Positions 1-45,129 of a stretch of 45,129 nucleotides of DNA are shown here, in pieces (position 1 is the first letter of the stretch; each line of letters starts with the position of its first letter). Source of the stretch: a bacterium (GTDB taxonomy: Bacteria; SZUA-182; DTGQ01); assembly GCA_040752695.1 (NCBI GenBank), contig JBFMGO010000037.1, positions 1 to 45,129 on the forward strand. The letters are read 5' to 3'. Made by a program: the position numbers and the translations under genes. The notes beneath the pieces were generated by a model. That model was not told the DNA's origin. It saw only the letters and a list, made by a program, of their open reading frames with translations, and did no database searches.

Positions 1-101
1 AGCGGGAACGACGGGTTGATCATTGTAAAACTATCAGCATTTCAAGCACTTAATAAAAAAATGCAAAAGTATAGTTATATTATATCTTTCGTATCTCTTC
101 T

Positions 102-977
102 TCAGATGAGCAAGGCACTGATGATGGAAACCAGTGAGACTGTAGACTGGGAGAGAACCGGTAGATTTGAAATAGGCGCGCTCAGGGCCGGTGTCAGCAG
201 GGTGGTTGGAGACGGAAGAATCGAACTGATGGGCAAAGGTAAAGGTATGGGAGCGGCCACGGCAGGGGGAGCAACGACGGCCGCGGCAGCAGTAGGAACA
301 GCAGCCAGGGTGACCGGTGCAACGGAAACCGAAACAAGGGGAGCAGCAGCGGGAAACAGAGTGGTGACACTGAATCCTGCCGGAGTGACGGCGGGGATAA
401 TGGGGGTAAGGGGAATAGGCGCAGGCGCGATGACCGGAGATGGAACGAGCGGCACAAGGGGAGCAACCGGGGTCAGGGTTGCCGTTGGAACCGTAACGGG
501 CAAAACGGCCACGGAGCCACCCGAAGAGCCTCCCGGGGTGGATGCCTTTGACAGACCCGCAGGTACCGAAGGTGCCACAGCAGCCTGCTTCGGCGGGAGA
601 AGGTACCTGTTCACCTCAGCCAGCAATCCCAACTCCAGTATCCCGGGCAGTACCAGGGACTGGGGAATTGCTGATAAAAAAGGAAGGAACGTGGGGGGCA
701 AGGGATAACTCGAAAGGGAGGGTATCTGCCATAAGGCAGTTGTCCGGAATGGATCGATGGAACACAGAGGGGAAAACCAGGAAGATGCATATAAAGGCAC
801 TGGTTCAGGGAACAAGGGGAAAAAGGAAAAAGGACCTGCTGGTGGAGGGGAGTAATACGCATTACCTGATTTTGGGGCCGCGAGACAGAACAAAGTTACG
901 ATAAACAGGGAGCAAGCTACAATCTGCAATCTGGATTTGGTGTGAAATGTGAAAAATGTCATTTGCTTCTCCTTCAT
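102..977 (-). CDS. Secreted Pro/Ala/Val/Leu-rich low-complexity protein
   Basis: 291-aa ORF with a hydrophobic signal peptide ending ...PKSGNA|YY; the C-terminal half has essentially no charged residues; AAGGAG lies upstream of the second Met (962). Confidence 0.7.
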   Translation of the reverse strand: MKEKQMTFFTFHTKSRLQIVACSLFIVTLFCLAAPKSGNAYYSPPPAGPFSFFPLFPEPVPLYASSWFSPLCSIDPFRTTALWQIPSLSSYPLPPTFLPFLSAIPQSLVLPGILELGLLAEVNRYLLPPKQAAVAPSVPAGLSKASTPGGSSGGSVAVLPVTVPTATLTPVAPLVPLVPSPVIAPAPIPLTPIIPAVTPAGFSVTTLFPAAAPLVSVSVAPVTLAAVPTAAAAVVAPPAVAAPIPLPLPISSILPSPTTLLTPALSAPISNLPVLSQSTVSLVSIISALLI

Positions 978-1450
978 TTAACTTGAGATATTAAATTAAA
1001 AGGAAATTCCTATACGATTAATTTAATCAAGGCTTTTCAATAGGTTATAACTTCCTGATAATAAGAATATAACAGAAAAATAGCATATCATAAATTTCTA
1101 AAATGAGCAACAAGGTAAAGCGGTCAGGACAGATTTGGGAAGATACTCAGGAGAAAGACTAATTTTTTTCTTTTCCTGGAATTGTTTTCGGTGCCCTGCC
1201 GAGCGGGCTCCTCTATTTATTTTAGCTGAAATTATAAAAGAGAAGCAGGAGGGGCCGATTTTTCACTTTCCCGGTTATGGAAAAGAATACCATATTTTAG
1301 GGATAAATTATCCTCTAAAAAAATTTTGTTCCAAGAATACATGGATTTTGTTCCTTGTGAACTCCAACCTTTATGCCAATTTCATTATAATTAAAAATAA
1401 TGGCAATTATAAATTTTATTTTTTATATCTTAAAAAATTTTTTTTTGTAA

Positions 1451-1468
1451 AAGGCATGATTATTGCTT
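1451..1468 (+). promoter_or_regulatory. sigma-54 (-24/-12) promoter
   Basis: aaGGcatgattattGCtt: GG-N10-GC, preceded by an AT-rich tract typical of IHF/enhancer regions. Confidence 0.65.
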
Positions 1469-1477
1469 ATTTAATTA

Positions 1478-1640
1478 TACATCTGAAGATCATTTTCTGG
1501 CAGGAACCGAATGGTAGGTACGATAAATACCATCTCTTCCCAGGGGATGGAATAAGGTATGGACTAAGTGCAGGCCGGTTTTAATTAATTTAGTGGGGTT
1601 ACCCTTCTCCCTCTCTCCCCCCGGCCTGCATAATTATTCC
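1478..1640 (+). ncRNA. Candidate sigma-54-dependent small RNA or structured leader
   Basis: Starts just downstream of the sigma-54 motif; 10-bp inverted repeat tgcaggccgg (1569-1578) / ccggcctgca (1621-1630) encloses a C/U-rich stretch cccttctccctctctcccc; no convincing ORF. Confidence 0.3.
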
Positions 1641-2388
1641 CACGGGTAAAAAATCAAACTTCGTTCTGTCGTTGCTGTTTATGGGTAGAGTTGCACTTAT
1701 TACTTGAAGCTGATGTAAAGACAATTTTCAAGAATTCACGATGCATTACCACAGTAATGGAAAGCATCGCGGTTGTGATCTACAGATTGTTCAGAGTGAG
1801 AAGGAGGAACTTATTGATATCGACTGGATAGTACATCAAAAGATTATACTTTTAATTCACCTGAATGTTTCAAGGACAAAAATGGAGGCAATCGACTGCC
1901 CGGTTCATGGTCTTGAAAAAAGACAGCCAATATCATGACCTTAAAAAAATCAGTCTGGTGTTGAGCGGTCTTTCTCATAATTCTTGGTAACCTGATCTTT
2001 GGTGTGTCATGTGTGATTTGAACAAAGGTGTATCATGTGCAATTCGAGCAAAAAATTTGACTTTTCGCATGGTGCAGGATGCTTTGTCATCGCCAGGAGA
2101 AGGACAAAAAGCAATGGACAGATCCTGGCTGACTCTGGATAGGGGAGATCCGGGCTTAAACGATATCTCTATGCCTTCCTGGTTGCGGGAAAAGGGTATT
2201 GGGATAAAAACGAAAGAAAAAGTCATTGAGCAGGAGATAAATTAAACAGGAGACAAAGTCATTGATAACGTAACTTTTCGAGTGGTGAACCTGAGCATGA
2301 GACCGACTCTTCGAGGAAGACCACTTACGAAATAGCACTACTTAAGCTTTTGGGGAATAGTATCTACAAAGTAAAAGGGGATGATATT

Positions 2389-3177
2389 TTGGAAGAGCAG
2401 AAAGAGGAAATAAAGCTGGATGGTGGGAAAGAAAAGAAGGGGTTCGATCCGGAAACTCGAGAAAGGATGATCCTGGACCATCTCATGCTGGTGAAATATA
2501 TCGCTAAAAGGTTAGCCAACCATCTGCCAGCATGCCTTGATTTGGAAGATTTAATCGAGGTAGGCATTATCGGCTTGATCGATGCTATAGAGAAGTACGA
2601 TCCAACCAAAAATATAAAGTTTAAAACCTATGCGGAATTTAGAATACGAGGAGCTATCCTGGATGAGCTTCGATCTCTCGATTGTACACCAAGATCTATC
2701 CATCAAAAGGCCAAACAGTTTGAAAGTGCCTATCAGGATGCGGAGAAAAAGGTTGGGAAAAATGCAACCGCTACAGAAATCGCTCAGGAAATGGGCCTTA
2801 CCATGGAGGAATTTAACCAGTTGAGCCAGCAGACGAAAGGGTTCTCGGTGCTCAATCTGGAGGATCTCGATAAAGGACTGTCGAAGAAGGAAAAGGAGAA
2901 TCTCATTGGAATGATCCGGTATTCATACGACGAGCACGTTCTTGAATACCTCAACTATAAGGAAATCCGGGACGTACTCAGCGAGGCGATTGATGAATTG
3001 CCGGCAAGGCAAAAAACCGTTCTTTCTCTTTATTACTGGAAAGAAATGAGTATGAGGGAAGTGGGGGAACTTCTGGGGCTGGCAGAATCAACCGTCTCTT
3101 CTCATCATCATCGAGGGATCAAACATCTTCGGCAAAGAGTAAAGGAGTTGAGTAACCGGCTGGATCTGTGCCAATGA
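2389..3177 (+). CDS. fliA: FliA/WhiG-family RNA polymerase sigma factor (sigma-28)
   Basis: Motifs DLEDLIEVGIIGLIDAIEKYDP, FKTYAEFRIRGAILDELRSLD and a region-4 HTH (SMREVGELLGLAESTVS). Likely TTG start at 2389 after aaagggg; the open frame begins at 2350. Confidence 0.9.
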   Translation: MEEQKEEIKLDGGKEKKGFDPETRERMILDHLMLVKYIAKRLANHLPACLDLEDLIEVGIIGLIDAIEKYDPTKNIKFKTYAEFRIRGAILDELRSLDCTPRSIHQKAKQFESAYQDAEKKVGKNATATEIAQEMGLTMEEFNQLSQQTKGFSVLNLEDLDKGLSKKEKENLIGMIRYSYDEHVLEYLNYKEIRDVLSEAIDELPARQKTVLSLYYWKEMSMREVGELLGLAESTVSSHHHRGIKHLRQRVKELSNRLDLCQ

Positions 3178-3321
3178 GGGCAGAGCTTCTGTGCAGGGAG
3201 GGCAGAGTAGAGCTCTGTGCAGGGAGGGGCGATTTTTGAAGGTTTGATGGAAATTCGAAGGTTTGAATAAAGGCTCGAATGAAAGCCCGAATGAAGGCTT
3301 GATAGAAGATCTTATAGAAAA

Positions 3322-3357
3322 AGGTAAGGCGGCCATATTTGATGGCCCGCCTTACCT
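3322..3357. terminator. Hairpin between convergent genes
   Basis: aggtaaggcgg...ccgccttacct inverted repeat downstream of fliA. Confidence 0.55.
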
Positions 3358-3645
3358 ATAGATGCCCGGTGCCTAATCGAGCGCGGTTTTCAATTGGGTA
3401 TGCTGCAACAGATAATAAAAACAAAAGACAAATACAAAAAGGAATCACAAAAGTATTAAGGATAATGCTCTCTGGGCCAACACCTAACCATAATGAGCAA
3501 GCGTGCTGATAGCCTTAACAATCATGGAAACGACAAATGGTCTACTCTAAATGCCCGTGCTCTTCCATCTGTTTCGGCTAGGTCAGCTCTCTTCACTGCT
3601 TGCTGATAGTAGGCAAAAACCATTTCGCATAAACATGCCTTAACT

Positions 3646-4188
3646 TTAATTCCCAAAGAAATAAGATATGCCGGCAAGGAGTTGAAATATTCCTGTACCA
3701 TCAGTTTGATAATTAGCTTCTAAATTTACGCTAACATCTTCATTTAGAAAAAACTTAATCCCACCCATTCCACCACTGCAAAATTTGGTATCGGTCTTCT
3801 TTTCTGTTTCTTTTTCGTATGTACCATCTCCTTCCCAGCTTTCCGTAACAGTTTTTTCCTCATAAAATCGAAAACCAATTTGACCCCCAAGGTATGGAAT
3901 AATCGTCTGCCCCTTTTTGTAGAAATAATATCTTATTTGTCCTAAAGGAGTAATTATTTTACCACCATCTTCTTCGGGAGATCCCATGATCGCTAAATTA
4001 AAATTTAATCCTATTTCTGGACTTACAAAGTATCCAAAGGTGCCCATCCCCATATAGAAGGTATAATCTTCTGTGAAGGAAAGCGATGCTGCGCCTCCAA
4101 CCTCTTTTGTTCCCGCCTCTATTAGAGCGCAAGAAACACCAACCCTGCTAAAAAAGATCACCAATGTCAATAAAAATATTTTTTTCAT
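3646..4188 (-). CDS. Outer-membrane beta-barrel protein (8-strand, OmpA/porin-like)
   Basis: Signal peptide, alternating hydrophobic beta strands (IPYLGGQIG, VSVNLEANY), C-terminal aromatic GISYFF; GGAG RBS. Confidence 0.75.
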   Translation of the reverse strand: MKKIFLLTLVIFFSRVGVSCALIEAGTKEVGGAASLSFTEDYTFYMGMGTFGYFVSPEIGLNFNLAIMGSPEEDGGKIITPLGQIRYYFYKKGQTIIPYLGGQIGFRFYEEKTVTESWEGDGTYEKETEKKTDTKFCSGGMGGIKFFLNEDVSVNLEANYQTDGTGIFQLLAGISYFFGN

Positions 4189-4295
4189 TATCTCTCCCTC
4201 TTTTTTATTTAGGGTGTTATCATACAGAACCCGAACATTTAAAAACAGGTTTTTTATTAAGCATCAATTCCTTATAACTCTAACTTTTGAAATAA

Positions 4296-5930
4296 TTAGT
4301 TTTGTTTATAAATAATTACTTCATTATGAGAGGCATAGACAAGCATTTTGCCGTCATTACTGAAATCTAATGAGACAGTAGGGCCTTCTAAAGCCAAAAC
4401 ACTCGCTTCAATTCCATTATAAATATCCCATATTTGTATGATATTATCCTCAGAAGCTGAAGCAATGTATCTTTTATTGTAGAAGGCTATGGCAGAGATG
4501 TCTTTAGGAAGGATGAACCTCTTAACCTCATCACCTGTGGTTGTTTTTCTCACAACCAAAAACCTATTATCTATTCGTCTATTTCTTGAATTATAGTCAA
4601 TAATAATTTCCTTTATATTTGATCCCATTAAACTACCGTCGGGAGAAAAACAAGTAGAAAATAGTCGATCCTGGTCTATTAGTGATTTCTTTTCTTTCTT
4701 TACATTTAAATCCCAAAACTTGGTCTGTAGGTCATCACTAACAGAAACCAACCTTTTGTTGTTAGGGGTAAACCCTAATGAATGAACTTGCTTTATGTGT
4801 CCTTTTAGTTTGCCTACTATTTTCCATCGCCCCGTGTCTATCAATTCGATATGACCATCTTTAAATCCAACAGCTAATAAAGAGCCTTCTCTATTAAAGG
4901 CAACGCTGGTCACAGAACTTCTTTCTCCTTTGAGCTTTTTCTGAAGATGACCATTTTGGGTATAGATATAGAGGAGATTACTATCGAAACCAACGGCCAC
5001 CAGATCATTCCCTTTGCTAAAGTCTGTTGAACTAATCTTCTCATCTATCTTCTCATACTTACTAAGCTGATTTTCACTATTAATTTCTATAATTTCAATT
5101 GAATAGTCATAAATAATAGCTACTGCCCTTGCATTAGGCAAAAATTTAACTTTCTTGACTTTTTTATCAAAATGTAAGGTTTTATAAACCTTAAAATCAA
5201 AGACTACTTCTCCTGGTATATCAAGGAATTTCTCTGCACCCTCAAGATTCCCCTCTTCCAGTATATCAAGGAATTTCTCTGCACCCTCAAGATTCCCCTC
5301 TTCCAGTAATTCTTTATATTTTTGGGCCAGTTCTTGAAGTTTCCCCTCCCGTTCCTTTTGGGCCATTTCTCTTTCGTCAAATATCTTAAGTATGCGATCT
5401 ATTACTTCTTGAGATACACCATAAGTAACACTTACACCTCCTTGTGGTGCATAAATCGCTGGACTTTGACCTCCAGCAGTAGATTGTGTTACTTTTTGTT
5501 CATCATCAGGCAGGGCTTCTTCTTTAACTTCTGTGGGAAAGGGATTGTCTTTCTTCCAAACCAGAAACTCTTTTGCGGTGGGCTCAGTTTTCATAAAAGC
5601 CATAAAGTCATCAACTATATAAACAGCTTGCTTACGAGTATATCCATCTCGATGGATCGCTAAACATCGTAAATAATCCTTAGCTTGAGCGTCATTAGCT
5701 ATCTGACTTGCTAATGAAGTAACTTTAGTAATAGTTTTCATATCTATTCCAGATATGGCGACTTCATTAGCTGTTAGTTCTGCAATTTTAAAATCAATAT
5801 CAGATGATTTAACCACAGGAGGTCGCATACAACCGAATTTATCTGGACGTGGATTAACCTGCTGTGCACAGGCAAGCAATATCGAAGTAAATAATAAAAG
5901 TAATATGCTGACTTGATATTTTTTAGTCAT
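4296..5930 (-). CDS. Lipoprotein with C-terminal WD40 beta-propeller
   Basis: Lipobox LLAC; WD40 repeats such as LKGHIKQVHSLGFTPNNKRLVSVSDDLQTKFWD and IASASEDNIIQIWD. Confidence 0.85.
   Translation of the reverse strand: MTKKYQVSILLLLFTSILLACAQQVNPRPDKFGCMRPPVVKSSDIDFKIAELTANEVAISGIDMKTITKVTSLASQIANDAQAKDYLRCLAIHRDGYTRKQAVYIVDDFMAFMKTEPTAKEFLVWKKDNPFPTEVKEEALPDDEQKVTQSTAGGQSPAIYAPQGGVSVTYGVSQEVIDRILKIFDEREMAQKEREGKLQELAQKYKELLEEGNLEGAEKFLDILEEGNLEGAEKFLDIPGEVVFDFKVYKTLHFDKKVKKVKFLPNARAVAIIYDYSIEIIEINSENQLSKYEKIDEKISSTDFSKGNDLVAVGFDSNLLYIYTQNGHLQKKLKGERSSVTSVAFNREGSLLAVGFKDGHIELIDTGRWKIVGKLKGHIKQVHSLGFTPNNKRLVSVSDDLQTKFWDLNVKKEKKSLIDQDRLFSTCFSPDGSLMGSNIKEIIIDYNSRNRRIDNRFLVVRKTTTGDEVKRFILPKDISAIAFYNKRYIASASEDNIIQIWDIYNGIEASVLALEGPTVSLDFSNDGKMLVYASHNEVIIYKQN
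5216..5308. repeat. Exact 45-bp tandem duplication inside the WD40 gene
   Basis: gtatatcaaggaatttctctgcaccctcaagattcccctcttcca occurs at 5216 and 5261, giving LEEGNLEGAEKFLDI twice. Confidence 0.95.
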
Positions 5931-6276
5931 TATCTCTCTTACCTTCTATACCAACACAAATTTAGTATTTTTAGTGAGACTACATAAGTATAAATATTTT
6001 TTTAGTGGTAGTCAAAATAAATCTTGAAAATTTTACAGAAAGGTATGAAAAGGTGAAATTGGGATTCCCTACCATTGAGGATTCGAATGAGTTTTCGCAG
6101 TCCCCTCTATCCATCAGGTTTTCTGAAGCCAATTCCACGAGATGTGATTTGAAGGAAACGATCGTTTATTTTTTCATTCAGATTAGAAGAAAAAGACTTT
6201 CCTCTAACTTGTTTGTGGCCGATTTACCGTCTAGGAGCCTGTCAATCGAATATTGAAGGGTAACTGGATTCTCTAA

Positions 6277-6554
6277 GTACACGGCGCGGGAATTACGCGG
6301 CCGGATAGATTGTCATCCACGCAGCACGTTATTCGTCATTCTGAGCGAAGGCTTAGAATCCAAAAAGCCCTTGAAAAGCCTGGATTCCCGTCTCCACGGG
6401 AATGACGGTTGGTTAGACTTCTCCTCAAAAGTGTCCACTCTATGAACGAGGTCAACCGGCTGCGTATTTAATGCGCCGTGTACTAAGTACACATCGCGGG
6501 AATGACGAAGGATTATTACACGCTATCCGGTCGCGTATTTAACGCGCCGTGTAC
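6277..6554. mobile_element. Two tandem non-autonomous MITE-like elements with GTAC ends (6277-6483 and 6487-6554)
   Basis: Left end gtacacggcgcgggaattacgcggccggatag and right end ctatccggtcgcgtatttaacgcgccgtgtac form a ~32-bp inverted repeat with 4 mismatches; a second right end lies at ~6456-6483; TAA flanks and separates the copies; internal gtcattc...gaatcc / ggattccc...gggaatgac palindromic repeat. Confidence 0.7.
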
Positions 6555-6952
6555 TATAGCGGTTTTCAGTTTCATGCGCTACATATACAGCGTATCGCCG
6601 TCTGGATACCAAAGCGATGTAGTAGCCTACTCAAGTGAAAACCGCTATAATCTCGGACAGACTCCTAGCATCACCGGAATCACTAGAATTAATGGAACCA
6701 CCGGAATTACGGAACCTTGATGGAATTTCGAAATCCGGAATATAACGAGCCGATAGATAAATAGGTAACCAGGTAGATAGTGTAGATAGATAAATAGATA
6801 ATAAGGTATTCATTCCATCCGGCCAACCTGGGACTTGATCATTGTCAATCATCTTAGAGAATGCACCAAAGAATACGTTTCGGTTATGAGTTATACTGCT
6901 TCAGGATTATAACTGGTTTATTTGTATCTGGTTTTCTTTCTCGTGCTGTTCT

Positions 6953-8206
6953 GTGGATGCTTTGGAAAAGATAAGGAGTATATTACTAAGGAGTATATTA
7001 CTTATGATAAGAACATTCAACCTGTTAACCGTACCTATGAGAACTATGCTTATGAGAACCGCATTTTTGATTGCAGCCCTGATGGCAGTTCTGATGGCAG
7101 CCCTGACGATAGTTCCGGGTGCAGGGTTTGTGCAGGCAGAAGCACCGGGCGGATTTGTCCTCAGCAAAACAGAAAATCCCGCTTTTCATTCCAACGAACT
7201 TTTCCCTGCCTATGAAGACTATTACAGCCCTCGCGTCTGGAAATTGCGTGAGCAATATAACCTGGACAGGCTTATAGCCGAAGAGCCCGACGAATTCAGG
7301 CGTATTATGCTACTTCGCCACTGGGTTCATTCCAGCATGCCCATCGATGATTACGATTACACTCATACGCGAATGGATCCATTTGCCATTCTCGATGCGG
7401 CCAGGGCGGGCGGTAAATTCAACTGCGCGCAGTTCAGTGTTGTTCAGCATGCAGTGTTAAACAGCTTTGGTTATGTTGCTCGCTGCCTTGGTATCGGCCC
7501 GGGGAGGGGAGAAAAGGAGGATTTGGATGGGCATCATGCTGTTAATGAGGTGTGGGTAAATACCCTTAACAAGTGGGTACTTGTCGATGCCAAGTACGAT
7601 CTTCACTTTGAAAAACAGGGGATTCCCCTTTCAGCGCTTGAGATACGCGATGCGGTCTGGCAAGATGGTGCAAAAGATGTCACTCCCTGCTTCGGGCTTG
7701 ATCGAAAGCCTGTAGTTGCACAGATCAACGACCGTGATTGGGGTATCTGGGCAACGCCTGAAGTGTATCGCTGGTGTAGTTGGGAGACTTCTACCAATCG
7801 TTTTACTTCATTTCCGGCTGCTTTAAGTTCCACACTGATCATGTACGAGGATGACATATCCCAAAAGAATATCTGGTACCGGGACGGTCAGCCTCACTGG
7901 GCCTACGATACGCCGTATCTTATGAAAACAACACAGCGCGACTGGATCTACTGGACCCCTAACGTCATACTTTCTGCGGTAGTGATTCAGGATGGCCAGG
8001 TCCGTATTTCTCTGCTTTCTTTCACCCCGAACTTCAAGGCGTTTCAAATGAAAATCGCCGAAGGAGACTGGCAAAGCTGTAGCGATAGCCTGGATTTGCC
8101 CTTGCAAGGCCAGACTAACCGCTTTACCTTTCGCACGGTAAATCTGTTTGGCGTGACCGGCCCGGAGCATCGGGTAGAGGTTAATTGGCAGGAATCGGAG
8201 CTGTGA
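6953..8206 (+). CDS. Secreted transglutaminase-like (Cys-His-Asp) domain protein
   Basis: Catalytic triad motifs FNCAQFS, GHHAVNEVW and WVLVDA; hydrophobic N-terminal signal. The true start may be one of the downstream Met codons. Confidence 0.8.
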   Translation: MDALEKIRSILLRSILLMIRTFNLLTVPMRTMLMRTAFLIAALMAVLMAALTIVPGAGFVQAEAPGGFVLSKTENPAFHSNELFPAYEDYYSPRVWKLREQYNLDRLIAEEPDEFRRIMLLRHWVHSSMPIDDYDYTHTRMDPFAILDAARAGGKFNCAQFSVVQHAVLNSFGYVARCLGIGPGRGEKEDLDGHHAVNEVWVNTLNKWVLVDAKYDLHFEKQGIPLSALEIRDAVWQDGAKDVTPCFGLDRKPVVAQINDRDWGIWATPEVYRWCSWETSTNRFTSFPAALSSTLIMYEDDISQKNIWYRDGQPHWAYDTPYLMKTTQRDWIYWTPNVILSAVVIQDGQVRISLLSFTPNFKAFQMKIAEGDWQSCSDSLDLPLQGQTNRFTFRTVNLFGVTGPEHRVEVNWQESEL

Positions 8207-8274
8207 TAATTAATGATAAAGAACGGCCGTGATAATTGATGATAACGAGCGGCTTTGAAAGTCTCGCAGTATTA

Positions 8275-8342
8275 GAGTCCATCCCAAAACCATCGGCAAT
8301 AGGCGCAATCATTCATCTAAAATGGGGTTTTGGGATGGGCTC
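8275..8342. mobile_element. 68-bp MITE with IS5-like ends
   Basis: gagtccatcccaaaac ... gttttgggatgggctc terminal inverted repeats, flanked by TTA on both sides. Confidence 0.6.
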
Positions 8343-8358
8343 TTAGGGCGGCCTGTAC

Positions 8359-9420
<1,062 letters not shown>

Positions 9421-9521
9421 AGTAATTCTCCTTTCACCTTTTCCTCATTGTTCTTCCCTCGTTGTTCTTTCCTCATTTCCCCCATTTTCTATCATTTTCC
9501 CTCATTCTTCCTCATCTTCTC

Positions 9522-12500
9522 TCATTCTCCCACAGCCTCTTTTCTCAGTGCGAAGAGCTCTTTCAACTCGGCAGTCGAAAGTTCAGTAAGCCACCCCTCG
9601 CCGGTTCCGACCACACTCCGAGCGATATCCTTCTTGGACTCGATCATCTCGTCGATTTTTTCCTCCAGCGTTCCCACGCAGAGGAATTTATGAACCTGCA
9701 CGTTCTTGCTCTGACCAATACGAAAGGCCCGGTCAGTGGCCTGGTTCTCCACGGCCGGGTTCCACCAGCGGTCAAAGTGAAATACATGGTTGGCGCGGGT
9801 GAGGTTCAATCCTGTGCCGCCGGCCTTGAGCGAGAGGATGAAGATTGCCGGGCCGTCACCTTCGGCCTGGAACCGCTCCACCATGAGGTCTCTTTGTTTT
9901 TTGGTCACTGCGCCGTGCAAAAAGAGCACTTCCCTGCCGAAGGTTTCCTGCAGGTACCTCTTGAGGATCTGGCCCATCTCGGCAAATTGGGAAAATATCA
10001 GCGCCCGGTCACCTACATCGAGTATTTCCTCCATCATTTCGGCCAGGCGGGCCAGTTTACCCGACCGTCCCGGAATGGCCGAGTTATCGCCGAGAAACTG
10101 TGTCGGATGATTGCAGACCTGCTTGAGCTTCATCAGCGTGGACAGGACCAGGCCCTTGCGCGAGATACCCTCGGCTGATTCCAGTTCCTTTGCTGCATCT
10201 TCGGCCACGGCTGTGTAGAGCGATGCCTGCTCCCTGGTCAGGTTGCAGAAGACTTTCATTTCCATTTTTTCGGGCAGATCATCGATAATGGCCTTATCGG
10301 TCTTAAGCCGTCTCAGGATGAAAGGTCCGGTCAGGTGCCTCAGTTGCTCCATTGCCTCCGGATCGCGGTTGGCCTGGATGGGAATAAAAAAGGCTCTTTT
10401 GAACTCGGCTCTTTGGCCGAGGAAACCGGGATTTAAAAATTCCATGATGGACCACAGATCTCCTACGTTGTTCTCTACCGGTGTACCGGTGAGTGCCAGA
10501 CGATAGGGCAGGGCAGAGGATGCCTTGGACTGGTCTTTCTGCTTCCCCTTCTTTCGCCCCCGTTTTCCCTGCTTCTCCTCCTTCTCTTTTTGTTTTCCCT
10601 CGGCTGCCTGACCTTCTCTCTTTTCCCGACCGTCCTGACCGTCCTCCTGTCCGCCATGATCCCCCTGGCCGTCCTGACCCGCTTGATCTCCCAGGGAGAT
10701 TGCCCGTGCGGCCCTGGCCTGTTTGGTTTCAGGATTCTTGATATTTTGTGCCTCATCGAGGATTACTCCGGCCCAGGATACACTTTTCAGAAATTCGAAA
10801 TCCCGGTGCAAAAGGCTATAGCTCGAAATGACTATGGCCTGCTTTGCCGCTTCCCTCCTGAAGGCAGCACCCCTGGCCCTGGTCAGTCCATGGTGGACCA
10901 TAACCGGCAGGTCCGGCGTGAAGCGGCTGGCTTCCTTTTGCCAGTTGCCAACCACCGATGTAGGGCAGATCAAAAGCACTGGCCTGCGCTCGCCGTTCAA
11001 AAGCCAGTTGCGCTGGATGAGGGCCAGCGTCTGGATGGTTTTGCCCAGTCCCATATCATCGGCCAGACAAGCCCCAAGACCCCAGTGTTGCAGGAAATTC
11101 AGCCACGAATAACCCCGAACCTGATAGGGCCGTAAGGTTCCCTGAAAGCCTTCGGGCGAAGGCAATTCCTCCAGCCGGGAACGGTCTTCCAGTTGGGCCA
11201 GGAAGTCGGCTATCCAGCCGGTAGCAGTGACGCCCTCAAAAGCGATGCCGCCTTTTGGCTTTCCTGCTCCCAGGGCCATTTGGACAATTTCGTGGACCGT
11301 AGCCTCTTTTTCCGCTTTTTTCTTCCACAGATCGAGGGCAGCCTGGATCTCTTCGGCGCTCATCTGAACCCATTGTCCGCGCACCTTGACCAGCGGAGCT
11401 TTCAGTCTGGCCAGCGCCTGAAGCTCCTCAAAGGTGAGCCTTTGATCACCAAGTGCCACTTCCCAGTCAAACTGAACGATCCGCTCTAGCGATAGACCGC
11501 CGCTCGCCTGCATGGCCGGGCTCTTCACCTGAGCACGGGCAGTCAGCCGCAGTTTCGTCCCCTTGCCTGTCCACCAGGCAGGCAAAAGAACCCCAAAACC
11601 CGCCTGTTCCAGGGCCAGGGCCTTTTCGGTCAGAAATTCGTAGGCACCGGCAGCGTCAAGTTCATAGCCCCCGGGTGCGGATGCCTTGAGACTGTCCTCA
11701 ATAGCCGAAGAGAGTCCGGAAGCCTGCCCCAGTGACAGGAGCAGATATTCCCTGAAATTGAACCCTGCCTCATCGAGGACAGCATCTTTCAGGCGTCGCA
11801 GGTTTCTGGCCTTCCATACCTCCTGTGCAGGAATGAGCAGACTGGGGTCTTTGGCTGCCTGAAGCAGATAGCGCACATACCACCGGTCATTACCCTGCTG
11901 GACTGCGGACGGCGGGAGAATTTCATCTTCGATCTTGACAGCGACGGCTTCCGTGGCCGCCGCAGCCTCAAATTCGGCAGGGACAGCTTCCATGGCTCCC
12001 GCAGCTTCAGGCTCCTCGAGGCGGAAGCAGAGCCGGAAAGGAGCTGCCGCCAGGACAAAGATCTGGCGCTGCCATTCATCAATCTGGGCCGCCAACCGGG
12101 CCAGTTCCGCAGTTTCCCCCTCCATGATCCCCAAGGGAGAGCGCAGAGCGTGCAGCCACTGATCATGCATGCTGTCAAAGGCAAAAGCTTTCGCCTTCGA
12201 CTTCGCCCCTGGCTTTGGACCTGGCTTTGACTTTATGCCTCGCCCGGCTTGTTCACCTCCGTATTCACCCCAACCGGAAGACATACCGGAAGAAGACAGT
12301 ACCGAAAAGGGAAACCGCACCAGATAATCAAGAACCTGGCTGATGAATCCGGAGAGTACGGAAACTGCGGGGATTTCAGGGGGAGAGGAGACAGTGCACT
12401 CAGTCAGCGCCCGGCTCACGGCAGGCATTGCTTTGGCCATTCTGGTCAGCACTTCGTTCTCTGCCCCGCTCAGGACCGGCTTCCACAAGGCACGGTAGAC

Positions 12501-13187
12501 CCCGTCTTCTCTGGTCAGACCGGGCAGGAAATGCTGCCTGGCCACGAGTGCTCCGGCCATGCGCATGGCCGCTGTCCAGAAGGCCAGATCATGCCCGATG
12601 ATCACTCCCGGCGCCAGCGTCTGTTTGCCCGCGCAGGTGCAGAAAAGCTCAATTGCCTGACCGGTTGACATGCTGAGCACAGTAACCGGCCAGGGAGTCG
12701 GAACAGGAGGCATGGCTTTTTGGGCTGTGGTCCTGCCAGTTGATGCGGGCGGCTCGGCAATCAGTGCGCTGGAGGCTACCGGCTGATTGTCCACGGTGGG
12801 CAGCCAGGCAGTCATGGTCATGGCGCGCCCCATCACCGCACCGTGGGCATTTGCGCCGTGCTCCTTTGTTCCATGCCCCTTCGCACTACGCTCCTTCGCG
12901 CTGTGCACATTCACGCTATGCACATTCATGTCGTGCTCCTTCTGGCCGTACTCCCTGTTATCGTTCGGAGTAAAATGAATCCCTGCCTCCTGAAGTGCTT
13001 CCGACAGTTGCCCGGCTCCAGCATCAAAGGGATAAGGCAGGGCTAAGTTTTTAGCCGGCCTGCCGCGCCTCCGCTTGACTGGCTCAACCTGCTGCTGCGC
13101 AGGCACCTCACCCCAGAGCAGTATCCGGCTCTCAAGGACTGCGGTGTGTAAAATAATCATATTCTCTCCTATCCTCCATTCCTCCAT
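9522..13187 (-). CDS. SNF2-family ATP-dependent helicase (SSO1653/DUF3670 type)
   Basis: LADDMGLGKT, DEAQNIKN, LTGTPVEN, SLKAGGTGLNL, WNPAVENQATDRAFRIGQ. Start may be the second Met (13160). Confidence 0.95.
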   Translation of the reverse strand: MEEWRIGENMIILHTAVLESRILLWGEVPAQQQVEPVKRRRGRPAKNLALPYPFDAGAGQLSEALQEAGIHFTPNDNREYGQKEHDMNVHSVNVHSAKERSAKGHGTKEHGANAHGAVMGRAMTMTAWLPTVDNQPVASSALIAEPPASTGRTTAQKAMPPVPTPWPVTVLSMSTGQAIELFCTCAGKQTLAPGVIIGHDLAFWTAAMRMAGALVARQHFLPGLTREDGVYRALWKPVLSGAENEVLTRMAKAMPAVSRALTECTVSSPPEIPAVSVLSGFISQVLDYLVRFPFSVLSSSGMSSGWGEYGGEQAGRGIKSKPGPKPGAKSKAKAFAFDSMHDQWLHALRSPLGIMEGETAELARLAAQIDEWQRQIFVLAAAPFRLCFRLEEPEAAGAMEAVPAEFEAAAATEAVAVKIEDEILPPSAVQQGNDRWYVRYLLQAAKDPSLLIPAQEVWKARNLRRLKDAVLDEAGFNFREYLLLSLGQASGLSSAIEDSLKASAPGGYELDAAGAYEFLTEKALALEQAGFGVLLPAWWTGKGTKLRLTARAQVKSPAMQASGGLSLERIVQFDWEVALGDQRLTFEELQALARLKAPLVKVRGQWVQMSAEEIQAALDLWKKKAEKEATVHEIVQMALGAGKPKGGIAFEGVTATGWIADFLAQLEDRSRLEELPSPEGFQGTLRPYQVRGYSWLNFLQHWGLGACLADDMGLGKTIQTLALIQRNWLLNGERRPVLLICPTSVVGNWQKEASRFTPDLPVMVHHGLTRARGAAFRREAAKQAIVISSYSLLHRDFEFLKSVSWAGVILDEAQNIKNPETKQARAARAISLGDQAGQDGQGDHGGQEDGQDGREKREGQAAEGKQKEKEEKQGKRGRKKGKQKDQSKASSALPYRLALTGTPVENNVGDLWSIMEFLNPGFLGQRAEFKRAFFIPIQANRDPEAMEQLRHLTGPFILRRLKTDKAIIDDLPEKMEMKVFCNLTREQASLYTAVAEDAAKELESAEGISRKGLVLSTLMKLKQVCNHPTQFLGDNSAIPGRSGKLARLAEMMEEILDVGDRALIFSQFAEMGQILKRYLQETFGREVLFLHGAVTKKQRDLMVERFQAEGDGPAIFILSLKAGGTGLNLTRANHVFHFDRWWNPAVENQATDRAFRIGQSKNVQVHKFLCVGTLEEKIDEMIESKKDIARSVVGTGEGWLTELSTAELKELFALRKEAVGE

Positions 13188-13422
13188 GGCTAATATTCTA
13201 CCGTACAGCCCATTCTATGCTTTCTTAATATTTTTTTCAAGGGGTTATCCTATCCCTTCGAGAAGGGGGGAAAAGGGAAGTATTAGGGCAGACTATCTCT
13301 GCCGACGGGATCTTAGGGCAGGTCGCAAAGCACACCGGCCAGGAAATGCCCGGCCAGTCATGGAATTGAGAGTGTTTCTCGAAAATCCCCCTCACCCCTT
13401 TACACAAGGGGGAATAAAACTA

Positions 13423-14772
13423 CGCTCATGTCTAGATACCGTGAGGAGCCAATAGAGTTTGGAGTAATGAATAGAGGACATCGGAGACTCGTCGTTTCAT
13501 GTTGTGGAAGAATTCAAAGGAACTGACATACAAGTACAGGTACATCTTTCTGACTCCTCGGTATGTTCGGAGCCACTGGCGCAGGAGTGACCAGATTGCT
13601 TCCATAGTGTTTTCATGTACTTCGTTGATTCCGTCGCCATCATCATCTCTGGCATATTCCCCTTGGCTATGGCAAACAGTCTTGTGCTTAATACCTTTCT
13701 CTTCGAGCCCATTGTACCCTCCTCAATCATCTGTGTTCAGGGTAGAGCCGGGTTCCACATGTTTTTCTATCACTTCATGGCAGCTCTCCTTAGTTGCATT
13801 GGGGCAGACCTCCAAGCGGATTTCCCCACTGTCTCGCTCCACCACCCCAATCACAGGGGGCTTATCAGTTTCCGCTGTGCCTCGTCCACGCTTTTTGAGT
13901 CCTCTTTTGCGGGGATTACGATCTTTTTGTTTGATTCCCTTAGCACCGCAGATGATATATACTTCATCCGATTCGCTTATCCCTGAAAGCTTCTCTCCAG
14001 GACGATTGATCCATAACTCATCCTGCAAGAGCCGGTGCATTCTCTCTGCTGTATGGCGATTGACATCAAGTTCTTGGGCTACTGCCAAAGCACTCTTGCC
14101 CTGTCGGAACAAATCCAAAGCTACAAGCCAATGGGAGAGAGGAAGGCGAGTACCCTCAAATATCGTCTCTGACAAATCAGTCCACCAGTGCTTACATTCG
14201 CGGCAACGATACTGTTTTGTTTTTTTATCATGCCGATTGGCCCCGTCTACAGCCACCCCAATAGGGATACCATTGCCTTCAGTATGCATACTGCGCTTGG
14301 TACCACTCTTGCTGCGATCAGTTGGGTTATGCCCTGTTGCTTCACCACCCAAGGGAGCTTTGGTCATGGTGCCATCTATGGTTTGCCACTCCCAGTCCAA
14401 GCCTTTGACTTGGTCGTACTCTATCAGCCCTGCTTCCCACATCTTTTGGAATACTCCAGCCTTCTCCCACTCCTTGAATCGATCGTGGACAGTGCTGGGT
14501 GCCCCAAGACAGCGAGGCAATGCTTTCCATTGACATCCAGTACGAAGGAGGTAAAATATAGCTGTCATTGCGTGACGATCATCCATCCGAGGTCGTCCTG
14601 CCTTCTTCTTGGGCTTTGGTGGAGGAAACAAGGATTCCATCCTCTCCCACAAAATATCGGGGAGTTGATACTCGGAGGATATGCAAGTGTTCTCCATCTT
14701 TATCACTTCCTTTATATTTCATTGAGTTATCCTCTATTGTATCATACTTCCTGTTATTTTTCGGATAGCCTC
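13423..14772 (-). mobile_element. Composite degenerate IS: IS5-family 5' part fused to IS1595-family 3' part
   Basis: IS5-type end GAGGCTATCCGAAAA (minus strand from 14772) followed by TAA; at the other side cgctcatg at 13423 resembles an IS1595 (ISH4-like) end. Confidence 0.75.
13432..14706 (-). pseudogene. Chimeric IS5/IS1595 transposase pseudogene with in-frame TGA at 13723-13725
   Basis: N-terminus LPDILWERMESLFP...LRTGCQWKALP...IDGTM...GTKRS...GANRHD is IS5-like; it switches to YRCRECKHWW...ESDEVY...LNTDD* and continues in the same frame GGYNGL...HSQGEYARDDDGDGINEVHENTMEAIWSLLRQWLRTYRGV to a stop at 13432 (IS1595-like). Confidence 0.85.
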
Positions 14773-14775
14773 TAA

Positions 14776-14989
14776 GTACACAGCGCGCTCAATACGGCGG
14801 CTATATCGAGGTCCCTGTGCCTGCCCTTGCTCCATCGTGGGCGGCCACAGGGGGCTGCCCCTACAACAACTGGCTGTGTAATTCCTACTGCCTGTACTGC
14901 GTAATTCCTACTGCCTGTACTGCGTAATTCCTACTGCTTGTACTGCGTAATTCCTACTGCTTGTACTGCGTAATTCCTACTGCCTGTAC
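14776..14989. mobile_element. GTAC-ended MITE with amplified right end
   Basis: taa|gtacacagcgcg ... tgcctgtac|taa; ends resemble the 6277 element; contains a REP-like palindrome gggcggccacagggggctgcccctac. Confidence 0.6.
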
Positions 14990-14990
14990 T
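14877..14990. repeat. Five tandem 23-bp repeats without spacers
   Basis: gtaattcctactgc(c/t)tgtactgc x5. Confidence 0.95.
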
Positions 14991-15198
14991 AAGACCGATT
15001 GCAGGAATACCTGCTCGGTCCCGGCTTGGCCACTGAGGTATCTTCCCACGATACCGGCTGCACCTATTAACGCCACCTATTAACGCCACATGTTAACACC
15101 ACCTGTACTCAACTCACCTGTCCGGCTCATCTTCTGGATACATTTTTCCAGTTCTGGATACATTTTTCCAGCTCGTCATTACTTTTCTCCCTGAGGCA

Positions 15199-15214
15199 TG
15201 GTATCAATATTGCT
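15199..15214 (+). promoter_or_regulatory. sigma-54 promoter upstream of the GGLY-repeat genes
   Basis: tGGtatcaatattGCt: GG-N10-GC with TTGC at -12; about 570 bp before the start codon at 15788. Confidence 0.55.
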
Positions 15215-15787
15215 GGTCTTTTAAGAAGGCAGAATTGATGGGCATTCCCGAAGAATGTCGATGGCGCCGTTCATTTCTTTTCAAGTGCCCTGTTAAAAAT
15301 ATGGTGGCAGGCCCATAAAAAGCCGTCCCTATATTCTGCTTTTACCTTGTTGCAGGGGGGTGTGGGTTAGAACCCCATACCGAAGAGTCACTATGAAGTC
15401 TATCCGTAAAGCAGGTACCGGAGACCGGAGCGTTTCCGGCCTTTTCAGGTCAGGTAATTCCGGGTAGATGCGGACCAGGGTCTTCGCTTTGCGGAGATAA
15501 TGAAGGGAGGTGCATAGGTCCCGGTGTAACGGGATGAATGGTTTGGTTGCTTGATCTCATAAGCAACGCGATTTTTTAACTATTACTGAGCAGAAAGTGT
15601 TTAAACCATGGTTCTCCAGAGTAATAATTGCATTAACCTCCATTAGCTCCTTTATCGAGAGGGAATATACAGCCCTTGTGCTAAAGGGAATATACTTCCC
15701 TTTTTCTAAATGGGAGGCAGGGGGATTTTCAATTTGCTTAATGGAATGTGATGTCTGGAGAATCAGTATGAAGAGGCTAGGAGAGCG

Positions 15788-16645
15788 ATGAAAAAGAGTA
15801 TTACGAAGTTCCCTTTTCGGTTTTTCGTTATTTCTTCCCTGTTGTTGTTCACATTCACTTATATTTTGCCTCAAAGATCTGCAAATGCCTATTATGGCTA
15901 TGGTTACGGCAGCAGCCTGTATAGTGGCGGGCTCTATGGCAGCAGCTTGTATGGCGGTGGCTTATATGGCAGCAGCCTGTATGGCGGGCTCTATGGCGGT
16001 CTGTACGGTGGTGGCTTATATGGCAGCAGCCTGTATAGCGGGCTCTATGGCGGTCTGTACGGCAGCAGCCTGTATGGCGGGCTCTATGGCGGTCTGTACG
16101 GTGGTGGCTTATATGGCAGCAGCCTGTATAGCGGGCTCTATGGCGGTCTGTACGGCGGCAGCCTGTATGGAGGGCTCTATGGCGGCCTGTATGGCGGTGG
16201 CTTATATGGCAGCAGCCTCTACGGCGGTTTGTATGGCAGCAGCCTGTATGGTAGCGGGCTCTATGGCCTGGGCAGCGGTTTAAGGTATGGTCTTGCTGAG
16301 CAGGCAGGAACGTGGGAAGGACTTTGGTATTCTACGCTCGCCAGTGGACCCATAACTTTAAATATTATCCAGGATCCAGTATTAACGAGTACTATTACCG
16401 GATATGTCCAACTCATTGGTAATACCATACTGCCAGTCTTGTTGGATGTTACCGGAACGACATTGAATAATCAGGTATATCTGAACGGGTCATACGCAGG
16501 GTCCGGCGGTGCAGTTATCCTTGATATTGTTGCCACGCTTATTTCTCCCACTGAAATGCAAGGTAATTATACTCTGGGTAAGAGCGGTGCCACGGTACTT
16601 GAAACAGGGACTTTTACGGCAACCCTGACGACACCAATAATCTAA
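15788..16645 (+). CDS. Secreted Gly/Tyr/Leu-rich (GGLY/GSSLY repeat) protein with C-terminal beta domain, paralog 1
   Basis: AGGAG RBS, signal peptide ...QRSANA|YY, ~130 aa of [14 protein letters not shown] repeats, then [17 protein letters not shown] and a ~120-aa beta-rich domain. Confidence 0.88.
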
Positions 16646-16730
16646 CCTGATGCCTTTTCAGCCAAGGTGAGGTTTAATTTACTTTTAACTGACTTTTAAC
16701 AGACTCTCGATAGGGTTCGGGATTGGTACG

Positions 16731-17636
16731 GTGATGAAAATGCGATTTAATGGTTCTTCTTCTCAAGCTCGGTTTTTAATTGTTGCTTCCCTGTTCTTAT
16801 GCGTCCTGGCCGCGACTCTTCCTCTGAAAAATGCTCTCGCTTACTATGGTGGTTATGGTATAGGCAGTATCTCAGGCAGTGGATCCTCTCTTGGCAGCGT
16901 CAATTACAATGGCGGCTTGTATGGCAGCAGTCTATACGGCGGCTTGTATGGCAGCCTGTATGGCGGCCTGTACGGCGGCGGACTCTACGGCAGCCTGTAC
17001 GGCGGTGGCTTGTATGGCAGCAGCCTGTACGGCGGTTTGTATGGCGGTTTGTATGGCAGCAGTCTATACGGCGGACTCTACGGCGGTTTGTATAGCGGTT
17101 TGTATGGCAGCAGTCTCTACGGCGGACTCTACGGCGGACTCTACGGCGGACTATACGGCGGTCTGTATGGTGGCGGCTTATATGGCAGCAGCCTGTATGG
17201 CGGCCTGTATGGCGGGCTCTATGGCGGCCTGTATGGCGGTTTGAGCAGCTTAAGATACGGCCTGGCCGAGCAGTTCGGGACCTGGGCAGGTACCTGGTAC
17301 AACGTTTCCACCAAGGGAGCCGTAGTCGTTGCCAATGGACCGATAACGATAAACCTTGTCCAGGACCCCGTATTACCGTCAAATGTCAGCGGGTATGTTC
17401 AGGTAGTCGGCCATCCTATCCTCCCGTCAATAGTTGATGTTACCGGCCAGATACTCAACAGTCAGATAATTCTTTCCGGAACCGGTGTCAGTGCCAGTGG
17501 TAAGAGCATTGTGCTCGATGTGGCCTGCACCCTGACTACAGCCACTGAAATGTTCGGTGATTTTACCATGATTCAAAGTTCAACCATCGTTTCAACCGGA
17601 ACCTTCACGGCGACATTGGCGCCGGTGGTTATTTAA
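16731..17636 (+). CDS. Secreted Gly/Tyr/Leu-rich (GGLY/GSSLY repeat) protein with C-terminal beta domain, paralog 2
   Basis: Signal peptide ...LKNALA|YY, same repeat chemistry, [18 protein letters not shown]-terminal domain aligns with paralog 1 (GPIT.N..QDPVL, GYVQ..G..ILP...[17 protein letters not shown]). Confidence 0.88.
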   Translation: MMKMRFNGSSSQARFLIVASLFLCVLAATLPLKNALAYYGGYGIGSISGSGSSLGSVNYNGGLYGSSLYGGLYGSLYGGLYGGGLYGSLYGGGLYGSSLYGGLYGGLYGSSLYGGLYGGLYSGLYGSSLYGGLYGGLYGGLYGGLYGGGLYGSSLYGGLYGGLYGGLYGGLSSLRYGLAEQFGTWAGTWYNVSTKGAVVVANGPITINLVQDPVLPSNVSGYVQVVGHPILPSIVDVTGQILNSQIILSGTGVSASGKSIVLDVACTLTTATEMFGDFTMIQSSTIVSTGTFTATLAPVVI

Positions 17637-17655
17637 CTTAATCTCTCTCTTTAAC

Positions 17656-17696
17656 ATTGTCCATTCCCCTCATGCTCTCTGAGGGGAATGGACAAT
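17656..17696. terminator. Strong hairpin, likely bidirectional terminator
   Basis: attgtccattcccctca / tgaggggaatggacaat perfect 17-bp stem between convergent genes. Confidence 0.75.
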
Positions 17697-17808
17697 AAAC
17701 ATCCCCAATGGAAGCGGATCTTTCAGGCAAAGAGGATTCTTTCACGTAGAAAGGTTCTTTTATCCGGGAAGGAAAGGATCTTCCACCCGGAGAAAAAGGA
17801 CCTTCCAG

Positions 17809-18534
17809 CTAGAGGCCAGCAGGTTTCTTGCCTTTTCTCCACCATTTTTCCCATTGTACCGGATCCTCACCGAAATTCTTCCCGGTTATTTTCTTCAGTG
17901 CCTTGGCTGCGTTCTCCCTCACATCTTCCGATTCTTCATCCCTCAGTGCTGCGATCAGGGGTTCTACTGCCCGGAAATCCCTGATCTTCCCCAGTGCATC
18001 GGCAGCTTCTTCCCTCACCTCGCGGTTTTCATCCTTCAGCGCAGCAATCAACTGAACCACGGCACCAGGGTTCCTTATCTTCCCCAGTGCTTCGGCTGCA
18101 TTTTCCCGCACGTCATGGTCCTCATCCTCAAGGGCCAGGATCAGAGACTCCGTAGCCAGGTCAGACTGAATCTTGCCCAATGCTTCGGCCGCATTTTCCC
18201 TCACCCTTGGGCTTTCATCCTTCAGTGCTGTAATCAGAGGTTCCACTGCCCTGTCATCGTTCAGTTTGCCCAGTGCCTCGCATGCATCCTCCCGTACTTC
18301 AGGGTCCTGGTCGCTGAGATCGGCGATGAGGGACTCCAATGCATGCGGCTCTTCTGTTTTTTTCCCTGCCAGTTCCGTTTGTTTTTCAGGGGAAGATTTC
18401 TTCCAGAGTAAAGGGATCTTTTGCAGTAACCCCGCTTCGGCCTGTCCCTCATGAGAGCCCTCTGGTCCCGCAGTAATGCCTGCCACAGCGAAGGCTACGA
18501 TCAATAACATTAAAACTCTCCTCAGCCTTTTCAT
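17809..18534 (-). CDS. Secreted PBS-lyase-type HEAT-repeat protein
   Basis: Five LI.AL.DE...VRE.AA.ALGKI repeats, C-terminal ITGKNFGED..QWEKWW; AAGGAG RBS before MKRLRRVL at 18534; N-terminal hydrophobic segment. Confidence 0.88.
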   Translation of the reverse strand: MKRLRRVLMLLIVAFAVAGITAGPEGSHEGQAEAGLLQKIPLLWKKSSPEKQTELAGKKTEEPHALESLIADLSDQDPEVREDACEALGKLNDDRAVEPLITALKDESPRVRENAAEALGKIQSDLATESLILALEDEDHDVRENAAEALGKIRNPGAVVQLIAALKDENREVREEAADALGKIRDFRAVEPLIAALRDEESEDVRENAAKALKKITGKNFGEDPVQWEKWWRKGKKPAGL

Positions 18535-18810
18535 ATTCTGTTTCTCCTTATCCTCATTTTTCTCCAACACAACAGCACAAAGAAGCGGCTTTCTCCAACA
18601 ACGCAAAGAAGTAGCTTTCTCCAACAGCACAAAGAAGCAGCGGATAGCCGGAAAGCTCACTGATTTTACTGGCTGCTGGTCGTTTATCGGTGTGTATGTG
18701 TTCTCTTTTTCGGAAAAAAAAGGGTAAAAACGCCATGCCAAAAGGACAATATGCCGGGGAACATTGCGGGGAAAGACAGGCAGGGAGGATTATCGCATCC
18801 TGGTTCTTGG

Positions 18811-19632
18811 TTAACGAAGCACTCCGGCCGGATCGAATGCTTTTTTATAAGACCAGAGGGCTACGGTGATCGCTCCCAGGGAGGATGCCGCGGCCAGCAT
18901 CAGCATAATCACAATCTGGTATCTGGCTGCCTCCAGGGGATTGGCCCCTGCCAGGATCTGACCGGTCATCATTCCCGGGATGGCTACCACGCCTACGGTG
19001 GCTGTCCGGTTGATTGTGGGTACCAGGCCGGCTTTGACTGCGGCACGAATACTGGGCAGGGAGGCATCCCAGGGAGCAGCCCCAAGAGTAATCAAAAGCC
19101 GGACCTTATCCCTGCGGCCTTCGAGATCTGAAAACACCCGTTCTGCGGCCAGGGCGATACCGGACATGGAATTGCCGAATACCATCCCTGCCAGAGGAAT
19201 TACATACTGGGCCCGATACCAGGGAGTAACTCCAATCACCAGCATGGTAACGGCAAAGGTAATCGGTATGCCGGTTACGGCCATGGAGGCCAGGACAGGC
19301 CAGAATAATCTGTAGGGAGAGTTCCTCAAAAGGTTGGTAATGTTCTGCACCCCGAAGCCGATCATGACCAGCATGGCCCCTGCGGTCAGCCAGGGACTAT
19401 CGTGCGTGAAGATAAAGGCGAGGACAAAACCCAGGAGTAAAAGCTGTCCGTAGCAGCGGACGGTGGCAATCGTTAGATCTTTAGCCAGGCCAAGCCGAAG
19501 CCAGAGGATAATACCGATAGTTACCAGAATAAAAAGAAGCGCCAGCAGCAGCTCAAGATTTCCAATGGGTATGATCTGATTTCCTGTCGTTGCAGCTTTG
19601 GCCACAAGTATCTGATGTATCTTGTTCACCAT
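18811..19632 (-). CDS. fetB: ABC transporter permease, UPF0014/FetB (YbbM) family
   Basis: YVIPLAGMVFGNSM, GVVAIPGMMTGQILAGANPLEAARYQIVIM motifs. Confidence 0.9.
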   Translation of the reverse strand: MVNKIHQILVAKAATTGNQIIPIGNLELLLALLFILVTIGIILWLRLGLAKDLTIATVRCYGQLLLLGFVLAFIFTHDSPWLTAGAMLVMIGFGVQNITNLLRNSPYRLFWPVLASMAVTGIPITFAVTMLVIGVTPWYRAQYVIPLAGMVFGNSMSGIALAAERVFSDLEGRRDKVRLLITLGAAPWDASLPSIRAAVKAGLVPTINRTATVGVVAIPGMMTGQILAGANPLEAARYQIVIMLMLAAASSLGAITVALWSYKKAFDPAGVLR

Positions 19633-19677
19633 TGCTCTTCACCATCACTCATCGCTCATCACTATTACCAACGCTTA

Positions 19678-20373
19678 TCACCATCTTTCATCTCCCTGAT
19701 TCACCTCCAGTAATTCTCCGCCCCTGATCATCAGGGTTCGGCTGGCTGGATCGTCCCATGAGGAGTGCCTTACCCGAATGGCAGCGGCCTGGTTTTCCTT
19801 CAGATAGCGTCGAATCCGCCTGCTGACCAACTGAGCGGAATCTTTGTCCAGACTGGCATCCGGCTCATCCAGGAGGAGAACCCGTGGCTGGAGCAGCAAA
19901 ATGCGCAAAAGTGCCAGGCGTGCCAATTGGCCGCCGGACAGCTCAGATGCCTTATCCTTAAGGGATACCCCAAAAAGGCCGATCTCTTCCAGCTCCGATT
20001 GCAGGCGGCTCTCTGGCGGTATTTCTCTTTCCGGCTTTTGGGTGAATCCCCAGGCCAGAAGCAGATTTTCCCGAACAGAGCCGGGAGCGGCCACAGGTGC
20101 TTGAAGGTAAAGAGTGACCTTTCTTCGCCACTTTTGGGGAGCAAAAGTCGTGTGCTCACGGCCTTGCAGTGTCATGCTCCCCTCATCAATGGGAATGAGC
20201 CAGGCCGCGGCCTCAAGGAAGGTGCTTTTCCCGGAACCGGAGACACCGCCAAGATCCACCAGCTCAGCAGGCTCAAGGCCGAGGGAGACCCTGGACAGAA
20301 CCAGGCGTCTTTTGCCTTCCTGGCTGCGGAAAACCGTAATATTTTTCATAGAAAATAAAGGTGATCCTTCCAT
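19678..20373 (-). CDS. fetA: ABC transporter ATP-binding protein, FetA (YbbL)-like
   Basis: Walker A GVSGSGKST, signature LSGGQ, Walker B LLLDEP; upstream of fetB. Confidence 0.82.
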   Translation of the reverse strand: MEGSPLFSMKNITVFRSQEGKRRLVLSRVSLGLEPAELVDLGGVSGSGKSTFLEAAAWLIPIDEGSMTLQGREHTTFAPQKWRRKVTLYLQAPVAAPGSVRENLLLAWGFTQKPEREIPPESRLQSELEEIGLFGVSLKDKASELSGGQLARLALLRILLLQPRVLLLDEPDASLDKDSAQLVSRRIRRYLKENQAAAIRVRHSSWDDPASRTLMIRGGELLEVNQGDERW

Positions 20374-20621
20374 TATCTTACTCTTTCTTACTCTATTTTA
20401 CTCTTTTTTAATCTATATTACTCTATATTACTCTCAGCCCGTTTATATGAGGCTATGAATATACATAAATCTCAACGATACGCAAATCTCGATGTAAGTC
20501 TCAATGATACGTAAGTCTCAGCGTAAGTCTCAACGATGCATAAGTCTCAACTGCTGATAAAGGTATGGACATAGGTACGGGGCATGCCTTATACTGTAAT
20601 CGTATCGTTTGCCATATTGAT

Positions 20622-20752
20622 AAATCTTATCAAGGCAAGCAGTGGAGCATAGTTGATTGTATCTCCTTCGTCGTAATGCGCGATACCGTAATGCTTGATT
20701 ATGGAGATTACAAATGTTTTAACATTTGACAGACCTTTCCTTAAGATCGGCC
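20622..20752 (+). pseudogene. Fragment of a VapC/PIN toxin gene
   Basis: Manual translation gives KSYQGKQWSIVDCISFVVMRD and, after a frameshift, ITNVLTFDRPFLKIG, matching the C-terminal DK.WS..DC.SF.VM...GI...LTFD.HF motif of PIN toxins. Confidence 0.65.
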
Positions 20753-20768
20753 AAGAGAGGAAAAGCAG

Positions 20769-21617
20769 TTGACTTTTGAATCTCTACTAAGCGCGAAAGA
20801 GCCTGAGCAGTGGACGTGCATTGACAGGTTCCGGCGGATTATCTACGGTTACTATCAGGAGTATGGCCGCCAATTCCCCTGGCGGATGACTCATGATCCG
20901 TATTATATTCTTGTTTCGGAAATCATGCTTCAGCAGACTCAGACAGAGAGAGTTGCTCAAAAGTATGAGCAGTTCATCCGTGAATTTCCCGATTTTTCCT
21001 CACTTGCCTGCGCTCCGCTGCAAAAGGTGCTGAGCGTTTGGCAGGGTTTGGGATATAACCGCAGGGCCTTATCCTTAAAAGCGATTGCCCAGACTGTCGT
21101 GGATGAATTCAGCGGGAATCTGCCCCGCGATGTGGAATCACTGAAAACTTTGCCAGGAATTGGCACCGCAACCGCCTCTGCCATCTGCGCCTTTGCCTTT
21201 GAAAAACCCACTGTTTTTATTGAAACCAATATACGCCGCGTATTTATCCACTTCTTTTTCCCCCACGAGGATATGGTTAAAGATGCGCAGATCCTTCCCC
21301 TGGTCGAGCGGACCCTTGATACATCCAATCCGAGGGAGTGGTACTATGCACTGATGGACTATGGGGTAATGCTGAAAAAAGAGCTCCTGAATCCAAACAG
21401 GAAAAGCGCCCATTACCAGGTGCAGATTCGTTTCGAAGGCTCCAACCGGCAGATAAGGGGGATGATCCTGAAAACCCTGATCGCCAGCCCTGACCTTTCC
21501 GAGGATGAGATAATGCAGGAGGTAAAGATGGACCCGCAAAAAGTAAAAGGAAATCTCATCCAGTTGCAAAAAGAGGGGTTTATTCAAAAAAAAGGGGAGC
21601 GGTTCAGCATAAGGTGA
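20769..21617 (+). CDS. mutY: A/G-specific adenine glycosylase, short form lacking the Fe-S cluster motif
   Basis: PWR, ILVSEIMLQQTQ, WQGLGYNRRA, HhH LPGIGTATA; no Cys cluster after ALMDYG; C-terminal wHTH-like tail. Confidence 0.85.
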   Translation: MTFESLLSAKEPEQWTCIDRFRRIIYGYYQEYGRQFPWRMTHDPYYILVSEIMLQQTQTERVAQKYEQFIREFPDFSSLACAPLQKVLSVWQGLGYNRRALSLKAIAQTVVDEFSGNLPRDVESLKTLPGIGTATASAICAFAFEKPTVFIETNIRRVFIHFFFPHEDMVKDAQILPLVERTLDTSNPREWYYALMDYGVMLKKELLNPNRKSAHYQVQIRFEGSNRQIRGMILKTLIASPDLSEDEIMQEVKMDPQKVKGNLIQLQKEGFIQKKGERFSIR

Positions 21618-21751
21618 CCGGGCCGGGCCGGTTCGGCCTTTTCCTCAGTCGTTTCAGTCTTCTCTCAAGTTGATTCAATCTTCTCCCAGGTCAGTTTAAT
21701 CTTTTTTTCAGCCGGTTCAGTCTGTTCCCAGGTCGATTCAGTCTGTTCCTA

Positions 21752-22309
21752 TTATTTGATAATTTCCAAAGTCTCCCGCCAATCTCTCCTTTTGCGAGGT
21801 GCAGGTTTTTCGTCAGGATAGCCAAGGGGGAGAATAGCCACAGGCCTCAAATGGTGGGGCAGATTCAATACCCTGCTCACTTCACCGTCTTTGAATGCCC
21901 CCACCCAGCAGCATCCCAGGCCAAGACTGAACGCCTCCAAAAGCATGTTCTGGACAAGCGCGGCAGTGTCCTGATACATATATAAAGCCTCTCCCCGTTC
22001 TCCATAGATCGATTGTGCCCGGTTTCTATCCGCACAGATGACGATAACCAGAGGGGCCTTGGCGATAAACCTTTGTTCCAAGGCTGCCTGGGCCAGCTTT
22101 TCTTTCACCTCGTGACTGTAAATAAGGTAAATATACCATGGCTGCACATTGCCCGCCGAAGGTGCCCACGAGCCTGCCTCCATGATCTTTTCGATAAACT
22201 CCGGAGGAACAGGCTGAGATTTGAATCTCCTGATAGACCTTCGCCCTTTCAGATAAGGAAGCAGGTCAGGAATTGGCTGTTCATCGGTAAGTTCCGGCTT
22301 TGGTTCCAT
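21752..22309 (-). CDS. Nitroreductase family protein
   Basis: RRSIRRF, APSAGNVQPW, GLGCCWVGAF, LGYP. Confidence 0.92.
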   Translation of the reverse strand: MEPKPELTDEQPIPDLLPYLKGRRSIRRFKSQPVPPEFIEKIMEAGSWAPSAGNVQPWYIYLIYSHEVKEKLAQAALEQRFIAKAPLVIVICADRNRAQSIYGERGEALYMYQDTAALVQNMLLEAFSLGLGCCWVGAFKDGEVSRVLNLPHHLRPVAILPLGYPDEKPAPRKRRDWRETLEIIK

Positions 22310-22898
22310 TTTATTTCCTCCCTATGATCTTTTATCCTTATGATTCGGCCTAAAGTCACGGCAACCTGCACGCAAAATTAAGCTTAAAAGGTGCGGAGTG
22401 CGTGGTGCAAAGCAAAGCGCACTAACGCATCATGCACTGTAGCACAATACAACGGTTAACCGAATCTGCTCTCGCCTGAATATGAAAGGGGGGAGTGACA
22501 GGGACCTTTGGAAAAGGGATAACAGTCGCCTCGTAGCTTGGCAGAGGTCCGGTAGTATGGCAGAGGACCGGTTTTTGGCAGAAGACCGGTAGCTTGGCGG
22601 AAGACCCATAGTTTGATCGAGTGAAAACCGCCATAAGCACGGGCATAAGGTAGAGTTTATACGAAAATTTGTCCGATATCAACTGTTTAGAGGAAATGGT
22701 CGTTATTTCCTTAAAAAAAAACCGATATGGTACTGGATCAGAGGAAAACCTGGTGATACAAGGTATCAGTTATACCTATGAGCCAGCCGGATATGAGCCG
22801 GTAGACCAATCAGGAAGAATCACGCAAAGCGGAACCATCACGAAGGAGCACTCGGCTCCTTATCTAAAGCTCGGTTCAGGGGGAGGAGGTGAAAAATT

Positions 22899-23063
22899 AT
22901 GTGCTATACTTGTGGATGCGGCAAGCTCAATGAAAATATGGGCGATGCAAGAAATATCACGAGCAAGGATTTTGAAGATGCAGCTAAGGCTGCTAACGAG
23001 TCAGTAGAGCAAGCCAAGAGGAATGCTCTTGAGTCTCTCAAGAAAGACCTCGGCGCAAAGTAG
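22899..23063 (+). CDS. 54-aa small protein with N-terminal CxxCGC motif (not in ORF track)
   Basis: Strong RBS GGAGGAGGTG 7 nt before ATG; MCYTCGCGKLNENMGDARNITSKDFEDAAKAANESVEQAKRNALESLKKDLGAK; own terminator follows. Confidence 0.85.
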   Translation: MCYTCGCGKLNENMGDARNITSKDFEDAAKAANESVEQAKRNALESLKKDLGAK

Positions 23064-23088
23064 GAACGCTTTTGTCTGATAGGAAACA

Positions 23089-23128
23089 CAAAAGCAGGCA
23101 AGCATCAGGTGGTGCTTGCCTGCTTTTG
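23089..23128 (+). terminator. Rho-independent terminator
   Basis: caaaagcaggcaagca...tgcttgcctgcttttg hairpin. Confidence 0.8.
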
Positions 23129-23170
23129 TGGAATAATATAAGGAAAGTGTATCCGGTATCTCCTGGATGT

Positions 23171-23255
23171 AGCCACATGGGAAGCATAGCCATATGGAAG
23201 ACAGAGCTACATGGAAAACAGAGCCATCTGGGAAGCATAGTCACATGGGAAGCAT
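23171..23255. repeat. Five degenerate 17-bp tandem repeats
   Basis: agccacatgggaagcat / agccatatggaagacag / agctacatggaaaacag / agccatctgggaagcat / agtcacatgggaagcat. Confidence 0.85.
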
Positions 23256-23472
23256 TGACAAGGCTCCTGTATCCTGGTACTTTTAATTCGAGGGTGAATA
23301 AGTAAGTCGTTCCCCACCTGCAAAAAACTGTAGCCGCAAGGCTCAGAGCCTGTGGTTACACTGCTTCCATGCACCCCGAAACCTTAAATTCATACATACC
23401 CCAAAATCTGTATCGTTACGATTCCTTACAAAGGATCTTGCAGATACGTCTTCGAATCATCCGGGAGCCGGA

Positions 23473-25950
23473 ATGGAAAAACGGTTTTTATCAATTGTGG
23501 GAAGTTTCTCATGGCTTCTTTTTTTCTCCATCTCATTTACCGGCTCATTTACCGGGGCATTGCCCCTTGAAGTGGTAAACGCCGCAGAGCCGCAATTTGT
23601 CTGGATGATTCCTCTTCCTGAGTCCTGGTATTTCAACTACCCCACCGGAATGGCCATAGACAGCGGCGGCCATATCTATGTAGTTGATTCAGAAGATAAT
23701 TGTGTAAAAAAGTTTACCCTGGAAGGCATTCTTTTGACCCAATGGGGAAGCAAAGGTACGGGGGAGGGCCAATTTGACCGGCCTTCCGGAATAGCTATGG
23801 ATAGTAACGGCCGTATTTACATAGCTGATACCTATAACCACCGCATCCAAAAATTTGACTCTGCCGGCGGCTTTCTGGGCCAATGGGGAAGCAAAGGCAC
23901 GGGGGGCGGACAATTGAATGGTCCGTGGGGAGTAACTGTGGATAGCAATGACCGCATCTATGTGGCTGATGCATGGAATAACCGCATTCAGAAATTTAGT
24001 GCAGATGGGGCCATTTTGGCCAGGTGGGAAGGCCAGGGGCAGGAGGATGGACAATTCAGCTTTCCTACCGGAGTGGCTGCATATGGCAATGGCTCTATCT
24101 ATGTGACCGATACAAATAACGATCGCGTTCAAAAATTTAATTCTGTCGGGGGCTTTCTGCTCCAATGGGGAAGTGCGGGTTCAAAGGACGGAGAATTTTA
24201 TCATCTTACCGGCATAGCCGTAGATAAAAAAGGTGATGTCTATGTGGCTGATAAATACAACCATCGTATCCAAAAGTTCGATTCTTTCGGGAACTTCCTC
24301 ACTGCATGGGGGGAGCCGGGTTCAGGAGAAGGACAGTTCAAAGCCCCTTGCCGGGTAACCGTGGATAACAACGGCTTTGTCTATGTGGCCGATGCCGATA
24401 ACCATCGCATTCAAATATTCAGCTCTGACGGCAGCTTCTTAAACACATGGGGAGTGGGAAAGCATGGCTCGGGGGATGGGCAATTTGACCTTCCTACCGG
24501 GATAGCGGTGGATAAAAAAGGCAATATCTATGTGGCTGATAAATATAACGACCGCATTCAGAAGTTCACTTCGGGCGGAGCTCTTATGGCTACCTGGGGA
24601 AGTAAAGGCTCGAAGAATGGACAATTCAACGGCCCGTGCAGAGTCGCTGTGGGTGCTGATGACTGTGTCTATGTGGCCGATGCGGGGAACGATTGCCTCC
24701 AGAAGTTCGGCTCTGACGGCACTTTTTTGACCAAATGGGGAAGTAAGGGAGAAAGTAATGGACAATTCCAGAATCTTACCGGAATAGCCGTAGATAGCAG
24801 GGGGAATGTTTACGTAGCTGACACTGACAATCACCGCATCCAGAAATTCAGCTCTGAAGGCACTTTTTTGGGCAGATGGGGAAGCAAGGGCCAAAGTGAT
24901 GGACAATTTCTTTTCCCTCGCGGGATAGCAGTGGATGGCGGTGATAATGTCTACGTTACTGACACTGATAACCACCGCATTCAAAAATTCAGCTCTGGCG
25001 GCATTTTTTTGGCAAGATGGGGAAAGGCAGGTGCCTTGGATGGACAATTCAGCGGCCCCTATGCAGTTGCCGTAGACGGCAAGGGAAATGTCTATGTTAT
25101 CGATACAGGGAACAACCGAATTCAAAAATTCAGCCAGCAAGGTACTTTTTTGACCAAATGGGGAAGCAAGGGCACAGGGTATGAACAATTCAGCGGCCCC
25201 TGCGGAATTGCCGTGGATGACAGTGGAAATGTATACATCGCTGATACAGGGAATAACCGTATTCAAAAATTTACCTGCGGGCTCGCAAACGGATCATCTC
25301 AGATTCAGGTGATACGACCCGGGTTGAATTTTTTGTATCTTCCGGCAGGAATCGATACATCTTATTCTGCGGCTTCATTGCTCTTTGGTTATCTGATGGA
25401 CCAAAGTGCGCAGATAGTAAAAATGCAAACCTGCTACGCCGGGGCTGAGTCTTCCACGACTCCCGCGTCTTCTGAGCCTCCTTTATGGTCAACCTTTTGG
25501 AAACCAATCTCGAAACCTTACCAGGGAGATTTTCCTCTCACCCGTGGCATGGGCCTTTTCGTATACACGAACCTGGCCGAGGGCCAAACAATAACTCTCG
25601 ATTTGTCTGCTATTATACCTGAGCAGCCGCTTGATCCGGCCTCCGCTTTCTGGCCGGGACTTAAGCCGGGGCTTAATCTGGTGAGCTCAGGTTCGCTGCC
25701 TGATGCAATCTATGGAATCGAGGGTAATGGAGCCGCAACTGATGGAGTTGAAGCTAATGGAGCCACAGCTAATGGAGTCGCAGGTAATGGAGCGAAAGTG
25801 ACGTGCATAACCAGATATGATTCTCCCCGGGGTATATGGCAATCCCAATATCCTTTTTTTGACCAGAGAACTGGATTTGGTTCAGAAGGAAAACAAAAAG
25901 AAGGATACATCGTCTCTGTCCAGGACCATGTCCAGGAAAAAGCTCAATAA
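23473..25950 (+). CDS. Secreted NHL-repeat protein (12 repeats, two 6-bladed propellers) with C-terminal domain
   Basis: Twelve F..P.GIAVD..G.VYVAD..N.RIQKF repeats; signal peptide; C-terminal region with two PGLN(F/L) motifs. Confidence 0.92.
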   Translation: MEKRFLSIVGSFSWLLFFSISFTGSFTGALPLEVVNAAEPQFVWMIPLPESWYFNYPTGMAIDSGGHIYVVDSEDNCVKKFTLEGILLTQWGSKGTGEGQFDRPSGIAMDSNGRIYIADTYNHRIQKFDSAGGFLGQWGSKGTGGGQLNGPWGVTVDSNDRIYVADAWNNRIQKFSADGAILARWEGQGQEDGQFSFPTGVAAYGNGSIYVTDTNNDRVQKFNSVGGFLLQWGSAGSKDGEFYHLTGIAVDKKGDVYVADKYNHRIQKFDSFGNFLTAWGEPGSGEGQFKAPCRVTVDNNGFVYVADADNHRIQIFSSDGSFLNTWGVGKHGSGDGQFDLPTGIAVDKKGNIYVADKYNDRIQKFTSGGALMATWGSKGSKNGQFNGPCRVAVGADDCVYVADAGNDCLQKFGSDGTFLTKWGSKGESNGQFQNLTGIAVDSRGNVYVADTDNHRIQKFSSEGTFLGRWGSKGQSDGQFLFPRGIAVDGGDNVYVTDTDNHRIQKFSSGGIFLARWGKAGALDGQFSGPYAVAVDGKGNVYVIDTGNNRIQKFSQQGTFLTKWGSKGTGYEQFSGPCGIAVDDSGNVYIADTGNNRIQKFTCGLANGSSQIQVIRPGLNFLYLPAGIDTSYSAASLLFGYLMDQSAQIVKMQTCYAGAESSTTPASSEPPLWSTFWKPISKPYQGDFPLTRGMGLFVYTNLAEGQTITLDLSAIIPEQPLDPASAFWPGLKPGLNLVSSGSLPDAIYGIEGNGAATDGVEANGATANGVAGNGAKVTCITRYDSPRGIWQSQYPFFDQRTGFGSEGKQKEGYIVSVQDHVQEKAQ

Positions 25951-26573
25951 GGCACTGGATATTGAAAATTCCCGGGGATATTATGAGAATTTATACCAAA
26001 TAGGCAAATTACCATACTTCCCTGGCTTATGTAAGTGCCATTCGGTCTAAAGGAAAATCTTATAGCCAACATGTAGCACTTTGGCTAATCTTTTCGCCAT
26101 GCGGGAATAACCACTTGTCCCGATAAGAATGTTTGCCATGTCTCTGTTTCCCGTTTATTATACATCAGGGTAAATATACGCTAAGGTAAGAGTGGCAGCT
26201 TCTTAATTTTACCTGCAATCAGGTTCAAAGACAACTCTTAAACTTGAAAGCAACTCACGATTTGGAAAGTTTCGACGGGGTTGAAAAACCCCTTCAATTA
26301 AAACAGCAGGGGGGCAGTCCTCAGGCATTCCCTTGAGCCTTGGACGAGTGCCAGCCTTCGTGGGCAGCCACAGCAGGCAGAAGAGCCCCTGCAAGGCACA
26401 AAGGAGCACTGGGGCTGAGTATGAGCAATGCTTCTATCAGTGCAAAAGAGTCCCTGCTGGTACAGGGACTACCCCTCCAATTGGCCGGGTAGTTAAGTAG
26501 TTAAAAGGCGGTCCGTATTTGTTTCATCGAGCGGGAATTCCCCCGGCCAGTTTTAAATGGGGCATTTGCCGAA

Positions 26574-26606
26574 AAATCCCCCTGCCCCCCTTTATAAAAG
26601 GGGGAC
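26574..26606. repeat. REP-like palindromic repeat, related copies at ~13383-13414 and ~30739-30810
   Basis: aaatccccctgcccccctttataaaagggggac; similar aaatccccctcacccctttacacaagggggaa and aatcccccctgccccttttccctttgcaaaaagggg. Confidence 0.6.
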
Positions 26607-26637
26607 ATAAAAAATCTTGATAAGATGATGAGCACCC

Positions 26638-27954
26638 TTAACGCGCCGCATGTCCCAGGACAGGAATCGGAATCTGGGGATACGTCTCCTCGGAAGATAC
26701 TTCTTCGGGTTTTGGCTGTGCCAGTGCTTCACGGGCCCACAGGATCGCTTCGCGGGTGCTGTTGCAGCCTAAGCAGCCAACACATCCGGAGCGCTGATGT
26801 GATGCATCATCCACCTTATTTTCTACCAGAATTTTGCCAAGCTCCATGTGCAGTTGCAGCACTTCCTCTTCTCTGCCAATGTATGAGGGTATGATATTTC
26901 TCAGTTTCGGGCTCCCTACCCGCAGGAAGAGCGTTGAAACCAGGGCCCCGGCTTTGGCGGCTTTTTCGACTCCTCTCAATACGACATCATAATCTTCGTC
27001 AAACCCGATAATGTTGCTGGTACCAACCCTGCCCCTGCCAAAGTAGGAGGCCGCCAGTTCCCAGCATTTCAAATATTCGTCCTGGGTGAATGATTTGGCT
27101 TTGCCAGGGCAGATCTGCTTTCGAACCCTCTCGTCAAAGACTTCAAGGAAAATGCCGATTGTATCGGCAACTTCGCTGAGTTCTTTCAAAAGTGCCCGGT
27201 TAAAAATGGGTTCGACCTGAATATGCACTGACAGCCCGGTTTCTTCTCTGATCCGTCTGGCCAGGACCAAGAGCTCTCTTCCCGTGTTTTCCGGAGATTC
27301 GATGGTGCCACTGGTCAGGGTTATGGAGCGAATCTTATTATTTACCATCGCTAACTTAAGATACATTAAATTTTCATCATCTGTCATTGCCTGAGGTATA
27401 TTAAGTCTATCGACCGATAGAGAGAGCGTGCAGTACTTGCAGCCTTCATCCTCTTCGATATGCTGGCATTTCCATAAATGACCAACGCAGTAGGTTTGGT
27501 AAGGGTGAAGTTTTCCTTTGGAGATGAGAGTCATCTTTTTGCCATTCGGTAAAGTACCCTTCCAGATAATTGGCACCCGTTCCAGGAAGATATCGTCTCT
27601 GATTCCTTTAACACGCAGGATCTTCCTCTTCCTTTCCGGTTCATTATTCAGCGTGTCATGTTCCCACCACTCCGAGGGCAGGGCGTATTTTGCCATGTAA
27701 TGGTTCGCGGGAAGGATGGGCAGGCTGATCTGGCTGTTATGATCACCCGGAGCATCGCCCACATAAAAGGTCGTTCCCCTTGGGCCGCCAAAGCCCAGAG
27801 TTGATTGGATATGTAATACGGTATTGGATTCCTCCGGCATGGTAATACTCCGGGAACAGAGATGAATACGATTCTCCAAGTTCCGCAGAGCCTTTTCCTC
27901 TCTGTCAGTTCTCACGGTACTTTCTCCTCTCATCTTATTCGTTTTTTTTTGCAA
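26638..27954 (-). CDS. Radical SAM protein, MSMEG_0568-like family
   Basis: Non-canonical Cx8Cx2C (CQHIEEDEGCKYC), ITLTSGT, VHIQVEP, ICPGKAK, and C-terminal SGCVGCLGC. Confidence 0.75.
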   Translation of the reverse strand: MQKKTNKMRGESTVRTDREEKALRNLENRIHLCSRSITMPEESNTVLHIQSTLGFGGPRGTTFYVGDAPGDHNSQISLPILPANHYMAKYALPSEWWEHDTLNNEPERKRKILRVKGIRDDIFLERVPIIWKGTLPNGKKMTLISKGKLHPYQTYCVGHLWKCQHIEEDEGCKYCTLSLSVDRLNIPQAMTDDENLMYLKLAMVNNKIRSITLTSGTIESPENTGRELLVLARRIREETGLSVHIQVEPIFNRALLKELSEVADTIGIFLEVFDERVRKQICPGKAKSFTQDEYLKCWELAASYFGRGRVGTSNIIGFDEDYDVVLRGVEKAAKAGALVSTLFLRVGSPKLRNIIPSYIGREEEVLQLHMELGKILVENKVDDASHQRSGCVGCLGCNSTREAILWAREALAQPKPEEVSSEETYPQIPIPVLGHAAR

Positions 27955-28222
27955 ACTTTAATGCTTTGTATATTTTCTCGGTTATTTTTAAAAAAACAAT
28001 TGCAAAAGTTTAGATTTTTAGATTACATTTACTTACAATCAAATGAAACTATCTATCTAATTTAAGTATTATATGTATAATTTATCAGTAAATATTTAAC
28101 AAACCAATTATCCCTTCGCTTGGTATATCAATTTTACTCATGATTTGTCATGGTTTACTTATAAGGGGCAACCCAGATAGAAACACAAATGCTTCCGGGG
28201 ACAGATAGAGAACCCTTCCTTA

Positions 28223-28290
28223 GAACCTATCCGAAAAGTGGGGATGACCTCAATATTTATAAGCAGTTACAGGACTTTTCGGATGGCCTC
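28223..28290. mobile_element. 68-bp MITE with IS5-like ends
   Basis: gaacctatccgaaaagt ... acttttcggatggcctc with TTA on both sides; ends match the IS5 remnant end at 14757-14772. Confidence 0.65.
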
Positions 28291-28539
28291 TTAGTCAGAC
28301 CTTCAGTTTCGCTTGATGCTTTGTACAAAAACTTGACCATCGGACATCGATTTTTTGGGTTCAGGGTTGAAGATTCCCTGTATTAATGTTATGATTTAGG
28401 CGCAGTGAACTATCTGTTTTGATCTATTTATTTTTATGGAGAAAGTAGAAGATCCCAGCCTTCTTACACTATTCGAAGATACGTTATCTACAACGAATAA
28501 GCCTCTGAAAAAATATGCGTCTTGGTTAAAAGGAAATCA

Positions 28540-28725
28540 ATGGAACTTTTTCTCTGTGTAGTCGGCATGATTTTTATCATTGAAGGAGTCCCCAACTTCT
28601 TATTTCCATGCACCTGGAAGAGGATGCTGTTGAGAATCGATGAAATCCCTGAATCCACGCTGCGGTTCCTGGGGTTAATGAGTATTCTCATTGGACTGGC
28701 CATGGTTTATATGGGGAAAAGGTAG
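28540..28725 (+). CDS. DUF2065 (YjeT) family small membrane protein
   Basis: GMIFIIEGVP.FLFP..WK...LRFLGL motif; AAGGA RBS. Confidence 0.85.
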   Translation: MELFLCVVGMIFIIEGVPNFLFPCTWKRMLLRIDEIPESTLRFLGLMSILIGLAMVYMGKR

Positions 28726-28913
28726 GAAATATGTAATGTTGGAGTATGCGGCGTTATGGAAAGTTGTGTAAAGTTGGTTAATGGATCGAAGGTGATCAAT
28801 GGACTGTGGAATATAAAAATACATCAGGTGGTTTGAGAATGTGAAGCTGAAAAACATGAAAAATGATAATGAAAAATCTGACAAACGATAACGCAAAGAT
28901 GAGAACTTAAAAA

Positions 28914-29918
28914 ATGGAAAAAATAGGTGTTGGGTTGTATTCGGGAGGACTGGACAGTATCCTGGCTGCAAAGCTGGTTGCAGATCAGGGATTCAACGTG
29001 ATTCTGGCCAAATTTACGAGTCCTTTTTTCGAGGACCGTCAGCCCGATGCCACCGGTATCCTGAACGGCATTTTACCTGCCGGATCGTTCTGCTTGCGTG
29101 AAATTCCCCTGGGGATGGATTTCCTTCGAATGATCCAGTCACCGGAATACGGGTATGGAAAGAATCTTAATCCCTGTCTGGATTGCAAAATTTTTATGGT
29201 CAAAAAGGCAGGGGAGATTCTGAGGGAATGCGAGGGAGCCTTTGTCTTCACAGGGGAGGTGCTGGGCCAGCGCCCGATGTCGCAACGCAGGGATGCATTG
29301 CATGTTATCGGACGGGACTCCGGTCTGGGAAAATACCTTTTGCGCCCCTTATGCGCCCGATTATTGCCGCCGACCGTGGCTGAAGAGAACGGATTGATCA
29401 GGAGGGACAGCCTGCTTGATATTTCCGGCAGATCCAGGAAGAGGCAAATGGAATTGGCCAAAGATTTCGGCATACCCAGCTACCCAACCCCGGCTGGCGG
29501 ATGCCTGCTCACAGACAGCAGCTTTGTCAGACGTTTTAAAGCGGTTCTCATGGAAAAAGATGACCAGGTAATAATGGATAATCTCCCCTTGCTCAAGGTT
29601 GGAAGGCATTTTTTGATCCGGCCTGGAGTGAGGCTTATTGTTGGAAGAAACCAGGCTGAAAATCAGAAAATTTTAGCTCATGTAAAGAAAAGCGGATGGC
29701 TCTTTCGGGTGGTGAATGTACCTGGCCCCGTGTCTTTGGCTCAGGGGAATCTGGAAGAGGCCGACTTTCAGCTTGCTGCTTCCATTACAGCCCGATATAG
29801 TGACGCAAAAAGCAGAGAGCATATTCTGGTAAGCTTTGGGTTGAATGGCAATATCAGCCAGCGTGTCCTGCCGGTCTCCCCGGTTGAGGATCACCTTTTA
29901 GAGCACTACAGAATTTAA
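28914..29918 (+). CDS. ThiI/MnmA-like PP-loop tRNA sulfurtransferase with C-terminal DUF814-type domain
   Basis: SGGLDS, NPCLDCK, TGEVLGQRPMSQ, LLRPL, PTPAGGCLLT, GRHF, IVGRN. Confidence 0.8.
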   Translation: MEKIGVGLYSGGLDSILAAKLVADQGFNVILAKFTSPFFEDRQPDATGILNGILPAGSFCLREIPLGMDFLRMIQSPEYGYGKNLNPCLDCKIFMVKKAGEILRECEGAFVFTGEVLGQRPMSQRRDALHVIGRDSGLGKYLLRPLCARLLPPTVAEENGLIRRDSLLDISGRSRKRQMELAKDFGIPSYPTPAGGCLLTDSSFVRRFKAVLMEKDDQVIMDNLPLLKVGRHFLIRPGVRLIVGRNQAENQKILAHVKKSGWLFRVVNVPGPVSLAQGNLEEADFQLAASITARYSDAKSREHILVSFGLNGNISQRVLPVSPVEDHLLEHYRI

Positions 29919-30026
29919 CGGGGTATTTTGACCAATCGTACTGCTTGATTTTACTTTATGAGATCTCAGAGCACCTGCTAAAATGGCAACTGTTCTGAGG
30001 ATTTTTCGAGCCAGAGGGAAAGATGC

Positions 30027-30305
30027 ATGAAACTGAGAAAACAGCACATAGAGGTCATATCGGCCAGGATTATTGATGAGCTCCGCCAAAAGGGAGCATT
30101 GGAGGTAGAAAACGAGAGCAGGGCCAAGGCATTGGTGAAAAAGGTGATCACTGATGATCTTAGTTTTGAGGACAAGCTCAATGAAGAGGTCAGAGAGTTA
30201 TTGGAAAAAGTCTCTTCCGAGATACGCCAGGGAAGTGTGGAGTATCACAAAATGTTTCGATTGGTAAAGGATAAGTTAATCAAAGAGAGAAACTTGATCC
30301 TGTAA
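30027..30305 (+). CDS. DUF507 family protein
   Basis: Short helical protein, EDKLNEEVRELL...YHKMFRLVKDKLIKERNLIL. Confidence 0.8.
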   Translation: MKLRKQHIEVISARIIDELRQKGALEVENESRAKALVKKVITDDLSFEDKLNEEVRELLEKVSSEIRQGSVEYHKMFRLVKDKLIKERNLIL

Positions 30306-30335
30306 AAATTTTTTTCCAGTATGAGGTGGTAAGCC

Positions 30336-30611
30336 ATGAAATTAAGCAGGGAAAAGATAAACCATATTTCCCATATCATGATGAAAGCATTTATGCAGGA
30401 TGAAGATATTGAAATCTTTAGAGATGAAAACGATATACGACTCGAAATCGTGCGGATTATTACTGAAGAGTTGAAAATAGAAGAGGAACTGGATCAGGAA
30501 GTCCGTAAAAAACTTGAGAGTTACAAACGAAAAATGATTGAAGGCAGCGCAGAATGGGAAATTCTCTACCAGAAGCTCTACGAGGAGGAAGCGAATAAAA
30601 AGAAAAGATAA
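30336..30611 (+). CDS. DUF507 family protein
   Basis: MKLSREKINHISH...EGSAEWEILYQKLYEEE; GAGGT RBS. Confidence 0.85.
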   Translation: MKLSREKINHISHIMMKAFMQDEDIEIFRDENDIRLEIVRIITEELKIEEELDQEVRKKLESYKRKMIEGSAEWEILYQKLYEEEANKKKR

Positions 30612-31362
30612 CTTACCTGGCATATCTGCCCTCATCCGGATGCGAAATACCGGATACGAAATACTGGATGAGGGATACTAAATGCGCTCTACTGGATACG
30701 AGAGCGGTCTTTAAATTGTGTATTCTACGGATATTGAGAATCCCCCCTGCCCCTTTTCCCTTTGCAAAAAGGGGAGTGAGAGGTGCCTTTGAAAAAAGGA
30801 GGGCAGGGGACCTGTAGTTCGATCAAGGAAAAATCGCTTCTCGTCGTTGCCTCACCATTTCCATCCACATCACCATCGGTTCGACCGGCTGCCGGTTTAC
30901 CTGATGGTCCTCCGGCGCTGCAAGGCGCTATTCGCCAACCCACAGGCGATCACACCGACCAATAACAGCGACAGAGTACAGCAGCAATACCATCATCATC
31001 ACAACCACTACCACCATCATCAACGCCACTGATCAGGTCAAATGACCAGGTCAACATTCAAGACAGAAGTAATCATCTGCATTTTATGGACTCAGTACCT
31101 ACGATGAAACCCGCGACTCACACCGATAAAAAGTTTGAGGCTCCGGAGGATGATTTCAGGAAGTTTTCATGGATGCTGAATGAATAAATCATATCAAGCA
31201 ATTACCAGGCTCCATCCGGGAGGTGATTTTGAAAACACACTTCGGAGATTATTGGACGTACTATCAAACTACCCTCATTTGCATGAACCAACCATAAAGA
31301 TTGTTTTAGAAATAGACTATAACAAATTGCACAACCTGTTATAGTAAAAACAAAGAATATTA

Positions 31363-31391
31363 TTGACAAGTAGATGAACAAAGGGTATATA
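31363..31391 (+). promoter_or_regulatory. sigma-70 promoter for the secreted-protein cluster
   Basis: TTGACA-N17-TATATA. Confidence 0.6.
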
Positions 31392-31532
31392 TGTAAAATT
31401 CGATAACCATAGCTCAATCAGTAATAAGGAGGGGGGGAGTTAGTTTAAAATAGTGTCCGAAAGAACATAAGAGCGCGAGAGGCAAGTTTCTTTCTAGTCA
31501 ACACAAACCATATCATACGAAAGGAGAGGGAT

Positions 31533-32165
31533 ATGAGAAAAAGAAGGGAAAGAGCAGGTATTATCTTGATGGGGGCCGCCTTATGTATCGCGTTGCTGTT
31601 CTCAATTGCAGAGGCAGCCATGAGGCCGGTTTCAGTCAAAGTGACAGTAAACGGGAAATTGCAGTTGATTCCCCTTCAAGGGAATGAGGCGGTTTATGAA
31701 AACGGGGAGACGGAGATTCTGCTTGCTCCTCAGACAATTCTGAAATCTTTGACTGGAACAAGCTCCGTTAAGATTGGGATTGTTCAACTTCTTCTCGATA
31801 AGGATGACAGCATGGCCCTGGTCTATGGGTCTGGAGATGAACCTGCATTCAAGTGCATAGGCGGATCGATCGAGGCAATCTGCGGTGACACGAACCGCAA
31901 GTTTGTAGAGGGTGATGTTGTGGCCTTAAATTCCCTGTCCGGGGGAGGCGAAGCTCAAAAGGTGGCAAATAGCAGGGCAAGGGTTGCAGAAAGAGTAAAA
32001 GGTCTTGACCTGTATTATGGGCCGGTCCAGATCGGCCAGACAGGGAATGCTCCTGGTAACATTCTGCCGTATCAGGGAGGGCCGTATAATCCAAGATTGC
32101 CGTGGCTGACAGGATATGGGGAACAGAATACCTGGACATGGACAAGTGCAAGCCCTTACTGGTGA
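31533..32165 (+). CDS. Secreted hypothetical protein (beta-rich, possibly FecR-like)
   Basis: AAGGAGAGGG RBS, signal peptide ...IAEA|A, beta-strand pattern, Gly/Pro/aromatic tail ending ASPYW. The FecR resemblance is weak. Confidence 0.75.
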   Translation: MRKRRERAGIILMGAALCIALLFSIAEAAMRPVSVKVTVNGKLQLIPLQGNEAVYENGETEILLAPQTILKSLTGTSSVKIGIVQLLLDKDDSMALVYGSGDEPAFKCIGGSIEAICGDTNRKFVEGDVVALNSLSGGGEAQKVANSRARVAERVKGLDLYYGPVQIGQTGNAPGNILPYQGGPYNPRLPWLTGYGEQNTWTWTSASPYW

Positions 32166-32191
32166 TCCTTGCCGGTGAGGAAGAAGAAGCC

Positions 32192-32341
32192 GTGTATTTA
32201 CACACCCTGAAGCTTTTATTATTATCCATTCTTGTTTTTTCCCTCTTTGTTTCAGCTTCTCATGAAAAGAGTGGCGGAAATCTTTTCAACCGCGAGGTTA
32301 AATTTACCACAAGGCCAGTCGAAAAATCGAGTGAGGCGTAA
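32192..32341 (+). CDS. Possible 49-aa exported peptide
   Basis: GTG after gaggaagaagaag; YLHTLKLLLLSILVFSLFVSA|SHEK... is signal-peptide-like. Confidence 0.3.
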   Translation: MYLHTLKLLLLSILVFSLFVSASHEKSGGNLFNREVKFTTRPVEKSSEA

Positions 32342-32668
32342 CTGTGAAACCCATACTTTTGGGTTGACGTGAAGAAAAATCGTTTACTCACTATTCATTC
32401 CTGGAAGGTAACGTGGCTTCACGACGTTTGCTTTTAAAAGATCTGAACTTCAATTAAGCTTCTTGGTAAGGAACGATCGAGTCAGAAATTTCCTTCGAGC
32501 ACATTTCGGGTAGCATGTGGAGTCAAGCTAAAATATCCAGGATTGACTTTTATAATGAGCATCAGTTTTAAATGAGCATCGGATGTCAATGGTATTTATT
32601 GTTATCACTGTCATCTATGACTGCTATCTATAAACACAAAATGTAAATTGCGAGAGGAGGAAGAATAA

Positions 32669-34234
32669 GTGGAAAGTAGATGGCTTAGAGCATTTTTATT
32701 GCTGGTTGCTATTCCTGTTCTTTTAGGAATCACACCGAAATCCTCGTCTGCCGTTGAGCCGGATACTATTGCCGATGTAGCAGCACATAATGGCGGCAAA
32801 GGTGCATCTTTGATTGCCACGCAGAGTATAGGCAATAACGGTACAGGCATCAGCCGGGCGAAAATACTGTACAGTATCGACATCACAAAGGGCACAAAGA
32901 ACAATACCGCGGGGGATATAGCCACGATAGTAAACACCGTAGCCGGCAGAATGGCGGAAATCCAGAGAGCCGACGATGACGGATGGACAAGGGACCTTGA
33001 CGGAAGTGGCGGGCTTTTACCGAACACCTATGGCCTTGTCGGCATGGGGCTTCTCATGGCTCACAAGATGAATGTCAAACTCGTGGGATCAACGATACAG
33101 CCAGCATCGGTGGTTCAGGACGAGTTCCTCGGTGCTGCCCTGAAAGCAGGGGATGCGCTGATTGAGAAAGCTCAGACGGATCCTAATACCCTGGTATCAA
33201 CTGACGTTACTTTCCTGTACGGACTGTCCCGTGTGTATGGGGGAAGCAATTATATGGAAACCTGCTACCATAGTGCTGGTTATGTTGGTCTCCATGCGTT
33301 TGTTGAGCACCATGACCCGAATGATGTCTGTAAAATTTACGATACTGTTCCTGCCGATGCCAGTACAGAACTCAAGCAGCTTAAACTCTGGCAAATGGCC
33401 AGTTGGGTGGAAGCCGCTAAACTGTATGCCGGCAGTGGCGTTGATGTCGATACCACGCTGAGTACATGGGCCGATTCGTTGATGGCGAAAATTTGTAATT
33501 TCCAGGACAGCGCCGGCGGGTTTTACTATGCGCAGTCCAGTGGAAAGAACCTCGTGCGAACCGCTGGACAGGCCAAGGTCGTAGAGGTGCTTAAGCGATT
33601 CTATGCTCAAAACAATACCTATAAGAGCAAGCTTAAGAATGGATTGGCTTATTTAAAGGGCCTGCAATATGGGGGGACAGACAGCACGAGAAGAGGCTCA
33701 TTCTATTGGGGTGGTGAGACTGTAGGTACAAATCTGGTCACCTGGAACAAGGTTGCTCTGGAGGATCAGTGTTACGCAGTCCAGGCCATGGCTCATAACT
33801 TTCAGACCAGATGGAATAAGCTCGATAATTACAAAGGTACCCACTGGGGCGCCAACTACCTGATCAAGTCAATGATGTATGGCCCTCAAGGAGGCTACGA
33901 GTTCTTCGTGGATCATAAGGATTTCGATCCTGCCAGCACCGATGTTTATGTACCACGAGTTGACCGCAACAGCGAGGCGATCCAGGCTCTGTATTATAGC
34001 TGCAAGCAGGGTAACATAACCAGATCCGGGAATAACACGGCTCATAATGCCCTGCAGGTTGTCAATGCCATCATCGGCCGCAGAAAACCACTGGGCACTC
34101 AGCAGATGAACGGCCCTGAGATCGTTGCAGCAGACCGCAACAATGATGGAAAAATCAATGATGCCGATGTATCGATCCTGATAAAGGATTCTATTGGCGA
34201 TCACGAGCCGATTCGCAGCTTTTTGGGCTTATAG
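32669..34234 (+). CDS. Secreted alpha/alpha-toroid protein with C-terminal dockerin domain
   Basis: GAGGAGG RBS, signal peptide; Q..(D)GG(W/F)-like repeats (IQRADDDGW, FQDSAGGF, LQYGG...GSF); C-terminus GNITRSGNNTAHNAL...IIG...AADRNNDGKINDADVSILIK matches the duplicated dockerin pattern. Confidence 0.8.
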   Translation: MESRWLRAFLLLVAIPVLLGITPKSSSAVEPDTIADVAAHNGGKGASLIATQSIGNNGTGISRAKILYSIDITKGTKNNTAGDIATIVNTVAGRMAEIQRADDDGWTRDLDGSGGLLPNTYGLVGMGLLMAHKMNVKLVGSTIQPASVVQDEFLGAALKAGDALIEKAQTDPNTLVSTDVTFLYGLSRVYGGSNYMETCYHSAGYVGLHAFVEHHDPNDVCKIYDTVPADASTELKQLKLWQMASWVEAAKLYAGSGVDVDTTLSTWADSLMAKICNFQDSAGGFYYAQSSGKNLVRTAGQAKVVEVLKRFYAQNNTYKSKLKNGLAYLKGLQYGGTDSTRRGSFYWGGETVGTNLVTWNKVALEDQCYAVQAMAHNFQTRWNKLDNYKGTHWGANYLIKSMMYGPQGGYEFFVDHKDFDPASTDVYVPRVDRNSEAIQALYYSCKQGNITRSGNNTAHNALQVVNAIIGRRKPLGTQQMNGPEIVAADRNNDGKINDADVSILIKDSIGDHEPIRSFLGL

Positions 34235-34328
34235 TTCAAGCATTGTGCAAGGCAGTTTAAGGACCTGATCTTTGTAACAGTAGATACCTATGAATATTAT
34301 CGTGAAATTGAGAGAGGAGGATTTAGCC

Positions 34329-36413
34329 TTGGCTAAATTAAGATTTTGGTTGATACCAGCCATTATTTTAGGTTTCGTATTATGCTTGGGTTACAGCCCC
34401 GGACGGGCAGCGACAACCTATGGTCTGCTCACCGAACAAAATATTTCCGCAACACCGGACGCCACAAAAGTACAGGTTCCCCTGATGCTTTTTCCTACTA
34501 CCGGGTTGCAGCATTTTACCTTAAGGGCGGTCTATGACCCGAATATATTGACATTGCCCACAGATCCAAATGCGCTGAAGCAGAGCATCGACGGTCTCGC
34601 TTCGTTGGAGAAGGACTTGTTTATCAAGGCATATCAGCCGAATGAGCGGATCGATGGAGGGCAGACTAACGAAGTTATGATCAGCGGCTGTATCAGAAGT
34701 AATACCCTTGGCAACGCTCTGAGGGCATGGCCTGTACAAGACAGAGCCAAATTTCTAGTTCTTAATTTTGGCCTTACTGATAATGTGGCTGCTGGTAGCA
34801 GTACCAATGTAAAAATTTCAGGATTTGCCGGTAGAGACGATGTCCAGGAATTGATCCCTGCTGAAGCCAAAGCGACTATATCCTTTCAGGAGGACCTGTG
34901 TCCAGTACCGGTTACTGTTATAGGTATTCCAACAGGTACTTCTTATAGCGTCAGACTTTGGGGATCTGGCGTGGAATACAAGAAAGACTCGACAGAGCTT
35001 CCACTCCCGGCGGTGAAATCGAATGCCAGCTATTGGGTGGCGGCTGAGAGTCTCGGCTACAAAGGAGCTATCAAGAAGATACGCATAGGTGCGGACGAGA
35101 AGATTTATGTCGATACGAACACAGTACCCTCTGATTCGGTAGCCCTGACCCTGGAAATGATTAAAGGGCGAATTGCCTTCGTACGGAAAATCGATCTGAG
35201 CAATAAGATGCTGCAACTTAATTTTGCATATAAAAATTATTTGGGTGTAATACACGACTGGCCCGAAAATGTCGATTTGAAACTGGAATTCACCAAACAG
35301 GGTGGCAGTTCCACCATCATCACTGTTGATCCCAATAACCCTGGTGCTACTGCCGGTGATTTTGCAGTACTCCCGAGACTGGAGGAATCCGGGTCCATAT
35401 TTACCGCTAAATATATCTCGATGACGATCGATCCCAGCAAGTATTGCTTATCGAGTGAGGAGAAGGAAGGTAATATGAAAAGGTACAGCCTTTCCATGAA
35501 AATCTCCTCAACAAGTTCCAGCATCGATGCATCACCGAGTAACACGATCGAAGTAGATATCCCTGAAACCATTGTCAAGACGAAGATGAGCATAGCCCAG
35601 GCTGCTACTACCTTTACGGGAGTAACGGAAATTAAATCAGTCGGCGAAATGATCATTAAGGCGAATTTCTATCTCGAGGAAAATGAAGCCGCGAAGGAAA
35701 TTGAAACCACTTTCTCGGCAGCGGAAATGAACGTTGCTTATCTAACGTCGGACGATACGGCGGAAGATATCGATCCGGTCCAAATGGACCAGAAAAAGTT
35801 CAACCTGGTAGTCGAGATCAAACCCTGCGAGGATACTCCCGAGATTGAGGAAGCTTCCGACATCACCATAGTCAGTATCAACTTTACCGATGAGCAGGGG
35901 AACGTCTTTGAATACGATCCCCCTGAAAATGTAAGGGATTCGGTTGGTCCACTGGTAATCGATATACCTTTGCACAAAGCCCTCCAAAGGGCCTATGGAA
36001 GCGGGATTACGTCGGCGTCCGATCCCAATACCATCCATGCCCTTTGTCAGGAAATTCAGGATTACCGGCTGATAACTCAAAGCTCCCAGGATAGTAAATC
36101 GCCTGACTACGAAGAGCCCGATCCCAATGCTCCTTCCCGCTATGGGATTTATTTCCAGCGCAAGGGAAAGAACCCGAAGATATTTATTCCCAATAAGACC
36201 GAATATGGTGAAGATATAAGCGTTTTTTACCGTAACGGACTATTCTTTGCCAAAGTCACAACCAAGCATTCATGTCTGTATTATGCAGCGACCCCGGAAG
36301 AGGCGGCAAGCATGGCTGTGGAAACACCGCCTGCTCCTTCTTCCGATAAAGAGGGTGACCATTGGTACGAGTGCTTCATCGAGTCTCTTCGTCCGAGGTT
36401 TCTGTTTAAATAG
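34329..36413 (+). CDS. Secreted multidomain protein with N-terminal cohesin-like domain and C-terminal CFI motif
   Basis: GAGGAGG RBS before TTG 34329; signal peptide; ISATP....VQVPL...F.L...YDPNIL...FLVLNF.L..NVAAGSST.VKIS cohesin pattern; Pro/Ser linker then ECFIESL at the C-terminus. Confidence 0.75.
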   Translation: MAKLRFWLIPAIILGFVLCLGYSPGRAATTYGLLTEQNISATPDATKVQVPLMLFPTTGLQHFTLRAVYDPNILTLPTDPNALKQSIDGLASLEKDLFIKAYQPNERIDGGQTNEVMISGCIRSNTLGNALRAWPVQDRAKFLVLNFGLTDNVAAGSSTNVKISGFAGRDDVQELIPAEAKATISFQEDLCPVPVTVIGIPTGTSYSVRLWGSGVEYKKDSTELPLPAVKSNASYWVAAESLGYKGAIKKIRIGADEKIYVDTNTVPSDSVALTLEMIKGRIAFVRKIDLSNKMLQLNFAYKNYLGVIHDWPENVDLKLEFTKQGGSSTIITVDPNNPGATAGDFAVLPRLEESGSIFTAKYISMTIDPSKYCLSSEEKEGNMKRYSLSMKISSTSSSIDASPSNTIEVDIPETIVKTKMSIAQAATTFTGVTEIKSVGEMIIKANFYLEENEAAKEIETTFSAAEMNVAYLTSDDTAEDIDPVQMDQKKFNLVVEIKPCEDTPEIEEASDITIVSINFTDEQGNVFEYDPPENVRDSVGPLVIDIPLHKALQRAYGSGITSASDPNTIHALCQEIQDYRLITQSSQDSKSPDYEEPDPNAPSRYGIYFQRKGKNPKIFIPNKTEYGEDISVFYRNGLFFAKVTTKHSCLYYAATPEEAASMAVETPPAPSSDKEGDHWYECFIESLRPRFLFK

Positions 36414-36453
36414 CCTCATTGTGGCAAAGTGACTGAAAAACATGCAATCAAAG

Positions 36454-36486
36454 GAGGCGAAAGCTTGGCTTTCGCCTCTTTTTTTT
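36454..36486 (+). terminator. Rho-independent terminator
   Basis: gaggcgaaagc-ttg-gctttcgcctc followed by a T run. Confidence 0.85.
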
Positions 36487-36579
36487 ATGCTTTTGGCAAA
36501 GGTGCGTGAAAAGGAACCGAAAAGGTGCTATCATAGGGGGGTTGAATATCAATAACCATTCAAAAACAAAAACGCAAAG

Positions 36580-37173
36580 GTGAAAAGCATGTTGAGAGAT
36601 TTGATAGTCAAAAGCCGCAGCATAAGACGGTTTGATCAAAGCTTCCCCCTGGATCGAAAGGGTCTTGAGGAATTGGTGGATCTGGCCAGGCTGTCTCCCT
36701 CGGCAGCCAATTTACAGCCTCTGAAATTTTTCCTCTCCTTTGAGCCTGAAAAGAACAACCAAATATTTCCCCATTTGGCCTGGGCAGGCTATCTGAAAGA
36801 CTGGCCCGGTCCGGCAGAAGGCGAGCGCCCCAGTGCTTATATCATAGTGCTGGGAGATACCGCCATAACCGCCACCTTTGGGATAGATCCCGGCATCGCT
36901 GGACAGAGCATCCTTTTAGGGGCTGCGGAAAAAGGGTGGGGAGGATGCATGATAGGGGCCATCCAGCGGGAGGAACTGCATAAGGCGCTCTGTCTCCCTG
37001 AGAGGTACGAGATTTTGCTGGTTCTGGCCATCGGGAAACCGGCCGAGCAGGTGTGCCTCGAAGAGGTTACCGCAGGAGGAGACATACGATACTGGCGGGA
37101 TAGCCGGGGTGTACATCACGTACCGAAAAGATCGCTGAAGGATATTCTCTATGAGGAAATCACAGAAAGATAA
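36580..37173 (+). CDS. Nitroreductase family protein
   Basis: SRSIRRF, SPSAANLQPL, WAGYLKDWPGP, HHVPKRSL. Confidence 0.92.
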   Translation: MKSMLRDLIVKSRSIRRFDQSFPLDRKGLEELVDLARLSPSAANLQPLKFFLSFEPEKNNQIFPHLAWAGYLKDWPGPAEGERPSAYIIVLGDTAITATFGIDPGIAGQSILLGAAEKGWGGCMIGAIQREELHKALCLPERYEILLVLAIGKPAEQVCLEEVTAGGDIRYWRDSRGVHHVPKRSLKDILYEEITER

Positions 37174-37232
37174 ACTCTCAACGAAGAAGTCATGAAAAAC
37201 CGAATTCTCACTGCTTAAAGGGAACCGATACT

Positions 37233-38264
37233 ATGAAGAGCGGTTTAAACCAGGAAAAAGAGGCAGGGATTGAATCTGCCATTAAGGCTGCGTCCTTGTG
37301 CCGGAAGGTGCAAAGGGAAATGGTTGGTCTTAAGAAGGAAGGGGCATTGGAAAAAAGTGACCGCAGCCCGGTTACCGTGGCTGATTATGGAGCTCAGGCC
37401 ATCATCTGTCACGCTTTGAAGGAGGCATTTCCTGATGTAACTATCGTGGCTGAAGAAAATTCTTCCCTTCTGAGACTCCCTGAAAATCGTCATTTATTAG
37501 ACCGTACTACTTCCTTTGTGGAGCAGATCCTGGAAGAAGAGGTCGGCAGACAACAGGTATGCGACTGGATCGATCTAGGATGCGGTCAGCCGGGCCACCG
37601 TTTTTGGACCCTCGATCCGATTGACGGTACCAAGGGTTTTTTACGGGGAGATCAATATGCCGTGGCTCTGGCATTCGTCGTTGACAGGAAAGTGCAGTTT
37701 GGCATATTGGCCTGCCCGAACCTTTCTTTCCGCTTGCCTTCGGATCGCGCCATGGACAAAAAAAAAGGAGACAGCTCCGGGTCATCAGGAAGCCTTTACG
37801 TGGGGGAGGCAGGGGAGGGGGCATACATGATGAGCCTGGACCGCAGGCAGGTCACGCCCCTTCATGTCAGTGCCACTGACGATCCTGCCCGGGCCCGCTT
37901 CATCGAAAGCTTTGAGCCCAGCCACGCTGACCTTGCCGCTCAGCAGAAGATCGCTCAAAGCCTCAGGAACGGCTTATCGTCCATACGGATGGATAGCCAG
38001 ACCAAATACGGTATGCTGGCCAGGGGGGCGGCGGATGTCTATCTGCGCCTGCCTTCACCCGAAACTCCGGACTATCGCGAGAAGATCTGGGACCATGCAG
38101 CGGGCTCCCTCATCGTCGAGGAGGCTGGAGGCGTAGTGACAGACATCCATGGCACTGCTCTCGATTTCGGGCTCGGTAAAAAACTGTCCGCCAACCAGGG
38201 CATTGTGGCCACCAATGGCAAGATACACAGCGCGGTTATCGAAGCCATCCAGGCTAGTTATTGA
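37233..38264 (+). CDS. 3'(2'),5'-bisphosphate nucleotidase, HAL2/SAL1 type
   Basis: KSDRSPVTVADYGAQA, WTLDPIDGTKGFLRGDQYAVALA, MDSQTKY, YREKIWDHAAG. Confidence 0.92.
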   Translation: MKSGLNQEKEAGIESAIKAASLCRKVQREMVGLKKEGALEKSDRSPVTVADYGAQAIICHALKEAFPDVTIVAEENSSLLRLPENRHLLDRTTSFVEQILEEEVGRQQVCDWIDLGCGQPGHRFWTLDPIDGTKGFLRGDQYAVALAFVVDRKVQFGILACPNLSFRLPSDRAMDKKKGDSSGSSGSLYVGEAGEGAYMMSLDRRQVTPLHVSATDDPARARFIESFEPSHADLAAQQKIAQSLRNGLSSIRMDSQTKYGMLARGAADVYLRLPSPETPDYREKIWDHAAGSLIVEEAGGVVTDIHGTALDFGLGKKLSANQGIVATNGKIHSAVIEAIQASY

Positions 38265-38389
38265 AGCTATCCAGAAAGCCGGAAAAAGAAAACGAAGGGC
38301 CGATCGGGGAGGAGGAGTAAAAAAAGAGGGGGCTGATGACGCAAAAGGATCAAAAAGGGTCGAAGAGGAGTGCAAAAAAGAAGATTCCC

Positions 38390-39049
38390 TTAAAGGGTTC
38401 TGAGAAAGACCCTGGCCGGAGCGCCGTCCCCTTTAACGATTTTCAAGGGTGCGCAGAAAAGCTCATAGATGCCCGGCGGTACGCTTTTTAGAACTATCCC
38501 TTCTACCACGACAACCCCATGGGACAGTAAAAACCGGTGCAGGCAATAGTCTTTGGTATCGAAAGATTCAATGGACAGGCAGTCGATGCCGATCAGAACG
38601 ACGCCTTTTTGCGTCAGCCACTCCGCCGACTCCATGGCCAGCGAGACATAGTCCTGATGAAATTTTTGATTGCCGGAGATGTTTTGATCGTTATACCGAT
38701 ATGAATTGCCGGTCTTAAAAAGCACGCGGGGGATATGGGGACAAAACCCTGCTGCCTGGATCGCTTCTGGCCGAATCAGACTTTCAGGGCAGGAGGAGGT
38801 AAGGTCCAATACCTGCGCAGGCCCGATGAGCTTTTCAGGCAGGATCCGATCGACCCCCGCCGCTTCTTCCTCAGCCAGAACGTGCCGTGGAGCATCAATG
38901 TGGGTGCCTGAGTGGGTTCCAACCTTCAGTACGGATATATTCGTGGGTTCCCCTGCACAGGTGGCTGAAAGCGGGGTAATTTCAACAGCAGGATCTCCCG
39001 GCCAGACCATCTGCCCGGGAAAAAGGGGCATGGTAAGATCATAGAACAT
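38390..39049 (-). CDS. Cyclase family protein (kynurenine formamidase-like)
   Basis: HSGTHIDAPRH, GIDCLSIE, GDGAPARV. Confidence 0.9.
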   Translation of the reverse strand: MFYDLTMPLFPGQMVWPGDPAVEITPLSATCAGEPTNISVLKVGTHSGTHIDAPRHVLAEEEAAGVDRILPEKLIGPAQVLDLTSSCPESLIRPEAIQAAGFCPHIPRVLFKTGNSYRYNDQNISGNQKFHQDYVSLAMESAEWLTQKGVVLIGIDCLSIESFDTKDYCLHRFLLSHGVVVVEGIVLKSVPPGIYELFCAPLKIVKGDGAPARVFLRTL

Positions 39050-39103
39050 GGCCTTCTCCTTCTTCGACCTGGTCCTCTTTCGAGCCTTCCGTAAGCTTTC
39101 GCG

Positions 39104-39853
39104 CTACTGCATCAGGGGATAATGCAGAGCCAGCCGCCCCAATATCCCCAGACCAATGGCGATGGTAAAGCTGATCATCGTCCCGATCAGAATGTATTCC
39201 GCTTCCTTTCTGCGCTCAGGCAGGTGAATTTCACCAAAGCGGAATATGGATTTAGCCGCAATCAAAAAGCCTATAGCGTCGAACCGGTTCAAAAGGACAA
39301 AGGTCAGAATCAGGACCCTTTCCATGCAGCCGATCCAAAGCCCTGCCTTGGCCAGCCCCTGAACATCCGATCCATCGAACTCCCTCTGCCATACCTGCGT
39401 AATCTTGCCGATCCAAAACCCTGCAGGCCAGATTGAGCAGAAGTAGAAAAAAAGCAGGACCCAGAATTTTTTATTTGAGCTTAAGAAAAGGATGAAACCG
39501 GACAGCATGACCACATTCTCTCTGGCCAGGAATATCCAGCAGGCCAGAACGATTGTCAGGTGCCCTGCCTGGTCCAAAAGGAAAGCCCGGCAGTTGTCCT
39601 GGCCTTGTGCCTTCAATCCATCCAGCAGCACATGAGAGACAAAAATAGCCACCGGCAGCCAGAAAGCCTTCCAATATCCTGCCATGAGATAGCCCAAGGC
39701 TGCGGCTATCCCGCTATGAGCATAAAGCCAGAGCGAGGCCCATTTTTTTTGAAACCGCTGACGTACCCAGCACTCCCTTTGAAGGAGGAAATCAGCTACA
39801 AGATGGGCCATCAAAAGGCGAAGGAGAAGCACCTCGCCAACCTGCCGTGACAT
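39104..39853 (-). CDS. DUF3307 family membrane protein
   Basis: AHLVADFLLQ, H..LD..K, DQAGH, G.WIG.MER, AAKSIFRF, EYILIGT; likely start MSRQVG at 39853. Confidence 0.88.
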   Translation of the reverse strand: MSRQVGEVLLLRLLMAHLVADFLLQRECWVRQRFQKKWASLWLYAHSGIAAALGYLMAGYWKAFWLPVAIFVSHVLLDGLKAQGQDNCRAFLLDQAGHLTIVLACWIFLARENVVMLSGFILFLSSNKKFWVLLFFYFCSIWPAGFWIGKITQVWQREFDGSDVQGLAKAGLWIGCMERVLILTFVLLNRFDAIGFLIAAKSIFRFGEIHLPERRKEAEYILIGTMISFTIAIGLGILGRLALHYPLMQ

Positions 39854-39947
39854 GCTCTTTTTCCCTTTATCCTCATTATCCTCTGGTCTTTGGTTGCTGA
39901 CTACATATCCAATTGACTGCTGCCGGTTACGGACTGTGAGCTGCTCA

Positions 39948-40619
39948 TCACTGATTGATAAGTCTCTTGATAATTTCCTCGTATCTTTGACAGAACCCGG
40001 CCACTGCCCAGCCGCCGGCATGTTTCAGGCGCTGCTGGATGGCGGGTTGTGAAATGCCAAATTCGAGGGCAGCCGCTTCCTGGGTCAGGTTCCGCATTTG
40101 TCCCGTGATGGCCTGGGCCTGTTCCCAAGACCACTTGCTGATAAGGACATCCAGCAGTGCGCACTCTGTATCGAACTCTGCATGAATATGCGGCCAGCGG
40201 GTTCGAATCACCAGCCGCTGGTCTCCTTTCATGCTGTCCAGGGCCGGTCCGGAAAGACGAAAAGCCTCTCCATCTCCTTCGGCACTCAATCCCTCAGGGA
40301 GAAAATCGACAGATCCGATCCCTATGGCTATTCGGGCATCCATGCGCAAAAGGAGGTTCCTGGATTCAAACCCCGCACCAAGACTGGCCCGAATAATGAG
40401 TGCTGCCCGCAGGGCAGCCTCCGGCCTGTCCAGCACCCCCTGAAAGCTGTCTCCCCGGAAAATGGCAAAAGGTGCCGCGAGAGCTTCCGGTAAGATATCC
40501 TCTACGGTCTTGAAGGAAGACTTTAAGGTCGATAATACCTTCTCCCGGTGATCTTTTGCAAACCTGGTTGACCCAACGATATCTCCGGTTATAGCTGCAT
40601 AGAATTTTTGTTTTTCCAT
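39948..40619 (-). CDS. SatD family protein with C-terminal HTH
   Basis: AITGDIVGS, FRGDSFQ, RIAIGIG, GEAFRLSG, TQEAAALEFGISQPAIQQRL; usual neighbour of DUF3307. Confidence 0.88.
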   Translation of the reverse strand: MEKQKFYAAITGDIVGSTRFAKDHREKVLSTLKSSFKTVEDILPEALAAPFAIFRGDSFQGVLDRPEAALRAALIIRASLGAGFESRNLLLRMDARIAIGIGSVDFLPEGLSAEGDGEAFRLSGPALDSMKGDQRLVIRTRWPHIHAEFDTECALLDVLISKWSWEQAQAITGQMRNLTQEAAALEFGISQPAIQQRLKHAGGWAVAGFCQRYEEIIKRLINQ

Positions 40620-40643
40620 ACCACCAGTGGTAATCAATGAACA

Positions 40644-40723
40644 TTATAAGTATATAGGCTTATAATATATCTTTATAAGTATGTATGCTTATAAAGATAT
40701 ATTATAAGCCCTGATGCTTATAT
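40644..40723. promoter_or_regulatory. Three palindromic operator-like boxes TTATAAG-N8-CTTATA
   Basis: Boxes start at 40644, 40673 and 40702 (exact 29-bp period), directly upstream of satD. Confidence 0.7.
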
Positions 40724-40899
40724 AATGGGACATTTCGCACCCTCTTCGGCAGTATAAGCGGTGTGTTTAATTCAGGCAGCAGGTAACACAAAGCATATAA
40801 AGAATAATATAATAAAGATAAAAAAAGATCAACGTATTTTTATACCTGAATCATGAGTAAATATGATTACACTCTTAAATCCGGTTTTGCGGTTCTGAT

Positions 40900-41931
40900 T
40901 CAATCCAGTTTTGTCGTTCCGAAAAGGGAAGTCAACATGGCTTTTCCGATGACATTCATGAGAATACCGAACAGGGCCAGCCCCATGATCATGGTTATGG
41001 CAGCCAGGAGTTTTCCGATGATAGTGGAAGGATACATATCTCCATACCCGACGGTGGTGATGGTTACCACGCACCACCACATAGCTGCCGGGATGCTGGT
41101 AAAGGGGGTGTTGGCAGTATTTCGTTCCGCATAATAGATCAGGGTGCTGCAAATGATAATTACGCTGAAAAGGGCGGTGATGTAAATCTGGAGATCTATT
41201 TTCAGGGTGTGGACGCGTTGCCTGGCACTGTGATGATACTGGTCAGTGGCGTTCTTAGCCAATTTTAAAACCCGCATCATCCTGATTGTACGCAGGAATC
41301 GAACAATGCGCAAGGTTCTGGCCAGTTTTACGTCACGAAGATCCATCATATGAAAGTAGGAAGGCAGGATCGCCAAAAGGTCGATCAATCCCCAGAGGCT
41401 GAAGATATAGCCGAGCTTACTTTCGGCCACATAGATATTGATTATGTATTCGATGGTGAAAAGTCCCACCACGATCAGCTCGGACCAGGAGAAGAAAGCC
41501 CCCCAACGCTCCATGAGCGAGGGAACGGATTCCAGGGTAACGCCGAGGACGGAAAAGAGGATCAGAATAACTAAAAAGTCATTAACCCAGGCATAATATC
41601 TGGAGTTTTTATTCAGGAAGGCATCTGCTAAAACCTGGTGCACTCTGCTGGTCTTTTTCTTTGATGGATCCTCTTCCATCGATTCAAGAAGCGGCAGCAA
41701 TGCCCCTTCTTCCTGAAGAGTATCCTCAGTCTGAACGGTCTCCCGTTTTTCCAGATCCAGGATACGGCCAGTCAATTTTTGGATTTCTTCTCTTTGGTAC
41801 TCGATGACCCCTCTTTGCCGTTCGTTTTCCAGAGAGAGGCGCTTGATGGTCTGGATCAGCGCCTGGGCGTCCTTTGGCTGGAAACGATCATCGATACATT
41901 CAGAAACGGGAGTATTTCCCTTGGATGACAT
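40900..41931 (-). CDS. Voltage-gated potassium channel (6TM), paralog 1
   Basis: Selectivity filter TTVGYGD, S4 basic repeat, N-terminal coiled-coil-like extension. Confidence 0.92.
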   Translation of the reverse strand: MSSKGNTPVSECIDDRFQPKDAQALIQTIKRLSLENERQRGVIEYQREEIQKLTGRILDLEKRETVQTEDTLQEEGALLPLLESMEEDPSKKKTSRVHQVLADAFLNKNSRYYAWVNDFLVILILFSVLGVTLESVPSLMERWGAFFSWSELIVVGLFTIEYIINIYVAESKLGYIFSLWGLIDLLAILPSYFHMMDLRDVKLARTLRIVRFLRTIRMMRVLKLAKNATDQYHHSARQRVHTLKIDLQIYITALFSVIIICSTLIYYAERNTANTPFTSIPAAMWWCVVTITTVGYGDMYPSTIIGKLLAAITMIMGLALFGILMNVIGKAMLTSLFGTTKLD

Positions 41932-42064
41932 ACCTTACAGCGCCCCCCAATGAAATGGATGGAGGGGATTTCCCCTGGTTGTCCTCCCTTTCTTATCGGC
42001 AGTTTGGACACGGTTCATAAGCTTTAACCTTTTTTAAGGAATTGACACAACGTGCGAAACCCGC

Positions 42065-43105
42065 TCACTCCAGGTCGGTAGTTCCGAAAAGGGAAGTCAT
42101 CATGGCTTTGCCAATGACATTCATGAGAATGCCAAACAGGGCCAGCCCCATGATCATGGCAACCGAAGCAATGAATTTCCCTGTGAGAGTGGAAGGGTAC
42201 ATATCTCCATAGCCGACGGTGGTAATCGTCACTACACACCACCACATGGATGCCGGTATGCTGGTAAAGGCAGTACCGCTCGTACTGTGCTCTGCGTAGT
42301 AAACCAGAGTGCTGCAGATGATAATCACGGTAAGGAGGGCAGTGATATAGATCTGGAGGTCCAGTTTCAGGGTATGAATGCGCTGCCTGGCACTTCGATG
42401 GTACTGGTCGGTTGTATTCTTGGTGAGTTTTAAGATCCGCATCATCCTGATTGTACGCAGGAACCGGACAATGCGCAAGGTCCTGGCCAGCTTTAAGCCG
42501 CGAAGATCCATCAGGTGAAAATAGGAAGGGAGTATGGCTGCAAGATCGATTAATCCCCAGATACTGAAGATATAGCCGAGCTTATCCCTGGCCACATAAA
42601 TATTGATTACGTATTCGATGGTGAACAGGCCCACCACGATCAGTTCCGACCATCGGAATACCGCTCCCCATCGTTCCGTGAGCGAGGGTACCGATTCCAG
42701 GGTAACGCTGATTACGGAAAAGAGGATCAACCCGACTAAAAAGGTATTGACCGCCTGGTAATACCGGGAGTTCCTGTTCAGGAAAGCATCGTGCAAGAGC
42801 TGGTGAAGCCTTTTGGTTTCTCCTGCCGGGGGCTCCTCTTCCATGGCCTCCAGTAACGGCATCAGCGTTCCCTCCCGGGAGGCAGCCTCATCCTGGTCGG
42901 CCAGCCGCTTTTCTGCATCCAGAAGGCGGCTGGCCAGGGTTTGTATTTCATCCTTTTGATATCGAATGATTCCGCTTTGTTGCTCATTTTCCAGAGAGAG
43001 CTGCTTTATGGTCTGGATTAATTTTTGTTTATCCATTGACTGGAACTGGCCGTCGATAGATTCGGCAATCAGGGAATGGTTGAAATCGTGCGTTTCAGTT
43101 GACAT
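42065..43105 (-). CDS. Voltage-gated potassium channel (6TM), paralog 2
   Basis: TTVGYGD; closely similar to paralog 1 over its whole length. Confidence 0.92.
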   Translation of the reverse strand: MSTETHDFNHSLIAESIDGQFQSMDKQKLIQTIKQLSLENEQQSGIIRYQKDEIQTLASRLLDAEKRLADQDEAASREGTLMPLLEAMEEEPPAGETKRLHQLLHDAFLNRNSRYYQAVNTFLVGLILFSVISVTLESVPSLTERWGAVFRWSELIVVGLFTIEYVINIYVARDKLGYIFSIWGLIDLAAILPSYFHLMDLRGLKLARTLRIVRFLRTIRMMRILKLTKNTTDQYHRSARQRIHTLKLDLQIYITALLTVIIICSTLVYYAEHSTSGTAFTSIPASMWWCVVTITTVGYGDMYPSTLTGKFIASVAMIMGLALFGILMNVIGKAMMTSLFGTTDLE

Positions 43106-43174
43106 ACGATACCTTATCGAACATGGTCATAGCGTGCAAGACGCCCTTGTGAAGAGAGAGCTTCCTCTTTATTC

Positions 43175-43201
43175 TTTTCGGTGATTTGAAGGCAAAGGTT
43201 A
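43175..43201 (-). promoter_or_regulatory. Possible sigma-28 promoter (second candidate at 41993-42019)
   Basis: Minus strand TAAC-N15-ACCGAAAA before paralog 2 and TATG-N15-GCCGATAA before paralog 1; consensus TAAA-N15-GCCGATAA. Confidence 0.35.
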
Positions 43202-43490
43202 AGGTGTCATCGCTGTTTTTCCTCATCGAGAGCGGGGGGCGGTTGTCGGGGATTCGGTCAGTTCAGGGATTAATACTGAATTGATTATGAAAACAATTGC
43301 ATATAACTTTGGTTAATTTATTGTTTCATTTAATTCCTATAGGTATTGCAATTTTTTTCACAATAAAAATGCCGTATCTTTTTCGGGTCTTGACTGATTA
43401 TTTAATTATTTTCTATTATATTCATAACTTATAAAAATATATCTAATTAAATTATTTATAAATATTAAGGCTATACATTTCAAGAATTAA

Positions 43491-43507
43491 TTGGCATATG
43501 TCTTGCA
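43491..43507 (+). promoter_or_regulatory. sigma-54 promoter for the polysaccharide locus
   Basis: TTGGCAtatgtcTTGCA, near-consensus, with an upstream AT-rich tract. Confidence 0.8.
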
Positions 43508-43656
43508 ACTACACCCTGAAATTGAAAAATAAATGGAACGTACGACCAGGGCAAGCGTGAAATCGGGTCATGATTTCCCTGGATCACGGTTTTACTTTTT
43601 GAAAATCCAAAGGGCAAAAGCTATGCCCTGGAAGGCGATGATCAGGATACGATACT

Positions 43657-44892
43657 ATGTCAAACGGAGTTGTCAGGGCTGGTTCCAATCGGAGTGCGAA
43701 TGCGATGATTACCTTTATTCTTATGGTGATCCTGTTCTTTACTCCCCTTGCCGGCGGGACGGAGCAGGGAATAAGTGTATGGGTAGTGCATAGTCTGATT
43801 CTCATCGTGCTTTTATTATGGATATTTGACAATTACATCGGGAGGAAGAGGGCAGGGCTGGTTCGAACACGTCTTGATTATCCCATACTGGTTTTTGTCC
43901 TGTTATCTGTCCTTTCGCTGGCGTTTTCCGTATCCCCCAAAAAGAGCTTCCTGACTCTTCTCAACTTTCTCGATTACATAGTCCTCTTTTACCTTATGAT
44001 AAACAAGGTGAAGATAAGGGATAGAAAACAAATAAATCTCATCATGTACACCATTATCGTCAGCGCAAGTCTGGTTTCCCTTCTCGGGATCATCAAGTAT
44101 CTGGGATCATCGTCACATATCCTCGGGCTTACCTACTCTAATCCAAACCCGTTCGGTGCCTACCTGGCCATGGTTATTCCCGTCACCCTGGTCATGATGA
44201 TGCTTGTCGAGGATCCAGGGAAAAAGATCCTTATCGGTTACGGGGCCTGTATGATGATCGTAGCGTTTATCCTTACCTTGTCGAGAGGTGGCTGGATCGC
44301 TTTGCTCTGTGCATTATTCCTGATGGCGTATCTCCATCAAAAAAAATCGAGCGGTATCTCCGGAAAAGCTCTTATTTCGGTATCATTCATTATAGCCGTT
44401 GCCTTACTGTCCATTCTGACTCTGGGCTATGTCAACGTGAAGCAAGAGATTGCCATCTTAAACAAGAGGAGAATCGAAACCGTAAACGGCAGGGTACCGA
44501 TCTGGAAAGGTACTCTCAAGATCATTCGCGCTTATCCTCTCTTGGGATCCGGGCCGGGAACGTTTCCCCTCGTATGCGAAGATTACATCCAGAATCTGAA
44601 AGATAAATATGCTCACAGCGAATACCTTCAAACCGTGGCGGAGTGGGGCGTATGTTCACTTCCTGTTATCCTCTGGATACAGGCACTTTTCTTCCTGACG
44701 GTTTTCAGGGTGCATGATAAGGCCCGTACACGATTCTCACGGTATCTGATGCTGGGGATCATAGGAAGCATAACGGCGATTTCGATCCATTCGTTGGCGG
44801 AATTCGCCCTGCATCCTATGGCCAATGCTATTCTTTGCGTAGTCTTTGGCGGTATAGCGGTCAATTACCATCAATACGATATAAGCAGATAG
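43657..44892 (+). CDS. O-antigen ligase / Wzy_C family membrane protein
   Basis: Multiple TM segments; NPNPFGAYL, TLSRGGW, R..IW, GSGPGTF, AHSEYLQ..AEWG. Confidence 0.9.
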   Translation: MSNGVVRAGSNRSANAMITFILMVILFFTPLAGGTEQGISVWVVHSLILIVLLLWIFDNYIGRKRAGLVRTRLDYPILVFVLLSVLSLAFSVSPKKSFLTLLNFLDYIVLFYLMINKVKIRDRKQINLIMYTIIVSASLVSLLGIIKYLGSSSHILGLTYSNPNPFGAYLAMVIPVTLVMMMLVEDPGKKILIGYGACMMIVAFILTLSRGGWIALLCALFLMAYLHQKKSSGISGKALISVSFIIAVALLSILTLGYVNVKQEIAILNKRRIETVNGRVPIWKGTLKIIRAYPLLGSGPGTFPLVCEDYIQNLKDKYAHSEYLQTVAEWGVCSLPVILWIQALFFLTVFRVHDKARTRFSRYLMLGIIGSITAISIHSLAEFALHPMANAILCVVFGGIAVNYHQYDISR

Positions 44893-44903
44893 AAAAAAAG
44901 CCT

Positions 44904-45129
44904 ATGAGAATGAGAAAACATGTTCTTCTTTTATACCTTGTGTCGGTTGTATGGTCAGTTTATCTTTGTCAAGTCACACTTTTTGCTTTTCAAAAAGACG
45001 ATTATAAGGTAGGAAATCTTGATGTTTTGAAAATCAATGTAGCAGGAAGGCCGGCTATAAACGAGGTGTTTCCAGTCTCTTCTGATGGGACCATCAGTTT
45101 CCCTTGGTTGGGCAATGTATGGGTGGCCG
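44904..45129 (+). CDS. Polysaccharide export protein (Wza/Poly_export), truncated by window end
   Basis: Manual translation: MRMRKHVLLLYLV...DYKVGNLDVLKINVAG...VSSDGTISFPWLGNVWVA, matching Y.iG.gD.L.I.V...V..DG.I..P.lG.v.vaG. Confidence 0.85.
   Translation, partial: MRMRKHVLLLYLVSVVWSVYLCQVTLFAFQKDDYKVGNLDVLKINVAGRPAINEVFPVSSDGTISFPWLGNVWVA

Follow-up and report, generated by a model that had tools for sequence, protein, structure and literature searches.

The window, that is, the whole stretch of 45,129 nucleotides analysed here, contains two tandem genes whose products are built alike: a basic and then hydrophobic N-terminus ending in AxA, a repeat region, a junction of the GLAEQ type and a C-terminal domain. 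A previous sequence-only reading of this DNA had described the pair as signal peptide, repeats, junction and C-terminal domain, and both the open reading frames and their composition bear this out. The features of the locus are the following.

15061-15171, + strand: direct repeats directly 5' of the promoter (TRF and sequence)
15199-15214, + strand: sigma-54-type -24/-12 element TGGTATCAATATTGCT, with GG at 15200-15201 and GC at 15212-15213
15215-15787, + strand: long leader
15788-16645, + strand: gene 1, 285 aa (open reading frame list and sequence)
15788-15889, + strand: putative signal peptide of gene 1 (aa 1-34), cleavage inferred between ANA and YY
15890-16294, + strand: Gly/Tyr/Leu/Ser region of gene 1 (aa 35-169), predicted to be disordered
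15968-16218, + strand: 93-bp (31-aa) higher-order repeat within gene 1, 2.7 copies with 96% matches (TRF)
16295-16642, + strand: predicted barrel of gene 1 (aa 170-285), of the AEQ-GTWxGxW type
16646-16730, + strand: intergenic spacer of 85 nt, without significant structure (z -0.05)
16731-17636, + strand: gene 2, 301 aa as counted from GTG 16731
Start of gene 2 to aa 37, + strand: putative signal peptide ending in ALA before YY
16842-17264, + strand: Gly/Tyr/Leu/Ser region of gene 2 (aa 38-178)
17265-17633, + strand: predicted barrel of gene 2 (aa 179-301), with a 7-residue insertion in the first hairpin
17656-17696, + strand: perfect 17-bp stem with a 7-nt loop (dG -29.6 kcal/mol, z -8.6)

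The repeat regions of the two proteins are very similar in length and composition (135 aa with G 38%, Y 22%, L 21% and S 16% in protein 1; 141 aa with G 39%, Y 21%, L 20% and S 14% in protein 2). Each contains a single charged residue and about 0% alanine, and both are made up of GGLY/GSSLY units. The 31-residue unit previously noticed in the first paralogue was recovered at the position listed above. The C-terminal domains (116 aa in protein 1 and 123 aa in protein 2) are 52% identical to each other. Judging by the comparison with P0016, the ATG at 16734 is a more likely start of gene 2 than the GTG at 16731. Orthologues in the same tandem order are found in two genomes of the same genus, where the barrel of protein 1 is 80-81% identical, and this conservation indicates that both genes are real and not chance reading frames. 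The overlapping reading frames in other frames (15885-16283, 16879-17244 and others) were discarded as by-products of the repeats.

The element TGGTATCAATATTGCT agrees with the TGGYAY-N5-TTGCW consensus at 11 out of 11 specified positions. The GG-N10-GC element that had been proposed is present, and the identical 16-mer is conserved upstream of the orthologues in the two same-genus genomes as well as upstream of another paralogue, C77. The distance of 573 nt that separates it from the ATG of gene 1 is unusually large. The direct repeats located 5' of the promoter comprise 3.4 copies of a 13-nt unit (15061-15104) and two copies of a 20-nt unit (15132-15171), each of the latter holding CTGGA...TCCAG (TRF); they are a putative activator-binding site. 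These repeats are not conserved in the upstream sequence of the orthologues. The leader contains a box, ATAATGAAGGGAGGTGCATA (15497-15516), that has been kept in three genomes, a terminator-like hairpin with a T6 run between the promoter and gene 1 (15546-15575), a 25-nt tandem repeat (15660-15715) and the Shine-Dalgarno sequence AGGAGA before the ATG of gene 1. A scan of the whole window retrieved no Rfam family, so the leader matches no described RNA, and a tRNA scan detected no genes. The possibility that the leader is a mobile repeat was also considered and ruled out, as it is unique in the genome. Since this leader is about 360 nt longer than those of the orthologues and carries a terminator-like hairpin, the expression of the window copy itself may be attenuated.

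The search for sigma-54 motifs upstream of gene 2 was negative, and genes 1 and 2 probably constitute one co-transcribed, sigma-54-dependent unit. The stem found between the pair and a convergent HEAT-repeat gene is exceptional, as none of 200 shuffled sequences folds as well. It had been taken for a strong terminator. The hairpin is indeed strong, but it lacks a U tract and is therefore not a canonical intrinsic terminator.

The link to sigma-54 extends to the rest of the family to which these proteins belong. The strict -24/-12 motif occurs within 900 nt upstream of 5 of the 25 family genes of this genome, against about 0.25 expected from its 136 genome-wide matches, and a relaxed motif within 700 nt upstream of 7 of the 25, against 0.78 expected. 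The relaxed motif also precedes, at -89, the S8 gene with which the five-gene cluster C94 begins. In other genomes, the same core is found upstream of orthologues and distant paralogues, in spite of the non-homology of the flanking sequences. The genome encodes rpoN (a PF04552 match above the cut-off at G000:C26, E = 1.5e-60). None of the 28 window reading frames scanned carries a Sigma54_activat domain; nevertheless, activator genes adjoin the family loci C94, C74, L025, L026 and L028, the C74 activator having been assigned through its similarity to that of C94. The sigma-54 link that had been suggested for the pair is thus supported for the family, by motif enrichment, by conservation over unrelated flanks, by rpoN and by the activator genes.

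The extent of this family was studied by sequence searches. An HMM recovered 25 members in this genome, while tblastn gave 22 matches. The profile search found matches in all 13 genomes of the same order (2-37 in each) and in none of the 7 genomes from the remainder of the phylum; similarly, a single-protein search gave no match in 28 genomes outside the order (7 of the same phylum and 21 from beyond it). In those genomes of the order that are larger, expansion of the family has led to 20-37 copies. Only 45 representatives were detected at E ≤ 1e-3 among 1.84 billion proteins, one of which (P0050) is spurious. Judging from these searches, the family appears to be restricted to one order of an uncultured phylum, and both proteins of the window belong to this multigene family, whose members are predicted to be exported through Sec. 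The idea that the pair forms a two-subunit system did not hold: the two genes are only 2 of 25 paralogues, most of which are single genes or belong to larger clusters. Among 49 database proteins with the barrel, the arms are G/Y-rich in 16, Pro-rich in 15, short or fragmentary in 12 and of other types in 6. All full-length homologues keep a signal peptide and a low-complexity arm, which is of either the G/Y-rich or the Pro-rich kind. The prospect that most homologues might lack the repeats is therefore borne out only in part, as a low-complexity arm is usually retained whereas its Gly/Tyr type is found in only about a third. Some homologues contain two to five barrels connected by P/T/V/A linkers.

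The C-terminal domain was modelled by AlphaFold2 as an eight-stranded up-and-down barrel (pLDDT 90.3, pTM 0.81) whose loops are short at either end (2-9 residues). In a model of the full-length chain, a helix spans residues 10-26 and pLDDT values stay below 50 for residues 30-169, so that the repeat region is predicted to be intrinsically disordered. The presence of a GTWxG motif had led to the guess of an avidin- or lipocalin-like barrel, and the model agrees with it: avidins are matched by Foldseek with E values of 2e-4 to 2e-3, TM scores of 0.5-0.68 and identities of 12-17%, and their VIA Z scores are 10-12 (zebavidin 12.1, shwanavidin 11.4). Designed barrels rank first among the structural matches (Z 14.1 and 13.4), a sign that the barrel geometry is generic. 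At the sequence level, neither protein matches any Pfam family at E ≤ 1, Avidin and Lipocalin included, NCBIfam yielded no matches and a profile search of PDB sequences gave none at E ≤ 10. The nearest ESM Atlas clusters are unnamed (0.90-0.91), and the named leads score 0.84 or less. The domain would thus resemble avidins and designed barrels in fold only. The earlier failure to recognise a described family was confirmed, no characterised family of another function was matched by the C-terminal domain, and domain and architecture are new, previously undescribed in searches of Pfam, NCBIfam, the PDB and the literature.

The genes that surround the family were inspected for possible partners. 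One conserved family locus also carries an S8 subtilase and a sigma-54 activator; in two taxonomic families of the order, an S8 gene immediately precedes family genes, and these adjoining family genes were placed as orthologues in the tree. An all-versus-all BLAST of the 163 non-family reading frames around the 25 genes produced only small groups, made up of ABC transporter parts, M4-like peptidases, TPR proteins and activators. Oxidase, sortase and usher domains were absent from the 33 neighbouring reading frames scanned. Among these 33, no secretion or chaperone-usher system is conserved beside the family genes, and what recurs are proteases, regulators and unrelated genes. The presence of Omp85 and PagL indicates that the genome belongs to a diderm, and in diderms a Sec signal alone takes a protein only into the periplasm. 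A link to a type II secretion system was suggested by the paralogue C77, located just upstream of T2SS E and F genes, but it was rejected because this adjacency is not conserved where examined: at a threshold of E ≤ 1e-8, the E and F proteins were not matched in any of 30 related loci (L009-L038). These loci include L020, taken as the likely C77 orthologue from N-terminal similarity alone. A transglutaminase-like gene (6953-8206) was likewise set aside as a potential cross-linker, since a helicase gene and an IS fragment separate it from the pair.

Several scenarios may explain the function of these proteins. The one that we tentatively prefer, while giving it slightly less than an even chance, is that they are inducible extracytoplasmic matrix or coat proteins in which cohesive Gly/Tyr chains are tied to barrel nodes. 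In that case, the family proteins would be inducible building blocks of a surface coat, a matrix or a periplasmic gel, their expression being turned on by enhancer-binding proteins. The Gly/Tyr/Leu/Ser arm would provide cohesive, elastic and reversible contacts, with tyrosines and leucines acting as stickers and glycines as spacers, and chains would be anchored or joined at the barrel, acting as a folded node. At the ancestral family locus, the co-regulated and secreted S8 subtilase, together with an M4-like peptidase in this genus, would probably process or remodel the material. The association of signal peptides, low-complexity arms and barrel arrays fits a modular structural protein. Yet, the Pro-rich arms of about half of the full-length homologues imply that a squid-like chemistry is not the common denominator of the family. 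The sequence-only reading had also suggested a fibre or sheath, nucleation by the barrel and dityrosine cross-linking; these would be hypothetical traits of the material, and no oxidase domain turned up among the 33 neighbouring reading frames scanned. What is proposed here on export past the Sec step, on where the proteins end up, on their self-association and on their material role and processing by proteases is inferred from sequences and models. A more specific version, which we regard as a long shot, is a self-assembling elastomer in which the barrel of each chain would hold on to the conserved aromatic N-terminus of a different chain, so that head-to-tail links and tyrosine cohesion would produce an inducible gel or sheath remodelled by proteases. 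Past the AxA site, the first residues of the mature proteins are YY, or Gln and then an aromatic one. The fold matches include Gid4/Gid10 (Z 8.6-10.6), barrels that bind N-terminal peptides, and the capture of N-termini by the family barrel is proposed from this resemblance.

The similarity to avidins invites a different interpretation, in which the domain would be a tethered binder of a vitamin, lipid, siderophore or glycan, or a polysaccharide lectin, and the arm a mere spacer. The avidin matches, a calycin-like GxW at the first strand together with a short N-terminal helix, weak ESM Atlas leads to an avidin-containing cluster (0.81) and to a cluster of OAA lectins (0.84), and the divergence among paralogues of the loops at one barrel end, as expected from diversified binding sites, are all consistent with it. 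Nevertheless, Pfam gives no Avidin or Lipocalin match, the identity to avidins is low and the better scores of designed barrels rather argue for a generic geometry; 20-37 copies per genome and arrays of up to five barrels would be unusual for a scavenger; and the conserved AEQ, DP, NNQ and SPTxM motifs seem, from the strand order of the model, to lie at the end of the N- and C-termini and not at the variable one. We consider a ligand-binding function unlikely, though not negligible. The barrel could also be compared to the OmpA/OmpX-like transmembrane barrels, in which case it would anchor in the outer membrane an arm located in the periplasm or at the surface. The scores of OmpA and OprF (Z 11.4), PagL (10.9) and NspA (10.3) nearly equal those of the avidins, and the strands alternate hydrophobic residues with T/N/S/Q and carry few charges (7 acidic and 1 basic). 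Yet, the loops are short at both ends, the C-termini (TPII, VVI or PVI, mostly with a proline) lack an aromatic beta-signal, some proteins have two to five tandem barrels or long tails after the barrel, no Pfam family of outer-membrane proteins is matched and soluble barrels remain the best matches, all of which makes membrane insertion very improbable.

Two other proposals concern the partners of these proteins. They could be substrates, pro-forms or staphostatin- or aprin-like inhibitors of the S8 and M4 peptidases, for example a reservoir of Gly/Tyr peptides. At C94, L022, L025, L026 and L028, the gene immediately 5' of the family genes encodes an S8 subtilase, and in the last three of these loci a strict sigma-54 motif precedes the S8 gene and another one the first family gene; an M4-like protein of 974 aa is encoded downstream of the C94 cluster, with a paralogue near C12_29620, and the ESM Atlas gave a weak lead to Staphostatin A (0.77). 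However, only a minority of the family loci have a protease neighbour and the pair of the window has none, the Staphostatin A score is under the level that the tool considers meaningful, and no inhibitor from the PDB is among the top 50 structural matches, so we judge this explanation improbable. Finally, the barrel might be a lineage-specific secretion or sorting domain, similar to the T9SS C-terminal domain or to the barrels of Slam/T11SS cargo, with the arm as its cargo. A constant C-terminal domain combined with variable N-terminal parts in many paralogues of one lineage would be compatible with such a tag, as would the resemblance in fold to NHBA (Z 10.2) and fHbp (Z 10.3), whose barrels likewise come after long disordered N-terminal regions. 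Still, the arm is always of low complexity and never an enzyme or adhesin domain, barrels are also internal or arranged in arrays, the lipobox cysteine is missing and the best Slam (PF04575) match in the genome reaches 17.5 bits, under the cut-off of 22 bits; a role as export tag is thus extremely unlikely.

Whichever function is favored, the family defines a barrel domain that lacked annotation and a modular architecture that is new as well, in which a disordered arm separates the signal peptide from the barrel. It marks what would be an envelope or matrix trait peculiar to its lineage and controlled by sigma-54, in an order of a sparsely sampled uncultured phylum. For annotation purposes, some 25 proteins in each genome that would be labelled 'hypothetical' can be grouped in a single family, and its regulon (activator, S8 protease and family genes) can be tested. 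For protein materials, it offers small, expressible parts, namely a disorder-prone GGLY arm and a barrel of 115 residues predicted with high confidence.

The closest known systems share only some of these traits. The avidin/streptavidin family (PF01382) has an eight-stranded up-and-down barrel of about 115 residues with a first strand of the GxW type, but there is no match at the sequence level (12-17% identity), and avidins have no long low-complexity arm, are not multicopy and are not known to be regulated by sigma-54. Lipocalins also combine a barrel with a GTW motif, yet our model has no helix after strand 8 and Pfam detects no lipocalin. The neisserial NHBA and fHbp, cargo of Slam/T11SS, resemble the family in having a long disordered N-terminus followed by a C-terminal eight-stranded barrel (Z 10.2-10.3). 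They differ from it in that our proteins carry an AxA site of the signal peptidase I type and no lipobox, show no sequence similarity to them and come from a genome without any Slam/DUF560 gene above the cut-off. Regulation provides another parallel. Sigma-54 regulons cover surface and matrix structures such as flagella, pili, exopolysaccharide and Myxococcus development, the latter with the matrix-associated M4 protease FibA. Those regulons and this family have in common enhancer-binding proteins of their own, a promoter of the -24/-12 type and secreted proteases encoded beside the genes for surface material, but here the structural genes belong to no described family and their matrix role is a proposal.

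The analogy to squid suckerins that had been put forward holds at the level of motifs. According to PMC6393770, the Gly/Tyr segment of squid ring teeth is the disordered, network-forming part, and the GGLY/GLYGG motif of its amorphous segments is the same as that of the GGLYGGLYG repeats described here. Repeats have been tandemly expanded in both cases. However, the suckerin segments alternate with proline-flanked, Ala/Thr/His-rich beta-sheet blocks, whereas the repeat regions of the bacterial proteins are essentially limited to G, Y, L and S, have no such blocks and are followed by a folded barrel instead. Among the papers listed in literature searches for GGLY-type motifs and for secreted bacterial proteins with Gly/Tyr low-complexity regions or beta-barrels, none describes a comparable bacterial protein; of those listed for the motifs, eight deal with squid ring-teeth proteins and five with unrelated subjects. 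Given that the organisms and the gene origins are unrelated, the likeness to suckerins is best explained by convergence and not by homology. If the matrix or coat interpretation is correct, bacteria would possess in these proteins a genetically simple analogue of the Gly/Tyr structural polymers of animals; should the elastomer version apply, the material would be the prokaryotic equivalent of squid ring teeth, cross-linked at folded nodes.

The two tandem genes share one layout, as the sequence-only reading had proposed, and their C-terminal domains (116 aa in protein 1, 123 aa in protein 2) are 52% identical. The pair comprises the following features:

15788-16645, + strand: gene 1, 285 aa, with AGGAGA preceding the ATG (ORF listing)
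15968-16218: 93-bp repeat in gene 1, 2.7 copies, 96% matches (Tandem Repeats Finder)
16731-17636, + strand: gene 2, 301 aa (ORF listing)
17028-17137: 51-bp repeat in gene 2, 2.2 copies, 96% (Tandem Repeats Finder)
17656-17696: perfect 17-bp stem after gene 2, dG -29.6 kcal/mol, z -8.6, no U tract
17809-18741, - strand: HEAT/PBS-lyase-repeat protein gene, convergent to the pair, with an N-terminal hydrophobic segment

The 93-bp higher-order unit that had been noticed in gene 1 is confirmed. The start of the database relative P0016 (MKMRF) suggests that protein 2 begins at ATG 16734. Both N-termini are basic, then hydrophobic, and close in AxA (SANA and NALA, each followed by YY). The repeat regions are very similar in length and composition (protein 1: 135 residues; G 38%, Y 22%, L 21%, S 16%; protein 2: 141 residues; G 39%, Y 21%, L 20%, S 14%), each has a single charged residue, and an 18-residue junction connects them to the C-terminal domains. 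ORFs in other frames over the repeats were discarded as repeat artefacts. The two genes are separated by 85 nt that form no significant structure (z -0.05).

The claim that no described family has this architecture stands: Pfam, NCBIfam, PDB-sequence, ESM Atlas and literature queries returned no described family or paper. A profile built from 15 barrel sequences found nothing among PDB sequences at E<=10, and the nearest ESM Atlas clusters (0.90-0.91) are all unnamed. In the literature on GGLY-type motifs, the matches listed, eight of them on squid proteins and the rest on unrelated subjects, include no such bacterial protein. AlphaFold2 modelled residues 165-285 of protein 1 with a mean pLDDT of 90.3 and a pTM of 0.81 (39-sequence alignment) as eight consecutive strands connected by loops of 2-9 residues. 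Foldseek matched this model to agroavidin, rhizavidin, streptavidin and shwanavidin in the PDB (E 2e-4 to 2e-3, TM 0.5-0.68) at 12-17% identity. The earlier guess of an avidin/lipocalin-like barrel therefore holds at the level of fold but not at that of sequence, where Pfam and NCBIfam yielded 0 families at E<=1. An independent fold search was headed by designed 8-stranded barrels (Z 14.1, rmsd 2.4 over 109 residues, and 13.4), followed by a quinohemoprotein amine dehydrogenase domain (12.9), Cap15 (12.3) and zebavidin (12.1); it also matched the transmembrane OmpA and OprF barrels (11.4), fHbp (10.3), NHBA (10.2) and Gid4-type barrels (8.6-10.6). Given this range of matches, the modelled fold is a generic 8-stranded meander barrel. 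In the full-length model, a helix at residues 10-26 corresponds to the signal peptide, the repeats are predicted to be disordered because pLDDT is <50 over residues 30-169, and the barrel spans residues 174-281, with a one-turn helix at an AEQ motif just before it.

The barrel family is strongly expanded and restricted to one order. A word-indexed search of 5.77 billion proteins returned 8 relatives out of 348 candidates, and an exhaustive search of 1.84 billion representatives returned 45 at E<=1e-3, of which 22 reach E<=1e-10 and 4 reach E<=1e-30. The HMM sees no barrel in P0050, one of the 45, which was rejected as a repeat artefact. In the genome that contains the window (6.05 Mb, 239 contigs, 96.6% complete), tblastn found 22 matches, phmmer on ORFs 18, and a core-domain HMM 25 ORFs (E 1.4e-49 to 1.8e-5), among them clusters of five genes on contig C94 and of three on C111, and a pair on C33. 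Since most of these paralogs are unpaired, the proposed two-subunit system is not favoured. A match was found in each of the order's 12 other genomes, across its three families (5/5, 6/6 and 1/1), as against 0/7 same-class genomes outside the order and 0/21 genomes of other phyla. By profile search 13/13 genomes of the order were positive, with 2-37 matches apiece, and the phylum's 7 other genomes (85-97% complete) had none. A scan of species-representative genomes gave 25 loci, all titled 'MAG: bacterium' except one labelled Pseudomonadota. The tandem pair is syntenic in both same-genus genomes, where the gene-1 ortholog has a barrel 80-81% identical and the gene-2 ortholog comes next; in one of them (locus L010) the same HEAT-repeat gene follows.

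The family is nearly charge-free and modular. All full-length members have a signal peptide, a low-complexity arm and a barrel in one order, and judging from the signal peptides they are probably exported. The first residues after the predicted AxA are YY in 20 of the 25 own-genome paralogs and Q plus an aromatic residue in 4; these were counted by regular expression at inferred cleavage sites, and the pattern is also visible by eye in the sequences of the paralogs and of database relatives. Low-complexity N-termini had been anticipated on homologs, and every full-length member does carry an arm, although G/Y-rich arms make up only 16 of those on the 49 barrel-bearing database proteins (15 are Pro-rich, 12 short or fragmentary, 6 other). 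Three arm types occur in the own genome: G/Y/L with S or M, Pro/Phe/Ala-rich, and, in one case, YPQYQT repeats. The last belongs to a divergent member (G000:C7:79405-80637, locus L049) with ~13 tandem units in a Tyr/Thr/Pro/Gln-rich arm; this arm resembles a prion-like domain, and the gene adjoins a DnaJ-trypsin-PDZ fusion gene. The N-terminal 110 residues of the database relative P0001 read as an out-of-frame translation of the GGLY repeat (ACMAAACT...), which suggests a frameshift or assembly error in the record. Two C94 paralogs (G000:C94:8647-9948 and 12191-13606; locus L039) have a tail of ~130-140 aa behind the barrel, with PTVVAP-like repeats and the ending AVISGLYFLLF. Several database relatives have like tails with short hydrophobic ends of this SGLYFLLF type (e.g. 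SGLWWLF, SGLFWNYF), and these ends may represent a C-terminal motif for sorting or anchoring that has not been described before. Nine consecutive genes in a genome from the order's third family (G007:C12:71690-89308; loci L050 and L051) encode 1-5 barrels each, one of them five; seven start with a conserved ~200-aa region (QNWVELPPYN or QNWI), and the array includes one gene fragment broken by a stop.

The region upstream of the pair contains the following features:

15061-15171: two direct-repeat sets (13 nt x3.4; 20 nt x2, palindromic CTGGA..TCCAG)
15199-15214, + strand: sigma-54-type element TGGTATCAATATTGCT, matching TGGYAY-N5-TTGCW at 11/11 specified positions
15215-15787, + strand: leader of gene 1, 573 nt; two insertions make it ~360 nt longer than the leaders of the two same-genus orthologs
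15497-15516: 20-nt box ATAATGAAGGGAGGTGCATA, kept in all three leaders (window and two same-genus orthologs)
15546-15575: terminator-like hairpin followed by T6, in the leader's extra sequence, dG -11.6, z -2.8
15660-15715: 25-nt tandem repeat, in the leader's extra sequence

The sigma-54 promoter proposed ahead of the pair is supported by this complete motif, by enrichment upstream of family genes and by conservation at orthologs. Counting both strands, the own genome has 136 occurrences of the strict pattern, from which ~0.25 would be expected across 25 upstream stretches of 900 nt; the pattern precedes 5 of the 25 family genes (C37 -589, C77 -428, C3 -286, C171 -200, C113 -237). With one mismatch allowed, 7/25 have a site within 700 nt, vs 0.78 expected. 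A relaxed scan placed another at 89 nt before the S8 subtilase gene, which is the first of the C94 cluster and shares its strand. Ahead of the two same-genus gene-1 orthologs, the identical 16-mer stands at -229 and -224. In related genomes like motifs precede other paralogs within flanks that cannot be aligned, which argues for selection on the promoter itself. Three genomes from another of the order's families have strict motifs both before the S8 gene and before the first gene of a family pair, and three such motifs precede genes of the G007 array. The window's genome has rpoN, the C94 cluster has a sigma-54 activator gene and an HDOD gene beside it, the C74 family gene is preceded by a BLAST relative of this activator, and activator genes also occur within the three S8-pair loci; the 28 window ORFs scanned include none with a Sigma54_activat domain. 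Judged from these sequences, the family is at least partly sigma-54 regulated. The direct repeats lie 30-140 nt upstream of the element, have no counterpart ahead of the orthologs and are a candidate binding site for an activator. The gene-1 leader occurs once in its genome and, with its added length and terminator-like hairpin, may attenuate expression of gene 1.

Elsewhere in the window, the ORF at 13723-14706 (- strand), just upstream of the locus, joins a DUF4096 (IS4/IS5-type) N-terminus to an IS1595-type DDE domain of which only the first half is present; it is probably the remnant, truncated or chimeric, of an insertion sequence. Two adjacent paralogous genes (40900-41931 and 42065-43105, - strand) encode voltage-gated-type ion channels (Ion_trans plus Ion_trans_2), and Pfam gave no match for three consecutive ORFs at 31533-36413 (+ strand; 210, 521 and 707 aa).

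Around the 25 family genes, all-vs-all BLAST of 163 non-family ORFs, 33 of which were scanned against Pfam, revealed no secretion, chaperone or oxidase gene conserved beside the family. The genes that do recur there encode regulators and proteases. In C94, L022 (a same-genus locus), L025, L026 and L028, the gene immediately before the family genes encodes an S8 subtilase. An M4-like 974-aa protein is encoded downstream of the C94 cluster, with a copy 62% identical in L022 and a paralog with an fn3 domain near C12_29620. In a maximum-likelihood tree of 38 barrels, the two post-S8 genes of the other family of the order group respectively with C94_13741 and with C94_12191/C94_8647 (the latter with support 97/89). 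The loci are thus orthologous, and the S8-plus-pair arrangement goes back far within the order. By this sequence comparison, the association of the family with a secreted protease is ancestral. The window pair falls in a different grade, alongside C3, C43, C171, C27 and C77; leaving C43 aside, it is these genes that bear the TGGTATCAATATTGC-type promoter.

Several explanations may account for these proteins. Disordered chains that are aromatic-rich and glycine-spaced are known to be cohesive. The most economical model, plausible if tentatively held, is an inducible extracytoplasmic material in which the low-complexity arms would cohere and the barrels would serve as folded anchors or junctions. 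The genome encodes an Omp85 fusion and PagL and is thus diderm, so that a Sec signal alone does not put the proteins outside the cell. One could also see in them a tethered ligand-binding barrel, which seems unlikely, or substrates or inhibitors of proteases, a reading we consider improbable. An outer-membrane anchor is a little more doubtful still: hydrophobic residues alternating with T/N/S/Q are compatible with a membrane barrel, but the loops are short at both barrel ends, the C-termini (TPII, VVI or PVI) have no aromatic beta-signal, and relatives have 2-5 barrels per chain, for which reasons the modelled barrel is read as soluble rather than membrane-embedded. Least probable of all is a role as an export tag.

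The family is unusual and well supported, its host uncultured and its function inferential. The barrel fold and the regulatory logic are of kinds already known; what is new is the domain family, together with its expansion and the joining of the domain to suckerin-like or Pro-rich arms. The Gly/Tyr/Leu arms share their motif with squid ring-teeth proteins, in which it belongs to the disordered, network-forming segments (PMC6393770).
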